Assembly (NCBI GenBank): GCA_963675785.1
Contig: OY776562.1
Span: 640,001 to 704,000, forward strand
Length of the DNA stretch: 64,000 nt
Source of the DNA: Anaerolineae bacterium
GTDB lineage: Bacteria > Chloroflexota > Anaerolineae > UBA1429
Direction of reading: 5' to 3'
Under the pieces are notes generated by a model. That model was not told the origin of the DNA, searched no databases, and was given only the letters and a program-made list of their open reading frames with translations. Of the stretch, positions 1-64,000 are shown one piece after another; positions within the stretch are counted from its first letter, which is position 1; every line of letters begins with the position of its first letter. Made by a program: the position numbers and the translations under genes.

Positions 1-40
1 TGATTCTCAGAGGGATATATTTTGTCACAAGGAGACGAAC

Positions 41-382
41 GTGACTGAGGAACTCAAGAAACTCGATAGTCGCCTGGAAAGCATCGCTTGGGCCGCTTTC
101 CTCATTATGGCCGGCACTTATTTGCTCTTTCGCTGGTTCTTGCCCGACGGCATGTGGGGGCTAGGTATTGGCGTGGTGTTGCTGGGGCTGAATGTGGCGC
201 GTTATTTGAACGGGCTGAGCATGAGTACTTTTACCGTTGTGCTCGGTTTCCTCGCCTTTGGCAGTGGCCTTGGCAGCCTGCTGGGTGTGAACTTGCCCAT
301 GCTGCCTATTCTGTTGGTGATCATCGGCCTCTATTTGGTGCTACGGCCCCGCCTGGAAAAAGATCGCAAGCTGTTCAAGTAA
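41..382 (+). CDS. Small integral membrane protein, hypothetical (about 4 TM segments)
   Basis: 113 aa hydrophobic ORF; AAGGAG RBS before the GTG start. Confidence 0.8.
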   Translation: MTEELKKLDSRLESIAWAAFLIMAGTYLLFRWFLPDGMWGLGIGVVLLGLNVARYLNGLSMSTFTVVLGFLAFGSGLGSLLGVNLPMLPILLVIIGLYLVLRPRLEKDRKLFK

Positions 383-383
383 G

Positions 384-420
384 AAAAAAAGGGGAGGATG
401 CTAGCCATTCTCCCCTTTTC
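384..420. terminator. Bidirectional intrinsic terminator between convergent genes
   Basis: A-run, GGGGAGGATG-ctagc-CATTCTCCCC hairpin, T-run. Confidence 0.75.
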
Positions 421-427
421 AATTTAG

Positions 428-2602
428 TTATTCTGCGACTACACAGCCCCACACCTGAAATTCGCTTAAACAGGCATCCTCGTAGGTTGTGCCTTCGTAA
501 ACGCTCTCGATGCGCATACGAACTGTCTGTGTAGTGATGTTCCGGTCAGCCAGATAGATATTTTGCAGTGATAGGTTGTCATCCAACACTACTTCGACAC
601 TCGTCGAATCAAAGATCAACTCGACGACGCGTGGCCGTGCGTTGGCACTGTACAGGTCCTTGGGCTCGGTAAAGCCGTTGACAATATTAATGGCGTTGAT
701 GCGGATCTCTCCGGGAAAATCGAGTTGCAGCCATTCACCCTCCCCTGATCCTTCGGCCCCTTCTACCCAGCAGCTATTGGCATTGCCGTCGATAGCAAAG
801 ACCGGTGAAAAGGTCTTTTTACCCTCGGTCAGCGTCGAAGAGGCACTGGTGGTGGCGAACAGAGACAAGTTACGTGGCGTCGTAGCACCATCCTCTAGAA
901 AATCGATCCGATCGGTGGCAATCTGCCGATTCTGAACATCAGGCACGTTCTCATTCAAGGTGCCCCAGACACGGATGGTTGCGCCAGTCCAAGCAGCCTG
1001 TTCCAAGGTCTCGGATGTAGCACTGTCGGCGGTGATGCCGAATTGCTCGTTGTCATCTCGTTGAAAGTAGAGATCGTATTGGTTACCGGGCTCCGTCTTG
1101 ACGACGATGCCCTCCCAGGCCTCCACCACTGAAGAGACGATCTCTGGTGCCTCCAGGCTGATTTGCATCTCGATGCGCTTGATTTTCAATTGCGGCTGCC
1201 CGTCTGCATCGATCAGCTCAGCCCATACGTGAACGGTTTCGCCATTATCGGCGATTTCGGCCAGTTTTTCGGTAATGGCATCACTGGCAGAGATGAGGGG
1301 GTAGGTATAGCTGTCATAGATCTGATGCTGGAAAAAGTATTCGTTCTCCGCACCTTCGACGGCGGAAACCGTGCCCCACCAGACGACGGATTCCCCGCAT
1401 TCACCCACAGCCAGCGTCTTGAGGGCGCGCTCGGCGATGGTGATCAAGTTGGGATCCATATCAAAACTGGCATAATCCTCTGTGCCGTTGCTAGAGAGGC
1501 TAATGCCGAATTCCGAACCGCCAGCTGCAAAGCCGCTGGTGCCGCCATAGTAGACTGCTTTGGTGGTTGAACCAGAGACCAGCGGGACGATCAGTACCTC
1601 TGTGCCAGCGATTTCAATGCTGCCATTGCTACCCCAATCGCCGGAGCCAGGCGCGTAGCTAAAGATGTTATTGCTGCCCCCCTCACGCACTTGAATAACC
1701 AACCTTGCGTCGTCGCCAGCAAACTCGACCGAGGCCGCATAGGTAAAGCCTGCGCCGGGGTCGCCGGCTTCGCGCTCAATGACCTGCCAATCGGCGGGAT
1801 AGTCGATCGAAAATCCGTATTCCTCGTTGATATAGGTCTTCCACTCGATAGAGTGGGCAGCCCATAGCATGTCATCTACCAAGAGTTGTGTTACTTCGAT
1901 CTGAAAGCCGTAGGCATCGGGTACCAAGCGTCGCAACGTGCCGCTAACTGTAAACTCTTGATCGCTATCGCGTAACAGGTCGAGCTGAGCATTGATTTCA
2001 TCGTCGAGCGAGTTGATGCCAAAGCTGGTGGTGCCATAAACGCTAGCTCGGTTATCGCTGAGGGTGAAATAATCGTTGAACTGGACGCCTATCTCGGTCG
2101 AATGCAAAGTGCCGGTCCAGTCGCTAATCTCTTCCTCACCATAGGGGACGATAAGCGAGACGATGATCTGCACACCGTTCACATCCAATTGCTCATCGAC
2201 CAACATGCCGCTGATGCCCACCAGTTGGCCAGTATCGCGCAGGGCATCCATCTGCTCATTGACATCGTTGCTCAGTGCTTCGATGCCGTATTTGTCGCCA
2301 TTGGGGTTTTCAAAATAGTCATCGTACTGGGCCATAGGTGGCGTGCTATAGATATAGCCCACCCAGCTTTCCACTGGTTCCCCCTCCAACAGTGCCGGGC
2401 CATTCTCTTCCGATACCGTCGTTGGTATGGGGGTGGATGTCGGCTCTGTTGTTACGGTTGCAGCTTTTGTTGCTGTTTGGGTGGGCTCAGAACTTGCCCG
2501 CGTTGCTAGGGGTGTTGCAGTAGGCTCTGCCTCGGGCGTGCAGCCTGCTGCGAGTAGTGCTACTAGGACCAGTGTAATCAGAGCGAGTCGTTGTCTGGAC
2601 AT
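428..2602 (-). CDS. Surface lipoprotein with four internal ~75 aa repeats, a PsbP-like domain and a C-terminal discoidin/NADase-type glycan-binding-like domain
   Basis: Start moved to MSRQR (GGGAGG RBS at 2613-2618); lipobox LAAGC; P/T linker; WKTYINEEYGFSIDYPADW; AIDGN..WVEG..G.GEWL motif. Confidence 0.75.
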   Translation of the reverse strand: MSRQRLALITLVLVALLAAGCTPEAEPTATPLATRASSEPTQTATKAATVTTEPTSTPIPTTVSEENGPALLEGEPVESWVGYIYSTPPMAQYDDYFENPNGDKYGIEALSNDVNEQMDALRDTGQLVGISGMLVDEQLDVNGVQIIVSLIVPYGEEEISDWTGTLHSTEIGVQFNDYFTLSDNRASVYGTTSFGINSLDDEINAQLDLLRDSDQEFTVSGTLRRLVPDAYGFQIEVTQLLVDDMLWAAHSIEWKTYINEEYGFSIDYPADWQVIEREAGDPGAGFTYAASVEFAGDDARLVIQVREGGSNNIFSYAPGSGDWGSNGSIEIAGTEVLIVPLVSGSTTKAVYYGGTSGFAAGGSEFGISLSSNGTEDYASFDMDPNLITIAERALKTLAVGECGESVVWWGTVSAVEGAENEYFFQHQIYDSYTYPLISASDAITEKLAEIADNGETVHVWAELIDADGQPQLKIKRIEMQISLEAPEIVSSVVEAWEGIVVKTEPGNQYDLYFQRDDNEQFGITADSATSETLEQAAWTGATIRVWGTLNENVPDVQNRQIATDRIDFLEDGATTPRNLSLFATTSASSTLTEGKKTFSPVFAIDGNANSCWVEGAEGSGEGEWLQLDFPGEIRINAINIVNGFTEPKDLYSANARPRVVELIFDSTSVEVVLDDNLSLQNIYLADRNITTQTVRMRIESVYEGTTYEDACLSEFQVWGCVVAE

Positions 2603-2722
2603 ATTTCTGTGACCTCCCTTTTCGTACAGTCGCACATATGCTACGGCTAGCAGCTATCAGTTGTTCCAGAGAGGCCCAAAGATCATCTAAATGTTGTATA
2701 GCGCGTCAAAATCAGTTGATGT

Positions 2723-5587
<2,865 letters not shown>

Positions 5588-5619
5588 AGCGTTTGTGGGC
5601 TCCCGGGTAATTGCGTATT

Positions 5620-5633
5620 AGAATATTTGTTCT
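5620..5633. promoter_or_regulatory. Putative LexA (SOS) box upstream of uvrA
   Basis: AGAACAAATATTCT on the minus strand; one mismatch to the GAAC-N4-GTTC box used by Gram-positives and Chloroflexi. Confidence 0.7.
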
Positions 5634-5700
5634 ATATTCTAGCACAACCTTGCGGAGACGCAAGAATAATTTCGTCCCTGCAAGGATTTGGGAGTTTAAA

Positions 5701-6531
5701 CTAGAGCGTGATGCCGCCCTCTTGAGCCACACTGCGGACATAGGCGGCAGCCTGATCATATTGGGCTTTAGCGTGGAGGTGTTCGAGCATCAGAGGTACA
5801 TCATCGAGCTGGTTCAATTCGCGCAAATAGACGGCATAGTCCAATCCGCCAGTGCCGGCAATGCATTCATCCAAATGTACCGTCAGCTTTTCCGCCAGGC
5901 AGATGTCTTTGGCGTGGCAGCTCTTAATATAGGGCCCCAGCTTGGAAAAACAATCGCGCAGCAGAGCGGCATTCTCAAAATAACGCTGTGGACTGTTGAT
6001 AATGTTGACCGGGTCTAAATGGACGCCGAACTGAGGGCGGGCAATGGCCCGAATCAGTTGCAAATAGCTGTCTGCCGAGTCGGGATAAGCCCAGGGCATG
6101 GTCTCCAGGGCATAGTAGGTTCGTGTGGGCTGCACGGTATCAATAATCTCGCGTACCACCTCGACGATTCGCTCAAAGGTTTCTTCCGTCAGGTTGTCGG
6201 GGTGGGGACCATCCCACACAGTAGAACGAGAGCCGCTGATGTTCACACAGCAGCGTGCGCCGATACGCTCGGCCAGGCTCAGGCCGTCTACGCATTTGGC
6301 TATGGCCCGGGCACTCTCGTCGGCATCATAGCTGATGGGATTTGACCAGGCGCCTACTTCGGCGATAACGATATCGTTCCTTTTGGCAGCTTGGGCATAG
6401 GCATGAATGGTCGCCTCGTTGGCATCTAGCTTGAGCGGACAATAGGCGGCGCGATAGCCTTTGGCGCGTACGGCTGCGGCCCATTGTTCGGGGGTTTCAA
6501 AGGTACCGAATACAGGTGCGCCCAATCTCAT
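5701..6531 (-). CDS. Sugar phosphate isomerase/epimerase (xylose isomerase-like TIM barrel)
   Basis: ALETMP, HLDPVN, CHAKD and LEH metal-binding motifs; start MRLGAP after AAGGAG. Confidence 0.85.
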   Translation of the reverse strand: MRLGAPVFGTFETPEQWAAAVRAKGYRAAYCPLKLDANEATIHAYAQAAKRNDIVIAEVGAWSNPISYDADESARAIAKCVDGLSLAERIGARCCVNISGSRSTVWDGPHPDNLTEETFERIVEVVREIIDTVQPTRTYYALETMPWAYPDSADSYLQLIRAIARPQFGVHLDPVNIINSPQRYFENAALLRDCFSKLGPYIKSCHAKDICLAEKLTVHLDECIAGTGGLDYAVYLRELNQLDDVPLMLEHLHAKAQYDQAAAYVRSVAQEGGITL

Positions 6532-6658
6532 TGTGCTCTCCTTTGCTAACAGGTGGAAGAACACTAGCGCACTTGATAATTGGCGTCAATGGCGCAGGGC
6601 AACAAAAAGGCTGCGAGTGGTTGAGACTCGCAGCCTGGCACAACATGTGCTGTATCGG

Positions 6659-8005
6659 TTATTTGCGATAGGTGGAAGCGAGGGCATTCTCGGCGGCATC
6701 AACGAGTTGATACGTAACAGGTGAAGCGGTCAGTTTGGGGTGGGTGCCCGTCTGGAAGGTGGCAATGTCATCTGCGGTCATGCTGCTGTGAATGCAGGCG
6801 CTGATGGCGTTGATGAGCTCGCCGCCGCTTTCGGGGCCGCTCACCTGTCCGCCGATGAGAATCTTGGTAGCAGTATCAAAAATCAGCTTGACCTTCATAG
6901 GCACCATGCCGGGCAATGAACCGGGATGACGATTGGGCCCCTGAGCTACGCCAACGAGCACTTCATAGCCATTTTCACGGGCACCGGCCTCGGTCATGCC
7001 TGCGGCGCAGAATGTCGTGCCGCCTACGATGGTCGAGTACACACCAATGACACCGGTATTGGCGCGGCGCAGATCGTAGAGGTTGGCACCAGCAATGCGG
7101 GCTTCCATGGAGGCGATGGAGGCTAACTTGAGTTTGCTGGGTTTGCCATCGTAAAAGGACCACTTTTCGGTGCAGTCGCCACAGGCCAAGATATCTTGGT
7201 CACTGGTGCGCATATAGCGGTCGACGGCGATACCTCCACCTTCTCCAATTGCCAACCCGGCTGTTTTAGCCAGCTCGGAGTTGGACCGTGCGCCGATACC
7301 CATGATGACCATATCGGCGGGAATGACACGGCCACTCCCCAAACGAACGCCCGTCACTTTGTCTGTACCCAGGATTTCGGCAACGCGCTCAGAACCGAGG
7401 ATTTCGATGCCCTGATCGCCGAGTTCCTTTTCGACCATCTTGGAAAACTCGACATCATAGGTGAGCTGCAGGCAGTGGTTTAGCATCTCGACGATGGTGA
7501 GATGCACGCTTCTCTCTTTGATGCATTCTTCGGCAATCTCGACGCCGATAAAGCCGCAGCCTACAATGACGATATTGGTGGCTGCATCCATAACCTGCAC
7601 CATGTCATCCAAATAGTTCTGTTCTTTGAGGATGGCATACACGCCTGGCAGGTTGGAGCCAGGAATGGGGGGCACTACGGGCAATGAGCCTGTTGCTAGA
7701 ATGAGGCGCCCATAGCTGATGACTTTGCCATCTTGCATGATGATCTCATGGGCAGCTCGGTCGAGTTCTTGTACCCCGCCGATGGTGAGATCGATATTAT
7801 GGGCCTGCAGGCCAGCATCAGAGATCAGGTTATTGGCGCAGGTGTGCAATTCGCCAAAGACATAGGGTATGCCGCAGGGTATAACAGTACGCTCTTCTCT
7901 GCGCACAACGAGTATTGTTTTATCAGGATATTGCCGACGAGCTGTAATAGCGGCCGGTAGACCGGCTGCACTGCCCCCGATGACTACCACGTCATATGCT
8001 CTCAT
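6659..8005 (-). CDS. FAD-dependent pyridine nucleotide-disulfide oxidoreductase (NADH oxidase / CoA-disulfide reductase family)
   Basis: GGSAAG, redox Cys in IPCGIPY, ATGS, GCGFIGVE, GDC and a C-terminal dimerisation domain; start MRAYD after AAGGAG. Confidence 0.9.
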   Translation of the reverse strand: MRAYDVVVIGGSAAGLPAAITARRQYPDKTILVVRREERTVIPCGIPYVFGELHTCANNLISDAGLQAHNIDLTIGGVQELDRAAHEIIMQDGKVISYGRLILATGSLPVVPPIPGSNLPGVYAILKEQNYLDDMVQVMDAATNIVIVGCGFIGVEIAEECIKERSVHLTIVEMLNHCLQLTYDVEFSKMVEKELGDQGIEILGSERVAEILGTDKVTGVRLGSGRVIPADMVIMGIGARSNSELAKTAGLAIGEGGGIAVDRYMRTSDQDILACGDCTEKWSFYDGKPSKLKLASIASMEARIAGANLYDLRRANTGVIGVYSTIVGGTTFCAAGMTEAGARENGYEVLVGVAQGPNRHPGSLPGMVPMKVKLIFDTATKILIGGQVSGPESGGELINAISACIHSSMTADDIATFQTGTHPKLTASPVTYQLVDAAENALASTYRK

Positions 8006-8083
8006 GCTCTTCCGCTCCTTAGTAGGCTTGTACCCAAATTCATACAAATACAGCTTAGTACAAGTCGGATTTGCAGTCAACGT

Positions 8084-8100
8084 GTACCCCGTAAGGGTAT
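8084..8100. promoter_or_regulatory. CsoR/CstR-like operator palindrome
   Basis: TACCC-cgtaa-GGGTA immediately upstream of a possible TTGACT-17-TAAGCT promoter on the minus strand. Confidence 0.5.
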
Positions 8101-8105
8101 CAATT

Positions 8106-8624
8106 CTATTTTGCTTCTTCGTCTTTGGCCTTTGTGTCAATCGTCTGAATAAAGATTGTTTTCCCTGCGGTATAAGCACTTCCATCGTGTGGGTACTGCT
8201 TGGCAAGCTGTTGTTTGAGCTCAGCGTACGCTTTTGCTTCGTCAGGATGGGCGCGCAGGTAGGCTACAAAGCGCAGATGGCGAGCAACCTCTGGATGTCC
8301 GACATTAAAAGCATGGATATGCGCCTCATGGATATCAACTGTGCCGCGAATATAGTACCGCCGCCCGGCGATACCATTTTCGCCCTTGGGTATATAGCCG
8401 TTACGTCGCATCATCTCGTCTAGTGAATCCAGCGCGCATAGATCGTGCACCTCAACCAGTAGATCAATGGTGGGTTTGGCACAGATGGCTTGGATGGCGG
8501 TGCTGCCCACATGGTGAACGCGTACAATGCGTTCACCCCATAGCTGATCGAGGTGTTCCTTTTCTTGCTCGTACTGAGTGGCCCATTCAGGTCGGTGTTC
8601 AACCAGTGCAATCGTGCGACTCAT
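8106..8624 (-). CDS. GrpB family protein (UPF0157, nucleotidyltransferase-like)
   Basis: HVGSTAI..AKPTIDL, HLRF..YLR.HP, Y.ELK, YTAGK; start MSRTI overlaps the upstream stop (ATGA). Confidence 0.9.
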   Translation of the reverse strand: MSRTIALVEHRPEWATQYEQEKEHLDQLWGERIVRVHHVGSTAIQAICAKPTIDLLVEVHDLCALDSLDEMMRRNGYIPKGENGIAGRRYYIRGTVDIHEAHIHAFNVGHPEVARHLRFVAYLRAHPDEAKAYAELKQQLAKQYPHDGSAYTAGKTIFIQTIDTKAKDEEAK

Positions 8625-9481
8625 GTGGCTTCGTTCTTTGAACGGGGTGCCGCATTCATGATGTGGTTCATCCACATGGCTTGCAGCAGAGTCAACAAAA
8701 ACGTCAGCAGCACCAGCCACCATTTGGAGGCAAAGAAATTGCTGGCTGCCGTGATATAGTGATAGCCGGGTGGCGTAAGCAACAAGTGATGCGCTACGGG
8801 AGTGACAAGATAACCAATGGTGACAATGCCAAGATAGAGTGGCCAGGGTGAACGGCAAGCGCCTAGCTTGCGGCAGCTATTACGCAAAAGCCAAGCCCAC
8901 AGAGGGCCTACGCATAGGCAGGCTACAACCATAATACCAGCTGTTAGCGGCGTAGTTGATCTCCACCCCGGCAGTTCGATGATCTGCCCCACGAGCAGAA
9001 CGGGAGCAATGCCCACACTCACCAGGGCTTGCCTGAATAGGAGGCGCAGATCACGATAGGCCATAACCGATACTGCCGCGGCAAGGGCGGTTCCACCAAG
9101 GGCCAACAGTGTGCAGCCCAGAACATCAACTGGTGGAACTGATGGCTTGCCCCCCAACAAGATGATAGCCGGGATGCCGCCTGCCAGCAGAGGCGTGGCA
9201 TAGAGCCACATGTGTAGCCAACTAGGACCGGATTTGTTGGGCTGGTTTCGGTGAGCAATGCCCAAAATGGCTAGAGTGAGCGTAGACAGACACAACACCA
9301 GCCCAGAGGCCACCAATCCGGCCATCCAGTAACGCCCCCGGGTGATGACATCAAGAGCTCCTGCATTCAGATGTCCCACCAGAAAGACGCGTTCGGGCTC
9401 AGCAATAGCAAACCAGTAGGCCACCAGTCCTAAAATGATAGCGTCTGCCGCAACGGCCCAGGTTAGCTCGTTTCTCTTCAT
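8621..9481 (-). CDS. Hypothetical multi-pass membrane protein
   Basis: 286 aa with about 8 hydrophobic segments; AAGGAGG RBS. Confidence 0.75.
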   Translation of the reverse strand: MKRNELTWAVAADAIILGLVAYWFAIAEPERVFLVGHLNAGALDVITRGRYWMAGLVASGLVLCLSTLTLAILGIAHRNQPNKSGPSWLHMWLYATPLLAGGIPAIILLGGKPSVPPVDVLGCTLLALGGTALAAAVSVMAYRDLRLLFRQALVSVGIAPVLLVGQIIELPGWRSTTPLTAGIMVVACLCVGPLWAWLLRNSCRKLGACRSPWPLYLGIVTIGYLVTPVAHHLLLTPPGYHYITAASNFFASKWWLVLLTFLLTLLQAMWMNHIMNAAPRSKNEAT

Positions 9482-9536
9482 CGAGTCGATCCTCCTTGCG
9501 CATGCCTGGTCAGGCTGCCCTCACTGGATGCTTTGC

Positions 9537-11405
9537 CTAGAAATCGGCGTGCGAAACTTGCAGTTGCGTGATCTCCAGACTAACGGGGATATCCAAATCG
9601 GCGGCGATCATGTCTCGGGCAGTCTGCGCGCTAGCTTCATCCAAGCTTTCTGATTTTACAATAACAGAGATGACGAGGCCATCGGCAGTTTCTTCCATTT
9701 TCCAGCTATCAATACTGCTGTCAGGGACGGTTTGGGAGATGGCGCTTTGCAAACTGGTTTGAACGTGATTTGCAAACACCTCTTTTTGAACTGCATTGAT
9801 ACCAATCGCAGCCAGAATGATAATAACTGTTGCCAAAAGCACCGTGGTGCCCAAAAGACCGCCGCGGAACGTCTTACCATGTTGCCCATCGCCTGAGCGA
9901 GGGTGAAAACCCATCCACAAAAAGATGACCACGGCTGCGGATACGATAGCTACGAGGTTAGTAAGGAACAGCAGCAGAGCCTGCACCCCCAGCGTTAACT
10001 CGCCAGAGCCTACAAGTAGGCCGACAGTAGCCAAAGGCGGCACCAAGGCCACAGCGATAGCCACACCCGAAAGGGCACCTGCGGCCTCTCGGCGAGAGGT
10101 GGCATACGCAGCGGCTGCGCCCGACGCCAGAGCAACGCCCAGGTCCAGCAGAGTGGGTGAGGTTCGCCCCAGCATCTGGTCGGTGATGTTAGACCCCGGC
10201 ACCAGCCAGCCCAGGAACAAACTAACTCCGAATACCAGCAGGACGCCCTGAACCAGCGTGCGTAACGAGAGCCTTAGCATACGCTGATCTCCCTGTACGA
10301 CACTGAGACTGGTGCCCAGCAATGAGGACATGAGCGGCGCAATAATCATGGCGCCGATGATGACCGCCGAGCTGTTGAGCAAAAGACCAAGGGAGGCAAT
10401 GACGGCGGATAGGATTATCATTGTGTTGAAATCGGCGTCTGTACGCGACTGGCGTCGAACGCGGCGATAGATCTCGATGCGTTCTTCGAGAGTAAGTTGT
10501 GGCATGAGCTTGAGTAAGCCCCAACGTGCTTGCCGAAGAGCCGCTCGAGAAGCGCTATCTCTGCGACGCACAATAAAGAGCGGTATCTGCGAGCGCTGGG
10601 CAAGCTCTTGGGGAAGGTTGCCAAAGAGCAGGCGGTCTACCAAACTCTCGCGGGTGGCACCAATAAGGATGAGTTCGTGTTCGGCTGCTTCTTGAAGAAT
10701 GCCGTCGATGACACCGCGCGATAACACCACATGAGGATGTAAACGTTCATTTTGGCCAAAGGGTTCTACCACAGAACGAATCAGATCCCACTGGGAAAGC
10801 GTAGCTGTGGGGCTTAGGTCCGGATTGGCGATACGCACGGCGCTCATCTCCGCCTGAGGAGCCATATCCAGTCCCAGGCTGATGGCCAGTGAGGCGTTGG
10901 GGCCAGCACCGGTTGGTACCAATATCTGCTTGAGGTTGGCCATTCTCTTGGAAAAAGATGCGGCATCTTCGGTCACGCGCAGCACAATTACGTCGCAAGA
11001 TGCATTTTGGATGAGCGGATCGAGCGTTGTGCCCAGTACGTATGAACCACGCGAAGGCTGGCCGCGCCATACCAGCGAGAGCAGATCGGGCTCTTGATCC
11101 CGTACGAAGGAGAGCAAAAGATCTGCGCTGTTTAGGCCAACCAGCACGACAGGTTCTTGCACAACATCATCAAATTCTGAGGGGATGGACAGCCAATCAG
11201 GCGGTGCCTCTCGTTCTCCCACATGCACAGGTATGATCGTGCCCTGGCGTGATCGGGCTAGTGGCACCAGGGCGGCTAACTGGATAGACAGGTGTTCGGC
11301 AGTCCCGACTGCGGCGATGATGCGGTAGGCAGTCAATTCATCCTGATGTTTCTCAGCCGATAGGCCGTCTGGAATTGGGAGTCTCGAAGAAAATAGAGAG
11401 GTCAT
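9537..11405 (-). CDS. Universal-stress-like domains fused to a DUF389/TIGR00341 membrane domain
   Basis: ILVPTGAGPNA and IGATRES..FGN.P (USP); SSAVIIGAMIIAPLM and GVAIAVALVPPL (DUF389). Confidence 0.85.
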   Translation of the reverse strand: MTSLFSSRLPIPDGLSAEKHQDELTAYRIIAAVGTAEHLSIQLAALVPLARSRQGTIIPVHVGEREAPPDWLSIPSEFDDVVQEPVVLVGLNSADLLLSFVRDQEPDLLSLVWRGQPSRGSYVLGTTLDPLIQNASCDVIVLRVTEDAASFSKRMANLKQILVPTGAGPNASLAISLGLDMAPQAEMSAVRIANPDLSPTATLSQWDLIRSVVEPFGQNERLHPHVVLSRGVIDGILQEAAEHELILIGATRESLVDRLLFGNLPQELAQRSQIPLFIVRRRDSASRAALRQARWGLLKLMPQLTLEERIEIYRRVRRQSRTDADFNTMIILSAVIASLGLLLNSSAVIIGAMIIAPLMSSLLGTSLSVVQGDQRMLRLSLRTLVQGVLLVFGVSLFLGWLVPGSNITDQMLGRTSPTLLDLGVALASGAAAAYATSRREAAGALSGVAIAVALVPPLATVGLLVGSGELTLGVQALLLFLTNLVAIVSAAVVIFLWMGFHPRSGDGQHGKTFRGGLLGTTVLLATVIIILAAIGINAVQKEVFANHVQTSLQSAISQTVPDSSIDSWKMEETADGLVISVIVKSESLDEASAQTARDMIAADLDIPVSLEITQLQVSHADF

Positions 11406-11501
11406 CTCGATCTGTCATCCTGTGTTAAGGGCCAACTAAAGAGCAGCACCCAAAGCGATAACTATGCTTGCCGCATGTTACACAGTACCATTGTACCATG
11501 A

Positions 11502-12791
11502 TTACAGAATAGACTCACAGGGAGGTTCTTCTGATTGATTTTCAGTTGCATAGGCTCCGCGGGGTGTTTTGAACTGAAACCAGAATAGGATGCCACCAAC
11601 GGTAGAAGCAATGGCCCCCGTCGCGAAAACGGCTCCATAGCTGATCGATGTTGCCAGATATCCGCCGCCAAACGAGACGATCGCATTGCCCACATTAGAA
11701 GCTGCTGTAGTAATACCCGAAAGGAACTGCCGCCATTCCGCCCCCAGTATCTCCTGAATGAACACAATGTAGGCCGGCCGAGCGATTTGCCCTGCGGCGT
11801 TGACAATGAGAAACCCCAAGCCTGCTCCCAGCTCTGAATGTGTAAAAGCCATAACCACCAACCCTACACCTACACCGATAGCCCCCCAACTGACGGTGGG
11901 CACCAATCCCTTCTTTTCGCAGATGCGCGGCGTCATCAGTGCGGCAGGTGCAGCCAAAAGTTGGCCTATGGCGGTGATAACGCCGATGGTGGACGTAGGC
12001 GTATGTAGAACAGTATCTAGATAGACGTTCAGGAAGGTTCGTGCGGCGTTTTCGCCTGCCAAACGCAAGATGGAGACAACTGCCATGCCTGCGATGATAT
12101 TGCGCGCACCAATGGGGAGCACTTTGGGATTTATTGCATCCTTGGTAGATAGCTCACCAATGTCTTGGGTCTTGGCCATGAGGAATAGGGCAGGGATATA
12201 GAGAATTGCTCCTGCAACCAAAGCCCAGCGATAGGGACCTGCGTTATCAACTGTAGTGCTCATCAAGCTGGCAAACAGCGCCGGCAGCCAGCCGCCTATA
12301 AGACTTCCTATGAAACCGCCAAAGGGTGTAAGAGCTGCGTTTAGACTAAATGCCTGCTGTCGCTGTTTTGTTGGTGTTGTAACGGTAAGAAGAGGATGAA
12401 AATTAGGGAAATAAATCCCCGTTGCAATGCCAGAGAGCATGCGCATCAAGATGAACCACCAAGCAGATAATCCCCCCATGAGTTCCCCTAGGGGGAATAG
12501 CAGCGAGCTGATCAGCATCAGGTACATGCTTAGCATCACAACGCGTTTCATGCTGTATCGCCTGGATAGTTTATCTACGCTGAGGCTGGCCCCTATCACG
12601 GCAATCTGGGTCAATCCCGTTAGGATCCCTATGAAGCGCGCGTCATAGCCCAATCGAAGGAGGTACAGGTTCATCAGCACCGACCAGATGCCCCCCCCAA
12701 TGGTGATGACACGTAGGGCGCTTGTGCCCAAGAGTCTAAAAGAGGATTTATCCAGGCGATAATCAAGTGAATTTACAGGCCCTTGTTCCAT
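11502..12791 (-). CDS. MFS transporter
   Basis: About 12 TM segments; NLYLLRLGY..FIG; DKLSRRYSMK loop motif. Confidence 0.88.
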   Translation of the reverse strand: MEQGPVNSLDYRLDKSSFRLLGTSALRVITIGGGIWSVLMNLYLLRLGYDARFIGILTGLTQIAVIGASLSVDKLSRRYSMKRVVMLSMYLMLISSLLFPLGELMGGLSAWWFILMRMLSGIATGIYFPNFHPLLTVTTPTKQRQQAFSLNAALTPFGGFIGSLIGGWLPALFASLMSTTVDNAGPYRWALVAGAILYIPALFLMAKTQDIGELSTKDAINPKVLPIGARNIIAGMAVVSILRLAGENAARTFLNVYLDTVLHTPTSTIGVITAIGQLLAAPAALMTPRICEKKGLVPTVSWGAIGVGVGLVVMAFTHSELGAGLGFLIVNAAGQIARPAYIVFIQEILGAEWRQFLSGITTAASNVGNAIVSFGGGYLATSISYGAVFATGAIASTVGGILFWFQFKTPRGAYATENQSEEPPCESIL

Positions 12792-12905
12792 TATTACCTC
12801 AATTGGCTTACATTTATCTGTCTAGTCATGAGATAGATTCTACCCGCGTAAACAGCCTAGTACAATCCGCACAGAGGGGAACACATGATTACTGTGCTCT
12901 ATACC

Positions 12906-12934
12906 TTGGCAGATTGTTCAAAATCGGTTATAAT
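12906..12934 (+). promoter_or_regulatory. Sigma70-type promoter of the ABC operon
   Basis: TTGGCA-17 nt-TATAAT. Confidence 0.65.
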
Positions 12935-12960
12935 ACCCTTTATAGTTTGCACCTGTGCAA

Positions 12961-13118
12961 CTCTCGCTGGGTCAATGACGATCTGGTTCATGTCCCCGAC
13001 AACCCTGGGGACGGGCGAAGCCGCCCACTTCTGTTCTATAGTCAGGAAGGGGGACAGCCAGACGGTCATGATGTTTCCTGATGGTTTCAGTCGAAGCAAT
13101 CAAGTTGATCCAGGAGAG
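12961..13118 (+). promoter_or_regulatory. Structured 5' leader, candidate cis-regulatory RNA
   Basis: Nested stems; the outer stem pairs with the RBS region (CTCTC-G-CTGGGTCAA with TTGATCCAG-GAGAG). Confidence 0.5.
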
Positions 13119-13123
13119 AAATA

Positions 13124-14839
13124 GTGAAAAAGACATTTGCACTTGTCGTTAGCTTGCTGGTCATTGCAAGCATGGTGCTGTCGGGCTGTTCGCAGCCCAC
13201 TGCCACCCCCGCTCCCACATCTGCCCCAGATCCGACGGCTACTACGGCCGCTGCGACCGCCGAGCCCGAAGCCACGGCAGTGTCGGAAGTTACTACTGAG
13301 CCAGAAGCTACCACAGAGGTCGTATCTGAACTTTTGTGGACTCCTGAGCTCTTGCAGGCTTTCTCTGCCGCAATTGACCGCGAAGAGCTGGTCGATCGCG
13401 TTTTTGAAGGCCGTAACACCCCGGCCTATTCCATGGTCCCCGAAGACTATCCGTATGCGACCGAGCCCTTCTTGGATGCCTACGGCGAGCGTGACCTGGA
13501 TTTGGCCATTGAGCTGTTGACAGACGCCGGTTACACGGCCGATGCCCCGCTCGAGATTGAGCTTTGGTACCCGCCCGAGCACTATGGCACCACCACTGCT
13601 GATGTGATGCAGGTCCTCAAAGAGCAGCTCGAAGAGACCGGTCTGATCCTGATTGACCTCTCGAGCCAGAACTGGGCTTCTTACGTCGATGCCTTTGTGG
13701 CCGGCGAAATGCCCGTGTTTATGCTTGGTTGGTTCCCCGATTTCGCAGACCCCGACAACTGGCTGACTCCGTTTGCCTCTTGCCTCCAGTCTCCGGATAA
13801 CGGTGTGAACTTTTGCGACGAGGAAATGGACGCTTTGTTGAACGCTGCTGCTTCTTCTTCGGATGCAGCCGAGCGTGAAGAGCTATATCAGCAGATCGGC
13901 GACCTCTATGCTGAACTAGTTCCTACACTTCCGCTGTTCTGGGAATCCGAGTATGTGACCTACCGTGACGGCGTTGAAGGTGTTGATATCGGCTCAACCT
14001 TTGAGTTCAACTATAACGTCCTGAGCTTTGCCGAGGACGCCATCCCCGCTTCCGGCAGCACAGATACCATCATCATCGGCACCACCGATGAGGTGCACAG
14101 CCTGGATGCAAACGATGCCTACGCCACCCATGACTGGGAAATCATCAAGAACACGGGTCGCCCCTTGTTGACCTATGCTCCTGGCGAGACTGAGCTCATC
14201 CCAGGTTTGGCTGAGGCCCTGCCCGAAGTGAGTGATGATGGCCTCACCTATACCTTTAAACTACGCGAAGGTCTGACCTTTGCCGATGGCACGCCCATCA
14301 CCGCTGATTCCTTTGTATACTCTTGGGATCGTCTCAACTCCCTCGAAGGCGAAGTCTCCGGTTTGGTGCAGGTTTACGTCGAAAGCGTCGAGGCTGTGGA
14401 TGACCTGACGGTGGCTTATCATCTCACCGGCACCTACGGTTTCTTCTCAGCATTGGCTGCAACTGCGCCGTTCGTTCCTGTAAACCCCAACACCTTCCCG
14501 GCTGACGAACTCGTTGGTTATCCTGAGACCATTGAGGGCTGTGGTCCGTACGTTATGACCTCCTTGGTTGCTGGTGAGCAGATGGTGCTTGAGGCGAACC
14601 CCGAGTACTTTGGCGACGATGCTGCCTTGATCCCCAACGTCATCATTCGTTACTATGCTGATCCGACGACCATGGCCAACGCTGTGGAAAGCGGCGAGAT
14701 CGACGTTGCCTGGCGTACGCTTGGCCCCGTTGAGGCAGTCCGCCTCTCTGAGGTCGAGGGTTTGAACGTGATTACGGTTGAAGCACCTTCGCTCCGTTAC
14801 CTTGTGTTCAACCATACGTACACTGTGCCTGCTGAATAG
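13124..14839 (+). CDS. Peptide/nickel ABC substrate-binding lipoprotein (family 5), circularly permuted
   Basis: Lipobox LSGC; QAFSAAIDREE half precedes the TIIIG..SLD..SDDGLTYTFKLREG..F.DG half. Confidence 0.9.
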   Translation: MKKTFALVVSLLVIASMVLSGCSQPTATPAPTSAPDPTATTAAATAEPEATAVSEVTTEPEATTEVVSELLWTPELLQAFSAAIDREELVDRVFEGRNTPAYSMVPEDYPYATEPFLDAYGERDLDLAIELLTDAGYTADAPLEIELWYPPEHYGTTTADVMQVLKEQLEETGLILIDLSSQNWASYVDAFVAGEMPVFMLGWFPDFADPDNWLTPFASCLQSPDNGVNFCDEEMDALLNAAASSSDAAEREELYQQIGDLYAELVPTLPLFWESEYVTYRDGVEGVDIGSTFEFNYNVLSFAEDAIPASGSTDTIIIGTTDEVHSLDANDAYATHDWEIIKNTGRPLLTYAPGETELIPGLAEALPEVSDDGLTYTFKLREGLTFADGTPITADSFVYSWDRLNSLEGEVSGLVQVYVESVEAVDDLTVAYHLTGTYGFFSALAATAPFVPVNPNTFPADELVGYPETIEGCGPYVMTSLVAGEQMVLEANPEYFGDDAALIPNVIIRYYADPTTMANAVESGEIDVAWRTLGPVEAVRLSEVEGLNVITVEAPSLRYLVFNHTYTVPAE

Positions 14840-14875
14840 CGGTTACCTTACCGCACCATTCACTGTTAGGACGTG

Positions 14876-14899
14876 GGGGGCGGTCGTAAGACTGCCCCC
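14876..14899 (+). other. Intra-operon stem-loop after the binding-protein gene
   Basis: GGGGGCGGTC-gtaa-GACTGCCCCC with no U-tail; probable mRNA stabiliser. Confidence 0.55.
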
Positions 14900-14925
14900 T
14901 TGCGTTATGGACTGGAGTTCCTTCT

Positions 14926-15948
14926 ATGTCGGCTTCTCTACGCAAGTTTCTGGTTGTGCGCATCCTTTTAACGATTCCTATGGTGATCATTCTGATCACA
15001 ATGGTCTTTTTTATCATGCGCGTGTTGCCAGGAGACCCTATACGTTCACAGCTTGGTCCCAAGGTATCAGAAGAGCAAGCAGAGGCGATGCGTGAACGCT
15101 TGGGCCTCAATAGGCCTTTATATGAGCAGTACTTTGATTTTCTTTGGGACACGATCCGGCTTGATTTTGGGACAGCGCTGACTTCAGGAGAGCGTCCCAT
15201 TGCGGATGAACTCGCTGAGCGGCTGCCCGCCACCATTGAACTGACTATTCCGGCCATGCTAATTACGGGTATTGCAGGCATAGGCCTTGGAGCATACGCA
15301 GCCAAGCACCGTAAACAGCCACAGGATTACATCATCCGTGCGGGAAGCATCGTTGTATATGCTATCCCCGTATTCTTTATGGGCTTGCTTTTTCAGATTT
15401 TGTTCGCGGTAAGAATCCCCATCCTGCCTCTTTCTGGGCGAATGGATACCATGATCCTCACTTCGTTCGAGTCAGTAACCGGCTTTTATGTCATCGATTC
15501 CATTATCACCGGAAACTGGCCCGCACTTTGGTCCGCCATCACCCATTTGATTATGCCCTCTGTAACGCTCAGTCTTGCTTTGACGGGGGTGTTTATTCGC
15601 CTAACGCGAGTAAACATGCTCGAAATGCTTCAGCAAGATTTCGTTACGGCTGGTCGTGCGCGTGGTATCCCCGAAAGACGCCTGGTGTACAAACACGCTC
15701 TGCGTAACACACTCATCCCCATTCTGACCATGTTTGGCATGCAGTTTGCTATTCTGCTTGCGGGTGCCACCCTTACAGAGACTACTTTTTCCTGGCCGGG
15801 CATTGGTCGTTATTTGGTTGAGAGAATCGAATTGCGTGACTATACCGCGGTTCAGGCTACGATCGCCGTCTTTGCTATGTTTGTTGCACTCATCAGTTTG
15901 TTAATGGATGTGGTCAACGCGTTCGTGGATCCCAGAATTCGCTACTAA
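14926..15948 (+). CDS. dppB: Peptide ABC transporter permease (DppB/OppB family)
   Basis: LPGDP, RLPATIEL, TAGRARG..Y.HALRN, ETTFSWPGIG, DPRIRY. Confidence 0.93.
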   Translation: MSASLRKFLVVRILLTIPMVIILITMVFFIMRVLPGDPIRSQLGPKVSEEQAEAMRERLGLNRPLYEQYFDFLWDTIRLDFGTALTSGERPIADELAERLPATIELTIPAMLITGIAGIGLGAYAAKHRKQPQDYIIRAGSIVVYAIPVFFMGLLFQILFAVRIPILPLSGRMDTMILTSFESVTGFYVIDSIITGNWPALWSAITHLIMPSVTLSLALTGVFIRLTRVNMLEMLQQDFVTAGRARGIPERRLVYKHALRNTLIPILTMFGMQFAILLAGATLTETTFSWPGIGRYLVERIELRDYTAVQATIAVFAMFVALISLLMDVVNAFVDPRIRY

Positions 15949-15968
15949 GTTGGAATGGATGGCAGAAG

Positions 15969-17222
15969 ATGAACCAGAAAAATAAAGATGCTGCATCTGT
16001 TCCCGAGTGGCAGCAAGATCTCGATAAAGTTGGTTTTGTACGCAAGCTGTTTATGGCTCGCAAGTGGTATGGTGGCGATTGGTGGTTTGTCGCCATTAGC
16101 GCCGTGTTGCTGTTCGGCGTTATTTTGCTAGGTGTCTTCCCCCAATGGTTCGCTCCATATGACCCCCGTGAAGAGGTTGGTGCTTCGCTCATGGCCCCCG
16201 GGCAGGAATCAGAGACATATGTTCTGGTGGTGCCGGAGGATTCCGAAGCCGAGTCTTTACGGGATGTAGGGCTCCGCGAGAATGCTCTGGGTTACACCAT
16301 GGGTACTCCAGCTAGCCAGTCGTTGCGCGATGCGCTGGATACCGCTACGGACGAAGACCAGGCCGCTGGTTTGGATGTTCGTTATCAGCCGCGCAAGACG
16401 CGTTATGAGACGCTCGAAGAGGGACTGGCTGCCTTGGAGGTGGGCGAGTTGGATGGCTATATCGTTTCCAACATCGTCTTTGAAGAGGTTGCAGATAACT
16501 ATTCGGGGTTACGCATTGTTGGCTCTATTAGCGATGTAGAAACGCCCCATTTTGTCTTGGGCACCAATCAGCTAGGCCAAGATGTTCTCAGTCGCACGAT
16601 CTGGGGTACCCGTATCGCATTGATCGTGGGACTTTGTTCGGCACTGGCCTCCATCGTTATTGGCGTGCCATTGGGGCTTGTCAGTGGCTTTGTCGGTGGT
16701 TGGGTGGATCGGGTACTGACTTTGGTGATGGATAGCCTTTATTCTTTCCCGGGGCTCATTCTGGCCATCGCTATCGCGGCTGTCCTTGGTTCAGGTATTG
16801 GCAACATCATTGTGGCTATCTCTGTGGTCTATGTGCCCACTTATTTCAGGGTTGTTCGCGGGCAAACGTTGTCTGTAAAAGAGGAACTCTATGTCGAGGC
16901 TGCTAAAAGTCTTGGCGCCACCTCTCGCGAGGTGCTCTGGAAGTATGTGTTCCCTAACGTTATCCCCTCCGTCGTCATCATCTTTAGCGTCAACGTGGCG
17001 GATGCGATACTTACAGAGGCAGGCCTGAGCTTCCTGGGATTCGGGTTACCCCCTGATGTTCCCGATTGGGGCATCGATCTGGCTCGTGGACAGGACTATA
17101 TTCGCCGGGCTTGGTGGCTTATTACAATACCTGGCGCCATGGTTAGCCTGGTGACACTCTCGTTCAGCATGCTCGGAGAAAGCCTCTCAGAGATTCTGAA
17201 CCCAAGATTGGCGGAGATTTAG
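15969..17222 (+). CDS. dppC: Peptide ABC transporter permease (DppC/OppC family) with a ~115 aa extracytoplasmic insertion
   Basis: APYDP..., LGTNQLGQDVLSR, YVEAAKSLGA (EAA loop), EAGLSFLG.G.PP..PDWG. Confidence 0.92.
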   Translation: MNQKNKDAASVPEWQQDLDKVGFVRKLFMARKWYGGDWWFVAISAVLLFGVILLGVFPQWFAPYDPREEVGASLMAPGQESETYVLVVPEDSEAESLRDVGLRENALGYTMGTPASQSLRDALDTATDEDQAAGLDVRYQPRKTRYETLEEGLAALEVGELDGYIVSNIVFEEVADNYSGLRIVGSISDVETPHFVLGTNQLGQDVLSRTIWGTRIALIVGLCSALASIVIGVPLGLVSGFVGGWVDRVLTLVMDSLYSFPGLILAIAIAAVLGSGIGNIIVAISVVYVPTYFRVVRGQTLSVKEELYVEAAKSLGATSREVLWKYVFPNVIPSVVIIFSVNVADAILTEAGLSFLGFGLPPDVPDWGIDLARGQDYIRRAWWLITIPGAMVSLVTLSFSMLGESLSEILNPRLAEI

Positions 17223-17225
17223 GCA

Positions 17226-18227
17226 ATGGCATCAGTCGTTACAGATACGTTGCCCCTTGTGCAGTTGCGCGATCTTTCCGTAACCTATCACACCCGTTTA
17301 GGCTCGGTGAGCGCCGTGGATGGTGTCTCTTTTGATATCCATCGCGGCGAGATTCTTGGCCTTGTGGGTGAAAGCGGTTGCGGCAAGAGCACTATGGGCA
17401 AGGCAATAATGCGCATGATCATGCCACCGGGAGAAATTTCGAGCGGCGAGATCGTCTTTGATGGTCAAGATATTATGCTCTACAACGACGACCAGATGCG
17501 TGATTTTCGTGGTCGACGTATGAGCATGATCTTTCAAGATCCCATGACTTCACTCAACCCCGTACAGCGCATCGATGAGCACCTTGTTGAGGCTTTACAG
17601 GTACATGAACCCAAAACGCCGCGCGAAGCGGCTTTGGAACGTGCTCGTGTGCTCGCAGAGCGTCTTGGTATTCGCCGTGACCGCTTGCAGAGTTATCCAC
17701 ATCAATTGTCGGGTGGCATGCGACAGCGTGTGATGGTTTCTTTGGGGTTGCTGCTGAACGCTTCTTTGGTAGTGGCTGATGAAGCGACGACTTCTCTCGA
17801 TGTGATCGTCGAGGCCAAGCTGATCGATGAATTAGTCCGCCTACGAGATGAGTTTGGTATCTCCATCCTCATGATTACCCATAATATCGCGTTGGTGGCA
17901 GAGGCGGCGGATCGTGTTGCTGTGATGTATGCCGGACGCGTGGTTGAGGTGGGCGGCGTGTACGAGGTGTTTGATACACCGCTCCATCCTTATACGAGCG
18001 GCCTGCTCTCTTCGGTCCCCAGCATTGCGCTGGATGACACCGAGGAGCTTTACAAAATGCCTGGTGAACCTCCCAATCTTACACATCCTCCTATGGGGTG
18101 CCGATTCCATCCGCGCTGCCCCAAGGCGTTACCGATCTGTTCTCAAAAGGCCCCAACACTGTTGGATCAGGGTGGTGGACATCTGGTGAACTGCTGGCTG
18201 TATCAATCGATCGAGCAGGAGGGCTAG
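17226..18227 (+). CDS. dppD: Peptide ABC transporter ATP-binding protein
   Basis: [31 protein letters not shown]-terminal GCRFHPRCP. Confidence 0.93.
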
Positions 18228-18229
18228 CA

Positions 18230-19240
18230 ATGACAGTGGATGTTCAAACGGCCACCGTTGACAATCTCGTCGAGGTTGATAACCTTCGGGTCTGGTTCCC
18301 AGTTCAGCATGGGATTTTTGAGACGCTCGTATCCGGGCACAAAGACTATGTACATGCTGTGGACGATGTCAGTTTTGATATTCGGCGCGGCGAGGTGTTC
18401 GGCCTGGCGGGCGAGAGTGGCAGTGGCAAAAGCACCACGGGTCGCGCCATCATTCGTCTTCTTGATCCAACGGCGGGCAAAATTAGCTTTGACGGGATTG
18501 ACATGCAGACGCTCTCTGCTGAAGAGCTGCGGCATCTGCGGCGCCGTATGCAAGTGATTTTTCAGGACCCCATGGCCTCGCTAAACCCACGCATGTCTCT
18601 TGGTGCATCAATAGCCCACCCGCTCCAAATACATTTTCCCGAGCAAAAGGCCAGGCACCATGAGATGGCCAGCGAAATGATGGAACACGTCGGATTATCG
18701 CCTTCTCGTTTTTACTATGACAAGTACCCCCACCAGATATCGGGTGGGCAGCGTCAAAGGGTAGTCATCGCCCGTGCGCTTATCACACACCCCGATCTGG
18801 TTATTGCTGATGAACCCATCGCTATGGCTGATGTAAGCGTGCGCGCCCTACTGCTCGACTTGATGATAAAGCTCAAGCAAGAGCTCAACCTCACGTATCT
18901 ATTCATTACCCATGACCTGGCAACGGCCAAATATATCTGTGACCGGTTGGGTGTCATGTATTTGGGCAAGATGTGTGAGATGGGGAACCTAAAAGATGTG
19001 TACGGTGAACCCCTACACCCGTATACGCGGGCATTGTTGGCTGCTGTGCCGGTTCCTGATCCCCATCGACGCCGCACGGAGGCCATGCCAGAGGGTGAGA
19101 TTCCCAACGCAATTCATCCACCAAAGGGTTGCAGATATCATCCACGCTGCCCGCTGGCACAGCCTATCTGTTCGCAGCAGGATCCAGAGTTGCGTGAGCT
19201 GCGCCCCGGCCATTTTGTGGCTTGCCATTTGGCGCGCTAG
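18230..19240 (+). CDS. dppF: Peptide ABC transporter ATP-binding protein
   Basis: GESGSGKS, YPHQISGGQRQR, GCRYHPRCP..VACH; start MTVDV after AGGAGG. Confidence 0.93.
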   Translation: MTVDVQTATVDNLVEVDNLRVWFPVQHGIFETLVSGHKDYVHAVDDVSFDIRRGEVFGLAGESGSGKSTTGRAIIRLLDPTAGKISFDGIDMQTLSAEELRHLRRRMQVIFQDPMASLNPRMSLGASIAHPLQIHFPEQKARHHEMASEMMEHVGLSPSRFYYDKYPHQISGGQRQRVVIARALITHPDLVIADEPIAMADVSVRALLLDLMIKLKQELNLTYLFITHDLATAKYICDRLGVMYLGKMCEMGNLKDVYGEPLHPYTRALLAAVPVPDPHRRRTEAMPEGEIPNAIHPPKGCRYHPRCPLAQPICSQQDPELRELRPGHFVACHLAR

Positions 19241-19399
19241 GGATGGTTTTGAAAAAAAGCCCACTCGTAAAAAAGTTGCAAGAGAAAAAAGAAGGCGTAA
19301 CGCCTGCGCCGATTCGGGGTTGTCAATAACGAACGCGCTGGACGGGGGATGGGCTCCCTGAATAGCAAACTCTACGACGAGTGCATTGTCTTTCTCCTC

Positions 19400-19459
19400 A
19401 GACAGAGGCCGCGTCTCTCGAGGGATCTTTCCCTAGAGAGAGCGGCCTCTGTCTCTTTG
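19400..19459. terminator. Long hairpin between convergent dppF and slyD
   Basis: AGACAGAGGCCGC...GCGGCCTCTGTCT (13 bp) with inner TCTCT/AGAGA and AGGGA/TCCCT stems. Confidence 0.7.
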
Positions 19460-19469
19460 TAGATTTGAC

Positions 19470-19901
19470 CTAGTCGAGAATTTCTAACAGTTCAATGTCA
19501 AAATTCAAACGCTTGCCTGCGAGATGATGGTTCGCATCAATATCGACATGTGTATCTGAGACACTGTGAACAGTAACGGGGATAGGTTGCCCCATGGCTG
19601 TTTGCATCATCAATTGTTGGCCAATTTCTGGTGAAAGGGTGGGGGGCAGCTGCTTGCGGTCGACCTTTACTATACGGTTTTCGTCCCACTCGCCATAGCC
19701 GTCGGCGGGTTCGATGATAACCGAACGTTCATCGCCAACATTCATGCCAGTTACGCCTATGTCAAAACCCTTGATTACTTGGCCGCTTCCGATTTGAAAC
19801 TCAAAGGGGCCTCGGTCTCGCGATGAGTCTATTTGGGTTCCATCATCTAGCGTCAGGGTGTAATGCACTCGAACGCGGTCGCCATCTTTCGCTGTCGTCA
19901 T
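19470..19901 (-). CDS. slyD: FKBP-type peptidyl-prolyl cis-trans isomerase (SlyD-like, no His-rich tail)
   Basis: VRVHYTL..DG...DSS, GQVIKGF, DANHHLAGKRLNFDIE. Confidence 0.9.
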   Translation of the reverse strand: MTTAKDGDRVRVHYTLTLDDGTQIDSSRDRGPFEFQIGSGQVIKGFDIGVTGMNVGDERSVIIEPADGYGEWDENRIVKVDRKQLPPTLSPEIGQQLMMQTAMGQPIPVTVHSVSDTHVDIDANHHLAGKRLNFDIELLEILD

Positions 19902-19987
19902 TTCTACTCCTGTTCCAAGTTGTCACAACAGGGCGCTGCAACGTTTCTTTATTATGTCTCAGGAAGGGTATCTCTGCAACCTTGCCC

Positions 19988-20016
19988 TTGACAGGCGGGC
20001 ATATATCTGCTACTAT
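19988..20016 (+). promoter_or_regulatory. Sigma70-type promoter of the OsmC gene
   Basis: TTGACA-17 nt-TACTAT. Confidence 0.7.
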
Positions 20017-20075
20017 ACGGGTGTAAGGTAGATTGTGCAATTCGGCACAATATAGAGAACGTGGAGTGTGCTGAG

Positions 20076-20519
20076 ATGCCTTTGATGACGTTTAAAGCAA
20101 ATTCAGAATGGTCTGGTGAGGGTGTCTATTCGGACGTAACTTCGAGACACTTTAAGATCGCTGCGGATGAGCCGCCTGCGCTGGGCGGATCTGACAAGGC
20201 AATGAACCCCGTCGAGCTGTTGTTGGGTGCTCTGGCAAGCTGCCTGACGATTGTGACCGTATTCTATGCCGGTAAGCTGGGCTACAACGTTGAGGATGTG
20301 ACTGTGGATACCGAGGGTGATTTGGATCCCGCGGGATTCACAGGTCAGGATGAAAGCGTTCGTCCGGGCTTTCAGCAGATAAGGGCCCGTTTGAACATTG
20401 TTTCGAGTGAGCCGCGCGAGCACCTTGAGGAACTGGCCAAGATCGCCTTTGGCCATTGCCCCGTGTCTGACACTCTTTCGGGTGTCAAGGTAAAAGAAGA
20501 GCTCGTCATTACGAACTGA
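20076..20519 (+). CDS. OsmC/Ohr family protein
   Basis: DEPPALGGSD..NPVELLLGALASC and CPVSDTL; ATG after GGAG. Confidence 0.9.
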   Translation: MPLMTFKANSEWSGEGVYSDVTSRHFKIAADEPPALGGSDKAMNPVELLLGALASCLTIVTVFYAGKLGYNVEDVTVDTEGDLDPAGFTGQDESVRPGFQQIRARLNIVSSEPREHLEELAKIAFGHCPVSDTLSGVKVKEELVITN

Positions 20520-20527
20520 CGTTAAAG

Positions 20528-20566
20528 AAAACAGGGGCCGCGCACATCGTGCGCGGCCCCTGTTTT
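20528..20566. terminator. Bidirectional intrinsic terminator
   Basis: Perfect 18 bp inverted repeat AAAACAGGGGCCGCGCAC-atc-GTGCGCGGCCCCTGTTTT. Confidence 0.9.
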
Positions 20567-23500
20567 AATTGTAGATGAGGGGAAAGCGCATTCTGGGGGG
20601 TAACGCGCTGCTAGTGAGTGTGACGCTCCGTTCTTGAGTTGGAGCGAGTGATGACTGAATCGTAAGTGTGCATGTATCAGTATCGCGCCAGTCTGCTGTT
20701 GCAGGTACGCTCACACTTACACGAATGATCGTCGATTCACCGGGGGATAGAGGCCCCACCAATGAAGGTGCTGTTACCGACCAGGTGTTTCCGGCAATTG
20801 AGATGACATAATAATCGCTCGATTGCCCTGTATTCGTTAATAAAATACTATGAACGGCTGTCTCGCGGACATAGCCTTCTGCGCTATTGGTGCTAGCGCT
20901 ATTAAAGCTGATACTGCCAGTTGTAGAGGCTACCGTCATGGTGATAGGAACCCACACCTGCGGCTGTAAAGGATCGTTGGTATTGATCGCAATAGCTGCA
21001 TGATAGGTACCGATTCCCTCTGTCGCAGTGGCATCGAGGGTGAGCGTGACAGTAGCTTCTTCGCCGGGGGCAACCACGCCCGATGTCGGGCTAGCACTGA
21101 GCCAATCGCTGTTACTGTCGAAGGCCCCCACATAACAGCGCTCCACCGTACTATAGATAGTTTGTCCATCGGCGCTTTGCCCACCGATGGCATAGAAATA
21201 ACCGTCGCCAGCGATTGCCCCTTCGAGATACCCCCTGGCCTGGTTCAAAGTTGGTAACGTGGGAGACACCGTCCATGTATTGCTCTCCACAGAGTACAAG
21301 GCCATGTCGTCTGACTCTCCCAGACTGCTGCTTCTGGGGCCGCCGGCAAGCCACAGGCCATCTACACCGACCCCATCAGCCATATAGCTCCAACGGGTAA
21401 GGGTGCTGCTATCGCTGGGCACCGAGGCGCCATAGCTCCATGAGGAACCATTCCATAGTTCTGTAGTGAGCAGCGGTGCCAAGCTGGAGATGATTCCGGT
21501 GACGCCACCGGCTGCAACAAGTGTGTCATCCACCCAACCTGCTGCAAAACCCAAGCGAACGGCAGTCATACTGGAACTTTGAGCCCAGATTCCTGTTGTG
21601 GTGTCCAGTATCCATACTTCATTAGTCAGGCTAGAGCCATCCAAACCACCGAGCACATAGACGTTGCTTCCTTTTACGGCGGTGGCATACTCCCATCGCG
21701 CACTGTAACCATTGTTCGCCGTAACGATTGTCCAGACATTCTGAAACGTATCATACACACAGGTTGTACCCGAGTCGGCATCTCCGGGGATGTAGATATG
21801 CCCGGCAATAACGGCAGCATCTGCTCCGTCAAGGGTGATCGGTGCGGATCCCAACTCTGTCCACGCATTGCTGGCGATATCATAGCAATACGTGGTGTTG
21901 GTCTTTTCTCCTGCTGCATTGCTACCACCGATCACATAGACCTTTTGGCCCACGGCGGCGATGGCGGGGCGTGTTCGTCCCTCGGGCAGGGAGGCCACGA
22001 CTTGCCAGGAATCGCCAGTTTCGGCAATAGTGTTCCCTATTACTTGCGCCTCGGCTGAGGAGAGCGTTTCAATAGCCGCCAGAACATCTTCGGAGAGCGG
22101 CTCAGTCAATCGCTCCGTCCGTATGCCGGTACTGGCCAGGCCGTTGCTGCCCAGATCTTGCTCGACGATCTCGTATTCAAGGTTAGTGGTCCCCTCATTG
22201 GCGATGCGCAGGGGATAGGTGAGTTGCTGGGATGTTGCGACCACGGCAGTGTAGCTGGTGGCGGTAATGACTGCCCGCGGCGCGCCCAACACAAAGTTGA
22301 CCTCTTGCGTAGTACCAGTGCTCATGTAGATGGACGAACTAGCGGTGTCATAATAAGGTGACGTAGCCTGGATGGTGGCGCAGCCTGTAGGGGTGAACAA
22401 GGTGTAAAAGCCATCATCTATATTCACGTCTGCCGTAGCGGCGGTTACCGTCAGGTAACCGCTCAGGTTACTGACTTTGGCATCGGCTAGGGGGGCGTCG
22501 GTGTCGATCGCGTACACTTGGCCCACCACCAAACCACCGCTGGTGCGCTTACAGGCCGAATCTCCAGCAAAGACGTGCACATCGTCGATCTGCCAGTACC
22601 AGTCATCATTGGCCCCATAATAGTGAAAACGCACCATCACCTGCGGTTGACCTGCAGCGATGCTGGAAATGTCGATTTCCTGAGCGTTGGGGCCGAGCAC
22701 ATCCTGCCCTTGAAGGCGATAGACGTTGATCCATGTGTATCCATTGTTGATGCTTACATCTACGTCAGCAATTTCGGTTTGCAAGTGCCTGAAGGATTGT
22801 TTGAAGGAGAGTGTTACCTTGCTGGTGCTGCTCATGTCATAGACGGGGCTGCGCAAGATAGTGTTGATGGTCGTGGCACCAGCATAGTCACTGTCGATGA
22901 TGGCAAAGCCACCCGTACCACCCGTTTCGTTATCCCGCTCACCTGGATCATCAAAACGCCAGGTGGCGCCAGTACCGGTTGAGATCCAATTAGAGGGCAG
23001 CGTTGTGCTGTCAAAAGTCTCAACGGTATCTTTGAACGAGGTTCCGGGCGCAGTGCACTCAGCGCAGGGGTAAAGGCCATAGGTGACCATGGAATCGGCG
23101 CTGGGCGCAGTAAAGCTGGTCGAGTAGGTGCGGTATCCGTCTACATAGGCTTCTATCTGGAAATCACACTCGGCCTGCTCCGGAATGTCAACGGCAAAGG
23201 TTCCCTCTACGGGGTCAGTCCAAACGATGTCCGACTGTACAGTACCCTCTTGATCTGTGAACTGGTAGGTAACACGTGTATAAAGTGGCCAGCTTGTCTC
23301 TGCATCAATAATTTTTCCTGAAAGGGTATAGGTTTCCAGTGGATCAAGCAGGAAGTTGAGCGTTTCGCTGGCGCCAGCGCCAATGGTTAGCGGATAGGAG
23401 ATGCTTTCGTAGCCATAAGCAGAAAGCGAAAGGGTGTAGGTCCCCGGCCAAATGGCTAGCGTGTAATTACCGGATGAATTCGTGCGTGCGGAAATGTCAT

Positions 23501-25157
23501 AGTTATCGTTGGTGGCCTGTATTTTGGCCTGCGAGATGGGAGCCCCTGTGGTCTGGTCGGTGATCTGGCCCTGCAATGTGGAATCGCCGCAATAGTCCCG
23601 AGCGGCCTCTACGGCGGCGGCGGCATCGATCTCACCCCACCCTGTCGTGTTATTCGGGTATTGGCCGTCCGGGTAAGAAGAACAGGATGCGGGTAAGCCG
23701 TTGGTTACGGCGTTTGCCGTCTGCTCCAAGAGATTCTCAGTGGTGGCGTAATCCCCAATCAAACAAGGGGCTGCCTGCCACATCAACGCGATGAGTCCGG
23801 ACACGTGTGGTGCTGCCATGGAGGTGCCGGTCAAAGAACGTAGCGAGGTATCGTTTAGATAGCTGGCTGAAAGAATGCTCGTACCCGGCGCGACCACCTG
23901 TGGCTTGAGATATGGATACCCCGATGGATTGACCGTATCAGCTTGGTCGCTGGGGCCTCGCACAGAGTAGGTAGCATAGATGCTACCGGTCTTGCTGGTG
24001 GCCCCTACGGCGGTCACGTTGCCATAGCGCGCTGGGTTCCCCACCGTCTCGCAGGCCTGGGTTGTGGTCGAAGAGCCATTGCCAGCCGAAAACACAGGGT
24101 AGATGCCGGCAGCCTGCCAGCTATCTATAGCATTTTGGAACCAATCGTCATAACTGCGCACAGTACCATTGCCATCTCCCCAAGAGTTGTTGACGATGTT
24201 CGGTCTGAGGTCCGGGTCAGCATCGAGGCCATCGGTGGTAGTGGGCGCCAGGACGAATTCGGCACATTCCAGCAGATCGGCTTCTTCACAGGTGGTGCCA
24301 GTGCAGCCTTTGCAGCCAATCCATTCGGCACCAGTGGCCATACCAATGATGTCTGTATCGCTGCTGCCAACCATAATACCCATGGTGTGTGTACCGTGTC
24401 CCTGGGTATCGGTCGGTTCATCATAGCTGGTGGTGGTGGCGTCGTACCAGTCATAGTCATGATCAAAAACACCGTTGCCTTCGTTGCCGCGATAGTTATC
24501 GACGAGCGTTTGATGGGTATAGCGTACTCCCGTGTCAATATTGGCCACCACGATGCCGCTACCATCGATGCCTTGAGCCCATACTTCAGGAGCGTTTACC
24601 TCATCAAGGTTTGGCTGTACGGTGGCCGTGCTCGATGTACTGATGCTGTCTGCTTCTATTGCCTCTTCTTCTACCTCGGGGATGGTAGCGATGTGCTGCG
24701 GCTCGATGGATTCAATCTCGCCGTAACATAGCAGGCCGTCAAAGTTGGTCACACTCATCCCCTCGACATAAATCGAGTTATTGATCCAAAACGAAGTGTG
24801 CTCGGTTCCAGTTTGGATGAGGTATTTGATGAGGGTGCTTTGATCGGAAAGGGTTTGAGCGCAAAGTTGTTCATACACATACTCGCCCCTCTCGATCCAG
24901 TCCATTTCATAAGCGGCCGAGAGTTCGGCTGTATCACGCATATAAATCATAAAGGAGGGCGAATCGCCAGCGGATACCTCTGCATAGAGTTCAGCATCGA
25001 CGAGGATACCCGTATCGGTGAGGAGCATGGGTGTAGTGCCATCGTCCGCAAGCGTTTGCGCGACCACGGTGCCGTAGGTGTTGTTGCCAGAAATGACAAC
25101 ACACATGACGGCGATGATGACCAGGCCGATGATCAGACGTCGCAACGATGCCCGCAA
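20565..25157 (-). CDS. Secreted S8 subtilisin-like protease (bacillopeptidase F-like) with carboxypeptidase-regulatory-like, adhesin-like, Kelch and Ig-like domains
   Basis: Catalytic triad IDTG / HGTHTMG / GTSMAAPHV; Kelch repeats (VYVIGG, YVLGG, YAIGG); signal peptide; TTG start after GGGAGG. Confidence 0.92.
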   Translation of the reverse strand: MRASLRRLIIGLVIIAVMCVVISGNNTYGTVVAQTLADDGTTPMLLTDTGILVDAELYAEVSAGDSPSFMIYMRDTAELSAAYEMDWIERGEYVYEQLCAQTLSDQSTLIKYLIQTGTEHTSFWINNSIYVEGMSVTNFDGLLCYGEIESIEPQHIATIPEVEEEAIEADSISTSSTATVQPNLDEVNAPEVWAQGIDGSGIVVANIDTGVRYTHQTLVDNYRGNEGNGVFDHDYDWYDATTTSYDEPTDTQGHGTHTMGIMVGSSDTDIIGMATGAEWIGCKGCTGTTCEEADLLECAEFVLAPTTTDGLDADPDLRPNIVNNSWGDGNGTVRSYDDWFQNAIDSWQAAGIYPVFSAGNGSSTTTQACETVGNPARYGNVTAVGATSKTGSIYATYSVRGPSDQADTVNPSGYPYLKPQVVAPGTSILSASYLNDTSLRSLTGTSMAAPHVSGLIALMWQAAPCLIGDYATTENLLEQTANAVTNGLPASCSSYPDGQYPNNTTGWGEIDAAAAVEAARDYCGDSTLQGQITDQTTGAPISQAKIQATNDNYDISARTNSSGNYTLAIWPGTYTLSLSAYGYESISYPLTIGAGASETLNFLLDPLETYTLSGKIIDAETSWPLYTRVTYQFTDQEGTVQSDIVWTDPVEGTFAVDIPEQAECDFQIEAYVDGYRTYSTSFTAPSADSMVTYGLYPCAECTAPGTSFKDTVETFDSTTLPSNWISTGTGATWRFDDPGERDNETGGTGGFAIIDSDYAGATTINTILRSPVYDMSSTSKVTLSFKQSFRHLQTEIADVDVSINNGYTWINVYRLQGQDVLGPNAQEIDISSIAAGQPQVMVRFHYYGANDDWYWQIDDVHVFAGDSACKRTSGGLVVGQVYAIDTDAPLADAKVSNLSGYLTVTAATADVNIDDGFYTLFTPTGCATIQATSPYYDTASSSIYMSTGTTQEVNFVLGAPRAVITATSYTAVVATSQQLTYPLRIANEGTTNLEYEIVEQDLGSNGLASTGIRTERLTEPLSEDVLAAIETLSSAEAQVIGNTIAETGDSWQVVASLPEGRTRPAIAAVGQKVYVIGGSNAAGEKTNTTYCYDIASNAWTELGSAPITLDGADAAVIAGHIYIPGDADSGTTCVYDTFQNVWTIVTANNGYSARWEYATAVKGSNVYVLGGLDGSSLTNEVWILDTTTGIWAQSSSMTAVRLGFAAGWVDDTLVAAGGVTGIISSLAPLLTTELWNGSSWSYGASVPSDSSTLTRWSYMADGVGVDGLWLAGGPRSSSLGESDDMALYSVESNTWTVSPTLPTLNQARGYLEGAIAGDGYFYAIGGQSADGQTIYSTVERCYVGAFDSNSDWLSASPTSGVVAPGEEATVTLTLDATATEGIGTYHAAIAINTNDPLQPQVWVPITMTVASTTGSISFNSASTNSAEGYVRETAVHSILLTNTGQSSDYYVISIAGNTWSVTAPSLVGPLSPGESTIIRVSVSVPATADWRDTDTCTLTIQSSLAPTQERSVTLTSSALPPRMRFPLIYN

Positions 25158-25187
25158 GATGAATGCCCTCCCAATTCGGATTTGTGG

Positions 25188-26084
25188 CTAGACGAGAACG
25201 GGCAGCCCCTCGTTCCAGATGACACGCTTTCTGGCAAGGTACCATGATTTGCCCATATCGTTGTTGCCCTGATAAAAGAGGTGGGTGGCATCGTCATCAT
25301 CGACAAAGACATAAGGGTGACCGGATTCCGAACTGTTCCAATCACTAGGGCCGCCATTTGGCAGGATGGGCTGGTCGGAAAGTCGCTCCCAGTGGACGGC
25401 ATCGTCGCTTACAGCACAACCGATTTGCTGGGGCATATTGTTATAGGCGCCAGCATAAAACATGTAGAAACGTCCATCGATGACGCAGACCGCTGGTGCT
25501 TCAATGCATTCTTGCTCCCAATCCAACTCTGGCTTGAGTATGGGGCCATCACAGAGCTGCGTCCAATTCTCTGCTCGCAGGTCGTCGACCGGAGCAGAAG
25601 AAACACCCAGCATCTGAATTTTAAAATCGGGGTCGCGCGTTGCCCAGAACAAATAGAGGATACCGTCACGCTCGGCCACATCGGCGTCGATCGCCCTGCC
25701 GCAATTCCAATCGCCTGTGGGCCGCACGATGGGGTTGGTGGGGTTTCGAGCAAAAGTCAGCCCGTCATTAGAGATGGCGTGGCAGATGGCATCTCGACGA
25801 CCATTGCCGTAGGTCTGGTAGAAAAGATGGAGTTGACCATTGTGCAGCCAGGCCGCGGGAGCACCAATACCTTTTTTCTCCAGATCGCCTTCTAGCTCTA
25901 GTTCGCCTACTTTGGTCCAGTTTTCCAGATCGTTGCTAGTAGCGATGCCAATTCCGAGTCCATCAGGTTCTCTACTATCGTTGTAGGGGGTTATGCTGTA
26001 ATACAACCAGTACTTGCCCAGAAAACGAACAACGGCCGGATCCTTGGCAAAAGGTCGACCGCGTGAGGTGTCTGCAAATAACAT
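25188..26084 (-). CDS. Five-bladed beta-propeller glycoside hydrolase (GH43/GH32/GH130-like)
   Basis: AKDP.V, repeated S.DG/L..W..., IDAD, IEAP.V..FYMFYAG. Confidence 0.8.
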   Translation of the reverse strand: MLFADTSRGRPFAKDPAVVRFLGKYWLYYSITPYNDSREPDGLGIGIATSNDLENWTKVGELELEGDLEKKGIGAPAAWLHNGQLHLFYQTYGNGRRDAICHAISNDGLTFARNPTNPIVRPTGDWNCGRAIDADVAERDGILYLFWATRDPDFKIQMLGVSSAPVDDLRAENWTQLCDGPILKPELDWEQECIEAPAVCVIDGRFYMFYAGAYNNMPQQIGCAVSDDAVHWERLSDQPILPNGGPSDWNSSESGHPYVFVDDDDATHLFYQGNNDMGKSWYLARKRVIWNEGLPVLV

Positions 26085-26097
26085 TTACTTATTCTCC

Positions 26098-27630
26098 TTA
26101 TGTTTTCTCATCTTTTTCCTGCGCTTTTGCACGTTGCATTTGTTCAAGTTCATCAATCTCTGCCATATATTTCGCCGCACAGTCGGGGCACAAGCCGTGT
26201 GTAAACTCGGCTTCCGAGTGCTCAGAGAAGTAAAGCTCGACTTCTTGCCAGTATCCGGCATCTGTGCGGATTTTCTTGCACGAGGCACAGATAGGCAAGA
26301 GACCACCTAGGGTTCGAACCTGAGTAAGCGCTCTTTGGAGCTCTTCAATAAGGTGACGACGTTCTTCTTCGGCTCGTTTACGGATAATAGCCTCAACAAA
26401 GGCTGTCGTCAAGGTTTCAGCATCGCTTTGATCTTGCTCACTATAGGGATCGGGCTTGTTAGCTAGCACCAGTCGCCCAAAGGTAAGCCCTTCATTGCGC
26501 AGTTCGAGAGACATGATACGAGCGATGGGCAGCGATTCCTTATTGGATAATTCAACCTGAAGAGTGGGAGATCCAGACACGATTTTCGAGAGTCTATCGC
26601 CTGAATCCAGGCCTATACCCTGATCTTGGAGTTGCTGGCAAAAGGCAGCATCGATATACATGCCAGGTTCTTCATCTGCAAAGGCAGTAAGTGCCACCTG
26701 ACTATCGAGTTGGATACAGGACACTTGGCTGCCAGTAATGCGCAATGCGAGCTGAACAAAGATCTCGGCAATGGCTTGCTCATTATTATCCATAATAGTG
26801 CCACGAAAGATCTGGTTGATGGCATCGAGCAGGGCTCGCTGTCGAGCGATTTTTTCGTCGGCGGCATGACGAGCTGTCACATCCTCTACACTGCCTTCGA
26901 TATGTACGCCCTTGTTACTTTCCGACACTACCGTTGCTGTTGCCCGTATCCAGGCCTGGCTTCCATCGCCGCGTACAAGGCAAAGCTCGCTTTCATCTAC
27001 GGGTTTTTCAGTCCTGAGAATATTCTGCCAGATTTGTGCCAAGTTACCGATGGCAAAGCGGTAAATCTCTGTGCCAATAAGGTCTTCTCGACTGACGCCG
27101 AGTATCTGAGCAAGCGCCTCATTAGCCGATAGAATGACGCCGTCCAGATTGAGGCTGTAAAGGCCGATGGGCATACTTTCGAACAGAGCGCGATACCGGG
27201 CTTCAGATACTTCAAGGGCGGCTTCGGCCAGTTGTTTCTCTTTGGCAACGCGCTCAGATTCGAGTACGTGGGCGAGTACTGTGGGGAGCAGATCCAGATA
27301 TCCACCGTCTACGTCTTTGATGAGATAATCACCGACGCCGAGCTTGAGTGCCTCAACCGCGAGGCTTTCATTGCCACTGCCTGTGATCATCACCATAGGC
27401 GGGGGAGCTGTTCCGGCCTTGAGGATTTGAACGACCTCCAGCCCATCTTTGCCGGGCATGTTATGATCAATAGCGACGAGGTCATAGTCACCTTCGCTGT
27501 ACATGCGGAGGCCTTCATCGCCATTCGACGCAATACTCACCTCATAGCCTGCACGTTTAAGACGCCGTTGCGCAAGTCGCGCAAGGCCGGCATCATCTTC
27601 CATGTACAGAACTCGGATGGGTTGTGTCAC
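26098..27630 (-). CDS. Response regulator: REC-PAS-GAF plus C-terminal Cys-rich domain
   Basis: MEDD..DHNMP..DYLIK receiver; PAS; ends in PICASCKKIR..W..THGLCPDC. Confidence 0.88.
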   Translation of the reverse strand: MTQPIRVLYMEDDAGLARLAQRRLKRAGYEVSIASNGDEGLRMYSEGDYDLVAIDHNMPGKDGLEVVQILKAGTAPPPMVMITGSGNESLAVEALKLGVGDYLIKDVDGGYLDLLPTVLAHVLESERVAKEKQLAEAALEVSEARYRALFESMPIGLYSLNLDGVILSANEALAQILGVSREDLIGTEIYRFAIGNLAQIWQNILRTEKPVDESELCLVRGDGSQAWIRATATVVSESNKGVHIEGSVEDVTARHAADEKIARQRALLDAINQIFRGTIMDNNEQAIAEIFVQLALRITGSQVSCIQLDSQVALTAFADEEPGMYIDAAFCQQLQDQGIGLDSGDRLSKIVSGSPTLQVELSNKESLPIARIMSLELRNEGLTFGRLVLANKPDPYSEQDQSDAETLTTAFVEAIIRKRAEEERRHLIEELQRALTQVRTLGGLLPICASCKKIRTDAGYWQEVELYFSEHSEAEFTHGLCPDCAAKYMAEIDELEQMQRAKAQEKDEKT

Positions 27631-28085
27631 GGATCTACACTTTCGGAGGGCACCTGAATCACACTGAGAAATAATCCCAGCTTGCGTATTGCCTCTGTAA
27701 AAGCAGTATACTCTACGGGCTTGGTAACGTAAACATTACATCCCATTTCGTAGCAGCGTTGAATCTCACGACGCTCATCGGTCGTGGTTAGAACGATGAT
27801 AGGGATATTATGGGTTAGTGGTTCGCTCTTGAGTTTCTCAATGACATGGTAACCGTCCATAACGGGCATGTTGAGATCCAGCAAGATGAGCAGCTGATTC
27901 GCTCGCTTGTGTCCCATAAAATCACCGCGCCCAAAGCAATAGTCCAGGGCCACTTGCCCGTCGGTCGCATGGATGATGTCATTGGCGATTCCCGCTCGGC
28001 GCAAGTTTTTCTCAATGAGTCTGGCGTGTCCAGGATCATCTTCGGCTAGCAAAATGGTCACTTGAGAACCTTCCATCACTATCAC
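27627..28085 (-). CDS. Single-domain response regulator (Rcp1-like)
   Basis: LLAEDD, LLDLNMP, CYEMGCNVYVTKP. Confidence 0.92.
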   Translation of the reverse strand: MIVMEGSQVTILLAEDDPGHARLIEKNLRRAGIANDIIHATDGQVALDYCFGRGDFMGHKRANQLLILLDLNMPVMDGYHVIEKLKSEPLTHNIPIIVLTTTDERREIQRCYEMGCNVYVTKPVEYTAFTEAIRKLGLFLSVIQVPSESVDP

Positions 28086-31000
28086 CTCATGTCCTTTGGA
28101 AGCGAGAAACTAAAAGTCGAACCGACATTCAACTCTGACTCAAACCATAACTCGCCCCCATGACGTCTTACCAGGGCCTGAACGTAGGGCAACCCCATGC
28201 CTTCACCGGGCACATCTTGGCGCCCTACTCTTCTGAATGGTGCAAAAACGTTAGCAAAGTCTTCCTCGGCAATACCCACCCCGTTGTCGTGAATATGGAA
28301 TATCCAATATCCATTCTCTTCTTCTGCTGAGATATCGATTTGAGCGGAACGGTCGTCCGAGAGGTACTTGACTGCATTGCCGATCAAATTGCCCAACACT
28401 TGCTGCATGGATGTATGATCGGCTTGCACAACTGGCAAATCACCGACAGTAACCTGTCCTTTGTGTTCAGCGATCTGATGACTCACTACAGCAACGGCAT
28501 CATCCACCGCCAGGCGCATATCCACGGGTTCTATCAAGAGTTCTCGCCGGCCCATTCTGGAAAGCTGAAGGAGTGCGTTGACCATATCATCCATGTTCCC
28601 AACAGCCCGCTCGATGAAACTGAGCGATTCAGGAATATCGTCATTCAAAATCGTGGATAGTTCATCTCGTTCTTCTTCATCCAGCTTTGCAAGGGCTTCC
28701 TGAACAGCGGGCTCGAGATCATGGATAGAGTATCGCAATTCCTGGGCAAACCCCTTGAGATTCACCAGGGGTGCGCGCAGGTCATGGGAGACAATATATG
28801 TGAACTGTCTCAATTCGTCGTTAGCACGTCGAACTTCTTCGGAGGATTGTTCCAACTGTTTGACGAACTCGACACGTTCAGAAATATCGGTGACTGACAT
28901 GGCTGTGAACAAGGGCTTGCCGTTGTCATCGCGAACCATAGCCCCGTTTAACATAACGGGGAAGGTTGATCCATCTTTGCGCATGTGAACAAGATCGTCT
29001 CTTGAAAAGTTGCCTTTGGTGAGGAGCAGCTTTCTGCATTCCTCCAGAGCTTGATGTTGTGTGACAGGGAAATAGGCTTCAACCGAAAGGCCTATTGCCT
29101 CCTCAGATGTATAACCATGAATATGCGCACAATATTTGTTGACATAGACAGTATGCCAATCAAGGTCAAGGATGCAGACGCCATAATTTGCTGTTTCTGC
29201 CAGCGTTAAAAATTTGAGCAACTCCGCCTCATAGGCATGGCGGCTAAGAGCACTAGAGAGGGTGTCGGCTACGAGTCGGAGGGGTTTGTCTCCATCTATG
29301 CCCCACACATAGGGTTCATTGATATTACAGAAGGCGACTATGCCAGATTCGCCGGTTTTGGATTGCAACGGCAAGGCGATAATCGATTCGATGCCATGAT
29401 CGCCGAGATACTTTTTAAGGCCAGCATCCATTTCAGTTTCGCGCATTCTTTCGATCGTTATCATAGACTGGGATTGTAACTGCCCTCTTAACCAAGAGTT
29501 ATTGGTTAACACTTGCCCGATATCTGTATGCTGTATTATGTCTCCAGTAGTTACAATCTGGACGCCGATCTTATTTTTACCGTTTAATTGTGCTAAAATC
29601 ACGGCAGAATCCGCTTTGATGAACTTGGCTACGGTTAGAAGCGTTTCTTTCACGGAGCTTTCAAAGTTCTCGAAAGAACTGCCCAACAGTTTGCCAAATT
29701 GCTCACTCCGAATTCGCTCAAACTGCGTATGGTATGCCAGAGCCTGCAGGGTCTCTTTTTCATTGGTGATATCATAAAGAACGCCATTGACTCGGATTTT
29801 TTCGTCTTCCCCTGGGGCTTGCTGTCCCATGGCGTGCACCCATCGATACTGGTCTTTGCCATTCCTGACGCGAAACTCTTCTGAATACCAGCTGGAAAGT
29901 CCGGTGAGGTGGCATTCCATGGCGTCCAGAATACGTGCCTGATCTTCAGGATGAACAAGGCTAATAAGACTGCGGCCAATCAGGGGATCTTGGACGTATC
30001 CCAAAAGTTCGAGCGAATAACTGTCCAGCGTATAAAGACCCGTCTCCGGATCAAACTCCCACGTTCCCAGGTTGGCACCCTGTAATGCCAGGTTCAGTCT
30101 TTGTTCGCTTTTCTCTCGGATTCGCTGAGCCTTGCGAAATTCGGTGATATCTCGACCGGATGACAATGTGCCGATGATCGTGCCCTCAGGTCGCCGTACG
30201 ATGCTGTGCTTCCAGGCAATGAGCCGGTTTTCGCCCGAGCGTGTGGTGATCAGGTTTTCTGTTTCTTGATCTAGTCCGGCCTCTAGGCGTATCGCCGCCT
30301 GGAAAATCTGATCAACGGCTCTCACTTGTTCGTCAGGGATGAAACTCATCCAATCCAGACCAACAAGTTCTTGAGGTGAGGCATAACCGAGTATCTGCGC
30401 GCCGGTACGATTGATCATGAGAATGTGGTGATTCTGGTCAAGGGCCAGGATGATCTCTGCGGCAACATCGAGGTAGCGCTGAGATCTGTCGCGTTCCTCC
30501 TCGATCTGTTCTTCGTAACGGTGTTGTTCTCTCAACGTGACGCTAGATCCTATAGCGAGCAGAAACACCATAACAGCCGAGATGCTAATGCTGATGAGGA
30601 GGACACTGCTTGAGGCGCTATCTCCGATGAAATCAAAAGCGGAGGGAATACGCTCACCGATTATGATGAGGTTGGTGCCTTCAATAGGGATGCCAGTAAC
30701 ATGAACTTGAACCTCGTCAGTGCGTGTCAAGTCCAACTGGGCTATATCTCCATCAAGCAAATTTTGGAATGACTCTTGGGACGTATAGCGGTTGTAGAGG
30801 GGATTATCTATAGATTCTGTAGATGAAGTGATTAACTCTATTACGGTTTCGCCAGAGTTTGTCGCAATCCAGACGTTTTCAAGATCAGACAGACTGTCAC
30901 CTAACGGTCCTGTCAGAAAGGCTGGGTCTGCCAGGGCAAAACTTGTTTGATCAGAGGCTAGGTAATCTGTAATGAGTAAATACATGTCCCCATCTACTTC

Positions 31001-31408
31001 CAGCCCCACTATTTGGTCAGTCGTTTGCCAGGTGATTGCGCTCTGAAGCTCGGCAATCGAGGCTGAGATACCCTGCGGGTCATCCGTTCGGGAGATTTGT
31101 TGGATACTCCCGGATACCTGATTGTAAGCGCCCACAACCAGAGCCCAAGGAAGTCGACGCAAAGCTTGGCTCGTGTCTCCAAAGGACAAACTGGCTTCCT
31201 GTTCATCAAGTTGGATGACCATAAGTCGAACTTGCAGTTCGACGAGATTGGCCGCAGCTTGAAGCTGAGTTGCTTGCAGTTCATCAGTGCTTTGCGCCTG
31301 TTGCGTTTCCAAAGAAGGAACGAGCAATAAAAACTCGAGTGCCAGGGTGATTAACAATACAGCAAGATAGAGCCCAATGAAATTTGGCCGCTTGCTCCTC
31401 TTCTTCAT
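28082..31408 (-). CDS. Membrane multi-PAS/GAF sensor histidine kinase
   Basis: Two TM segments, three PAS, GAF, SHDLRAPL, NLIGNAVKY, DNGVG, GEGMGL. Confidence 0.93.
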   Translation of the reverse strand: MKKRSKRPNFIGLYLAVLLITLALEFLLLVPSLETQQAQSTDELQATQLQAAANLVELQVRLMVIQLDEQEASLSFGDTSQALRRLPWALVVGAYNQVSGSIQQISRTDDPQGISASIAELQSAITWQTTDQIVGLEVDGDMYLLITDYLASDQTSFALADPAFLTGPLGDSLSDLENVWIATNSGETVIELITSSTESIDNPLYNRYTSQESFQNLLDGDIAQLDLTRTDEVQVHVTGIPIEGTNLIIIGERIPSAFDFIGDSASSSVLLISISISAVMVFLLAIGSSVTLREQHRYEEQIEEERDRSQRYLDVAAEIILALDQNHHILMINRTGAQILGYASPQELVGLDWMSFIPDEQVRAVDQIFQAAIRLEAGLDQETENLITTRSGENRLIAWKHSIVRRPEGTIIGTLSSGRDITEFRKAQRIREKSEQRLNLALQGANLGTWEFDPETGLYTLDSYSLELLGYVQDPLIGRSLISLVHPEDQARILDAMECHLTGLSSWYSEEFRVRNGKDQYRWVHAMGQQAPGEDEKIRVNGVLYDITNEKETLQALAYHTQFERIRSEQFGKLLGSSFENFESSVKETLLTVAKFIKADSAVILAQLNGKNKIGVQIVTTGDIIQHTDIGQVLTNNSWLRGQLQSQSMITIERMRETEMDAGLKKYLGDHGIESIIALPLQSKTGESGIVAFCNINEPYVWGIDGDKPLRLVADTLSSALSRHAYEAELLKFLTLAETANYGVCILDLDWHTVYVNKYCAHIHGYTSEEAIGLSVEAYFPVTQHQALEECRKLLLTKGNFSRDDLVHMRKDGSTFPVMLNGAMVRDDNGKPLFTAMSVTDISERVEFVKQLEQSSEEVRRANDELRQFTYIVSHDLRAPLVNLKGFAQELRYSIHDLEPAVQEALAKLDEEERDELSTILNDDIPESLSFIERAVGNMDDMVNALLQLSRMGRRELLIEPVDMRLAVDDAVAVVSHQIAEHKGQVTVGDLPVVQADHTSMQQVLGNLIGNAVKYLSDDRSAQIDISAEEENGYWIFHIHDNGVGIAEEDFANVFAPFRRVGRQDVPGEGMGLPYVQALVRRHGGELWFESELNVGSTFSFSLPKDMR

Positions 31409-33204
31409 GTTAATTCTGCCCTGGTGTTTCTGGTTGTCATAATGTTCTGCATCTGGGTAGTGGGCAACTCAAAGACAAGTCGTGTTCCAAAGAGGGGTGT
31501 GATCTGACACCAGACTCTGCCGTGATGAAGTCTCGCCAGCGCACGGGCGCAGGCCAAGCCCTGTTCTACGCGCGTAGCTCCATCTGGTCCGGCAATATGT
31601 CTCACGGTGAATAACATTTCCCTCTCATTCTCAGCAATCTGAACATCCTGAGATACCAAAGCTAATTCAATGATATCTCGCCTGTGCACCAATTCTGCAC
31701 GAACCTCAACCACATGATTTGTGGTATTTCTTTCATAAAATGCGCGCAAAAACTCGTAGAATATTCGCTTTAGCGCTGCCTGGTCTGCAAGAACCGGCCC
31801 CAACCTGTCACTGGATACGGCAATGTTCTCATATCCGTTTTCTTCTAGTTTGAGAACGGCGTCTTCCAGTGCCATCTGGGGGGAGATATAGTCCACATCT
31901 AGCTGCCGTGTGCTACAAGTCGATAGGTCCAACATGGCGGAAGCGAGCTGAGCAAGGCGCAACGTGGCACTATCTAGCATGTCCAACGATTCCTTAGTGC
32001 CCCGAAGAATCGTTTCGTCAGGGACGCGGGGAAGGTCAGTCAAATAGTCGGTTAATCTTTCAGAGAGCTCCCCCACAAAACCTTGCATGGTGAGAACGGG
32101 CCCTCTCAAGTCGTGTGCAAAGACATAGCTGTACTCGCGGATCTCGTCAACCGTATTTTCGAGTTCAGAAGCATAGCCAGCCATTTGATCTTCAGCACGT
32201 CGTGTCTGGGTAATATCCTCCAATGTATAAAGATAACCGAGACTTGTCCCTTCCCCATCGTCGAGTTTGTCGATGTTGGCACGCACAACCCGAGTTTGTT
32301 TTTGAAAGGTGGATTGGACGATGCTGAATGTGCTGCTTTGCCCGTCTTTGACGAGTGCCCCGAGATTGGGGAGCGAGTCGGTTACTCTGGTATTCAAGAC
32401 GTCCTGTTCTTGTACCAACAAGAGCCGCAGAGCAGCCTTGTTGATATCCAGAACAATACCCTGGTCGTTTGTGACGATGACACCACTAGGCATCTTGTCG
32501 ATAATGCTGGCACGTGCCAGGGGGATGACTGCCAAAAGGCGGTGCCGATATAATCCCCAGGCCATGATGGCACTGCCAGCACCCAGTGCCATCGGTGTAG
32601 GATCAATAAAACCCCAAAGATCCAGATTCAGCAGGTGGGCAACATTGCCACCCCATGCAAAAAGTTGCGCCATCAATACAGAAAGCATACCCTTTTTGAT
32701 CGATAGATGAGACGAGTAACCTTCTTTGATCAACAAAAGGGTTCCGAGAGCGAGTAGCACGTATGTGTAAGCGGCGTTGATGTAAAACAGAGGTCCGTAA
32801 TCATAGGTAAATTTGGCTAGTTCTTTGGTCCCGTCCCAATAAAGTGCGGGATAGAACAGATGGTGATATTCGTTCGTCCAGACGATGATAAGTGTTATTA
32901 CCATGCCAACGATTAAGAAAAAATGCAGGCGCTTGTTACGCGTTTTTGGTTGTTGTGTATATCCGCGAATGGCCAATAGCCAAAAGGGTGGAACCAATGT
33001 GATGCCAAAATATTGAAGGCGAGTCCAAAAGTAAGCTGATACCGGAGTGGTTGCAGTCAGTTCCAGGGCATAGGCAATGGTCCACCAGGAGCTTGCCAAG
33101 AGCAAGACACCAAAATGGCCGGCAGCAACGAGTCGACGATGTTGCCACAAATAGATTCCAACGGCTGCGCACAGGGCCCCGGCGATGTAGATCGATGCAA
33201 TCAC
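31405..33204 (-). CDS. 7TM (HisKA_7TM-type)-PAS histidine kinase-like protein with a degenerate ATPase domain
   Basis: N-terminal 7TM (WTNEYHHLFY), PAS, AHDLRGP; N, G1 and G2 boxes not recognisable. Confidence 0.8.
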   Translation of the reverse strand: MIASIYIAGALCAAVGIYLWQHRRLVAAGHFGVLLLASSWWTIAYALELTATTPVSAYFWTRLQYFGITLVPPFWLLAIRGYTQQPKTRNKRLHFFLIVGMVITLIIVWTNEYHHLFYPALYWDGTKELAKFTYDYGPLFYINAAYTYVLLALGTLLLIKEGYSSHLSIKKGMLSVLMAQLFAWGGNVAHLLNLDLWGFIDPTPMALGAGSAIMAWGLYRHRLLAVIPLARASIIDKMPSGVIVTNDQGIVLDINKAALRLLLVQEQDVLNTRVTDSLPNLGALVKDGQSSTFSIVQSTFQKQTRVVRANIDKLDDGEGTSLGYLYTLEDITQTRRAEDQMAGYASELENTVDEIREYSYVFAHDLRGPVLTMQGFVGELSERLTDYLTDLPRVPDETILRGTKESLDMLDSATLRLAQLASAMLDLSTCSTRQLDVDYISPQMALEDAVLKLEENGYENIAVSSDRLGPVLADQAALKRIFYEFLRAFYERNTTNHVVEVRAELVHRRDIIELALVSQDVQIAENEREMLFTVRHIAGPDGATRVEQGLACARALARLHHGRVWCQITPLFGTRLVFELPTTQMQNIMTTRNTRAELT

Positions 33205-33465
33205 AGTGTCAACCTTTCAAACAATGGCTGAATTCATGCTTTTCTACCACGATACGACTATATGTGAGTTGTTATATTCACACAATAGGTTTACGAGCGA
33301 TTTAACAGATAGTTTATGCCCAGGGACTGTGCAAAATCGGTAAGGACGCTTATTTTACCTTGTTTGAGATTTGGATTGAGTGACCTGACTAGGCATATAC
33401 GAAGTCCCACCAATATGATAAAATACAAGAGTAGTGTATTTACCGTCCTAACAAGGAGGCTGTAC

Positions 33466-33870
33466 ATGACAAAGCTACAAACCATCGAGGGAATTGGCGA
33501 CGAGTACGCGAGGAGATTGGTTGAAGCCAGTATCGATTCAGTCGAGGCGTTATTGCAGGCTGGATCTACGCCTGCTGGCCGGAAGAAGGTCAGTGAGGAT
33601 GCCGATGTAAGCGGTACACTTGTTCTCGAATGGGTGAATCGTGCTGACTTGTATCGAGTGCCCGGTATTCAGGAAGAATATTCGGATCTGCTCGAAGCGG
33701 CCGGTGTGGATACAGTGCCAGAACTCGCTCAGCGTAACCCGGATAACCTTTTTGATACGCTTCAAGTGGTGAATGAGGAAAAGAAGCTCGTTCGTAGATT
33801 GCCCAGTCGTGGGCAGGTTGCGAATTGGGTTGCCAGTGCCAAAGAGCTTCCACGTATTGTGACATACTAG
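33466..33870 (+). CDS. DUF4332 family helix-hairpin-helix protein
   Basis: IEGIG, WVNRADL.R..GI...YSDLLEAAGVDTVPELAQRN; AAGGAGG RBS. Confidence 0.9.
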   Translation: MTKLQTIEGIGDEYARRLVEASIDSVEALLQAGSTPAGRKKVSEDADVSGTLVLEWVNRADLYRVPGIQEEYSDLLEAAGVDTVPELAQRNPDNLFDTLQVVNEEKKLVRRLPSRGQVANWVASAKELPRIVTY

Positions 33871-33891
33871 GGCCCATACTGAGGAATACAC

Positions 33892-33925
33892 GAGGCAGAA
33901 CCTAACAGGGTTCTGCCTCCTTTTA
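33892..33925 (+). terminator. Intrinsic terminator
   Basis: GAGGCAGAACC-taacag-GGTTCTGCCTC then CTTTT. Confidence 0.8.
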
Positions 33926-33926
33926 T

Positions 33927-34949
33927 TTACCGATAGCTAATCCGAACGTTGCTGTTCTGGAGGGTATCCCTGATCAGAGAAGCGAGTTCAGCCATATGTT
34001 GCGGCGATGGGGCTTTTATGTCATCTAGCAAATAGTCTTGCCCAAGTCGGGTGCGTTTCTCTACGCCCAGCTTGTGGTATCCCAATAGTTCGACCGCCTG
34101 TACCGCCGGAAGCATATTTTCTTGAACAAAATGGGCAGTCGAAGAGATATTTTCCTCGCTATCATTGATGCCAGGAATGATGGGGATGCGAATCCAGATG
34201 CCCTCGTTTTCATCCCGGGCATTAGCCCTCTCGCTGGCTAACCGCGTAGCGTTCTCCAAGATGCTCTTGTTAGAGACGCCCGTATACCGTCTGTGTTGTT
34301 CGTCATCCATGTGCTTGAGATCCAACAGCACGAGGTCAGCGCTGGTGCTGACTTGGTGCAAGCGTTCCCAAGGGCCAAAGCCCGTTGTGTCGAGGGCGGT
34401 GTGGATACCATTCGCCTGGCACATGATGAGCAGATTTTGGGCAAAGTCAGCCTGATAAAGCGGCTCGCCCCCCGTAATCGTAACACCCCCGCCAGAAGCG
34501 GTGTAAAAGGCGCGATCCAGCGCAATCTGGTCAAAAACATGCCGAACGCTCATCTCTTTGCCGACGAATTCCAAGGCTTGTGCATAACATACATCGGCGC
34601 AGGCGCCACAACGCTGACATAGGTCGATGTTATAACAACGGCGAATGCTGGCGATTTGCTCACTCTGCACCTGGGCATCGCGCGCCAGGCGTTCCCCATT
34701 GGCATCCTCAAACCACAGCGCCTCGGTGGGGCAGGCGCGGTAACAGGCCAGGTCGGCGATACAGCGGCTGGCATAGTACATTAGCTCTGGCCGAGGATCG
34801 ATGGATTCTGGGTTATGGCACCAGGCGCAATGTAGATAGCAGCCTTTTAAGAAAACTGCCGTACGAATGCCCGGCCCATCATGTGTGGCTGAACGTTCGA
34901 TATCAAAGACGATGCCCCGCATCTGCGATTGGTAATGGCTTGTCGTCAT
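33927..34949 (-). CDS. Glycyl-radical enzyme activating protein (radical SAM, with ferredoxin-like insert)
   Basis: HDGPGIRT.VFLKGC.LHCAWCHNPES, GGVTITGGEP; overlaps the GRE stop (ATGA). Confidence 0.95.
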   Translation of the reverse strand: MTTSHYQSQMRGIVFDIERSATHDGPGIRTAVFLKGCYLHCAWCHNPESIDPRPELMYYASRCIADLACYRACPTEALWFEDANGERLARDAQVQSEQIASIRRCYNIDLCQRCGACADVCYAQALEFVGKEMSVRHVFDQIALDRAFYTASGGGVTITGGEPLYQADFAQNLLIMCQANGIHTALDTTGFGPWERLHQVSTSADLVLLDLKHMDDEQHRRYTGVSNKSILENATRLASERANARDENEGIWIRIPIIPGINDSEENISSTAHFVQENMLPAVQAVELLGYHKLGVEKRTRLGQDYLLDDIKAPSPQHMAELASLIRDTLQNSNVRISYR

Positions 34950-37189
34950 GCGCTCTTCTCGTCGATGATGCGATCGACAACCAACTGCCTGAAAGCGGGT
35001 GAAAGGCTTGCGAAATAAGCCGAGAATCCGGTGACGCGAACCACCAGGTCAGGGTGCAACGAGGGGTCGCGGTGAGCCTCAAGAACTTTGGCCGAGTCCA
35101 TGATGTTCATATTGATCTGGGTTCCTCCCAAGCGAAAATGGGTGAGGATCAAGTTCATCACATAATCCACACCGCCTTCTTCTCGAGAGAGCATGGGGTC
35201 TAGTTCGATCTGCATGGGTGCGGCGTTGCCGTGCCCTGGTTGTACGCCTGCGATAGAGGCAGCCAGTGCTGTGGCGGCGCCGTCCTTACGAAAGCCTGGA
35301 TCGGGATTGGCACCGTGGGATATGGGTGCACCAGCAGGGCGGCCGTTGGGGGTTGCCCCCAATATTTTGCCCATGGAGATCGTATTCGCCCAGGAAAAGA
35401 TGCCCGGAATCATCTTGAATCCGTTCGGCGTCGTCTTTTCGGTGATCAATCGAGTCAGCATTTCCGAGACACGCAAGGCGTACTCGTCAGCCAGGGTGCC
35501 GCCCATGCCATAGTGCGGCACGCTCTTCATCATCAGCCGCTTTAGCTCGCCCTCGCGACCGGCCCAGTCGTTATCGAGAGATTCGATCAACTCTTGCCAG
35601 GAGAGACGTCGTTCTTGAATGATGCGCTGCTCAATGGCGGCCAGGGAATCTACGGCAGTGGCAAAGCCGGCCACATCGAGACAGATGTTATACTCGTCTA
35701 CGCCGCCATATGAGGCATCCAGCCCCCGCTCGATGGGGCCGTGGCAGAGCAAGTCGAGAACGAGTTCGGGAAAGACCTCGTGCATGTGGGCCATCTGAAA
35801 GTCGATGCTCTGAGCGGTGCCGAGTACAGCAGCCCTGAAATGATCTTCCAGATGTTCCCACAGCGGCTGCATACTACCGGCTGTCTCCCAGCCGGTGGGC
35901 ATATCGTGGATGGCCACATCCAACACGCGGGCAATGTTGATCTTGATGCAGTCGTTCATGGTGTATTCCCGGCCGGGCAGGGCAGACCAGTGGCACCCCG
36001 AATAGGCGCGCTGTCGGGCTGTTTCCAGGTCATAGCCATTGCGGCAGTACCCAGCGATGGAGGCGTCGGTGCCCAGGAACTTGGGGATGCCTAACTTGTC
36101 TTCAAAGAGAATCTCGACACCCTTGCGCAGTGTGCCCGTGTCACAGCCTTCGGCCACAGCTACAGCGAGGTTGCAAGGTATCTTGAGCCGATGTGTTGCT
36201 TCGAGGATGAGGTAAGACAGATGGGTGGTGACATCGCGACCATCTTTGTCCGGCCCGCCGATTTGCAGATAGGCCGTATCCCGCGCGAACAAGCAGGCTA
36301 GATAAAAGATGGCTTCCTCGTCGTTCAGCGTGCCCGCTTGCGTTTCGGCATCGTAATAAGGCTGCAAGAGTACGTCCAGCCGCCCCAATGAGCCGCTACC
36401 ATTGTACATGCGTGCGGCCATCTGAAACCAGAGCATCCACTGGCAGGCTTCGCGAAAGGTGGTTGGCGGTTCGCTGACCAATCGCTCGTTGATCTCAGCC
36501 ATCTCCAGCAGGTTTTGACGAACGGACGCATTCACTTCCGCGGCAGCCAACCGTCGTGCCTCGGCGGCGTTGTTGGCAATCCAGGCTTGCATACCGATGA
36601 CCACGTCGGCCAAGCCGTTGTAGAATTCGGCGCTTTCGGGGTGCTGCTGCCGCCCCTCGTCAATGCGCTCTTTGATTTGTCCCCAGCCCTGCGCGAGACC
36701 GATGGCTAAATCCTGGCAAAAGTGCTGCTTGGCGCCAATAGCCCCCTCGAGCTGATATTTGGCTCTGACGGGTTTGAGGTCCTCATAGCTGAATTCAGGC
36801 TTCCAATCGACAGCGCGATAGGACAAGAAATTGACCATGTAGCCACCAGCCAGCGCGCTCATGGGGTCGATATAGGTGGGATGATTCTCCAACAAACGGC
36901 GGTAATTGGCACCAGTCGCCCTGGCTCCATAAAAGCTGCCGTTTTCGTGGTTGGGTATGATCTCGATGCCGTCCAGCAGTACGTCGGTGATGGGCATTCC
37001 CGAGCCGCTGATGGTTTCTACCAGCTTGCGCCGCTCTGCTGGGGGCAGGATCAAGGCGTGATCGTCGTGATCCATCGCGCCGACGACCTGTTGCTTTTCT
37101 TGTGTCTGGGCCATTTTGGTCTCGCGGATGGCGCGTATTCTGGCGTCATAGCTATAGTCGAGTTTTGATTCTGCCATGTGGATTTTCAT
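34946..37189 (-). CDS. Glycyl radical enzyme (PFL superfamily), substrate unknown
   Basis: LVVRVTGFSAYF glycine loop, GATPNGR, P.TFREACQ, SLGRLD; Cys loop YSGCHW. Confidence 0.93.
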   Translation of the reverse strand: MKIHMAESKLDYSYDARIRAIRETKMAQTQEKQQVVGAMDHDDHALILPPAERRKLVETISGSGMPITDVLLDGIEIIPNHENGSFYGARATGANYRRLLENHPTYIDPMSALAGGYMVNFLSYRAVDWKPEFSYEDLKPVRAKYQLEGAIGAKQHFCQDLAIGLAQGWGQIKERIDEGRQQHPESAEFYNGLADVVIGMQAWIANNAAEARRLAAAEVNASVRQNLLEMAEINERLVSEPPTTFREACQWMLWFQMAARMYNGSGSLGRLDVLLQPYYDAETQAGTLNDEEAIFYLACLFARDTAYLQIGGPDKDGRDVTTHLSYLILEATHRLKIPCNLAVAVAEGCDTGTLRKGVEILFEDKLGIPKFLGTDASIAGYCRNGYDLETARQRAYSGCHWSALPGREYTMNDCIKINIARVLDVAIHDMPTGWETAGSMQPLWEHLEDHFRAAVLGTAQSIDFQMAHMHEVFPELVLDLLCHGPIERGLDASYGGVDEYNICLDVAGFATAVDSLAAIEQRIIQERRLSWQELIESLDNDWAGREGELKRLMMKSVPHYGMGGTLADEYALRVSEMLTRLITEKTTPNGFKMIPGIFSWANTISMGKILGATPNGRPAGAPISHGANPDPGFRKDGAATALAASIAGVQPGHGNAAPMQIELDPMLSREEGGVDYVMNLILTHFRLGGTQINMNIMDSAKVLEAHRDPSLHPDLVVRVTGFSAYFASLSPAFRQLVVDRIIDEKSA

Positions 37190-37257
37190 GCGCACCTTTC
37201 ATCGTGCGGTTCGTTCGGATGATGTGACCGTTGAAATAGCACACCCCAGTGGCTGTG

Positions 37258-39165
37258 TCAATCGACAGGTTGGAGAGTATCTCTCTGGGGGCTGGGCACG
37301 TGAATGTCCAGACGGGTCAACGTTTGAGGCGCGGGGATACCCTGGTGATCATAGCCGGCCAAACGGTAGTAGCGATCCAGCATCTTGTCGAGCTTGACGG
37401 GCTGCCCTTGGTTAGAACCTTCCGGCGTCTCACTGGTAAGGCGTGCCGGTAGTGTATCGTCCTGGCGGGTAACGCCGCGCTGTGTGTTCAGGTAGCGCTC
37501 GAGGGTGTGGATGCGCTCTCCCGCTTCCAGAAACTCGCTCGCGGTCAAGGGAATGCCGGTAATGGCCGTATAGAGCTGGGCGTAGGGGGATACATCAAAT
37601 AGCTTGACCGTGAGGCTTGGGGCTGCCCACAAAGCGACGGACTTGGCCCAATTGGGGGTTAGACGGATGAGTGGTGCTTGTAGTAGATAAGCATAGGCGG
37701 TAAAGAGGCAGGTTTGTAATGAATTGAGCGCCGCATACAGCCGGTTGAAAAAGAAAACCATTTCAGCTTTACCGCGTGTACCTTGGGGGTTCTGAAGCCC
37801 AAGAAAGGATTCAAGCACGAATGAAGTGGCTGTGAGGTGGCATCCCCCGCGATTCGATACCGCATAAGCCAGACCTTGTCCCCAGGCACTGCGCGGGTCA
37901 TAAGCGGGCAGTTCCATACCCTTGACCTGGATAGCAAAAGACTCGCCGCCGTACTTGGCCGCTAGCCAACGTGAGCCGTTGGCCAGTTCATCACCTAGGC
38001 CGTTACGGTGTGCCGTCTGTTCAATGGCCCTACTCATCTCCTCGGCATTGCCAAAGTGGAGGGGCCAATCGAGGAGCCCTCGTTCGGTTGCCTCGGCAGC
38101 GTAAGCCAGCGTACCGCCCATGGAGATAGTGTCCATGCCCAGTTCGTCGCACTGCTCGCCCAATTGGCGCACAGCCTCGCGTTCCAGAATTCCCAGGTTG
38201 GGGCCTAGCAGACCAACCGTCTCGTACTCTGGGATTTTCACTCGTCGTCCATCGACTGTTGTACCGCTGTGCCCGCAGAGGATAGCGCAGGTTCGGCAAG
38301 CATGGGGTTTGGCATTATAGGCTTGGGCCCACACCGAGCCCGCCAGGCCATCGATATCGGCATTCCCACCCCGGAAATTGCGCACGGGCAAAAGCCCGGC
38401 CTCCTGGCAGATGGCCAGATTAGCCAGCGTCCCCTGTTGCCGGTAAAGCCTCCCCGTATATACGTTGTCGTTCAGATAGGTAATGAGCTTGGTGCGGAGT
38501 GCCATCAGCATTTCAGGGTCTACCGGGACGATCTTTTCCTTCGTTCCGCGAATGCTGATGGCTTTGACACCCTTGGCTCCCAAGACAGCGCCAAACCCGG
38601 CTCGCCCCAGAAAGCGCGTGCCGCAGGCTATGTTGGCATAGCGGACCTGGTTCTCTCCCGCGGGGCCAATGACCAGGGCACTGTCGTTTCGCCCGAGCGC
38701 GAGTGCATTTGTCGTCGCTGTGGTCGAGAGGCCCAATAATGAGGAAGCATCATGAAAGGCAACGCCGTTTTCGCTGATTTCGATGTGCAGGGGCACATCT
38801 GTTGCCCCCCGAAGAATGAGCCCATCCAATGAAAGCGACTTGAGTGCCAAACCGAAATCACCTCCGCAGGAGGCAGAGGCCACCAGGTTTGTTAGCGGTG
38901 AGAGGGATACGGCTGAAAAGCGGCTGGAACAGGGCATGCCGCTGCCAGCGAGAATGCCGGGCATGAGGATAAAGGGATTATCTGGATCCAGGGGCATTGT
39001 TTGGGGAGTGACAAGGCGCGAGAGCAGTAACAGGCCCAACCCTTTACCGCCCAGGTAGCGGCGTCGGTCGTCGGGTGCAACCTGCATCGTCGATGTCGAT
39101 TGTGTTGAAAGGTCGATTGAAAGAACCTGATTGTTTATGGGATTCATGTATATCGCAGACTGCAT
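37258..39165 (-). CDS. aor: Aldehyde:ferredoxin oxidoreductase (W/Mo-pterin)
   Basis: YLGGKGLG, IGPAGEN, GRAGFGAV.G.K, CRTCAILC, PEYET, CDELGMDTIS, RGGCH. Confidence 0.93.
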   Translation of the reverse strand: MQSAIYMNPINNQVLSIDLSTQSTSTMQVAPDDRRRYLGGKGLGLLLLSRLVTPQTMPLDPDNPFILMPGILAGSGMPCSSRFSAVSLSPLTNLVASASCGGDFGLALKSLSLDGLILRGATDVPLHIEISENGVAFHDASSLLGLSTTATTNALALGRNDSALVIGPAGENQVRYANIACGTRFLGRAGFGAVLGAKGVKAISIRGTKEKIVPVDPEMLMALRTKLITYLNDNVYTGRLYRQQGTLANLAICQEAGLLPVRNFRGGNADIDGLAGSVWAQAYNAKPHACRTCAILCGHSGTTVDGRRVKIPEYETVGLLGPNLGILEREAVRQLGEQCDELGMDTISMGGTLAYAAEATERGLLDWPLHFGNAEEMSRAIEQTAHRNGLGDELANGSRWLAAKYGGESFAIQVKGMELPAYDPRSAWGQGLAYAVSNRGGCHLTATSFVLESFLGLQNPQGTRGKAEMVFFFNRLYAALNSLQTCLFTAYAYLLQAPLIRLTPNWAKSVALWAAPSLTVKLFDVSPYAQLYTAITGIPLTASEFLEAGERIHTLERYLNTQRGVTRQDDTLPARLTSETPEGSNQGQPVKLDKMLDRYYRLAGYDHQGIPAPQTLTRLDIHVPSPQRDTLQPVD

Positions 39166-39381
39166 GACGGATTGATTCGCTCATCATGTCACCGACCAGG
39201 GATGCCGTCAACTAGAAGGTTGAATGGCTACCCGGCCGTGCTTTGCGCATTGGACTCTGATATTCAAACACAAAAAGGGGGAGGGTAGATGCGCTACAAG
39301 CGCCGATAGTTTGCCAAGTAGGAGAACTGGTGGCGGCGTGGCTGGATCAAAGACGAATTTCACCGCCACCAGAAGGGGCAT

Positions 39382-39585
39382 CTATTGCGCGGTTTGCAGG
39401 GTGATGATGGTCTGTTGTTCACTGGGGATCAGAGTGATGCGAGAAACATGGCCGCCTATAGGTGCATGTACGGCTTGATCATCGCTGATGCCGAGGTACT
39501 GACCTTTAACCACTTGATGAGAGAGCAATCTGAGTGTCGGGCTATCCACACGAATACACAGGCAATCTGTCAGATGATCCTTCAT
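39382..39585 (-). CDS. Small barrel-sandwich-hybrid (lipoyl/RnfC-N-like) protein
   Basis: AGGAGG RBS; VVKGQYLG..VHAPIGGHVSRI; paralog at 42611-42820. Confidence 0.7.
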   Translation of the reverse strand: MKDHLTDCLCIRVDSPTLRLLSHQVVKGQYLGISDDQAVHAPIGGHVSRITLIPSEQQTIITLQTAQ

Positions 39586-39612
39586 GTGCGCCTCCTGTTA
39601 CCTAGTTAATCG

Positions 39613-40791
39613 CTACTTTGCGGATAACGTCTCCATATTGGGGCTAGGGTCTTGATCTTGTCGTGCTGCTGGTTTGTGTGAGACGAACAAGAACCCGCCG
39701 ACCAAAGCGGTAAAGGGAGCCACAGTGACCAAGCCAAAACTGCCAACCAGTGTTTTGACGATCTCGGCGGTTACATAATTGGTGTTGATGATAAAGAGTG
39801 GGGGAGTGCCCTGGGCCATGAACAACATCAACAGGGCCATGTACCCCGAGATGTAGGCCATCAGCAGCGTTGTTACCATCGTGCTGGTCATTGCTCGGCC
39901 TACCTCAAAGCCCGATTTGATCATTTCTCCGCGGGAAAGATCAGGTCGTTTGCGAATCACTTCGGCCATAGAGGCAGAGACATCGATGGCAATATCCATC
40001 ACACCACCTGATGCCCCCACAAAGACTGCGGCTACAAAGATGGCATTCAAATCTAGATCAGCAAAGCCGGAGTAGAGCAATGTTTCCGAGTAGGGTTGGA
40101 TCGCGCCGCTCAGTTTGAGTGTGGGCAACATGAGGATGGCCAAAGCGCAGGTTAGGCCTATGCCCAACAGTGCACCCAGAATAGCGACGAGCGCACGCCG
40201 GTTTACACCCGATACAAGACATAGCGTCGATACCGAGATCACAGCGACGAGCAGCAACGAAATGATGATGGGGTCCCAACGATCGAGGATGGCTGGCAGC
40301 CACAGCCGCCAGATGAGGATGATGGCAAAGGCAAAAGAGAGTAATGCTCGCAGGCCGCCCCAACCGGCAAAGGCAATGAGCGCGCCACCGAACAAAAGGA
40401 GCAGAATAAGCTCGGTATCGGCACGGTAGTGGTCATAAGCGGTGACGTTGGTAACGACTCCTCCCGCTTGCTGGATCACCACCAAGCATTCATCGCCTAT
40501 CTGAAAAATCTTGTCGGTTTCCATCTTACCCAGCAGGATATTGACTGCCTGCAAGATCTGTCCTTTGAGTTCGCCCGTCTCGATGCGCACTTGGACGACC
40601 TGTTCGCCCTGTTTGATGATGCCGAACTGTTGAATGTTGCTGTCATCTACTGCGACAACGACTGCGCGCTGCCGATCGACATTTTGGACATAGGCACTCT
40701 CAAAGGGGCTGGGAACGACGAGGACGATGGCAGTGAGTAGGATGATCAAAAGTGAGAAGAGAGCCTGTCGATTATTCAAGAGCTTTTTCAT
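39613..40791 (-). CDS. YibE/F family membrane protein
   Basis: SGGVMDIAIDV, TMVTTLLMAY..G, AEIVKTLVGS.GL...P.T. Confidence 0.9.
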   Translation of the reverse strand: MKKLLNNRQALFSLLIILLTAIVLVVPSPFESAYVQNVDRQRAVVVAVDDSNIQQFGIIKQGEQVVQVRIETGELKGQILQAVNILLGKMETDKIFQIGDECLVVIQQAGGVVTNVTAYDHYRADTELILLLLFGGALIAFAGWGGLRALLSFAFAIILIWRLWLPAILDRWDPIIISLLLVAVISVSTLCLVSGVNRRALVAILGALLGIGLTCALAILMLPTLKLSGAIQPYSETLLYSGFADLDLNAIFVAAVFVGASGGVMDIAIDVSASMAEVIRKRPDLSRGEMIKSGFEVGRAMTSTMVTTLLMAYISGYMALLMLFMAQGTPPLFIINTNYVTAEIVKTLVGSFGLVTVAPFTALVGGFLFVSHKPAARQDQDPSPNMETLSAK

Positions 40792-40860
40792 ACGTTTGCC
40801 TTTTGCTGGCAGTTGGGAGAGGAGCTTGAGGCTTTCTCCCAACTGCCATGTGCCAATTGA

Positions 40861-42420
40861 CTAGAGACCGGCGATGTCAGTCATTGTGTAAAAGATGTCG
40901 GTCTGGTCATAGTAGCCGTTAAACAAGTCAGCGCCGACGCCAATGGCGGAGGTCTGAACGGGGATGCCTGTGTGAGAGTACGAGGTCCAGGCAATGCCGG
41001 CTTTTTGGTTGAGGATGGTGGTGAGCTTCATGGTAAGAGGATCATAGCCACCGTAGAGCAAATAGGTATAGTCGTCGGCAGCACGGAGTTCTTCATCCAG
41101 CATGGATTGTTCGAAACCTGCCTGCACCTCTGCGAGTTCGAGCTCGGTCAGGGCCATTGACAATGTGGTCTCGGCGTCAGCATCACCAGCTTCAGCCTGG
41201 GCGGTTAGGCTAGCACGCTCTTCTGCAGAGATGATCTTGAGGCCAAAAGCGGCTTCGATTTCATCGGCCAAATCGTTGAGGTCAGCGTTCTCGGGTGTGT
41301 GGTTCTCTTTGTAGGCATCGAGAACGGTGCCGAACGTGTCATAGGTCGAGGTCTGGTACTGGATCTTGTCAAAGAAGGTCGAATACTGCGTGCCGGCATA
41401 ACCGATAGTCATACCGCCGGTCTCATGGTCGGCCGTGGCGATGATGAGGGTTTCATCGGGGTGTTCGAGGTAGAATTGGTAGGCGACGTTGATGGCGTCG
41501 TCGAGGGCCAGGGTATCGCCGATGGAGGCAGCAGCATCATTGGCATGGCAGGCCCAGTCGATCTTGCCGCCTTCGACTACCATGATAAAGCCAGTCTCAT
41601 TGTCGAGAACTTCAATGCCCTTGGAAACGAAATCAGCCAGCGTGAGGCTGTTCTCTTCGTTGAGTATGTCAAAAGGCATAGCCTTGTCGGCATCCAGGAC
41701 GGGGTTGATGGCCCAAACCTTTTCGTCGTCAGCCGAGATAGCATTGAACTCTTCGATGGTATCGGCAACGGTATAGCCATTCTGTTCGGCCAGTTCGATG
41801 ACGCTGGACTGGCTGCCGTCATCGCCAAATTCGCGCTTGACGCCGCCGCCCGCGAAATAGTCGAAATCGCTGTTAGCCAGGGTTAGGTCGATGTTGTAAT
41901 AGTTGCTGCGGCTGGGCTCGTGGGCGTAAAACGCAGCTGGGGTGGCGTGGTCGATAGACACCGTGGAGATGACGCCAACTTCCCAACCAGCTTTCTTGGC
42001 TATTTCCGTGATGGTTTCATAGGACTCGGTGCCGTCAGCGTTCATGCCAATGGTGCCAGAGGTTGTTTTGTACCCTGTGGCGATGGCGGTGGCAGTTGAG
42101 GCAGAGTCGGGGATGACCGAGGTGAGGTCATAGGTGGTGTTCATACCTTGTGCAGGGAAGGTGTTCATCAAAAGCTGAACGTCCTCGGGGCGTTCTACAT
42201 CGGACGTAGCCGCCAGGTAGAGCTCAGCGGCATTGCGCTGGGCAACGCCCATGCCGTCGCCAATGAACAAAAAGACATACTTGGCCTGAGCAGACGAGTC
42301 GTCGGTGACTGCTGAGGTGGACTCGGGGGTGGTCGTGGCGTCAGGTGTAGCACACCCGATCATTGCGGCAATCACAGCCAGTGTGAGTACCAGAGATAGC
42401 CAGAGATGCTTCTTCTGCAT
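40861..42420 (-). CDS. phoA: Alkaline phosphatase (PhoA family), lipoprotein
   Basis: FIGDGMG, PDSASTATA, HATPA, EGGKIDWACHAND, ADHETGG, HT; lipobox MIGC. Confidence 0.93.
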   Translation of the reverse strand: MQKKHLWLSLVLTLAVIAAMIGCATPDATTTPESTSAVTDDSSAQAKYVFLFIGDGMGVAQRNAAELYLAATSDVERPEDVQLLMNTFPAQGMNTTYDLTSVIPDSASTATAIATGYKTTSGTIGMNADGTESYETITEIAKKAGWEVGVISTVSIDHATPAAFYAHEPSRSNYYNIDLTLANSDFDYFAGGGVKREFGDDGSQSSVIELAEQNGYTVADTIEEFNAISADDEKVWAINPVLDADKAMPFDILNEENSLTLADFVSKGIEVLDNETGFIMVVEGGKIDWACHANDAAASIGDTLALDDAINVAYQFYLEHPDETLIIATADHETGGMTIGYAGTQYSTFFDKIQYQTSTYDTFGTVLDAYKENHTPENADLNDLADEIEAAFGLKIISAEERASLTAQAEAGDADAETTLSMALTELELAEVQAGFEQSMLDEELRAADDYTYLLYGGYDPLTMKLTTILNQKAGIAWTSYSHTGIPVQTSAIGVGADLFNGYYDQTDIFYTMTDIAGL

Positions 42421-42554
42421 GGTTCCCTCCAATGGAAATCAAGCGACTTTGACTAGACAAGTATCCTTGCCCTGTGTTAAGGGGAGGAAACTACAGGCTT
42501 AACTGCGGGCAATTGTTTTGTTAAGGTTTAGTTTTTGTTCAGAGGTGGTTTAGG

Positions 42555-42582
42555 AAACAAAAAACCTGCCCGGAGGGCAGGT
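42555..42582 (-). terminator. Intrinsic terminator after the small gene
   Basis: Minus strand ACCTGCCC-tcc-GGGCAGGT followed by TTTTT. Confidence 0.75.
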
Positions 42583-42610
42583 AGAGGGAGTGGTGCCTTG
42601 GTCATGCGGT

Positions 42611-42820
42611 TCAGAATGTTCTTTGTAGTGTAAGCTCAACCAATTCTCGAATGTTACTCCAGTGAACATTGGTGATGATACCATCACATGGCGCTTGAAC
42701 TGTCGCTATGCCTAGGGTTCCTAGCGGTTGTCCGGCACGTACGATCTCGGCGACATAACGATCAAAGGCCGGTCCATCGATGAGTACGTTGATGTGTTGT
42801 TCTTGCACAGTCACTTTCAA
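42611..42820 (-). CDS. Small barrel-sandwich-hybrid (lipoyl/RnfC-N-like) protein
   Basis: VRAGQPLG..VQAPCDGII; aligns with 39382-39585; followed by a terminator. Confidence 0.65.
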   Translation of the reverse strand: MKVTVQEQHINVLIDGPAFDRYVAEIVRAGQPLGTLGIATVQAPCDGIITNVHWSNIRELVELTLQRTF

Positions 42821-43148
42821 ATCGCTTTCTTTATCACTTCACCCGGGGTGTGCTCACAATATCCCAGGATTTCTACAACCATTCGCCATCGCTGTGTTCA
42901 TACCAGGAGAGAGTATTACTGGCGAATGGTGTTATGAGTGGTGCGACACGTGCGGAGTGAGGGTTGCCTATACCGGTAGCTGCAGGGGGACCGGAGAGGC
43001 TGTGGAGGATGCTGCAAGCGGATCAATGAATAATCTATTCAGTTGTCTCACTCCGCATGGTCATTCACCATCTGTAGGATAAAACACGCCTATTAAGAGA
43101 AAACGAATGGCGGGTAAACTGTTTGTTAACGACCAGGAAACAAATACC

Positions 43149-43177
43149 TTGACGATGGGCTACCCGGCGCTCATAAT
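43149..43177 (+). promoter_or_regulatory. Sigma70-type promoter of the pfkA-photolyase gene run
   Basis: TTGACG-17 nt-CATAAT. Confidence 0.65.
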
Positions 43178-43211
43178 GAAAATACAATTATATGGATGAA
43201 GGGAGCCTCTC

Positions 43212-44276
43212 ATGGGCTGTGGCCTGATCGGGATTCTGACCTCCGGGGGAGATTGCCCCGGACTGAACGCGGCGATCCGGGCTGTTGGTAAAGCCGCCCA
43301 TTCCATGGACATGGAAGTGATTGGTTTTCGTGATGGGTTCCGCGGCCTCGTGGAAAACCGCACCGTACGTCTCGATAACGCGGCGCTCTCTGGTATTCTC
43401 ACCACTGGCGGCACTTTGTTGGGTACCAGTCGAGACAAACCTCATCGCTTCCCCGTAGCTAGCAGTGGCACAATGAACATGGTGCCCGTCGCAGTCGAGA
43501 ACTATTACCGTAATCATCTGGATTGCTTGGTCTGCATGGGGGGCAATGGCACGCAAAAAAACGCTCTTCGCCTGGCCAAAGAGGGCATCAACGTTATCAC
43601 CCTTCCCAAGACTATCGACAATGATATTTGGGGCACTGATGTGAGTTTTGGTTTTGATACGGCTATGGCTGTTGGGGCTGAAGCAGTAGACCGTCTCCAT
43701 ACGACTGCAGATAGCCATCAGCGCATCATTGTGGTTGAACTGATGGGGCATAGAGCTGGTTGGTTGGCTTTGGGGGCTGGTATTGCCGGTGGCGCAGATG
43801 CAATTCTCATCCCCGAGATTCCTTATTCGATCGAGGCAGTAGCTGAGGCTATTCTGGTACGTAGCCGCCATGGCAAGCGTTTTTCCATTGTGGCCCTGGC
43901 CGAAGGCGCTCGTCCTGTAGGGTATGATGAGCATGACGACGAAGAAGAGACCAACGATTTTTGGCATGTACACAGCCTTAATTTGGTAAACAAGCTGCAG
44001 GAGATCACCAAACTGGAAGCACGGTATACAGCTTTGGGGCACCTACAGCGAGGTGGCACGCCCACGCCCAACGATCGTCTCTTGGCGACGCGTGTAGGTA
44101 CGCGTTGTGTCGAGATGATCCGCGATGGCGTGACCAATTCACTCGTTGCAGTGCGTGGTGATGACTGCATAGCCCTTCCACTCGAAGAGACTGCTGGTCA
44201 GCTCAAGGTAGTGCCAGAGGATCATCCCTGGATTGAGAGCGCCAAGCTGGTGGGCACGACCTTGGGCGAGGGCTAG
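43212..44276 (+). CDS. pfkA: 6-phosphofructokinase (group III-like)
   Basis: [39 protein letters not shown]. Confidence 0.95.
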
Positions 44277-44282
44277 ACCCAG

Positions 44283-45737
44283 ATGCCGGCTATCTGGTGG
44301 GCACGTCGCGATCTGCGCTTGGGAGATAATCCTGCGCTGAGTGCCGCCTTGGAAGCTGATCAACTCGTTCTTCCCTTGTTTATCATCGATCCTCAATTGA
44401 TGAATCGATATGCCACCGCTGAAAGGCGTGTGGCATTTCTTTTGCGTTGCCTAGCCAATATGGATGCCGAACTTTGTGCACGTGGCAGCCGACTATTGGT
44501 ACGTAGGGGCGAGCCTTTTCAGGTTTTACAAGAACTCGTTCGTGAGACGGGGGCTGAGCACATTTATGCCGAACACGATGTGTGGCCATATGGCAGGCAA
44601 CGTGACGCTCGCATTGCTCAAGACCTACCGCTTGATCTTGTCGATGGGGTGACACTGCTGCCTTCTGGAAGCGTGCTTAAAGATGACGGTCAGCCTTATA
44701 CGGTGTACACGCCTTATAGTCGGCGGTGGCATGAAACGCTAGAGACTAGGGGCGGTCTTGCTTCGTTGCCTTCTCGATGCTTCTTATCTCCAGAGCGCTT
44801 GCCACCCATTCCGCACGATCTTGATTCAGAATCTTTGGAGCAGGTCTTTGCTGATTTTGATGGTTTCATCCCCAGCGAGGTTGAGGCCAATAGGCGGTTG
44901 GAAGCCTGGTTTGAGGGTAACCCTGCTCCTGTGGATAATTATGATATAGAGCGTAATCGCCTCGATCTTGATCGAACTTCGACGCTTTCGCCCTATTTGC
45001 GTTGGGGTATGGTTTCGGTTCGACGTTGTTTTGCCAAGGTTGCCGAACGGTGTGCCCAGTTTGCTGGGGTATATCCAACAGGGCTCGATACCTGGGTTGC
45101 AGAGTTGGTTTGGCGAGAATTCTTCCAAGATGTGCTCTATCACTTTCCACGCGTCATCACTGAACCTTTCAAGCAAGAATATGGTGCTATTGAGTGGTTG
45201 CACTCACCCATGGAGCTGGATGCCTGGAAACACGGCATGACCGGGTATCCGGTGGTGGATGCTTGTATGCGTCAACTTTTGCATACCGGTTGGATGCACA
45301 ACCGTGGACGCATGATCGTTGCCTCTTTTTTGACCAAAGATTTGCTCATCGATTGGCACGAGGGCGAAGCTTGGTTCATGACGCAACTCTTGGATGCCGA
45401 CCCTGCTGCCAATAATGGTGGTTGGCAGTGGACTGCTGGTACTGGCACAGACGCTGCTCCTTATTTCCGCATTTTCAACCCCATCTTGCAGGGCAAAAAG
45501 TTTGATCCTGAGGGGGTTTTTGTACGTACTTGGGTGCCAGAGCTGGAGAACGTATCCACACGCTATATTCATGAACCTTGGCGTATGTCTGGTGCAGAAC
45601 AAGAGCGTGTCGGTTGCCATATTGGCAAGGATTATCCTGTGCCCATCGTCGACCACAAAATTGCACGTCAGCGCACTTTGGATGCTTATGCTGCTTCTCG
45701 CGAGCATGTTCAACAGCAAAGGGAGGTGGAATCATGA
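44283..45737 (+). CDS. phrB: Deoxyribodipyrimidine photolyase (class I/III CPD photolyase family)
   Basis: RRDLRL.DNPAL, TS.LSPYL, TGYP.VDA.MRQL..TGWMHNR.RM, NNGGWQW, FRIFNP. Confidence 0.93.
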   Translation: MPAIWWARRDLRLGDNPALSAALEADQLVLPLFIIDPQLMNRYATAERRVAFLLRCLANMDAELCARGSRLLVRRGEPFQVLQELVRETGAEHIYAEHDVWPYGRQRDARIAQDLPLDLVDGVTLLPSGSVLKDDGQPYTVYTPYSRRWHETLETRGGLASLPSRCFLSPERLPPIPHDLDSESLEQVFADFDGFIPSEVEANRRLEAWFEGNPAPVDNYDIERNRLDLDRTSTLSPYLRWGMVSVRRCFAKVAERCAQFAGVYPTGLDTWVAELVWREFFQDVLYHFPRVITEPFKQEYGAIEWLHSPMELDAWKHGMTGYPVVDACMRQLLHTGWMHNRGRMIVASFLTKDLLIDWHEGEAWFMTQLLDADPAANNGGWQWTAGTGTDAAPYFRIFNPILQGKKFDPEGVFVRTWVPELENVSTRYIHEPWRMSGAEQERVGCHIGKDYPVPIVDHKIARQRTLDAYAASREHVQQQREVES

Positions 45738-46063
45738 AGTGGATCAGAATCATTGCCTGGATCGGCTTGTTGGCTATGACGGTTGTTTTGCTGAACGGTT
45801 TTATTACCGGGGATTTTACAGGCGAGGGGAACGTGCTACTGGGTATGTCCTGGGGCATTGTCTCTCTGGTGGATCTCTATGCTGGGTTTGCTCTCTTTTC
45901 CTGCTGGGTGGCCTATCGCGAGAAAAATCTGTTGAGGGCGATTATTTGGATCATCCTGATGATGGTATTAGGCTTTTGGGCAGGGTGTTTGTACACACTG
46001 TTGGCCAGCTATCGCGCTGGCGATGACGTCAACAAGCTCTTGCTCGGCAAACATGCCAAATGA
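45734..46063 (+). CDS. DUF1475-like small membrane protein
   Basis: WG.VSLVDLYAGF..F..W..YRE; GGAGG RBS; ATGA overlap with phrB. Confidence 0.8.
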   Translation: MKWIRIIAWIGLLAMTVVLLNGFITGDFTGEGNVLLGMSWGIVSLVDLYAGFALFSCWVAYREKNLLRAIIWIILMMVLGFWAGCLYTLLASYRAGDDVNKLLLGKHAK

Positions 46064-46069
46064 CGATCC

Positions 46070-47032
46070 TTGGGTGAAAACGAAAAGGCTGGTTCTGTTA
46101 TGTGGATAGTGATAGGCATAGTGGCGCTTTTGCTGGGTGGATGGATATGGGCAGAGCATGGGCATCTGCTGTTGGATTCTACGCGCCGTATGATCAAGTT
46201 ATCTGGGTGGAAACGTTTTTGGAAAGGGACCATTCTCCACGGGTACTTTTACTCGCGCTGGCCGCGCCTCTATGTGTGGCTGGGGGGGCGCAAAGTGGCA
46301 CCCCACTTGGGGCAACGCGGCGGTCGCTGGCTAGAGAAACACTATCACGGCAAGGTGGTACCCACAGAATTGGCCAAGTCCCTCATTACGGTGAACCAGG
46401 ATGTCGACCTGCGCAGCATAGAGCATGTGATTCCCTTTCCCATAGCGCGCGATCTCGTTTTGAGCGGTCCGCCGGATATCGCCGTCATTGACTGCCCCTG
46501 CCGACTTACCAGCGAACACCCCTGTGAACCCATCCGCGTGTGCATGGTGGTGGGCCAGCCCTTTGTTGATTTTATGTTGGAGCATCATCCCAATAGTTCC
46601 GAACGACTGACCACCGAGCAGGCGTTGGAGCTACTAGAAGCTGAACATCAGCGGGGGCACATCCACACGGCCTATTTCAAGGATGCCGCTGCGGACCGTT
46701 TCTACGCCATCTGCAACTGCTGCAAGTGTTGTTGTGGTGGCATTGATGTGATGAATAAATACGGCATCAACATGATTATCCCCTCGGGCTTTGTGGCTCG
46801 GGTGGATGAGACACTTTGCTTGGGGTGTGGCACCTGCGCAGAGACCTGCGCCTTTGGGGGCATGTCGGTGATCGATGGCATTGCCGCGCTGAATTGGGAC
46901 AACTGCGTGGGCTGTGGTGCTTGCGAGGCGACCTGCCCGGCTGGGGCTATCATTTTGGCGCGCGATGAGGCCAAGGGTATTCCCCTGGATATCAACGCTC
47001 TGCTTGCTGAAAGCAAAGAACCTGCTCAATGA
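46070..47032 (+). CDS. Membrane-anchored 4Fe-4S dicluster protein
   Basis: CPCR..C..C, ICNCCKCCC, CLGCGTCAETC, CVGCGACEATCP; start may be 46100. Confidence 0.85.
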   Translation: MGENEKAGSVMWIVIGIVALLLGGWIWAEHGHLLLDSTRRMIKLSGWKRFWKGTILHGYFYSRWPRLYVWLGGRKVAPHLGQRGGRWLEKHYHGKVVPTELAKSLITVNQDVDLRSIEHVIPFPIARDLVLSGPPDIAVIDCPCRLTSEHPCEPIRVCMVVGQPFVDFMLEHHPNSSERLTTEQALELLEAEHQRGHIHTAYFKDAAADRFYAICNCCKCCCGGIDVMNKYGINMIIPSGFVARVDETLCLGCGTCAETCAFGGMSVIDGIAALNWDNCVGCGACEATCPAGAIILARDEAKGIPLDINALLAESKEPAQ

Positions 47033-47048
47033 GAGCAGGTTCTTTTTT
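47015..47048. terminator. Bidirectional terminator
   Basis: AAAGAACCTGCTC-aatga-GAGCAGGTTCTTT followed by T-run. Confidence 0.8.
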
Positions 47049-47062
47049 CCTGATTGGGGTAC

Positions 47063-48055
47063 CTAGGCCATAGTTGCTAGCATATCCAGTGTGACTTCGT
47101 AAGGATCCCCTTCGCCCTTGGCCCAATTTGCAAAAGAACTCAGGGCATAGTCGGCCATGCGTATGACCTCATCGTTCAATGAGCCAGCTATGTGCGAGGT
47201 GAGGAACACGTTGGGTAGCGTATAGAGTGGTGAACCTTCTACTGGGGGTTCGGGGAAGGTTACGTCCAGCAGGGCGATGATATCCTGGCGTTCTTTGAGC
47301 ACCCCAACCATCTCCTCCTCGACGATTTGTGCGCCGCGCCCCGTATTGATGAACACCGCATTAGGTCGCATCATCTTGAAATGCTCGCCCTTGATAGAGC
47401 CCACGGTGTGGGGGCGGTTGGCCATGTGGTTGCTCACCACATAACAGGTCTTAAAGGCCTCTTCCAAGCTGACACGACGAACACCCATGGCATCTGCTTC
47501 TTCTTTCGTCATGTGTGAGGAAACTACGCAAACATCGAGCACGAACGGTTTGAGCAGGTCAATCACCAACTGGCCGATCATGCCCACACCCACAATGGCT
47601 ATGGATTCACCATAGACGCCGGGCCCTTTGTAGGCCGTACGCCAATCATCGGGCTTGTGCAGATCCTGAATATTCTGAAAGTACCCCTTACTTGCTAACA
47701 GAATCTGTGCCACGGTGTATTCGGCAACGGGCACAGCATTGGCCGCCCAGGCGCTAAATACCTTGACGCCTTTGTTGAGAAATGGGCGGGCAAAAGCCTG
47801 AACGCTGCCAGCAGCATAAAAAACCGCCTTGAGATTGGGGAGCAGATCAACTTGCTCTTCGGTGAGTTGCGGGAATCCCCAGGTGCCAAAAGCGACATCT
47901 ACATCTTTTAGCTTGTCGACATGTTCCAAGAGGGTTTCGGAGCTGACAACGTCTGGATAAAGATCAGTGAGCGTGGCCAGATTTTCACGACGCCCTTGGG
48001 CCCAAACATAATCGACACGTTCTGTACTGTCGCCGAGGATAACGGATTTGAACAT
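47063..48055 (-). CDS. D-isomer-specific 2-hydroxyacid dehydrogenase family protein
   Basis: FYAAGSV, NAVPVAE, GVGMIG, INTGRG, LDVTFPEP, HIAGS. Confidence 0.92.
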   Translation of the reverse strand: MFKSVILGDSTERVDYVWAQGRRENLATLTDLYPDVVSSETLLEHVDKLKDVDVAFGTWGFPQLTEEQVDLLPNLKAVFYAAGSVQAFARPFLNKGVKVFSAWAANAVPVAEYTVAQILLASKGYFQNIQDLHKPDDWRTAYKGPGVYGESIAIVGVGMIGQLVIDLLKPFVLDVCVVSSHMTKEEADAMGVRRVSLEEAFKTCYVVSNHMANRPHTVGSIKGEHFKMMRPNAVFINTGRGAQIVEEEMVGVLKERQDIIALLDVTFPEPPVEGSPLYTLPNVFLTSHIAGSLNDEVIRMADYALSSFANWAKGEGDPYEVTLDMLATMA

Positions 48056-48211
48056 GTGGCAGCTCTCCTGTATGTGAATACGATGCAGTGTCTCACACTA
48101 TATCTCTAGAAGGGGCTTGGTCAAGTGTCAAAACTCGGACTCATGCCAGCGTTTTGCGTCTTTCCAAGAGCAGGATTTGCGCGTGAATAAAGAGCAACTG
48201 CTAATTCGTTC

Positions 48212-50332
48212 TTACTGGATGCCAAGTTCGTGCAAGCGTGTCAGCAGAGCAACTGATGTTAACGGAGGGTAGAGGATACGTTCTGCGGGCACATCGGGCA
48301 AGTCCCTGCTGTGGCCAGCATAGTGGAATAGTTCAAAGTCTGATCGTATTCGTCGGGCAATCTGTTCAAACCATGCAGGGTCTAGGTGACTGATGGATAC
48401 ACTGGATATGACCAGATCGAGGCGATTGGAATGATCGCGAATGATGTTTAGTGCGCTCTCCCAGTTACCTACGCCCCTGGTTACATAACCAACAGCAGAC
48501 GCAACTTCTATGAGATGCTCCAATTCTTGTAGCTGTGGGGCGATAATCAATGCTTGCGGCAGATTCCGGGTATGTGGCAGACTGTCTGGGGTACCCTCAT
48601 CTCTCATTGTGCCAAAGGTGCTTTCTGCCAGGGGGATATATAGCTCAAAACAGGCACCTCCGTTAGGCACGTTGGTGACCCGCACAGAACCCTTCATACG
48701 AGCGATAAGTCCAGACACTTCGGCCAAGCCCATGCCGGTATGAACGGAAGGGTCTTTTGTAGTGAAAAAAGGCTCAAAGATGAGCTCAAATAACTTTTCG
48801 TTGATGCCGGGCCCTGTATCCGTTATGCGTATGCATCCAGAAGCGCTATTCACATAGGGGTTAGTAGCTTGTTCATGGTTTGAGGTGATGGTGATGGTAA
48901 GAGTGCCCCCTTGTGGCATGGCCTCACGGGCGTTGACTGCGATATTGACCAGAATCTGGTGGAGTGCCGTAGGATCGGCCTGACAGATAATGGGTTTGGG
49001 AGGGGTATTTATGATAATGTTGATATCAGCGCCTAGCGGACCCCGAAGCATACTGATTGTAGACAAGGTGATGCTGATCAAATCGACAGGGTGTGGTGTC
49101 AACGATTCTGCGCGGCTAAAGGCAAGGAGCGGCGCGGCGATCTCTCTTGCCTGAGTACAGGCATTAGTAATGGCATTGATCTCGGGGTGAGCAGGGTGGT
49201 CTATCGGTAGGGCTTCTCGACAAAAATCGGCATACCCAGATATGACGGTGAGTGCATTTCGTAGATCATGTGTAGCACTGCCGGCCAACTGTCCCAGAGC
49301 CGCGAGGCGACTTGATAAGCTCAATGCCCCGATCATTTCTTGACGCAGTGATGAATCTCGGACAAAGAGGCAAGTTCCTAATTGTTCTTTATCAGTATAA
49401 AGGGTCCCTTCAGACACCCACACCGGAATACTTTTCCCATCCTCAAGAGAAAGCTGTCCATCACATATTGCCCCCGCACTAGTTCTATCCCATACAAGTA
49501 GATCAGAAATGGGACGATCGACGTTCTCCTGTGGATTGATACCTGTCAATCTCTGTGCAGCGAGATTAGTCTCTTGGATTCTCTTGTTCTCATCTAGCAG
49601 AAAGACGGCATCCGACATGTTATTGACGATAGCATCGACCGCCGATTTTGCATCGAAAAAGTTGCCCTGCATTCGCATCGCGAGAGGTACTCCCAACAAC
49701 AACGCAAGAGATAAAAGTGGGCCATTGAGATTCGGCGTAGAGCTTTTAGCTGCTGTTAGAATAAGGTGGGTTGTATTCGCGAGGATCAGGGCTATTGCAA
49801 AGGTGTAGAGTGGTAGCGCCACGCGCTTTCTTGTCCCAGGGTTCTCGATGCTAGGTATGATGTTTGCGATTTTTGCGAGAAACCACAAACCAAGCAAGAG
49901 CAGCCAGCCGTGTACGCCGTATCGAACGCCCTGCGGCATTTGTGCGAGCTGATTCCCCGCTATAGAAGCGTTTGCATCCAAAATGAGTTTGTAAACGCAT
50001 GTTCCTATCGTTAAAAGCCCCGTCGAGATCAAGATGATATATCTGTATCGTTTTCCTATCGGTTGTATGCACTGAACGATAGACAGCATTGCTACAATAG
50101 CCAAGCCCACGGCATATGGCCCGAATGACACCAGAGAAGCCAGTATGCGAGCGGTTCCAGCATCGACTAGGGCTATGCGCAGAGCAATAACAATATCCAA
50201 AAAGCCAATTCCGATACATCCCAAGGCATAAGAGAGGTGTAATCGGCTTTTGGGACGGGAACTGAGGACAAGCGCAGCACAGAATTGCACGGCGACGCCG
50301 CAGAATAGGTCAAGAACGACAAGAGCGCTCAT
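48212..50332 (-). CDS. Membrane PAS hybrid histidine kinase with a degenerate receiver
   Basis: About 7 TM, PAS, THDLRNAL, NAREAMP, DTGPG, PFFTTK, TGMGL. Confidence 0.88.
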   Translation of the reverse strand: MSALVVLDLFCGVAVQFCAALVLSSRPKSRLHLSYALGCIGIGFLDIVIALRIALVDAGTARILASLVSFGPYAVGLAIVAMLSIVQCIQPIGKRYRYIILISTGLLTIGTCVYKLILDANASIAGNQLAQMPQGVRYGVHGWLLLLGLWFLAKIANIIPSIENPGTRKRVALPLYTFAIALILANTTHLILTAAKSSTPNLNGPLLSLALLLGVPLAMRMQGNFFDAKSAVDAIVNNMSDAVFLLDENKRIQETNLAAQRLTGINPQENVDRPISDLLVWDRTSAGAICDGQLSLEDGKSIPVWVSEGTLYTDKEQLGTCLFVRDSSLRQEMIGALSLSSRLAALGQLAGSATHDLRNALTVISGYADFCREALPIDHPAHPEINAITNACTQAREIAAPLLAFSRAESLTPHPVDLISITLSTISMLRGPLGADINIIINTPPKPIICQADPTALHQILVNIAVNAREAMPQGGTLTITITSNHEQATNPYVNSASGCIRITDTGPGINEKLFELIFEPFFTTKDPSVHTGMGLAEVSGLIARMKGSVRVTNVPNGGACFELYIPLAESTFGTMRDEGTPDSLPHTRNLPQALIIAPQLQELEHLIEVASAVGYVTRGVGNWESALNIIRDHSNRLDLVISSVSISHLDPAWFEQIARRIRSDFELFHYAGHSRDLPDVPAERILYPPLTSVALLTRLHELGIQ

Positions 50333-52518
50333 GCGTCTTTATCCCTTTTATGCATCAAGGCAACGGCAATAGCCTCTGCAAGCGATTCTCGCGTAAAAGG
50401 TTTTTTCAGAAACTGCACTTGGCCCAGTTCTGCGCTGATGATTTCTTGTTCGCGTCCGGTATAACCGGACATGTAGACGACGCCAAAACCATTCCGTCTT
50501 TTACCAGCGAGCTGCACAAACTCTGGGCCGCTCACCTCGGGCATAACTACATCGACGAGCAGTACATCAATCTGAAGGGATGTGTCGTTTAAGAATGTCA
50601 GGCCCTCTTCCCAGTTTCCGGCCTCCAGTGTTTCATACCCCAGTTTTCTGAGCATGATTGCAGCCAGATCTCTAACAGGTGTTGTGTCATCCAAGATGAG
50701 AATAGTTGCTTTGACGGAATTGGTTATGTGAGCCTGTTTGCTCGGCATCGCGATGATGGGGGTATCAGAACAGAGTGGCAAAGCGACTTCAAACGTGGTT
50801 CCCGCGTTTTCTATGCTTCTCACATTGACCCATCCATTCATCCGCTCGACTAGAGTTTGTACTGTCGCGAGTCCTAACCCTGTCCCCCCCCCTTGGTCGG
50901 CACGCGTGGTGAAAAAAGGATCAAAGATATGTTCCAGTACATCACGGCTCATGCCGAGGCCAGTATCGCGGATAACGATTACTGCAAAGTCTCCATCAAC
51001 CCCGATTTCACTTTTACTATTTGTGGGCTGAGGCCGATACTCGTCAAGGCTCATGTGCAATTCGCCGCCTTTTGGCATGGCTTCACGAGCATTCGTTACT
51101 AAATTCATGATGATGCGTTCTATAACGCCCGGTCGCGTATGGACGGGGAGAGGTTGGGGAGGTAGAGATACTGTGAAGGTTATCGATTTATCCAGTGCTC
51201 TTTCGATAGCATGTGCGGTTTCTTGGATCAGCTTGGTGAGATCTAGGACAATTCCTTGATCACCCTGTTCATCATCTATAATGGCCAGCTGTTCGATGAT
51301 GCTCTGGGCTTTTTCCGTGGCGGCCAAAATTGATTGGGCGTCACTGACAGTTTGAGCATCATTCAGGCTGGTGGTAAGCAACTCTGCAGAGCCATGAATC
51401 ACAGTGAGTATCTCGCGAAAATCATGCGAGATGCCCTTGATGAGGTGGGCTATGGCACGGAGGTTGCGAGATTTTTCCAACTGGAGTTCTGCGTCTATGT
51501 ATTCACTGATATTGCGCACAGTAAGGACTTGTCCTTGCGTCCTATCAACAAGGTCAACAAGTTGTGCACTGCTGCAAGAAACAGGAATTGGTTTTCCGTC
51601 AGCGTTGACGAGTTCAGCTTGAAAGCCTCTATTTTCGCCAGTCGCTAGTTCTACGGGCTTGATGAGATGGGTATACTCAATAGGACGGGCTAGTTCATTC
51701 CATTTTTTTCCGACTATGCTGGTGCTCGGAAAGCCTACGAGCTGCTCAGCAGCGGGGTTGACCCTTCTAATGCGTCCATCTGTATCCAGGATAAAGAGCG
51801 CATCGGGCATATTCAGCAACAGGCTTTCAGCAACTGATCTTGAAGTTGGATCAAAAGGACGGTAAGCGGAAAGACGAATTCCCATGCCAATGAGCGTCAA
51901 AGAAAAGATCATTGTCGTGATATCTGCTGGGTTCTTTAGCCAGTAAAAGTTCAAGAAAGTGGCGATTCCCCCAGCGAAAAGGCCAACAGCCGACCATCTC
52001 AGGACGATGCGCGAGAAATGTTGGTAGACGATATCTTGCGTAGTATGTTGCGTGCGATAGTCAGCCAAGATACAAGCGGCGCATGCTAGAACACCGCTGA
52101 TGAGGCCGATGATTGCTATGTGCATATTGAGATGAAGCGGAATCCGGGCACCCGGTATGAGTGATGCAGAATTGGGTAATCTCACAAACGCAAGAGTCAC
52201 GGCGCTGGCCAATCCCAAAATCAAAGCAGTCATTGTTGCAGTTCGTCGGACATGAGCAGGGCAAAGTGAGAAAGGAAGTACAAGGATAAGGCAATAGGCG
52301 AGAGGCCAAGCCAAACTGAGGTGAGTAAAGGCTCTGGTGATCTCGATGGATAGAGATCTGTCTGTTCCGGCAAGGACTAGCAGATAGACTGCTAGAAGAG
52401 CAGCGGCAAAGGAATACATGCGCCTCAAAACAGGCCGGCCTCCTCGGAAAAAATTCAGGCCGGCAAGAACAGCCAGTATTATGGCGTCTGCAATGCAAAA
52501 AAGCACATAAATGCTCAA
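50329..52518 (-). CDS. Membrane PAS hybrid histidine kinase
   Basis: About 7 TM, PAS, SHDFRE, NAREAMP, GTGLGL, receiver VDVVMP..KP. Confidence 0.9.
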   Translation of the reverse strand: MSIYVLFCIADAIILAVLAGLNFFRGGRPVLRRMYSFAAALLAVYLLVLAGTDRSLSIEITRAFTHLSLAWPLAYCLILVLPFSLCPAHVRRTATMTALILGLASAVTLAFVRLPNSASLIPGARIPLHLNMHIAIIGLISGVLACAACILADYRTQHTTQDIVYQHFSRIVLRWSAVGLFAGGIATFLNFYWLKNPADITTMIFSLTLIGMGIRLSAYRPFDPTSRSVAESLLLNMPDALFILDTDGRIRRVNPAAEQLVGFPSTSIVGKKWNELARPIEYTHLIKPVELATGENRGFQAELVNADGKPIPVSCSSAQLVDLVDRTQGQVLTVRNISEYIDAELQLEKSRNLRAIAHLIKGISHDFREILTVIHGSAELLTTSLNDAQTVSDAQSILAATEKAQSIIEQLAIIDDEQGDQGIVLDLTKLIQETAHAIERALDKSITFTVSLPPQPLPVHTRPGVIERIIMNLVTNAREAMPKGGELHMSLDEYRPQPTNSKSEIGVDGDFAVIVIRDTGLGMSRDVLEHIFDPFFTTRADQGGGTGLGLATVQTLVERMNGWVNVRSIENAGTTFEVALPLCSDTPIIAMPSKQAHITNSVKATILILDDTTPVRDLAAIMLRKLGYETLEAGNWEEGLTFLNDTSLQIDVLLVDVVMPEVSGPEFVQLAGKRRNGFGVVYMSGYTGREQEIISAELGQVQFLKKPFTRESLAEAIAVALMHKRDKDA

Positions 52519-52538
52519 TCTCAGGTGTCCTGTGTGAA

Positions 52539-54773
52539 CTAGGGGATACGAGCCCTGGCGTCCAATACGCGGCGAACCTGACGAGCGAGTGTTTCAAAAG
52601 CAAAAGGTTTTTCTAAAAAGGCAAGCCCTGGTTCAATAACCCCTTGGTGAACAATAGCATGATCAGTGTAACCCGAGGTAAATAGAACCGCAAGGTCAGG
52701 ATAGAGATTGAGCAAAGAGTCAGCCAATTGTTTTCCATTCATACCGGGCATAATGATGTCCGTCAGTACTAGGTCAACCTTGTTTCTGCTTTGACTCATC
52801 AACTCGAGAGCATCTTGTCCGTTTGCTGCCTGAATGACTTGATAGCCCAGGCGTTCAAGCAGACTGGCGGTGATAATGCGTACTTCGGCCTCGTCTTCTA
52901 CAACGAGAATTTTCTCGTGTCCGCCACACAGCTCATGGGTCTCTTCTGTTGTGATGCTGGCGCTGGCCTGAGCCTGATGTGGAAGGTAGATCTTGAAAGT
53001 AGAGCCATGTACGAGTTCACTATACACATAGATGCTGCCACCAAACTGCTTGACGATGCCATATACGGTGGCCAGGCCCAGGCCGGTGCCCTTGCCGGGT
53101 TCTTTGGTTGTAAAAAAAGGCTCAAAGAGATGTTCCCGAACTTCGGGCGTCATGCCTGTACCAGTATCGCTGACGACAATGCGAACATATTCGCCGGGTT
53201 GAAAGTCAATGTGGTTGGCCGCAAAATCTTCGTCTACAACTGCACGGCCCGTTTCAATGATCAGCATACCGCCGTCAGGCATAGCGTCGCGGGCATTCAC
53301 CGAGAGGTTTAGAATCATCTGCTCTATTTGACCAGGATCTGCTAGAACGAGACCAAGGTCTGGCATTAGAGAGAGATCGATAAGAATATCTTCTCCCAGA
53401 ATGCGTTCGAGCATGGCTACCATATTCTGGATGACTTGGTTCACGTCCACAAACTGCATTTTGAGCATCTGTCGACGGCTAAATGCCAGCAATTGCCTTG
53501 TCAGGCGTGCAGCTCGATCGACAGCGAGATGTATTTCTTCCAGATCGGGCAGAATACAAGCTGCATCCGGAGGTAAATTCATGGCTATGAATTGACTATA
53601 CCCCTTGATGACGGTGAGTAAGTTGTTAAAGTCGTGTGCAACACCACCCGCCAGCTGCCCAATTGCCTCCATCTTTTGCGATTGCCTGAGCTGTTCCTGC
53701 AAAAGTCGTTGCTCGGTGATATCCGTCAAAACAAGCATTGCATCTGACGTCTTGCGGGTTGTAACGAGTGAGCCGATATGCGCAGAAAGCCACTCTGCTC
53801 CTCTACCGCCGGCCAGACGGAGTTCAAGGCTCAGATTGCCTGGGTGACTTGTGACAGTCGCCAGAGCGTCTCGAAGTGGTGCGCGTTCGTCACCCCTGAG
53901 CAAATCGAACAAGTTCTCGTCTTCCTGAGGAGCAAAGGCACACTCTGATACGGACTTGGAGGCGTACAGTACCTTGCCATCGGCGTCAACGGTGACGATG
54001 ACGCTGGGTGCATTGACAATGAGACTTTTCCAGCGGGCTTCCGAATCACGCAGTGCCTGTTCGGTTTCCTGGCGACGTTCAATCTCTTGTTTGAGCTCAA
54101 TGTTGATCTGTTCGAGTTCACGGGTCCTGGCAGCTACGCGTTCTTCCAATTCGGCCTGTGCGGCCACAAGCGATTGCTCGATACGCTTACGCGAGATCAA
54201 AGAAGCCACATAGTTTGCCAGGCTGGCCGAAGTGCGGATGAGTTGTTCTCTGAGTTCTATCACCTCGGGATGAGCCAGGGTCAGTGCCCCCACAACTTCT
54301 TGGTTGACAATCATCGGAACGATGAGGAGTGTTTTGACACCCAACCGCTCAAGGCTGCGGTTGCCATGTTCCGATTGTCCCCAGACATGGGTTTGTACAA
54401 AGGTTTGCCCGGTTCTGATGACGGTTCCCGAGAGGGTTTCATCCATAGGCAGTTCGAGGGCGTTTTCATCTACTGGTGAGGCAAGGCCAAAGGCGGCATC
54501 CAGAACCATTTTTCCGGTTCTAGCATCGGGATGTTTGATGAGCACAATAGGGAGACTGGTGGCATTGCTGATTTCTTCAACAAGGTCCTGACATACCTCT
54601 CGCAAAGATCCGGGGCGAAGAGATATCTCGGACATGTTGTGCAATGCATGCAGCTCTTGCTCATTCAGACGAAGACTGCGAATGAGCTCGTTTTCATCGC
54701 TCCATGTTTCAGCGTTTTCAGGTGCAGAATGTGCCACGTCGGTAGACAAATGACTCCCTTCCCGAAAACCCAT
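52539..54773 (-). CDS. Cytoplasmic GAF-PAS hybrid histidine kinase (CckA-like)
   Basis: [40 protein letters not shown]. Confidence 0.93.
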
Positions 54774-54890
54774 AGGCTACAATAGAGGCGATTATACTTT
54801 TGACATAATGGGGGGTCAAGTGCTTGTGTGAAAACCGATTGCCTCTTGGCAGAGCCTTCGTGTTCGTGCATAATCTAGTATGTAATATTT

Positions 54891-57836
54891 GTGGGGAGGA
54901 TCTCGCTGGTTGCCTCAAATCTTGTAATACTTGGCCTTGGCGGCATTCTGGTGTCTATCATTGCCTATGTTTTGGGCATGATTATTATCTGGGATGATCG
55001 CGGTTCACATGATGCATTGCCTTTTGGGGCATTGTTTCTTGTTGCTGCACTTGTGAGTTTGGCATACCTCGGAGAGATGCTCAGTCCGTCCTACGTACTT
55101 GCAACTAGTTGGTCCTACGCTCTAGCATCTCTGCAAGCAGTCATTCCTGTGGCCTGGGTTGTTGTTACGATATCGCTGGTGGGTAGCCCTGCTTTGTTGC
55201 GCGGTTGGCGCTTGGCTGTACTCATGTTCGTGCCTCTTTTGACTCTTTTAGTGATTGCTGTACCGCCGCTTCGATCGTTCTACTGGCAGAGCCGCGTGTA
55301 TGTTAGGGTGGGTGGTGCACTGGTTGCCCATCATCATTATAACGGGTGGGCCTGGGTTCAGTTTGGCTATACAGCCCTACTTACACTGGCAGGAGTGAGG
55401 TTGTGGCTAAAGGCTCAACATCGAGATAGCCCTGTGAGTATTCGCGTTGGTTTGGGGATTGCGTTTGTTGCGTTGGTCACAGTCATACCCTTCTTTTTAC
55501 AGCTCTTTGGATTTTCCAATGAGCAACAGATTGCTCTGATTGGCGTGGGAATGGCGATTTCTGCGACGGCAGCAATCTATAGTGTATTGGGAGAATTGGT
55601 ATCTGGCTTTGCCAGGGTAAACAGAGGGGCAGTTGTTGATACAACCAACATGATCATTGTTGCCCTAGACCAGCAAGGGCACATCCTGGATATGAACCCT
55701 GCAGCCGAAGCTTTTTGGGGATGTTCATTGCGCGAATGTATCGGGTTGGATGTTGGCATTCTAGAACAGGGCAGTGACGCAGCGTTTGCACAAAATATTC
55801 AGGGCGACCAAGAGCTGCGTCTAGTTGCCCATTGGGATCGTCACCCGGGGCGAGATTTTGAGGTTTTATTTCAACCGATGATAGGAAAACGAGGTGAAAG
55901 GCTTGGCCGCCTTCTTGCTGTGACGGATGTAACCGCACGTGTCAGGGCCGAGCAAGAGTTGGCGCACTCACAACGCTGGTATCGGTCCATCCTGGAACAG
56001 TCTCCTTCGATGATCATGGTCCTTGATCAGGATGGGCGAATTGAGCTGGTTAACCAGACGCCTCAAGGATTCTCAACGGAATATATGCTGGGGCAGAGTG
56101 TTTATGATTTTGTTCCTGGGGATCATGCCGAACGCTTACGATCGGCATTGAAGCAAGTGTTTGAAAAGGGTGAGAACGCCACTTACGAGCACCAGGGAGC
56201 TGAGGATGGCACTTGGCACACCAACACACTTGCGCCAATTGCTGTGGATGGTGAGGTCAGCCAGGCTGCTTTGGTTGGTACGGATATCACCGCTTTAATT
56301 CAGGCACAACAGGCATTGCTAGAAAGCGAACAACGATATCGGACAATATTTGAGACGGCTGGGACGGGCCTCCTTATCATTGATGAGGATACTACCATCG
56401 CCATGGCGAATCAGCTGATTTGCGATATGACGGGCTATTCGCATGAAGAGATTGTCGGTTCGCCGTTTCCCCAGCTTTTTGCAGTCTATGAACACGAACG
56501 TATGTTGGGTTATCATTGTGAGAGACGCGAACCAGATGGGAGTGCTCCCTCGACGTACGAGTGTGCCATGCACCAGAAAGATGGCATGGAGCGAATCGTG
56601 TTTCTCAATGTTTCGGTAATACCGGGGACGAAGCAATCTGTTGTATCTGTTCTTGATGTGAGCGAGCAACGCAGAACCGAAGAGAGACTTCGCCATGCAC
56701 TCAAATTGGAAGCCATTGGCCAGCTTGCAGGTGGTGTTGCGCATGACTTTAACAACCTTTTGACGGTAATTAACGGTAGCGCCGAATTTGTAATTGACGC
56801 CCTGCAGGAGGGGAGTGCTGAACGAGCAGATGTAGAGGAAATCCTGCGCTCAGGTCAGCGCGCCGCCGAGCTAACACGTCAGCTTCTTGCTTTCAGTCGG
56901 CGTCAGGTGCTCGAGATGAACATGTTGAATCTGAATGACGTGCTAAGCAACGTTTCTGAAATGGTGCGGCGTCTTATTGGCGAACATATCGAACTAGAAT
57001 TGGATTTGGCCCCTGATCTCTGGGGTATTTATGCAGACGATGCACAGCTTGAACAAGTTGTGATCAATTTATGTATCAACGCGCGCGATGCAATGCCGAC
57101 TGGTGGGCATGTTTATCTATCTACTCGCAATTGCGAACTGCATGAAGAGATGACTGCATCGAATCTGCGGCTTGCAGCCGGCAGGTATGTGGTTCTTACT
57201 ATACAGGATACGGGCGAGGGCATGTCTCCAGCGGTTTTGGATCACCTTTTTGAGCCCTTTTTCACCACCAAAGAAGTTGGCAAGGGCACAGGCTTGGGCC
57301 TTTCATCTGTCTATGGCATTGTTACCCAATCGGGTGGTGAGATCTGCTGTGAGAGTACGGTGGGCGAGGGTACCACTTTTCAGGTTTATCTGCCGGTTTC
57401 CGAAATCAATGACAATGACTGTGATACAACCTCAAACGCCAAAGCGGAAGCATCTTTTGCTGGAGAGACGATCCTTGTAGTTGAAGACCAGAATGATGTG
57501 CGCCGTCTGACGCGGCGTATGCTGGAAAACAAGGGCTACCATGTGATTGAAGCAACAGACGGCATTAACGCTCTGGACATCGGCGTTTCGTATGACGAAC
57601 CTATCGACGTGATTCTTACGGATGTAGTTATGCCGCAAATGCTGGGGCCAGAGATGATAGCTCGCTTGCGTCGGGCCCGTCATGATTTCGTGGTCATTTA
57701 TGCGTCTGGCTATTCTGATCAGGTAGATGAGGTTTGGTCCCAGGCTGAGCGCGATGGCGATTTTTTCCTTTCCAAGCCTTATACAGCTGATGAACTTTTG
57801 GGTACAATCGTACGGGCCTTGGCCACAAAAGAGTAA
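54891..57836 (+). CDS. 7TM multi-PAS hybrid histidine kinase
   Basis: 7TM N-terminus, three [12 protein letters not shown], receiver TDVVMP; exact start uncertain. Confidence 0.92.
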   Translation: MGRISLVASNLVILGLGGILVSIIAYVLGMIIIWDDRGSHDALPFGALFLVAALVSLAYLGEMLSPSYVLATSWSYALASLQAVIPVAWVVVTISLVGSPALLRGWRLAVLMFVPLLTLLVIAVPPLRSFYWQSRVYVRVGGALVAHHHYNGWAWVQFGYTALLTLAGVRLWLKAQHRDSPVSIRVGLGIAFVALVTVIPFFLQLFGFSNEQQIALIGVGMAISATAAIYSVLGELVSGFARVNRGAVVDTTNMIIVALDQQGHILDMNPAAEAFWGCSLRECIGLDVGILEQGSDAAFAQNIQGDQELRLVAHWDRHPGRDFEVLFQPMIGKRGERLGRLLAVTDVTARVRAEQELAHSQRWYRSILEQSPSMIMVLDQDGRIELVNQTPQGFSTEYMLGQSVYDFVPGDHAERLRSALKQVFEKGENATYEHQGAEDGTWHTNTLAPIAVDGEVSQAALVGTDITALIQAQQALLESEQRYRTIFETAGTGLLIIDEDTTIAMANQLICDMTGYSHEEIVGSPFPQLFAVYEHERMLGYHCERREPDGSAPSTYECAMHQKDGMERIVFLNVSVIPGTKQSVVSVLDVSEQRRTEERLRHALKLEAIGQLAGGVAHDFNNLLTVINGSAEFVIDALQEGSAERADVEEILRSGQRAAELTRQLLAFSRRQVLEMNMLNLNDVLSNVSEMVRRLIGEHIELELDLAPDLWGIYADDAQLEQVVINLCINARDAMPTGGHVYLSTRNCELHEEMTASNLRLAAGRYVVLTIQDTGEGMSPAVLDHLFEPFFTTKEVGKGTGLGLSSVYGIVTQSGGEICCESTVGEGTTFQVYLPVSEINDNDCDTTSNAKAEASFAGETILVVEDQNDVRRLTRRMLENKGYHVIEATDGINALDIGVSYDEPIDVILTDVVMPQMLGPEMIARLRRARHDFVVIYASGYSDQVDEVWSQAERDGDFFLSKPYTADELLGTIVRALATKE

Positions 57837-57848
57837 GGGCAATTCATT

Positions 57849-59537
57849 ATGCGAGATCATCGAGCATTGGTTCTGTGCCTGGTTCTTGGTCTAACCGTTG
57901 TTTTTGCTCCTCTGCTTGCTGCGGATTCGGTGGTTACGGCGTATGTATTGGTAGGGCAGAGCAGCGATGCCATCCCCAACGGCTATTCTGGTTACGCCGA
58001 TGTCTCTTACAACGGCCGGTATGTAGCTTTTTATTCCGAAGCCAATAATCTTGTAACAGGAGACACTGCCTGGGGAGATGTTTTTGTATACGATATGGAG
58101 ACAAAAACATGCGAGCTGGTTAGCGTCGGCATCAATGGCATAGAGGCCAACCAGGCTAGTGGCGAAGAATGGGCTGTGCGGGGACTTTCTATATCTGATA
58201 ATGGTGAGCTGGTTGCTTTCAACTCTTGGGCCTCCAATCTTGTTGATGGTGATACCCAGTTCGACAGCCTGGATGTGTTTGTGCGAGAACTATCACCCCA
58301 GGTAACAACGCGAATCTCGGTGGGGCTGGATGGCGCCGAAGCCAACGGTTCGTCGTGGTCGCCGATTATCTCGGGAGATGGCTCTCGTGTTGTCTTTATC
58401 TCTCGCGCCGGGAACCTTGATGAAAATGATGGCAACGGCGCTGCGGATGTTTTTCTGTATGATCTGGATAATGAAGAATTGCAGCTCGTTTCACAGGGGC
58501 TCGATGGTAAGGCAGCTGCGGCCGACGTTGGGGGCTTGACGACGATGGGCGGTCTCGACATCTCGGCTGATGGGCGCTATGTGGTGTTTGCTTCGCATAG
58601 CAGTGATCTGATAGCGGACGATACGAACGATTCTACCGATGTCTTTTTGTGGGATACAAAAAGAAACGTCATGAGCCGGGTTTCGGTCTCTTCTGATGGC
58701 CGCCAGGGCAATGACGACTCTGGAGAGAGTTTGCCCGATGGCGGCGGTGTGGCCATCTCCGATGATGGCCGATATATTGCCTTTGTCTCCTGGGCCAGCA
58801 ACCTGGTATCCGGTGACACCAATCAACACCCCGACGTATTCTTGCATGATACCGTGAGCGGCATTACCGAGCGCGTCTCTGTGAGTAGCGAGGGCAATCA
58901 GGCTCAGTGGAGTGGAGAAGAGCCGCAAGCTTATCAGCAGTTGCCGAGTGTGGATATCAGCGGCGATGGCCGTTATGTGGTTTTTCAGTCGGCGGCGACG
59001 AATCTTGATAGCGCAGTTTCGGTTTCTGGTTGGGGGGTGTACATCCACGATAGCCTGACTGGCGTAACCCGGCGCATAGCCGATACCCTGGTGGGGGAGA
59101 GCTCCGCTGCGCAGGACGGTGTATCTACGGTGGCGCTTTCCGGGGATGCTAGTACTTTGGTGTTTGGTTCCAATTCGGCCAACATCTTGCCGGCAGGCGC
59201 GAGCTCTTTTAGTGATATCTATGCGGCACGCCTTGACTTGGTTGCACTGAACATGGGCCAGGTTGACATAGTTCCCACAGTAACGCTCGTACCGACGGCG
59301 CCGGTTGTAGTGCCGACTCTTCCAGTTGAGCCGACACCTCAGGCGACACAACAAGTGGTTACGACGCCCACGCCGATCGAGGGATTTACCGCGACACCTG
59401 TTCTCGTTACGCCAACCCCCGAGGCTGCCGATGAGACGGGTAGATTGGGCGGAACGTGGTTCAGTCGAATCGTGACGCAAATCCAAGGAGTATTCCGGGC
59501 CTTTTTTGATTGGCTCGTCTCTCTTTCAAAGGGATGA
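57849..59537 (+). CDS. Secreted TolB/PD40-like beta-propeller repeat protein
   Basis: Signal peptide; about 6 repeats of ISxDGRYVxFxSxAxNLVxxDT..DVF; P/T-rich tail. Confidence 0.85.
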   Translation: MRDHRALVLCLVLGLTVVFAPLLAADSVVTAYVLVGQSSDAIPNGYSGYADVSYNGRYVAFYSEANNLVTGDTAWGDVFVYDMETKTCELVSVGINGIEANQASGEEWAVRGLSISDNGELVAFNSWASNLVDGDTQFDSLDVFVRELSPQVTTRISVGLDGAEANGSSWSPIISGDGSRVVFISRAGNLDENDGNGAADVFLYDLDNEELQLVSQGLDGKAAAADVGGLTTMGGLDISADGRYVVFASHSSDLIADDTNDSTDVFLWDTKRNVMSRVSVSSDGRQGNDDSGESLPDGGGVAISDDGRYIAFVSWASNLVSGDTNQHPDVFLHDTVSGITERVSVSSEGNQAQWSGEEPQAYQQLPSVDISGDGRYVVFQSAATNLDSAVSVSGWGVYIHDSLTGVTRRIADTLVGESSAAQDGVSTVALSGDASTLVFGSNSANILPAGASSFSDIYAARLDLVALNMGQVDIVPTVTLVPTAPVVVPTLPVEPTPQATQQVVTTPTPIEGFTATPVLVTPTPEAADETGRLGGTWFSRIVTQIQGVFRAFFDWLVSLSKG

Positions 59538-59550
59538 CCTTTAGCTGAGC

Positions 59551-59584
59551 AAGCCCTTCATATTCGCGTGAAGGGCTTCTTTTC
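59551..59584 (+). terminator. Intrinsic terminator
   Basis: AAGCCCTTCA-tattcgcg-TGAAGGGCTT then CTTTT. Confidence 0.8.
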
Positions 59585-59590
59585 TTGTTG

Positions 59591-59619
59591 TTGACATTAA
59601 AATTGAACTATAGTATAAA
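59591..59619 (+). promoter_or_regulatory. Near-consensus sigma70 promoter overlapping a probable TetR operator
   Basis: TTGACA-17 nt-TATAAA; ACTATAGT palindrome in the spacer. Confidence 0.7.
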
Positions 59620-59643
59620 TATAGATAATGGTATAAGAAAAGA

Positions 59644-60270
59644 GTGAACATGCTCCAGGAAACGGGTTTGAGGGAACGCAAAAAGAGACAGACACGTCGC
59701 GATATCGTCTGGGCGGCGACGCAGCTTTTTGAAAAGCAGGGTTATGATGCCACCTCGGTGGAGCAGATTGCCGAAAAGGCCGAGATATCTCGTGGCACAT
59801 TTTTCAACTATTTTCCGAGCAAAGACGTATTGTTGAATGCCATCGCCGAACAGGAAGTGGATGATTTGCGTGACGTATTCACCCGTGACCTGTCGACAAT
59901 ATCGAGCCCTCTCAAGCGCTTGGAGCGCCTTGTCGAGCTTTATTCACGCGATACACTCGAATACAGGAATGTCACCCGTCTGACGATGCAATCCATCCTT
60001 TCAGCGCCAGACTGTCTTCCTAGCGCGGTCAGGTCTTTTCTCAATCTAGTGGGGGACCAACTTATGGATGCACGTGCTGCCGGAGAGATCGACAAGGATG
60101 TCGACCCGGAGGAGGCGGTCATTGCTTTTATGGGTATTCATCTTGCCTCGGTTTTCTGGTCGATTGCCCAAGAGGATTCATCCACGTCTCCACAGGAGCG
60201 TTTCTATAGCCTGTTGGACTTGCTTTTCCGAGGGATAGCAGGCCCAGCTTATGATGCAAGAGGAAACTAG
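59644..60270 (+). CDS. TetR/AcrR family transcriptional regulator
   Basis: GLRERKK..TR..I..AA..LF..QGY..T.VEQIA..AEISRGTFFNYFPSK. Confidence 0.95.
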   Translation: MNMLQETGLRERKKRQTRRDIVWAATQLFEKQGYDATSVEQIAEKAEISRGTFFNYFPSKDVLLNAIAEQEVDDLRDVFTRDLSTISSPLKRLERLVELYSRDTLEYRNVTRLTMQSILSAPDCLPSAVRSFLNLVGDQLMDARAAGEIDKDVDPEEAVIAFMGIHLASVFWSIAQEDSSTSPQERFYSLLDLLFRGIAGPAYDARGN

Positions 60271-60271
60271 T

Positions 60272-62023
60272 ATGTTCAGGCAATTGCGACGTGCTGCCGC
60301 ATACATTCGGCCGTATTGGCGATATATGCTGGTTGGCCAACTGGCTATGCTGGTGGTCACAGCAGCAAGCCTTGCTTTTCCGACACTCATTGGCGACCTG
60401 ACCGATATGCTGGCTGTTGGTGTGGTTTGGGCCGAAATGAGTCGTACAGCATGGATTCTCGCGGCTATTCTGGGGGTTCAAGCTTTGGCGGACTATGGGC
60501 AGACGTTGACGTTGGGCTTTATGAGCCAGCGTATTTTGGGCGATCTTCGCTCGCGCCTTTATGAAAAGCTTTTATCGCTCTCGCTGGATTATTATGCGAA
60601 TAAAGAGTCAGGAGACCTCGTTTCCAGCATGACCAACGATATTACGGTGTTTCAGCAAGGGCTAACAACTGGCCTGACCTATGTGCTGCAAAAGGGGCTT
60701 TTGCTGATCGGCATTGTTGCCTTGCTGCTTACCGTCGATCCCCTCATGACCGCGGCGCTGTTTGCCATTCTCCCCCCCGTGGTTCTCATTGCCACGAAAA
60801 AGGGCGGCCAGGCGCGTAAAATCTCTCGCCGTGCCCAGGAATACTTGGGCAAGTTGACCAGTCATATGAGCCAGACCCTGGCCGGCATGACGGTCATCAA
60901 GGCTTTTACCCTCGAAAAGCAAGCTGATAGCATGTTCGAACACATCAATTCGGGCGTGTTGGCTGCCTCCAATGACAATGTGCGTGTCAAGGGATCGACC
61001 AACCTGATGGTGGGCTTTTTGAGTACGGGGATTATCGTAGGGGTTGTGGCGTTAGGTGCATTCCGTGTCTCCACCGGGGTCATGAGCGTGGGCGAACTGA
61101 TGTCCTTTCTGCTCTACGCCGAGATGGCGGTAACGCCATTGGCCCTGTTTGCCAGTTTGCAGGTCGAGATCAACCGTGCACTTGCCGCCTTTGACCGCAT
61201 TACCGATATTTTGGATACCGAACCCGAGATCATTGATGGCCCCAGCTCGATCACGCTGGACAAAGTGAGCGGCCAAATCGAGTTCAGGGATGTAGATTTT
61301 TCCTATGACCATGAGCACCTCGTTCTAGAGCACATCAATTTGATCATCAGACCCGGCGAGACGATAGCACTTGTGGGCCCTAGCGGTGTAGGTAAATCCA
61401 CTTTGGCTAGGTTGATCCCGCGCTTCTATGATCCTACCGGGGGTGAGGTTCTGCTCGATGGCGCAGATATTCGCGGACTCTCATTGCAAGAGCTGCGTTC
61501 TTATATTGGCATCGTGCCGCAGGATACCTACCTGTTCGATATGACCATTGCCGAAAATATCGCTTGTGGTAGCCCCAATGCCAACAAGGAAGAGATCATC
61601 AAGGCGGCGCAATTGGCCTTTGCTGACGAATTCATCACTATGCTGGATGGAGGTTATGATGCCATGGCTGGTGAGAGAGGAGTGAGGCTTTCAGGTGGGC
61701 AAAAGCAGCGCTTGGCCATCGCCAGGGCTTTTCTCAAGGATCCACGAGTGCTTATTCTGGATGAGGCGACTTCTGCACTAGACACGGCCTCAGAAGAGCG
61801 CGTGCAACAGGCTTTGGATCACCTTATGAAGGGCCGTACCACGATCATCATTGCCCATCGCCTGTCGACCATTCGTAACGCCGATAAAATCGTCGTGCTG
61901 CAAGATCACGGCATTTTGGCTGTGGGTACGCACGAGGAATTGATGCGGGATTGCCCCTTTTACGCGGGGCTCTATCAAAAGCAATTCGCAACTCCGACGG
62001 CTCCACTGCAAATTGCTTCTTAA
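60272..62023 (+). CDS. ABC exporter, fused permease/ATPase (MsbA-like)
   Basis: 6TM domain, GPSGVGKS, LSGGQKQR, LDEATSALD, IAHRLST. Confidence 0.93.
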   Translation: MFRQLRRAAAYIRPYWRYMLVGQLAMLVVTAASLAFPTLIGDLTDMLAVGVVWAEMSRTAWILAAILGVQALADYGQTLTLGFMSQRILGDLRSRLYEKLLSLSLDYYANKESGDLVSSMTNDITVFQQGLTTGLTYVLQKGLLLIGIVALLLTVDPLMTAALFAILPPVVLIATKKGGQARKISRRAQEYLGKLTSHMSQTLAGMTVIKAFTLEKQADSMFEHINSGVLAASNDNVRVKGSTNLMVGFLSTGIIVGVVALGAFRVSTGVMSVGELMSFLLYAEMAVTPLALFASLQVEINRALAAFDRITDILDTEPEIIDGPSSITLDKVSGQIEFRDVDFSYDHEHLVLEHINLIIRPGETIALVGPSGVGKSTLARLIPRFYDPTGGEVLLDGADIRGLSLQELRSYIGIVPQDTYLFDMTIAENIACGSPNANKEEIIKAAQLAFADEFITMLDGGYDAMAGERGVRLSGGQKQRLAIARAFLKDPRVLILDEATSALDTASEERVQQALDHLMKGRTTIIIAHRLSTIRNADKIVVLQDHGILAVGTHEELMRDCPFYAGLYQKQFATPTAPLQIAS

Positions 62024-62053
62024 CGAAGATGATATTGCGTGCCGGGCAGGTTT

Positions 62054-62389
62054 CTAGAGGCCCGGTATGTCCATTTTACTCAAGAATCCGCTGACCCAAT
62101 CTATAGCCGTTTGCAGACCATTGATGATCGAATCTGCAATCTGGGCAGGGGGAAACAAGAGGTACAGTAGCACAAAAAGCACAATGGCGAGGATGCCAGC
62201 GGTCAACCAGACGGGGCGGGCAGATTTGAGCTGTATGCCGCATTCCGGGCAAAAACGGTGATGCCCAGCAACCACATGGCCATTGGGGCATACTACCTGG
62301 TCTCGAAGGGGCATCTTTTGTCCGCATATCGGGCAATAAACCAACAAACGATCTGTTTCTATATGGTGTCCAGCGGGACAAGTAGGCAT
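62054..62389 (-). CDS. Double zinc-ribbon membrane-anchored protein
   Basis: CPAGH..CPICG and CPNGH..CPECG followed by a TM helix. Confidence 0.8.
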   Translation of the reverse strand: MPTCPAGHHIETDRLLVYCPICGQKMPLRDQVVCPNGHVVAGHHRFCPECGIQLKSARPVWLTAGILAIVLFVLLYLLFPPAQIADSIINGLQTAIDWVSGFLSKMDIPGL

Positions 62390-62399
62390 TGATTACCTT

Positions 62400-63164
62400 C
62401 TAGGGCTCTATATCGGCTACTGATTCGACGATATGTGTTGGCTGGTAGGCATATTTACCAACCTGTTCGCGCTTGGTAACGCCGCTCAACACAAGGATGG
62501 TCTCCAGGCCGGCTTCAACACCAGAGATGATATCGGTCATCATGTTATCGCCGATCATTACCGTCGTCTCTGAATGGACGCCGAGATAGTTTAAAGCGTT
62601 CCGCATCATCAGGGGGTTGGGCTTGCCAGCGATGAGGGCCTCTTTGCCGGTGGCTTTTTCTACCAGAGCTACCATGGCACCGCAAGCGGGTACGATACCG
62701 CCTTCAGCTGGGCCAACTGGGTCGGGGTTGGTGGCCACAAAGCGTGCCCCAGCGGCAACCAGCCGAATCGCTTTGGTTACTTCGGTCAGGTTATAAGAGT
62801 GGGTCTCTCCGAGGATGACATATTCTGGGTCGTGATCAGTGATGATATAGCCAATGTTGTGAATAGCTTCGGTCAATCCGCTTTCGCCAATAACATAGGC
62901 TGTGCTGTTGGGGCGCTGAGACCGCAGGAATTGAGCAGTAGCCATGGCTGAAGTGTAGATGTGTTCCGGTGTGACGGGCAGCCCAATAAGGTTGAGCCTG
63001 TGCGCTAGGTCGCCGGGGGTATAGATGGGATTGTTGGTGAGAACCAAATAGTGCGCCTGGCGCTCGTGCAGGCGTTCTATAAATTCAGCAGCTCCCGGTA
63101 TCGGTGTGTTGCCCCGTACCAAGACGCCGTCCATATCGATCAAATAGTTTTTCGGTTCGGGCAT
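62400..63164 (-). CDS. nagD: HAD-IIA family hydrolase (NagD-like)
   Basis: DMDGVL, LTNN, ATNPD, GKPNP, IGDN..TDI. Confidence 0.9.
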
Positions 63165-63288
63165 TGTTTTCTCCGAGTATTTCTTCATGATTTGATGTTA
63201 CCAGCGGCAGGCCCGGATGCCAAACCGCTGTTTGGTACACACAGAGAACGGCATTTTGTACAAGACCGTTCCCATCGTTTAGCATTTT

Positions 63289-64000
63289 TCACAACGCTAC
63301 TGTAATACCTTCCGGGGCCTCTATCCGCGTCTCTATTTTGCCTGATGCCGCGCGTTCATGGTGTACTTTTACCGGCCCGAGCGGCGTGGGAAAGGTGCCC
63401 TCTATCCATTTCAACTCTCCAAGATGCGGCTGTACTTGAATGGCCCTACAACCAGGCTCTAGTGGGCGAACGCCCAGCACATGCCGGCTGAGCCAGGCCG
63501 TAGGGCCTGCCGCCCAGCCATGGCACAGACTGTGTCGGTGCCCCACATAGCAATGGTCGCCGTATTCGGCATGGATGTCGTGTTTATCGGGTTCGGGCAG
63601 TTCGTCAATGCGTGTGGCGTTTTCGGCCCAGTCCAGATCGAAATGCTCCCAAAAGCTGGTGGCACCCAGGTCTAACATGCCGCCCCAGTAAGTGGAGATG
63701 ACCTCCAGGGCCTCATCATAACAGCCCAGTTGGGCCAATGCTTCCAGCACGTAATACCCGTAAAAGGTCGACAGGCGATGGGCGCCATCGGCCAGCAGGC
63801 ATTCGCGTACATCCTGAGCACTATGGGCAGTGTGGCCCAGCAGAGCCAAGGCAGCAGCCTGCTTGTTGACCCCCGTGGGTGGCTGGCTTTGTTGCAAACG
63901 CAGCAGTGCCTGTTGGCAAAGCACTGCCAAGCGATATTCGCCCAACGTCTCGCAGAGGAACGACCCCTTGCGTAGAGCCATGGCCATCAGCCCTTGCAGA
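63289..64000 (-). CDS. Alpha-L-rhamnosidase (GH78), C-terminal part; gene runs off the window
   Basis: WGGMLDLGATSFWE, SLCHGWAAGP, G.FPTP.G.V.V. Confidence 0.85.
   Translation of the reverse strand, partial: LQGLMAMALRKGSFLCETLGEYRLAVLCQQALLRLQQSQPPTGVNKQAAALALLGHTAHSAQDVRECLLADGAHRLSTFYGYYVLEALAQLGCYDEALEVISTYWGGMLDLGATSFWEHFDLDWAENATRIDELPEPDKHDIHAEYGDHCYVGHRHSLCHGWAAGPTAWLSRHVLGVRPLEPGCRAIQVQPHLGELKWIEGTFPTPLGPVKVHHERAASGKIETRIEAPEGITVAL

Follow-up and report, generated by a model that had tools for sequence, protein, structure and literature searches.

An Opp/Dpp-type ABC importer operon of Anaerolineae predicted to encode a circularly permuted binding protein and a permease with an added periplasmic lobe

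Five co-directional genes encoding a substrate-binding protein (SBP), DppB, DppC, DppD and DppF lie at positions 13124-19240, all on the forward strand, of the 64,000-nucleotide stretch of an Anaerolineae (Chloroflexota) genome that was analyzed here as the window. All five genes of the operon proposed in the first-pass annotation were present. The first gene (13124-14839) encodes a lipoprotein of the SBP_bac_5 family. It is followed by the genes for a 340-aa DppB-type permease (14926-15948), with matches to BPD_transp_1 (E = 5.3e-39) and BPD_transp_1_N (E = 2.1e-10), and a 417-aa DppC-type permease (15969-17222), in which BPD_transp_1 covers residues 232-414 (E = 7.8e-29). The DppB, Opp2B and NikB models of NCBIfam matched DppB with scores below their cut-offs, and the DppC/OppC-type models of NCBIfam cover DppC solely from residue ~193 on. 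Because all of the NCBIfam equivalog models scored below their cut-offs, no specific orthology is claimed for the permeases, both of which are of the BPD_transp_1 kind, the first resembling DppB/OppB and the second DppC/OppC. The last two genes encode a DppD-type ATPase (17226-18227), with a C-terminal oligo_HPY domain and cysteines at positions 292, 298, 305 and 323, and a DppF-type ATPase (18230-19240), with cysteines at positions 301, 307, 314 and 332. Both match ABC_tran and oligo_HPY in Pfam and retain intact Walker A, signature and Walker B motifs. The listed open reading frame for DppF begins at 18098, yet AGGAGG lies 8 nt upstream of the ATG at 18230, and this Shine-Dalgarno-like sequence supports the latter as the start codon. 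A GC-rich hairpin was read from the sequence between the SBP gene and dppB (14875-14899, forward strand), and is missing from the terminator scan listing.

The encoded proteins identify the system, at the level of sequence, as an Opp/Dpp-type importer, a type I ABC transporter that depends on a binding protein. As described for E. coli DppABCDF (PMC12136057) and M. tuberculosis DppABCD (PMC10954201), it comprises a cluster C SBP, two six-helix BPD_transp_1 permeases and two ATPases with an oligo_HPY domain. The spacing of the four cysteines in DppD is that of the [4Fe-4S] ligands reported for E. coli DppD (PMC12136057), and the SBP is a lipoprotein, as reported for M. tuberculosis DppABCD (PMC10954201). 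Unlike the solved Dpp complexes, as far as these two accounts describe them, the SBP has its halves swapped and its ends at the hinge, and a folded domain of ~110 residues lies in the first periplasmic loop of DppC. Other operons of Anaerolineae encode an SBP of canonical order in which both halves are homologous to those of the permuted protein, together with the same DppB, DppC, DppD and DppF, and most of these operons have the DppC lobe. Identity of the SBP to its canonical-order relatives reaches 62%, and is ~45-50% to those of the sister operons L061-63 and L069-70.

The reversed order of the SBP halves was recovered by four comparisons. Pfam SBP_bac_5 (PF00496) matched the protein in two stretches (E = 2.4e-75, 254 bits), with profile positions 1-209 mapping to SBP residues 357-565, and positions 317-510 of the NCBIfam OppA model mapped to SBP residues 78-273. 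Comparison with PDB chains by phmmer aligned SBP residues 315-565 with chain residues 19-266, and SBP residues 71-276 with chain residues 270-470 (5isu). Finally, SBP residues 78-302 aligned with residues 320-543 of the canonical SBP of locus L058 (63% identity), and SBP residues 316-564 aligned with residues 59-308 of the same protein (62% identity). The permuted binding protein that had been claimed from the sequence is thus real, and its order is conserved.

The SBP begins with a signal peptide and the lipobox LSGC, which ends at Cys22 (13124-13189); the lipobox is also present in the permuted homologues examined. A Pro/Thr/Ala/Glu-rich tether follows at residues 23-70 (13190-13333), with AF2 pLDDT values below 50 at residues 23-64. 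Residues 71-302 (13334-14029) correspond to the canonical C-terminal half, comprising the C-lobe and the C-terminal segment, and residues 314-571 plus the stop codon (14063-14839) correspond to the canonical N-terminal half. Between them, a linker of ~10 residues (residues 303-313, 14030-14062), delimited against the canonical-order SBPs of L058 and L061, connects the old C-terminus to the old mature N-terminus. P308 and G311 of the linker are invariant among 35 sequences, and A306, A309 and S310 are nearly so. Of the two hinge crossings, the first is where the new ends of the protein lie, and the hinge stretch seen in canonical L058 is interrupted there. In the AF2 model of the SBP (pLDDT 82.3, pTM 0.79) the join is confident, with pLDDT values of 83-97 across it. 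Model residues 303-561 superposed on residues ~1-290 of solved cluster C SBPs with ~240 residues aligned (Z ~23, rmsd ~2.3 Å), and the N-terminal-half fold gave Z scores of 21.5-23.4 and rmsd values of 2.0-3.0 Å against the ~50 solved SBPs listed; the C-terminal half was matched to cluster C by sequence alone. Invariant columns are numerous in both halves, and mean column identity is 71% (35 sequences). The protein has the N-terminal-half fold of a canonical cluster C SBP without its usual linear order, and these alignments indicate that it is a natural circular permutant of a cluster C binding protein.

A single precedent was found, namely Treponema pallidum TpMglB-2 (Tp0684), a permuted binding protein that keeps ligand binding and for which the designation 'Type Ic / Cluster Bc' was proposed (PMC4990184). 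According to that account, it is likewise a natural circular permutation in a tethered lipoprotein, yet it is a cluster B, sugar-binding protein, whereas the present SBP belongs to cluster C. The break in TpMglB-2 is described as lying in the N-lobe sheet and adding a fourth hinge crossing, whereas one of two crossings is removed here, and its permuted part is described as barely resembling canonical sequences (PMC4990184), whereas both halves of the present SBP are 62% identical to a canonical relative. MglB or cluster B homology of the SBP was looked for and none was found, all of the relatives recovered being of SBP_bac_5 and cluster C, and the likeness to TpMglB-2 is therefore one of kind, not of membership.

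The second feature of the locus is carried by DppC, which has ~110-125 residues more than three paralogues encoded in the same genome. The insert lies in the first periplasmic loop, after TM1 and ahead of the conserved LGTNQLGQD motif, and the extra lobe that had been noted there proved both real and conserved. The lobe comprises residues ~81-190 of the TM1-TM2 loop (16209-16538), and the core blocks of its AF2 model (model residues 21-120) have a mean pLDDT of 89-95. Foldseek returned 228 PDB matches to the model at E <= 1e-3, with amino-acid-binding proteins at the top (E ~1e-6) and identities of 13-21% to solved amino-acid binders. VIA-align superposed the lobe on the isolated domain 2 of T. 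maritima ArgBP (6gpm) with a Z score of 13.2 and an rmsd of 1.9 Å over 90 of 92 residues, and on 4ymx with a Z score of 14.2 and an rmsd of 1.4 Å, and a profile of the lobe matched 4zv1 among PDB sequences (E = 8.9e-4). The lobe models as the domain 2 fold of class II (cluster F) amino-acid-binding proteins; with 6gpm and the GlnPQ domains SBD1/SBD2 it shares the same alpha/beta fold over ~90-105 residues (Z 13-14.7), along with weak profile similarity. Unlike class II binders, it has no domain 1, sits in the loop of an Opp-type permease and matches no Pfam family above threshold, and unlike the GlnPQ type, in which a complete two-lobed domain is fused, it is one lobe (~110 residues) inserted between TM1 and TM2.

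A Pfam scan of the insert, which is just one lobe long, gave no match to PF00497 (SBP_bac_3) and weak matches to Phosphonate-bd (E = 0.052) and SBP_bac_11 (E = 0.0016); scans of five further lobe-bearing DppC proteins assigned no Pfam domain to the lobe. The first turn from strand to helix and a Pro-Arg-x-x-Arg stretch hold conserved residues. Searched against 1.84 billion representatives, the lobe profile gave 54 matches at E <= 0.001, mostly fragments, and it was detected in 2 of 401 genomes of a phylum-wide sample that held few close relatives and in which few candidates were scored by the first-look filter. Built largely on permuted-clade sequences, this profile may overlook the shorter lobes that distant operons have.

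ABC-importer binding proteins are textbook hinge-bending receptors and common biosensor scaffolds. We read the present locus as encoding an Opp/Dpp importer with a permuted, hinge-tethered flytrap SBP, an older docking lobe on DppC and a peptide-like cargo, and assign this reading a probability of about 0.6. The permutation would have arisen when a canonical gene was duplicated and fused in frame and the outer halves were then lost, a route deduced from the end state, with no intermediate found in this lineage; the order present today is signal peptide, tether, C-terminal half, conserved linker and N-terminal half. Because both lobes are intact, the SBP most likely still closes on its ligand in the manner of a Venus flytrap, and it would hand the ligand to DppBC, with transport powered by DppD and DppF. 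Loss of one of the two hinge crossings could alter or abolish normal closure. The lipid tether would now exit the SBP at the hinge face, and in the M. tuberculosis DppABCD structure the SBP is described as resting on the translocator with this face (PMC10954201). The TM1-TM2 regions of DppB and DppC are reported to be periplasmic (PMC12136057). The DppC lobe, which we interpret as a copy of the class II amino-acid-binder domain 2 that predates the permutation, may offer the tethered SBP an additional surface for docking or guidance, as suggested by its position and by analogy.

In the maltose importer, the P2 loop of MalF is an elaborated periplasmic permease loop that contacts the binding protein. 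The scoop motif of DppB is described as a periplasmic permease loop that is likewise elaborated and contacts the SBP (PMC12136057). The lobe differs from both in the loop and subunit that carry it (P1 of DppC) and in its fold, and by analogy with them it may contact the SBP. The kind of transporter is known, and a literature search recovered no description of a permuted cluster C SBP or of the DppC lobe. The permuted SBP and its 62%-identical canonical relatives form a pair that would test the roles of the hinge strands and of tether position in closure and docking. The lobe suggests that a single lobe from another class of binding proteins can be recruited into a membrane subunit, which informs how importers gain accessory periplasmic parts. 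Both features are present in cultured, harmless Anaerolineae, and bench study is thus possible.

The substrate is probably peptide-like. Asp206 of the SBP, invariant among 35 sequences, aligns with Asp419 of S. typhimurium OppA, which we take to be the residue that binds the peptide amino group. Among relatives of ~40% identity, that of L110 is fused to a papain-family protease and that of L108 to two amino-acid-type SBPs, in each case with no signal peptide between the parts. Transport of a non-peptide cargo (oligosaccharides, opine-like compounds or metal chelates, for example) would leave the rest of the reading unchanged, and is possible because one relative, L111, carries a fusion to beta-helix and weak glycoside-hydrolase-like regions and because binders of nickel, glutathione and opines are among the best NCBIfam matches of the SBP, all scoring far under their cut-offs. 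NikA/NikZ, AccA, sialic-acid and chitin-oligosaccharide binders are also among the structural and sequence matches, and no conserved flanking gene was found that would point to peptides, the commonest neighbour occurring in 12 loci. Set against the invariant Asp206 and the protease and amino-acid SBP fusions, these observations make a non-peptide cargo the less likely choice, and one to be kept in view.

A role in handling ligand was considered for the DppC lobe, either as a half-site that, together with the SBP or a permease loop, makes up a full pocket or as an amino-acid sensor that gates transport. Its fold is domain 2 of amino-acid-binding proteins, its conserved residues lie at the strand-helix turn and in the Pro-Arg-x-x-Arg stretch, and permeases with fused full binding domains are known, GlnPQ chains being among the matches. 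However, the lobe is one of the two needed to form a cleft, its identity to solved amino-acid binders is low, it has no SBP_bac_3 match in Pfam, and the DppC tree indicates that it was lost twice while the operon was kept. We regard such a role as unlikely. A docking role for the lobe is retained in the preferred reading. Complex prediction with the SBP (residues 65-571) and the lobe gave scores of 0.38, 0.01 and 0.04, the mark being 0.32, a spread that favours neither binding nor its absence. A bolder, decidedly doubtful arrangement is a three-part receptor in which the permease lobe would, as docking proceeds, contact either the hinge-tethered SBP or the ligand it carries, so that hand-over or selection would be shared. 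If this were true, the move of the SBP ends to the hinge would have exploited a pre-existing lobe. We know of no type I ABC importer in which substrate hand-over or selection is shared by a soluble-type receptor and a permease-borne receptor fragment.

The first-pass annotation had proposed that the permutation and the insert may have co-evolved to give one remodelled SBP-permease interface and a new transporter subtype, and that phylogenetic profiling could test whether they co-occur. In agreement with this, a lobe was present in every permuted operon with a readable DppC (54 complete and 2 partial, with 0 short), and the lobe of the permuted clade is ~18 residues longer than in more distant canonical operons. 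However, lobe-bearing DppC also accompanies a canonical SBP in 25 complete operons and 1 partial operon, and the sister canonical operons L061-63 and L069-70 already have the long lobe and the conserved Arg motif. Short DppC with a canonical SBP was found in 9 operons, all of a more distant branch. In the DppB tree, 55 permuted operons lie on one side of a branch with an SH-aLRT of 98, and in the DppC tree, from which the insert columns were left out, they likewise lie on one side (SH-aLRT 94); both trees were built by the 'quick' method with distant paralogues as root, and carried long-branch warnings. The DppC tree assigns one change to the permutation and two changes to the insert, on separate branches. 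These trees place the permutation as a single event, later than the lobe and on a branch with no lobe change. Because the changes fall on different branches, the traits are nested, not coupled, and because the permutation arose once, their co-occurrence rests on one event. Co-evolution is therefore not supported, and we consider it improbable. The variant D-loop of DppF, which reads DEPIAMAD as the earlier annotation stated (residues 194-201, 18809-18832), has Ala-Met-Ala-Asp in place of the Ser-Ala-Leu-Asp of same-genome paralogues. It was also found in 3 of 3 canonical-SBP sister operons checked (L061-63), which dates the variant, judged from these sequences, to before the permutation.

Recent acquisition of the operon by horizontal transfer was also considered; a match to the operon was found in 0 of 15 other genomes of the source's family, yet its GC content (0.537) is the same as that of the genome (0.536). 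The permuted order itself recurs widely, in 120 of 120 homologues listed (66-79% identity, 87-100% query cover in a single local alignment) and in 60 further genomic loci, all labelled Anaerolineae or Chloroflexota, with Ornatilinea apprima, Pelolinea submarina, Longilinea arvoryzae and Anaerolinea thermolimosa among the loci. A misassembled gene or a pseudogene in decay, for which it could be argued that contigs of two runs of study P2 break or abut at 14125-14154 within the SBP gene, is refuted for practical purposes by this recurrence across many independent assemblies, isolates included, by the open frame with its lipobox, strong Shine-Dalgarno (SD) sequence and numerous invariant columns, and by contigs of two study P1 runs, X1 and X6 (X1 being possibly the source of this DNA), that bridge the join, the broken contigs sharing a 30-base overlap expected for a graph branch.

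Upstream of the operon, a promoter-like site, TTGGCA-17-TATAAT (12906-12934, forward strand), matches 11 of 12 consensus positions. The promoter scan was not enriched over shuffles (6 sites versus 5.8 expected), and the three orthologous loci nearest to this one (L002, L003 and L020) have a -35/-10 pair in the same position. With the transcript start deduced from this site, a long 5' leader would extend over 12941-13123 (forward strand). The fold of 12906-13140 has a predicted energy of -82.5 kcal/mol (z = -3.63), a stability that 0 of 200 shuffles attained. A predicted anti-SD at 12961-12973 pairs with the SD stretch at 13107-13118, giving an SD-paired probability of 1.0, compared with a median of 0.69 for 150 strong-SD genes of the same genome, 2.7% of which reach at least 0.99. 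This value tops a set of 53 orthologous leaders, with probabilities of 0.08 to 0.97, and the leader sequence is 38-41% identical to those of its nearest relatives. The claim of a leader that occludes the ribosome-binding site was therefore borne out in part, in that occlusion is predicted for this locus but is not common to the orthologous leaders. Because the D-loop variant is present in canonical sisters and the occlusion is unshared by orthologous leaders, both fall outside any joint remodelling. Rfam covariance models gave 0 matches at E <= 1 over 12500-19600, and the leader may be a regulatory RNA of an as yet undescribed family. An open frame of 104 codons (12767-13081) spans the leader.

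The operon encodes an Opp/Dpp-type importer that carries two structural novelties of separate origin, a swapped order of the two halves in the SBP and an extra lobe in DppC. It consists of five genes, all in the same direction (+): the SBP gene (13124-14839; 571 aa, SBP_bac_5 in Pfam), a DppB-type permease (14926-15948) and a DppC-type permease (15969-17222; 417 aa), both with BPD_transp_1 in Pfam, and the DppD-type (17226-18227) and DppF-type (18230-19240) ATPases, each matching Pfam ABC_tran plus oligo_HPY. The dppF start was placed at the ATG at 18230, with AGGAGG 8 nt upstream; the listed ORF, from 18098, would overlap dppD. NCBIfam models for Opp, Dpp, Nik and Gsi components all matched the operon proteins with scores far under their cut-offs, which settles the kind of system as Opp/Dpp but neither its exact orthology nor its substrate. 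Upstream of the operon lies an MFS gene (11502-12791, -) and an ORF of 1530 aa (20565-25157, -) directly downstream, and no neighbouring gene was conserved across loci.

The first-pass annotation had described the SBP as permuted, and this was borne out by alignments to Pfam, NCBIfam, PDB chains and L058 (544 aa), the nearest canonical-order relative found, all of which gave the swapped half order. SBP residues 357-565 correspond to Pfam profile positions 1-209, and residues 78-273 to positions 317-510 of NCBIfam OppA. Residues 19-266 of a Listeria SBP (PDB sequence) match residues 315-565 of the query and its residues 270-470 match 71-276, a pattern repeated by the PDB sequences of S. typhimurium OppA. 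L058, with 62-63% identity to both halves, aligns through its residues 59-308 with window SBP 316-564 and through 320-543 with 78-302. Side-by-side sequence comparison placed the cut in the canonical hinge stretch, leaving a new C-terminus and a new mature N-terminus, and about 10 residues join the former C-terminus to the former mature N-terminus. The front of the protein is still a signal peptide with a lipobox and a Pro/Thr-rich tether. In the AF2 model (pLDDT 82.3, pTM 0.79) disorder was limited to residues 23-64 and the join was confident; residues 303-561 aligned with approximately residues 1-290 of solved cluster C proteins (Z ~23, rmsd ~2.3 A, ~240 residues aligned), and because the aligners used keep sequence order, the match of the other half comes from sequence alone. 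As judged from its sequence, the SBP is a circular permutant.

The permuted order would have arisen by in-frame tandem duplication of a canonical gene and subsequent deletion of the outer halves, a route proposed because the end state is what such events would leave; no duplication intermediate of the permuted lineage was seen. Elsewhere in the same SBP subfamily, locus L109:1172-4279 (-; G601 contig C30) holds a 1036-codon open frame with a lipoprotein-like signal at its start, in which a complete SBP_bac_5 protein is nested within another (an N-half and the start of its C-half, next an entire second copy, and finally the remainder of the first C-half). This domain order shows that intragenic duplication occurs within the subfamily.

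The permuted form is conserved. One local alignment spanned 87-100% of the query at 66-79% identity in each of the 120 listed homologues (120/120), and among the matches listed every source-given name was Anaerolineae or Chloroflexota. A one-genome-per-species scan returned 67 loci, comprising 58 permuted loci, 8 in canonical order and 1 chance signal-peptide match; L060 and L042, both from one MAG, probably represent opposite ends of a single gene. Among the carriers are the isolates Ornatilinea apprima, Pelolinea submarina, Longilinea arvoryzae and Anaerolinea thermolimosa, and the lipobox and a strong SD were kept in the permuted homologues examined. Mean column identity across 35 aligned SBPs was 71%, and columns were invariant in each half, within the join linker (P308, G311) and close to both new ends (W72, L557-N563). 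Alongside its single permuted SBP, the genome itself encodes about nine paralogues in canonical order. The SBP had no match at E <= 1e-40 in any of 15 other genomes of the family, and the GC content of the operon equals that of the genome; the operon is thus patchily distributed, and its base composition gives no hint of recent transfer.

The extra DppC lobe was likewise verified, with ~110-125 additional residues relative to three paralogues of the same genome. The insert follows TM1 and precedes the conserved LGTNQLGQD motif, and the TM1-TM2 region of DppB and DppC is described as periplasmic for the E. coli transporter (PMC12136057). A model of the lobe was built from an alignment of 34 lobes (A1), and its core blocks (model residues 21-120) had a mean pLDDT of 89-95. 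Foldseek with this model returned 228 PDB matches at E <= 1e-3, the top ones being amino-acid-binding proteins (E ~1e-6), each of them matched across roughly half of its length. VIA-align gave Z scores of 13-14.7, including Z 13.2 and rmsd 1.9 A over 90/92 residues with 6gpm, the isolated domain 2 of T. maritima ArgBP, and Z 14.2 and rmsd 1.4 A with 4ymx. A lobe sequence profile searched against PDB chains matched an ancestral arginine binder in the same region (E = 8.9e-4). Matches to Pfam were weak and to two other class II families, and Pfam assigned no lobe domain in five further lobe-bearing DppC proteins. From the modelled fold, the insert was interpreted as one domain-2 lobe from a class II binding protein. 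The lobe is rare: a profile search of 1.84 billion representatives recovered at least 54 proteins at E <= 0.001, mainly fragments, and a word-based search at least 50, all named ones from Anaerolineae, both counts being lower bounds. The profile search hits include P0209 (477 aa), a divergent DppC of the same lineage with an N-terminal extension and an insert at the same site that is longer and partly different. Beyond the window, the same genome encodes a 1167-aa ORF (C1:1857270-1860773, -) that is DppC-like at residues 337-670 and may be a fused or extended permease.

It had been suggested that the permutation and the lobe co-evolved. Among 401 evenly chosen genomes of the class, 44 matched the SBP at E <= 1e-40, of which three (the window's genome, G452 and G583) showed the permuted order as one colinear match; in nearly all other matching genomes the SBP matched twice, in canonical order, at 37-63% identity. 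Forty of these loci were retrieved and read, including L087, which lies on the same contig as L058. Counted over all loci other than the window, the 60 permuted loci had a complete lobe in 54 cases and a lobe cut by a contig end in 2, with no short or unclear DppC and no DppC on the contig in 4. The 46 canonical loci (45 distinct) had a complete lobe in 25 and a cut lobe in 1; DppC was short in 9, unclear in 1 and absent from the contig in 10, a number that counts L058 and L087 on their shared contig twice. That contig holds only an unrelated DppC paralogue, and DppC of L057-L059 is off contig. Profiling permuted SBPs against insert-bearing DppC across genomes thus showed that the lobe is not confined to permuted operons.

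In a DppB tree of 63 rows (rows with < 250 aligned residues excluded), the 55 permuted-operon rows fell together on one side of a branch (SH-aLRT 98), with canonical L058, L061-63 and L065 outside. A branch with SH-aLRT 94 likewise set the permuted rows apart in a DppC tree of 91 rows, from which the insert columns and the rows with an incomplete C-terminus (L024, L031, L065 and L099) were removed. Both trees used the 'quick' method with distant paralogues as roots and carried long-branch warnings. The DppC tree has one change for the permutation and two for the insert, with short forms nested within lobe-bearing rows, and the longer lobe form, with its conserved Pro-Arg-x-x-Arg stretch, is already present in the canonical sister operons L061-63 and L069-70. 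These results indicated that the lobe came first and that the permutation happened once, later, on a lobe-bearing background; with the paralogue root taken as correct, there were at least two losses of the lobe. Whatever the root, the two traits change on different branches, and their co-occurrence rests on one event, since the permutation has a single origin. With the lobe also present in 25 complete canonical operons, the proposed co-evolution was not supported.

The DppF D-loop had also been noted as a deviation in this operon. DEPIAMAD does differ from the DEPxSALD of DppF paralogues in the genome. DEP[I/V]AMAD was found in 48/49 permuted operons and also in 3/3 canonical sister operons, so that the variant characterises the lineage and predates the permutation rather than being part of a joint change. 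It keeps the terminal Asp, and other catalytic motifs are intact. DppD has DEATTSLD in 49/51 permuted operons versus DEPTTSLD in 3/3 canonical ones. Both ATPases end in C-x5-C-x6-C-x17-C (DppD Cys 292/298/305/323; DppF Cys 301/307/314/332), which is the [4Fe-4S] ligand spacing given in PMC12136057 for E. coli DppD, whereas E. coli DppF differs in its last gap (x16).

The SBP retains both lobes and an intact cleft, all with strong conservation, and would therefore be expected to run the usual capture-and-deliver cycle. In M. tuberculosis DppABCD (PMC10954201), the SBP makes contact through hinge residues 259-282, and its lipidated N-terminus runs along DppB to the membrane. By alignment, the permutation break falls at canonical residues ~266-270, inside this hinge region, and would for that reason shift the tether to the translocator-facing side, with one covalent hinge crossing remaining. 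A loop of E. coli DppB bears a scoop motif that enters the SBP cleft (PMC12136057); the window lobe sits in the corresponding loop of DppC, and so may dock or guide the SBP. TpMglB-2 of Treponema pallidum is a natural permuted binding protein for which its authors proposed a 'Cluster Bc' subclass (PMC4990184); the window SBP is likewise a natural permutant, but a cluster C relative. TpMglB-2 was the only natural permuted binding protein found in a full-text search with most subscription journals outside its scope; within the same scope, circular permutation was not found together with OppA, DppA or cluster C, and nothing relevant was found on periplasmic domains of OppC/DppC.

The substrate is probably peptide-like, our best guess from sequence comparison. 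Invariant Asp206 of the SBP aligns with OppA Asp419, which we take to be the residue that holds the peptide amino group. SBP relatives of ~40% identity form in-frame fusions, with no intervening signal peptide, to a papain-family protease or to two amino-acid-type binding domains. In the former (L110:2414-6301, -; G727 contig C16), Peptidase_C1 (E = 6e-43) directly precedes the canonical SBP relative, which is followed by a ~260-residue C-terminal extension. In the latter (L108:2-3289, -; G474 contig C28), Peripla_BP_6, SBP_bac_3 and the canonical SBP relative stand in a row in one lipoprotein frame, which extends past the contig start. A third frame, of 1407 codons (L111:5069-9289, -; G494 contig C84), has a canonical SBP relative followed by beta-helix and weak glycoside-hydrolase-like regions.

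Positions 12906-12934 form a promoter-like site, and the three nearest loci have a -35/-10 pair at a matching position, so that a 5' leader of ~150-185 nt seems common to these loci. The RBS-occluding leader noted earlier was reproduced as a predicted fold in the window, where the SD stretch 13107-13118 has a potential pairing partner in bases 12961-12973 (z = -3.63; SD-paired probability 1.0); it was not conserved across 52 orthologous leaders, whose SD-paired probability ranged from 0.08 to 0.97. Among 150 genes of the same genome, this probability was >= 0.95 in 6% and >= 0.99 in 2.7%, and the predicted pairing is thus unusual, not extreme. Leader identity to the nearest relatives was 38-41%, and Rfam gave no family match for the leader. 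We treat the SD-occluding leader as a local, predicted feature. Further downstream, a GC-rich hairpin (14875-14899) lies in the 86 nt that separate dppB from the SBP gene and could lower read-through into the permease genes. Within the SBP gene, contigs of two public runs from one study both end at 14125-14154 with a 30-base overlap, a break that looks like a graph branch, perhaps at a word common to a related gene in the same sample.

Follow-up and report, generated by a model that had tools for sequence, protein, structure and literature searches.

A circularly permuted cluster-C substrate-binding protein conserved with an Opp/Dpp-type ABC importer in Anaerolineae

Gene layout of the locus

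The window analysed here, a stretch of 64,000 nucleotides from an Anaerolineae bacterium, contains at 13124..14839 of the forward strand an open reading frame that, according to the ORF list and its translation, begins with a GTG codon and encodes a protein of 571 aa; all other features of the locus described below lie on the same strand. A Shine-Dalgarno-like motif, AGGAGAG (13112..13118), was read 5 nt upstream of the GTG. The translation opens with a signal peptide and a lipobox L-S-G-C (aa 1-22, 13124..13189), whose Cys22 is the predicted lipid attachment site, followed by a low-complexity tether of about 47 residues rich in P, T, A and E (aa 23-69, 13190..13330), in which the Pfam search detected no domain, the sole match being a sub-threshold low-complexity one. 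The column of the lipobox Cys was nearly invariant in an 82-sequence alignment, and of 76 near-full-length orthologous ORFs, 71 carried a lipobox-like motif.

Next to the tether lies a block corresponding to the C-lobe of family-5 (OppA/DppA-type) substrate-binding proteins (SBPs). This block (aa 70-302, 13331..14029, equivalent to canonical positions ~285-518) was delimited by mapping to PF00496, to the canonical relative P0122 and to the PDB chains 5isu and 1b05, as well as by strand E201-214 of the AF2 model, and it holds a GWFPDFADPD motif and the second of the two long strands that cross between the lobes. A linker of 12 residues, AEDAIPASGSTD (aa 303-314, 14030..14065), assigned from its position between the two mapped blocks, connects the old C-terminus to the old N-terminus. 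The N-lobe block follows (aa 315-565, 14066..14818, canonical ~27-283; mapped with PF00496, P0122 and 5isu, and by strand E480-495 of the AF2 model), beginning at TIIIGTTD and reaching as far as ..LRYLVFN, the first long strand that crosses between the lobes, and the new C-terminus is formed by the tail HTYTVPAE (aa 564-571; 14819..14839 with the stop codon). An earlier note on this DNA, made from its letters alone, had placed a lipobox and a P/T/E-type tether before the C-lobe block and a linker at ~14030-14065, in agreement with the LSGC motif at Cys22, the P/T/A/E-rich segment reaching to about aa 69 and the position of AEDAIPASGSTD. It had also let the protein end at LRYLVFN, but the chain runs eight residues further (..LRYLVFNHTYTVPAE), and orthologues terminate 5-8 residues past the FN. 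In the 82-sequence alignment the P-A-S-G of the linker together with TIIIGTTD, the residues at the new N-terminus, and L490, R491, Y492, V494, F495 and N496 (mature numbering) at the new C-terminus were all nearly invariant.

The genes downstream encode two permeases and two ATPases. The first permease, of the DppB/OppB type (340 aa, 14926..15948), carries BPD_transp_1 and BPD_transp_1_N domains, has Opp2B and DppB as its best NCBIfam matches, both under the cut-offs, and keeps its downstream position in the related loci described below. The second, of the DppC/OppC type (417 aa, 15969..17222), has BPD_transp_1 at aa 232-414 and is lengthened by a segment of some 130 aa between TM1 and the core, with NCBIfam matches beginning at aa ~190; this segment gave no Pfam match above threshold and no usable Atlas match, and the permease aligns over its full length in the related loci with 56-72% identity. 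The ATPases, of the OppD/DppD type (17226..18227) and of the OppF/DppF type (18230..19240, counted from the ATG at 18230, the listed ORF starting from a GTG at 18098), were both assigned by ABC_tran and oligo_HPY domains and by NCBIfam. The permuted gene is the only family-5 gene of the window. The protein therefore combines an export signal with linkage to permeases and ATPases of the Opp/Dpp type, and the earlier note was right in describing an intact ORF within a complete operon, the two ATPases having oligo_HPY tails.

The blocks of the binding protein are in swapped order

The ORF belongs to the PF00496 (SBP_bac_5) family, with a score of 254.4 bits against a cut-off of 32.4 (E 2.4e-75). 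The match was not in the colinear order of the profile, N-lobe before C-lobe block, but in two reversed pieces, aa 74-222 corresponding to profile positions 216-365 and aa 357-565 to positions 1-209, and the two halves searched separately scored 95.1 and 163 bits. Two swapped stretches were likewise obtained with phmmer for the top PDB chains: in 5isu, residues 315-565 of the permuted protein match chain positions 19-266 and residues 71-276 match 270-470, and in OppA (1b05) residues 314-553 match 13-267 and residues 79-259 match 292-470. The closest canonical relative, P0122, gave the same picture, residues 77-302 aligning with its positions 293-518 and residues 305-566 with 22-284. As a control, P0122 itself gave a single PF00496 match (profile 2-366) and one colinear stretch against all 60 PDB chains listed. 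The E-values, 2.4e-75 in the case of Pfam, and the colinear behaviour of this control rule out a chance match.

These results confirm a clean circular permutation of a family-5 binding protein, as the earlier note had proposed together with the swapped pair of partial PF00496 matches that a profile search would yield; the colinear full-length match that would have spoken against it is absent. Because of the swapped mapping to the PDB chains and to P0122, the new termini are placed in the loop that leads from the strand L.Y..FN to the helix ..R.A..A.DR, at the point where the note had located them.

At the level of subfamilies, 11 of 11 matches to NCBIfam equivalogs (OppA/DppA/NikA/GsiB/Opp4A) fell far below their cut-offs, the best being OppA NF011684 with 121 bits against a cut-off of 947, and the protein does not qualify as a member of any of them.

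Predicted fold

The AF2 model of the protein encoded at 13124..14839, computed with the 82-sequence alignment, has a mean pLDDT of 94.2 and a pTM of 0.90; order extends to the N-terminal block, at pLDDT 91, and the lobe-crossing sites of family 5 are occupied by two long strands (E201-214 and E480-495 in model numbering). A Foldseek search of the PDB with this model returned 172 matches at E ≤ 1e-3, and those listed were all cluster-C SBPs (CtaP, YliB, MppA, OppA, NikA and DppA). Among the matches listed, 217-265 of the 504 columns of the permuted model were aligned, with TM 0.36-0.44, and no listed chain covered more than 265 columns. The AF2 model of the canonical control P0122 was equally confident (pLDDT 94.1, pTM 0.89), and the same kinds of chains aligned with it over 489-548 columns with TM 0.72-0.88. 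The AF2 model and the Foldseek matches thus assign the three-dimensional fold of cluster C, each match accounting for about half of the chain.

Comparison of the secondary-structure elements of the two models showed that they are cyclic rotations of one another: elements 1-14 of the permuted protein (HHHHEHEHEHHHHE) are the last 14 of P0122, and its last 17 elements are the first 16 of P0122 plus one short strand. The rotated elements agree with the breakpoint given by the Pfam, PDB and P0122 mapping. A cut that removed one of the hinge crossovers was considered and rejected, both long crossing strands being present in the model and the cut following the first; this reasoning uses the domain limits of OppA. 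Since both crossing strands are intact and the cut comes after the first, both inter-lobe crossovers appear to be retained in the model, and both termini would now lie on the C-lobe beside the hinge. Because the chain now begins in the C-lobe block, the lipid tether is probably attached to a different lobe than usual.

Conservation across Anaerolineae

A word-indexed search of 5.8 billion proteins gave 1068 matches, of which 120 listed relatives were analysed. They share 65-79% identity with the permuted protein over 87-100% of its length, and mapping to a canonical-order profile showed the permuted order in all 120. Several sources label these proteins 'hypothetical'.

A scan of one genome per species confirmed 423 relatives among 600 candidate stretches, and the best 80 loci were analysed. 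The main ORF was permuted in 80 of these 80 loci, with intact ORFs of 62-79% identity across the species. All of the best 80 loci bear Anaerolineae-type titles, which include Anaerolineaceae, Pelolinea, Leptolinea, Longilinea, Ornatilinea, Brevefilum, Thermoflexales and 'Chloroflexota', and three cultured isolates are represented (Pelolinea submarina MO-CFX1, with a complete genome, Ornatilinea apprima P3M-1 and Longilinea arvoryzae KOME-1). These titles fit the Chloroflexota to which the earlier note had pointed. The genes for the SBP, permease B, permease C, ATPase D and ATPase F follow each other in this order in 66 of the 80 loci; as 65 of the 80 have at least 4.6 kb of downstream DNA, the operon is therefore seen in nearly all loci with room for it. 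An adjacent second SBP copy was found in none of the 80 loci, and a second family-5 gene occurs in the flanks of only two.

Because the order is conserved across Anaerolineae, the permuted form appears to be a working natural variant and not an error. The search of related genomes that the earlier note had recommended hence returned the same order throughout the best loci, and orthologues in close relatives, which might have been colinear, are permuted instead. Its view that the protein is probably functional is supported by this conservation (80 of 80 best loci and 120 of 120 listed clusters) and by the confident AF2 fold.

Single origin within canonical relatives

Beyond the earlier note, the searches revealed close relatives in canonical order (61% identity) as well as separate permutations elsewhere. 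An exhaustive phmmer search of 1.84 billion representatives returned 44,544 matches at E ≤ 1e-3; among the best 150 of these, mapping to the canonical profile identified 18 permuted, 104 canonical single-unit, 2 multi-unit and 26 partial proteins. The top representative, P0122, has the canonical order and 61% identity overall, with 59-64% in both blocks. P0127, also canonical, is named from an Anaerolineae MAG. In both P0122 and P0127 a plain signal peptide is followed directly by TIIIGTTD, and neither a lipobox nor a P/T-rich tether is found.

Phylogenies were built from a permutation-independent alignment (138 rows, 493 columns), for which each matched piece of a protein was placed on the canonical profile and the pieces were combined column by column. 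It excluded P0123 and P0195, the partial proteins and, of the 120 close relatives, 105. With FastTree, the 22 sampled members of the permuted family formed one clade (1.00), with P0122 as its sister (0.99) and P0127 as the next branch (0.86). An IQ-TREE analysis of 48 rows (LG+G4) recovered the same arrangement, with supports of 99 for the clade, 99 for P0122 as sister and 88 for P0127 as the next branch. Because a monophyletic clade nested among canonical relatives was obtained in both trees, the permutation of this clade has a single origin inside canonical relatives, after which it spread through Anaerolineae.

Circular permutations usually arise when the mature domain is duplicated in frame and the outer halves are then lost. 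The clade probably originated in this way; the short linker, with a ..GSTD similar to the ..ADSD at the mature N-terminus of P0127, is in keeping with this route. No tandem-duplicate intermediate was found near the clade in a search for longer proteins, which is weak evidence and returned only three distant kinase-SBP fusions. The two multi-unit proteins excluded from the alignment have other architectures, P0123 (1036 aa) containing one full copy nested within another and P0195 (2704 aa) at least four units.

Function of the permuted protein and alternative explanations

The explanation that we favour, with a probability of about 0.85, is that the locus encodes a lipid-anchored, circularly permuted cluster-C SBP of the OppA/DppA/NikA type that serves the downstream Opp/Dpp-type ABC importer. 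The mature chain would start in the C-lobe, pass along the second lobe-crossing strand to reach the final part of the N-lobe and then be led by the conserved 12-residue linker into the usual N-terminal strand TIIIGTTD; it would proceed through the remaining N-lobe and end just past the first lobe-crossing strand (L.Y..FN). With the cut in a surface loop past the first crossing strand, both crossovers would be kept within an ordinary family-5 SBP fold, and the termini, and with them the lipid tether, would be found beside the hinge on the C-lobe, no longer on the N-lobe.

Genomic context and conservation together suggest that the permuted protein is the working SBP of the downstream importer. 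As to its ligand, phmmer aligned the GWFPDFADPD motif, which is nearly invariant in the 82-sequence alignment, with the GWCADY of OppA. The Asp of this motif binds the amino terminus of the peptide in OppA/DppA. The motif is thus consistent with a peptide-like ligand, and the importer may take up peptides or a similar ligand.

The same evidence bears on other ways of accounting for the locus. Misjoining of the halves of a normal SBP in this assembly, by a chimera or a rearrangement artefact, is the first suspicion with any single stretch of DNA, and nothing specific speaks for it. Another permutant, P0213, is indeed known from one sequence only, on a contig of 3.5 kb, and the other 119 orthologues listed are canonical. 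For the Anaerolineae protein, however, the 80 of 80 species-level loci with the same order include three cultured isolates and one complete chromosome, the 120 of 120 permuted clusters listed come from several sources, and the base composition is even across the block junction; an assembly artefact is refuted by the loci and the clusters, and its probability is close to nil. It is also very improbable that the gene is a decaying fusion remnant of adjacent or tandem SBP genes whose product no longer folds or binds ligand. The origin by duplication and truncation proposed above would indeed pass through such forms, but the ORFs are intact at 62-79% identity in 80 species, with a nearly invariant core, linker and termini, the lipobox and the operon are conserved, and AF2 folds the protein into one compact unit with a pLDDT of 94.2.

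Repurposing would leave the fold untouched: the protein could be a sensor, an adhesin or a scavenger that does not deliver substrate to the importer. Family-5 domains of this subfamily are often fused to kinases or other domains, so non-transport uses do exist, and the position of the tether is unlike the canonical one. Nevertheless, the gene is always the first of a complete importer operon that lacks another SBP gene, and a repurposed protein would leave this importer without a binding protein, because the window has a single family-5 gene and only two of the 80 loci have a second one in their flanks. We consider repurposing unlikely, and an SBP working with the downstream permeases and ATPases remains the preferred reading.

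Comparison with known systems

With OppA, DppA, NikA, MppA, CtaP and YliB/GsiB the permuted protein shares the Pfam family, the fold, the kind of operon with oligo_HPY ATPases and the GW.PD motif; it differs from them in that its blocks are reversed, its termini lie in the loop behind the first crossing strand and 12 residues connect the old ends. P0122 and P0127, its nearest branches in the trees, keep the canonical order, and P0122 has an equally confident AF2 model. Every PDB match listed shares one chain order. Among the components of ABC importers, cluster-C SBPs are some of the best studied. For periplasmic binding proteins, engineered circular permutants and permuted halves reportedly show that new termini are tolerated by the bilobed fold (e.g. 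PMC9815098). These are laboratory constructs in other classes of SBPs, whereas the present permutant is natural and fixed in a bacterial class.

A natural circular permutant of an ABC binding protein is known from Treponema pallidum, where TpMglB-2 (Tp0684), a permuted cluster-B glucose-binding lipoprotein, still binds its ligand (PMC4990184). Its authors propose the labels 'Type Ic / Cluster Bc', describe that the first three strands of the N-lobe were moved to the C-terminus so that a fourth crossover is needed, and raise a possible link between topology and tethering (PMC4990184). The Anaerolineae protein resembles TpMglB-2 in being a natural permutant of such a protein, and TpMglB-2 too comes from organisms that tether their binding proteins; in contrast to TpMglB-2, which is a sugar-binding protein of cluster B and type I, it belongs to cluster C, has another breakpoint and apparently leaves the two crossovers unchanged. 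With the fold and family of cluster C and a different breakpoint, it falls outside 'Cluster Bc' as defined there (PMC4990184).

Searches of the openly accessible full-text literature turned up no natural circular permutant from cluster C or family 5. The protein is a new topological variant of cluster-C SBPs, natural permutation being already known in cluster B, and it may surprise SBP specialists, yet it is no new kind of system. The permuted form fixed in a bacterial class and its 61%-identical canonical sister make a matched natural pair, which can be used to ask how topology and tether affect opening and closing, docking and transport. For annotation, pipelines that are aware of domain order will obtain two partial PF00496 matches from such proteins.

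Permuted proteins in other lineages

Permuted family-5 proteins outside the clade fall into several types according to their breakpoint, given here in P0122 numbering. Type A, with the break at 277-296 in the same loop as in the Anaerolineae protein, comprises P0179, P0182, P0203, P0213 and the fragment P0131; type A', with the break at ~261/266 before the crossing strand, is represented by P0217; type B, broken at ~357/359 before LE.ELWYP, comprises P0188, P0189, P0192, P0223 and P0269; and type C, broken at ~86/93, consists of P0208. According to their source names, P0269 and P0217 derive from Bathyarchaeia/Bathyarchaeota, P0192 from Thermoplasmata, P0208 from Heimdallarchaeota and P0213 from Propionibacteriaceae.

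The permutants that could be paired share 46-69% identity, in both pieces, with a canonical protein, whereas permutants of the same type from different lineages share only 29-33% with each other. By parsimony, the IQ-TREE tree of 138 rows calls for 11 changes of order and that of 48 rows for 12. When the 13 rows of type A were all constrained to be monophyletic in the 48-row data, the log-likelihood fell by 1483 units (p-AU 2e-70), the group having been named after a tree was known. About seven lineages with a permutation are reasonably supported.

These permutants differ in how often they were observed. Near-identical members number 41 for P0269, on many contigs, 18 for P0217 and 3 for P0188, P0208 was found on four contigs, and P0203 and P0182 on two each. 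Single sequences represent P0179, P0213, P0189, P0192 and P0223. Some of the permutants of other lineages may be very recent, dead-end or erroneous. P0213 was examined as a second conserved bacterial family and rejected, since only one of the 120 proteins listed is permuted and the other 119 are canonical orthologues with 57-75% identity. A comparison of P0223 with P0172 shows the body of the protein permuted between a signal peptide and a C-terminal TM anchor that have both kept their positions.

It is tempting to suppose, although we regard this as tentative and rather doubtful, that permutation recurs, each time independently, in anchored family-5 lineages at a few preferred surface loops, and that in Anaerolineae it was fixed because the move of the anchor altered docking. 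The lineages concerned would be Anaerolineae, Bathyarchaeia, Heimdallarchaeota, Thermoplasmata and possibly Actinomycetota, with cuts directly ahead of the first crossing strand or behind it, ahead of the strand LE.ELWYP and ahead of the strand TYTF.LR. An anchor on the hinge side of the C-lobe would change the docking of the tethered protein on the permeases, and the new order could thereby have become fixed in an importer lineage. In DppABCD of Mtb, the binding protein stands on the translocator with its hinge region, residues 259-264 and 281-282 of DppA making the contact (PMC10954201), and if this geometry holds for the Anaerolineae importer, the relocated N-terminus might lie by the hinge near the membrane-facing side. 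A tie between permutation and a change in the type of anchor was not supported, most canonical sisters being lipoproteins or TM-anchored as well. The possible recurrence in lineages with anchored SBPs echoes the suggestion made for TpMglB-2 (PMC4990184) and would make it testable. The natural breakpoints mark loops of family 5 that tolerate new termini, and even a whole inserted domain in P0123, which is useful for the design of biosensors.

Permuted and rearranged family-5 binding proteins

Among the database proteins related to the permuted substrate-binding protein (SBP), two from Bathyarchaeia, P0217 and P0269, are sisters in the tree (support 0.99-1.00) and share 48-53% identity. Each of them is permuted, but the breakpoint lies at about 261/266 in P0217 versus about 357/360 in P0269, in the numbering of the canonical-order sister P0122. 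That these sisters are cut at different points implies either two permutation events or the re-permutation of an already permuted gene.

Larger rearrangements were also encountered. P0123, a protein of 1036 aa from outside the window and known from one 9.4-kb contig, is a family-5 SBP in which a whole copy is inserted within a second copy, and the insertion site, before LE.ELWYP, is the loop in which the type-B permutation (about 357/359) has its breakpoint. The giant P0195 (2704 aa; three members on two contigs of about 25 kb) carries at least four family-5 SBP units in succession, and arrays of this kind could be the origin of single permuted units.

Permease and ATPase genes of the operon

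The DppC-type permease (15969-17222, plus strand; 417 aa) exceeds the NCBIfam DppC/OppC models by about 120-130 aa, and the alignment to these models begins only at residue ~190. The extra segment (about 16152-16568) follows TM1, is extracytoplasmic and is kept at full length in the orthologous loci. No Pfam family scored above threshold over this segment; its sole similarity, a weak one, is to Phosphonate-bd (13 bits, E 0.064), a hint that the segment may form a lobe like that of a binding protein.

The second ATPase ORF (18098-19240, plus strand) has its listed start at GTG 18098, which produces a 130-nt overlap with the first ATPase gene. An ATG at 18230, directly past the stop codon of the first ATPase gene, gives a product of 336 aa to which the DppF/OppF models align from residue ~5, and this ATG is more likely than the GTG to be the true start.

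Neighboring genes and domain fusions

Upstream of the operon and divergent from it, on the minus strand, lie genes encoding an MFS transporter (11502-12791) and a membrane protein with DUF389 and universal-stress-protein domains (9537-11405). At the threshold used, this MFS gene was found beside the operon at none of the 80 loci holding the best relatives of the permuted SBP gene.

Several related proteins are fusions in which the family-5 SBP domain is joined to SBP_bac_3 (P0135), to an Exo_endo_phos domain (P0145) or, in the Acidobacteriota proteins P0288-P0290, to Ser/Thr kinase domains. P0143 is likewise a fused family-5 SBP, and its cluster includes a split kinase and SBP form from a Chloroflexota MAG.

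Follow-up and report, generated by a model that had tools for sequence, protein, structure and literature searches.

Type-I ABC importers are textbook transport systems, and the ways in which their substrate-binding proteins (SBPs) are recruited and retained vary between organisms and are being worked out for the peptide transporters. In the maltose transporter, a large periplasmic loop domain of one permease subunit, MalF P2, holds the SBP on the translocator; this domain is located between TM3 and TM4 and has an Ig-like fold. The first structures of full Dpp/Opp complexes appeared in 2024-2025 (PMC10954201, PMC12136057), and these reports describe the TM1-TM2 region of DppC as periplasmic and the equivalent loop of DppB as the scoop, a mobile periplasmic motif that engages the SBP.

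The stretch of DNA analysed here (the window; 64,000 nucleotides) encodes, at 13124-19240 and entirely on the + strand, a DppC-type permease together with a family-5 SBP, a DppB-type partner and two oligo_HPY ATPases (Table 1). The gene order (SBP, DppB, DppC, two oligo_HPY ATPases) is the same as in the canonical DppBCDF and OppBCDF systems, and the operon is a peptide/nickel-family (Dpp/Opp-type) ABC importer. DppB is canonical: residues 7-340 match residues 3-337 of E. coli DppB (8z1v_A, E 7e-68) collinearly and without a large gap, the TM1-TM2 scoop region included. The membrane domain of DppC was recognized by Pfam (PF00528, BPD_transp_1, aa 232-414, E 7.8e-29), and a PDB sequence search retrieved E. 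coli DppC (8z1v_B) with an E value of 8.8e-49. Among the best 25 of 33 NCBIfam matches to DppC, which span only aa 179-415, no substrate-specific equivalog (DppC, OppC, NikC, GsiD, CntC, and others) was reached, the best match being Opp2C with 230.8 bits versus a cut-off of 300. The DppF reading frame as listed starts at GTG 18098 and overlaps dppD; the ATG just past the dppD stop is more likely to be the start and is used in Table 1.

Table 1. Importer genes and the segments discussed in the text, with positions in the window
Feature	Positions	Strand	Evidence or remark
Lipoprotein SBP, family 5 (cluster C), circularly permuted	13124..14839	+	Pfam SBP_bac_5, 5isu alignment
SBP aa 87-124, comprising helix AIDREELVDRVFEGRN and the loop GERD; surface predicted to contact the insert	13382..13495	+	complex prediction
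DppB permease	14926..15948	+	Pfam BPD_transp_1 and BPD_transp_1_N
DppC/OppC-type permease with insert, 417 aa	15969..17222	+	Pfam BPD_transp_1, PDB DppC match
DppC TM1, WWFVAISAVLLFGVILLGVFPQWF, aa 38-61, N-terminal to the insert	16080..16151	+	aligns with E. coli DppC 36-69
Insert, DppC aa 79-195, periplasmic loop P1 (TM1-TM2)	16203..16553	+	AF2, Foldseek, profile match
GTPASQSLR, aa 112-120	16302..16328	+	holds G112, S116, Q117, R120 of the predicted interface
RYQPRKTRY, aa 138-146	16380..16406	+	R138, Q140, K143, R145 in the predicted interface
DppD ATPase	17226..18227	+	Pfam ABC_tran and oligo_HPY
DppF ATPase	18230..19240	+	Pfam ABC_tran and oligo_HPY

The peculiarity of this DppC is an insert that separates TM1 from the FxLGTNQ motif and thus lies in the first outward-facing loop (P1). 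Positions 16200-16547 of the + strand translate to GQESETYVLVVPEDSEAESLRDV...LGYTMGTPASQSL...RYETLEEGLAALEVGELDGYIVSN...LRIVGS, which is read in the same frame as the 417-aa ORF. The phmmer alignment to 8z1v_B pairs query residues 45-78 with chain residues 36-69 and query residues 196-415 with chain residues 80-299, and thus 117 DppC residues are present where E. coli DppC has 10. About 115 extra residues in the DppC loop had been noted in a first-pass annotation of this DNA, and the translation and the phmmer borders bear this out. TM1 aligns weakly to E. coli DppC (12.7 bits), with the loop broken by the insert, and is helical in both AF2 models of DppC.

Relatives without the insert were sought with the membrane domain only; most matches were fragments, or insert-bearing proteins whose gene calls were truncated at the N-terminus, and, among the 12 relatives that were aligned, three truly lacked it. 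These nearest insert-less relatives (P0160, P0186, P0171) are 287 aa long and 57-58% identical overall, and read ...PPGGEFILGT... where the window DppC reads ...APG[116 aa]HFVLGT.... OppC_N (PF12911) was not detected in the window DppC and is precomputed for P0160 and P0186. Public gene calls sometimes start within the insert and so lose TM1, as in P0105. An assembly artefact or chimera was ruled out by the presence of the insert in 80 of 80 related loci, and a mobile element or intein was ruled out as well: the insert is in frame, folded in the prediction, flanked on both sides by conserved permease motifs and without a family match.

In the AF2 model built from a 24-sequence alignment, the insert is predicted with pLDDT 80-89 over aa 80-190 as a series of beta-alpha repeats (strands 84-89, 106-110, 142-146, 163-167 and 181-186; helices 97-100, 115-132, 149-158 and 168-177). 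The same model is poor for DppC as a whole (mean pLDDT 54.7, membrane part below 50), and therefore the position of this arm relative to the translocator or a docked SBP cannot be taken from it; the single-sequence model of the whole protein was unusable (mean pLDDT 42.7). A Foldseek search of the insert against the PDB yielded type-II binding-protein folds in all 32 listed rows (ranks 10-50; 104-160 columns aligned, E 5e-5 to 8e-4). They comprise amino-acid SBPs, SBD1/2 of GlnPQ, ArgBP, ArtJ, SsuA, PtxB, SocA and, at rank 50, HisG, which we take to have the same fold; 4ymx_A, for example, was matched with E 8.3e-5 and an rmsd of 2.4 over 111 columns. The insert aligns to 75-111 residues of targets that are 212-260 aa long and has membrane segments on both sides, and with its 114-122 aa it does not contain the two lobes, hinge and ligand cleft of a complete binding protein.

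The similarity to family-3 SBPs at the sequence level is marginal. A profile of 39 inserts, searched against the PDB sequences, had AncQR as its best match (E 3e-4), with profile positions 15-104 on AncQR 106-180, a region that makes up its small lobe. Of the 43 matches at E up to 10, 39 were to family-3 SBPs, to glutamate-receptor ligand domains, to BvgS/EvgS sensors or to MltF. The same profile, searched exhaustively against 1.84 billion proteins, found proteins with multiple SBP_bac_3 domains among its 49 matches, 13 of which were scanned with Pfam and 12 of which were read as sequences (P0032 and P0044 in both sets). Giant cadherin-repeat proteins (P0041, P0047, P0048, P0056) and DNA methylases (P0073, P0078) that also matched were judged to be repeat or compositional matches. 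The single-sequence searches remained below family level: Pfam on the 116-aa insert alone gave no family at E up to 10, a 137-aa piece gave only Phosphonate-bd (E 0.054), phmmer with the single insert as query found nothing among the PDB sequences at E up to 10, NCBIfam gave no family, and the ESM Atlas, queried with residues 76-196, gave unnamed clusters and no lead (best score 0.75). Across the 39 inserts, SBP_bac_3 (PF00497) was found in one (E 0.16), with no Pfam threshold reached, and Phosphonate-bd in four (best E 1e-4), under its 27-bit cut-off.

Taken together, three independent lines of computation, the predicted structure with its Foldseek matches, the profile match in the PDB and the exhaustive profile search, support the view that the insert is a single small lobe of a type-II, family-3-like binding protein. 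This was also the proposal of the first-pass annotation, which had expected type-2 binding-protein matches from Foldseek; these were obtained, and neither a lack of type-2 similarity nor predicted disorder was found.

The insert is encoded in all 80 related Anaerolineae loci from species-level genomes, as established for 68 loci by exact motif distance and for the other 12 by inspection, and no frameshifts were found in its reading frame across these loci. Among 81 sequences, it measures 114-122 aa, is the most variable part of DppC and diverges faster than the rest: on average, the insert is 40% identical to the window, whereas the membrane domain reaches 83% and the N-terminal part including TM1 reaches 66%. 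Nevertheless, five residues (G108, R120, R142, R145, F195) are invariant, and Q117, Y139, Q140, P141 and G159 are conserved in at least 93% of these sequences. The most conserved motif of the insert is RYQPRKTRY, in which Y139, Q140, P141, R142 and R145 are found in 93-100% of the 81 sequences. In addition, GTPASQSLR is, by alignment, the counterpart of the G-S/T-T loop that family-3 SBPs use for their ligand ('iGyvvGspasqalR' in the profile versus 'vGVQLGSTSEQHVK' in AncQR). In total, 325 relatives were found among species-level genomes, and the family is widespread in Anaerolineae, with Longilinea arvoryzae, Ornatilinea apprima and Anaerolinea thermolimosa among its cultured members. A more divergent insert-bearing subfamily, with the motif LRLRPRIDRY, also exists (P0049, P0055, P0161, and others). 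A tblastn search of the insert against 72,556 plasmids gave no match, and no account of this insert was found in the open-access papers searched.

These patterns bear on the question of whether the lobe does anything at all. It might be a functionless, decaying remnant of a binding domain that was once fused, as could be argued from its being half a domain, from the loss of family-level sequence signatures and from its variability, the highest within DppC. A decaying remnant would hardly be kept in 80 of 80 species-level genomes at a nearly constant length of 114-122 aa, with an intact frame, invariant residues and a confidently predicted fold, and we regard this explanation as very improbable.

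The SBP encoded upstream in the operon is itself unusual. After the lipobox Cys22 and an acidic Pro/Thr/Glu/Ala linker, which extends to about aa 68, the canonical domain III comes first and the canonical N-terminal half comes last. SBP_bac_5 is matched in two stretches (E 2.4e-75), with aa 357-565 on profile positions 1-209, and in the alignment with 5isu, residues 315-565 correspond to chain residues 19-266 and residues 71-276 to chain residues 270-470. Thus, the canonical N-to-C order of SBP_bac_5 is not found in this protein. The permuted order is present in all 67 loci with both halves and enough upstream DNA, and lipobox and linker are present in 62 orthologous SBP ORFs. The permuted SBP accompanies the insert-bearing DppC in 67 of the 67 loci with enough upstream DNA; this count was made within one orthologous operon family and provides no independent evidence of functional coupling.

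Prediction of a complex of the two proteins placed the insert on the first helix past the new N-terminus of the permutant, so that the predicted contact surface immediately follows the N-terminus made by the permutation. The complex score was 0.64 (0.65, 0.61 and 0.64 in the individual runs), and all three controls scored 0.00. Of 157 solved complexes, 116 attain the mark used for this score, as do 2 of 215 mismatched pairs; this calibration holds only roughly because self-made alignments were used. The runs share at least 91% of the contacts, and the partner has a pLDDT of at least 85. The prediction supports binding, but does not show it. The first-pass annotation had suggested that the insert could be a docking site for the permuted SBP or a second ligand site; the former suggestion gained in silico support from this prediction, while the latter gained none.

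On the SBP side, the predicted interface consists of aa 87-88, 91, 95-97, 100 and 121-124 (residues 21-22, 25, 29-31, 34 and 55-58 of chain 1), and 7 of these 11 residues are invariant in a 31-sequence alignment. On the side of the insert, it consists of ten residues, which include four of the six polar residues with at least 90% conservation (Q117, R120, Q140, R145); Y139 and the invariant R142 lie outside. Conservation within the insert is 0.75 in the interface versus 0.58 in the remainder (p 0.014 by permutation). The predicted contacts pair conserved Arg with conserved Glu/Asp residues, Q117, R120 and R145 of the insert facing the invariant E87, D91 and E95 of the SBP. It should be noted that many ordinary family-5 SBPs, 5isu among them, share the AIDRE motif of this helix, and therefore part of its conservation is structural. 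A single covarying pair was found among 54 sequence pairs, SBP E88 with K/R143 of the insert (acid and basic residue in 3 pairs, acid only in 2, basic only in 1, and neither in 48), and it probably reflects a single clade. In addition, the predicted geometry of the arm may be incompatible with productive docking.

The same conserved residues could be viewed differently, with the lobe as a second ligand site or sensor whose Arg-rich former cleft face, by itself or together with another surface, binds a small ligand that is anionic or resembles an amino acid. Such a role would agree with the fold, which is that of a ligand-binding lobe, with the location of the conserved residues in the loop equivalent to the family-3 ligand loop, and with the three invariant arginines, which could accommodate a carboxylate or a phosphate. 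However, a single lobe has no cleft that could close, the Pfam threshold of family 3 is not reached, and the predicted protein-protein interface accounts for the same residues. In family-3 SBPs, moreover, an Asp at the aligned position ('DAVVTD' in AncQR) binds the alpha-amino group, whereas this position, which by the alignment to AncQR follows 'GExDgfV' in the inserts, is variable in them (S/N/E/A/G). A ligand site of this kind thus appears quite unlikely, and the same holds for its supposed consequence, that the ligand would be fed to the translocator or would gate transport.

A structural or assembly module without specific binding of the SBP would also be conceivable, for example as a buttress between DppB and DppC, as a partner of the scoop loop in DppB, or as a spacer extending into the cell envelope of these filamentous Chloroflexota. 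The loop that carries the insert has a mobile periplasmic motif as its counterpart in DppB, and fast evolution, as seen from the gap in identity between the insert and the membrane domain, is often found in accessory domains. On the other hand, the match between conserved polar surface residues of the insert and invariant acidic residues of the SBP points to a specific partner, as do the three controls, none of which scored. We consider an unspecific module unlikely.

The specific partner might, however, be a different one. The lobe could be a receptor for, e.g., a family-3 binding domain, which it would dock or complete to a two-lobed family-3 module, and amino-acid sensing or uptake would then be tied to the peptide transporter. 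Two of the 120 listed SBP relatives, P0239 (801 aa) and P0246 (810 aa), indeed contain a complete SBP_bac_3 domain, which follows the lipobox, precedes the permuted family-5 body and lies immediately upstream of the helix that is predicted to be contacted. But no SBP_bac_3 is precomputed for the remaining 118, the 62 orthologous SBP ORFs are all at most 592 aa long, the SBP of the window lacks the domain, and the insert resembles the fused domains weakly (hhalign E 0.0013 and 0.017). A family-3 partner is therefore decidedly improbable.

For the insert as a built-in docking domain for the transporter's own permuted SBP, a reading that builds on the predicted complex, we see roughly an even chance. 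The first periplasmic loop of DppC would have gained a domain of about 115 aa, and this domain, lacking a second lobe, cannot close on a ligand as a binding protein does. The former ligand-cleft face of this domain, with the conserved Q117, R120 and R145, the G-T-x-x-S-Q loop and the RYQPRxxRY motif, would clamp the first helix of the lipoprotein SBP through its acidic residues E87, D91 and E95. The SBP is cut at the domain I-to-III crossover, and its lipid anchor, flexible linker and new N-terminus thus adjoin the helix that would be clamped. The arm would then keep domain III, the canonical C-lobe, at the DppC side of the translocator, and the SBP would stay pre-docked, comparable to the lasting attachment of SBPs through fusion in GlnPQ and OpuA or through tight binding in the mycobacterial Dpp/Opp systems.

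A bolder version of the docking hypothesis would regard the permutation and the half-lobe in DppC as one innovation, a permanently docked receptor that is assembled in trans, with one lobe fixed and the other moving. The cut at one of the two hinge crossings would have freed the first helix of domain III, and a family-3 half carried by the permease would grip the freed helix with its former ligand cleft. In that case, a ligand cleft would have been turned into a protein-protein clamp, and the system would be a natural non-covalent counterpart of ABC importers with fused receptors. We regard this unified version as tentative and rather less than probable.

If the docking hypothesis is true, the permease itself would supply a folded docking arm, for which half of an unrelated binding protein was re-used, and its cognate receptor would be a natural circular permutant. 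The system would then be a tractable model of SBP retention and of the effect of hinge topology on the Venus-flytrap cycle, and it would exemplify how a ligand cleft can come to serve as a protein interface.

The comparison with known systems shows which of these features are shared. In its predicted fold, the insert can be superposed on a single lobe of HisJ/GlnH/ArtJ/ArgBP, of SBD1/SBD2 of GlnPQ, and of SsuA and PtxB, and the small lobe of family-3 SBPs shares the 'G-S/T-T' loop and the 'Y..xxEaxxaLxxGxxDa' helix with the insert profile. In contrast to family-3 SBPs, the insert has one lobe and no hinge, no membership at the Pfam level and apparently no conservation at the alpha-amino-Asp position, and, unlike the free, lipid-anchored or terminally fused members of that family, it is embedded in a permease loop. 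There are hints that a binding-protein-like lobe near the permease N-terminus is also present in another ABC permease family: positions 23-104 of the 347 positions of ABC2_membrane_3 (PF12698), a model region that presumably follows TM1, weakly match 12 of the 39 inserts (best E 0.0022) and reach 40.9 bits on a triple SBP_bac_3 protein, in both cases below the gathering score. However, the PF12698 family consists of exporters with a membrane fold different from that of DppC.

In canonical DppC the P1 loop is short and the scoop is on DppB, according to the structural reports (PMC10954201, PMC12136057), whereas here P1 of DppC contains a domain of about 115 aa that is predicted to fold. Moreover, the SBP is permuted in comparison with the canonical Dpp/Opp systems (E. 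coli DppABCDF; M. tuberculosis DppABCD and OppABCD, studied by cryo-EM). GlnPQ and OpuA likewise have a module with a binding-protein fold in the permease polypeptide, and the insert profile matched a GlnP-like protein with four SBP_bac_3 domains and BPD_transp_1 (P0059); however, the modules of GlnPQ and OpuA are complete, two-lobed ligand-binding domains at a terminus, whereas the insert is an internal half domain and the receptor is a separate family-5 lipoprotein. MalF P2 has the role that is proposed here for the insert, which is instead located between TM1 and TM2 and would be built from a binding-protein lobe.

The permease DppC, encoded in a five-gene operon for an ABC importer of the Dpp/Opp type at 13124-19240 (+), contains an extra stretch of about 115 aa at aa 79-195, as claimed in the first-pass annotation, whose quoted residues translation places in frame within DppC and where it had located them. 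Alignment with E. coli DppC (8z1v_B) pairs query residues 45-78 with chain residues 36-69 and residues 196-415 with 80-299, so that 117 residues of the window protein stand against 10 of E. coli DppC at the same place. The closest relatives that truly lack the insert (P0160, P0186 and P0171, 287 aa each; OppC_N and BPD_transp_1 are listed for the first two) read PPGGEFILGT where the window protein has APG, 116 residues and HFVLGT. The insert comes after TM1 (aa 38-61), ahead of the conserved FxLGTNQxGQD motif. According to two papers on solved Dpp transporters, the TM1-TM2 stretch is the periplasmic loop P1, which in DppB is a "scoop" entering the cleft of the substrate-binding protein (SBP) and in DppC is short (PMC10954201, PMC12136057).

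DppB is collinear with E. coli DppB in the alignment, and therefore the novelty is restricted to DppC and the SBP. The transporter is of the Dpp/Opp importer kind, and DppC reached no substrate-specific NCBIfam model. The longest ORF of the second ATPase has a GTG start and overlaps dppD by 130 bases; the ATG directly past the dppD stop is the more plausible start.

Positions of the features discussed, in nucleotides of the window or in residues (aa) of the protein named
Feature	Position	Strand	Remark
SBP, family-5 substrate-binding lipoprotein	13124-14839	+	571 aa
DppB	14926-15948	+	
DppC	15969-17222	+	417 aa
DppC insert	16203-16553	+	aa 79-195
ATPase (dppD)	17226-18227	+	oligo_HPY C-terminal domain
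Second ATPase	18098 or, more likely, 18230 to 19240	+	oligo_HPY C-terminal domain
Secreted-looking protein	20565-25157	-	1530 aa
Sensor cluster 1	26098-33204	-	7TM kinase at 31405-33204
Radical-SAM activase	33927-34949	-	
Glycyl-radical enzyme	34946-37195	-	PFL-like
Aldehyde:ferredoxin oxidoreductase	37258-39165	-	
Sensor cluster 2	48212-57836		7TM kinase at 54891-57836
Insert interface (predicted)	R103, M111, G112, S116, Q117, R120, R138, Q140, K143, R145		aa of DppC
SBP interface (predicted)	E87, E88, D91, E95, G96, R97, P100, G121-D124		aa of SBP
SBP_bac_3 domain of P0239	aa 56-271		between lipobox and permuted family-5 body
SBP_bac_3 domain of P0246	aa 66-299		between lipobox and permuted family-5 body
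Divergent LRLRPRIDRY fragments			P0044, P0046, P0049, P0052, P0055, P0063, P0066

The rest of the 64 kb is ordinary chromosomal DNA, with UvrA, an MFS transporter, an S8 protease, many PAS histidine kinases, a glycyl-radical enzyme and a photolyase, and all of the closest genomes are Anaerolineae. The secreted-looking protein encoded 1.3 kb downstream of the operon has subtilase (S8), CarboxypepD_reg and Kelch beta-propeller domains; that it might supply peptides to the transporter is speculation. PAS/GAF histidine kinases, hybrid kinases and response regulators form two dense clusters, in which two kinases have a 7TM sensor (HisKA_7TM). The glycyl-radical enzyme adjoins its radical-SAM activase and lies beside an aldehyde:ferredoxin oxidoreductase, a group that fits an anaerobic lifestyle.

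A word-index search with DppC residues 70-200 retrieved 28 proteins at E up to 0.01, namely the window's own, 26 others of 417-432 aa with the whole region covered, and one partial entry of 296 aa; the named proteins among them are from Anaerolineales. Scanning a single genome for each species yielded 325 relatives, and the insert was found in each of the 80 best loci (by motif spacing in 68, by inspection in 12), so that a functionless remnant is unlikely. Cultured carriers are Longilinea arvoryzae, Ornatilinea apprima and Anaerolinea thermolimosa. Across 81 sequences the insert measures 114-122 aa and has a mean identity to the window protein of 40%, compared with 83% for the membrane domain and 66% for the N-terminus with TM1; G108, R120, R142, R145 and F195 are invariant, and Q117, Y139, Q140, P141 and G159 are kept in at least 93%.

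An exhaustive profile search recovered further, more divergent fragments that share the N-terminal motif and have an insert of the type "...LRLRPRIDRY...". Together with P0161, P0175, P0152 and P0157, these seven make up a second DppC set with an insert at the same site, in which LRLRPRIDRY, IRPDISRY and similar motifs replace VRYQPRxxRY and all entries are fragments or N-truncated. P0152 and P0157 are related entries with the source label Actinobacteria. Judging from the divergent fragments and the Actinobacteria-labelled sequences, the insert probably occurs beyond the 80 loci. Public gene calls of this DppC family sometimes begin at an internal Met within the insert, whereby TM1 is lost; one entry, P0105 (307 aa), lacks the earlier portion that this ORF has in the fetched locus L028 (a 42294-base contig), and the compared overlap matches. 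Many of the 221-389 aa entries from a membrane-domain search may be fragments or have truncated starts.

Single-sequence methods (Pfam, phmmer against PDB sequences, ESM Atlas) gave no lead on the insert. AF2 folding of DppC with an alignment of 24 sequences assigned a pLDDT of 80-89 to residues 80-190, in a model with a mean pLDDT of 54.7 and a poor membrane part, and predicted five beta strands and four helices in alternation, from E84-89 through E181-186. In a Foldseek search against the PDB, ranks 1-9 were DppC/OppC chains, and, as anticipated by the first-pass annotation, all 32 rows listed from ranks 10-50 were type-II binding-protein folds (E 5e-5 to 8e-4, 104-160 aligned columns, 12-23% identity). 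These included amino-acid SBPs, GlnPQ SBD1/2, ArgBP, ArtJ, SsuA, PtxB, SocA and HisG, the last of which we take to have this fold as well.

Searched against PDB sequences, a profile of 39 inserts matched AncQR at E 3e-4, with insert positions 15-104 aligned to AncQR 106-180, the small lobe; of 43 matches at E up to 10, 39 were family-3 SBPs, glutamate-receptor ligand domains, BvgS/EvgS sensors or MltF, three were unrelated and one was unclear. Against 1.84 billion representatives the profile had 49 matches at E up to 1e-3, and the 13 scanned with Pfam comprised five multi-SBP_bac_3 proteins, four cadherin-repeat giants, two methylases and two members of the insert's own family. The giant cadherin-repeat/RTX proteins (P0041, P0047, P0048 and P0056; E up to 3e-19, 8-19 short stretches each) are probably repeat or composition artefacts. 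None of the 39 inserts reached a Pfam gathering score, and the insert, which has neither a second lobe nor a hinge, therefore falls outside SBP_bac_3 as that family is defined. The predicted fold, the Foldseek rows and the AncQR match all agree with the family-3 small lobe first suggested, and we conclude that the insert is remotely homologous to the contiguous small lobe of a family-3-type binding protein or, failing that, mimics its structure closely.

Positions 23-104 of ABC2_membrane_3 (PF12698), near the model start and presumably the region after TM1, matched 12 of the 39 inserts weakly (best E 0.0022; among them those of loci L024, L026, L037, L044 and L076) and scored 40.9 bits on the triple SBP_bac_3 protein P0054. 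The extracytoplasmic domain of this exporter family may hold a binding-protein-like lobe.

The SBP is a natural circular permutant, in which residues 315-565 correspond to 5isu 19-266 and residues 71-276 to 5isu 270-470; it opens with the canonical stretch that runs from about residue 270 to the end and closes with canonical residues of about 19-266. The new ends lie at the domain I-to-III crossover, with domain boundaries that we take from the OppA literature. The mature protein begins with the lipobox Cys22 and an acidic Pro/Thr/Glu-rich linker, after which the helix AIDREELVDRVFEGRN opens the folded part. The permuted order was found in 67 of 67 loci containing both halves, and lipobox and linker in 62 orthologous ORFs. 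A search across the permutation junction gave 1179 proteins, the best 120 of which cover 91-100% of the junction-spanning residues searched (240-400).

The mature SBP (31 aligned sequences) and the insert (39) were predicted to form a complex with a score of 0.64 (runs 0.65, 0.61 and 0.64), versus 0.00 for the best of three controls; the runs share at least 91% of contacts, and the partner has a pLDDT of at least 85. Of 157 solved complexes 116 attained the mark, as did 2 of 215 mismatched pairs; these figures apply only approximately, since the alignments supplied were our own. To our knowledge, no structure of a comparable complex has been solved that the model might reproduce. Six polar residues of the insert are conserved in 90% or more of the sequences, and four of them fall in the predicted interface; conservation is 0.75 at insert interface positions versus 0.58 elsewhere in the insert (permutation p 0.014), and 7 of 11 SBP interface residues are invariant among the 31 SBPs. 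The complex prediction supports, rather than shows, binding of the SBP to the insert. According to the AncQR alignment, the insert would meet the SBP with what was once its cleft face, namely the G-S/T-T loop and the strand that precedes the "ETLEEGLxAL" helix.

SBP E88 (13385-13387) and insert K143 (16395-16397) are near each other in the predicted interface, and an acidic residue at 88 goes mainly with K or R at 143. The 54 pairs comprise 3 acid-basic, 2 acid-only, 1 basic-only and 48 with neither, a pattern that probably stems from one clade.

A ligand cleft face would have been turned into an arginine clamp that grips the permuted SBP by its acidic first helix and would hold SBP domain III over DppC, beside the lipid anchor; that docking is coupled to the permutation is our inference. 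The first-pass annotation had proposed docking of the permuted SBP or a second ligand site. The complex prediction favours the former; the latter is possible but unsupported, with a single lobe and a variable alpha-amino-binding Asp position speaking against it. The insert may also be a non-specific structural or spacer module. Moreover, family-3 lobes may interact with each other: in two of the best 120 junction-spanning proteins, P0239 (801 aa) and P0246 (810 aa), a full SBP_bac_3 domain sits directly ahead of the predicted contact helix, a second family-3 link to the transporter, and the insert aligns weakly to the small lobe of these domains (E 0.0013 and 0.017). The insert is solid as an observation, and docking is moderately supported as a mechanism, on wholly computational grounds.

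In a full-text search of open-access papers we did not find a previously described half-lobe inserted within a permease together with a permuted cluster-C SBP. Permeases that carry binding-protein folds are a theme shared with GlnPQ and OpuA, and the docking-arm role proposed for the DppC insert presumably resembles that of MalF-P2.
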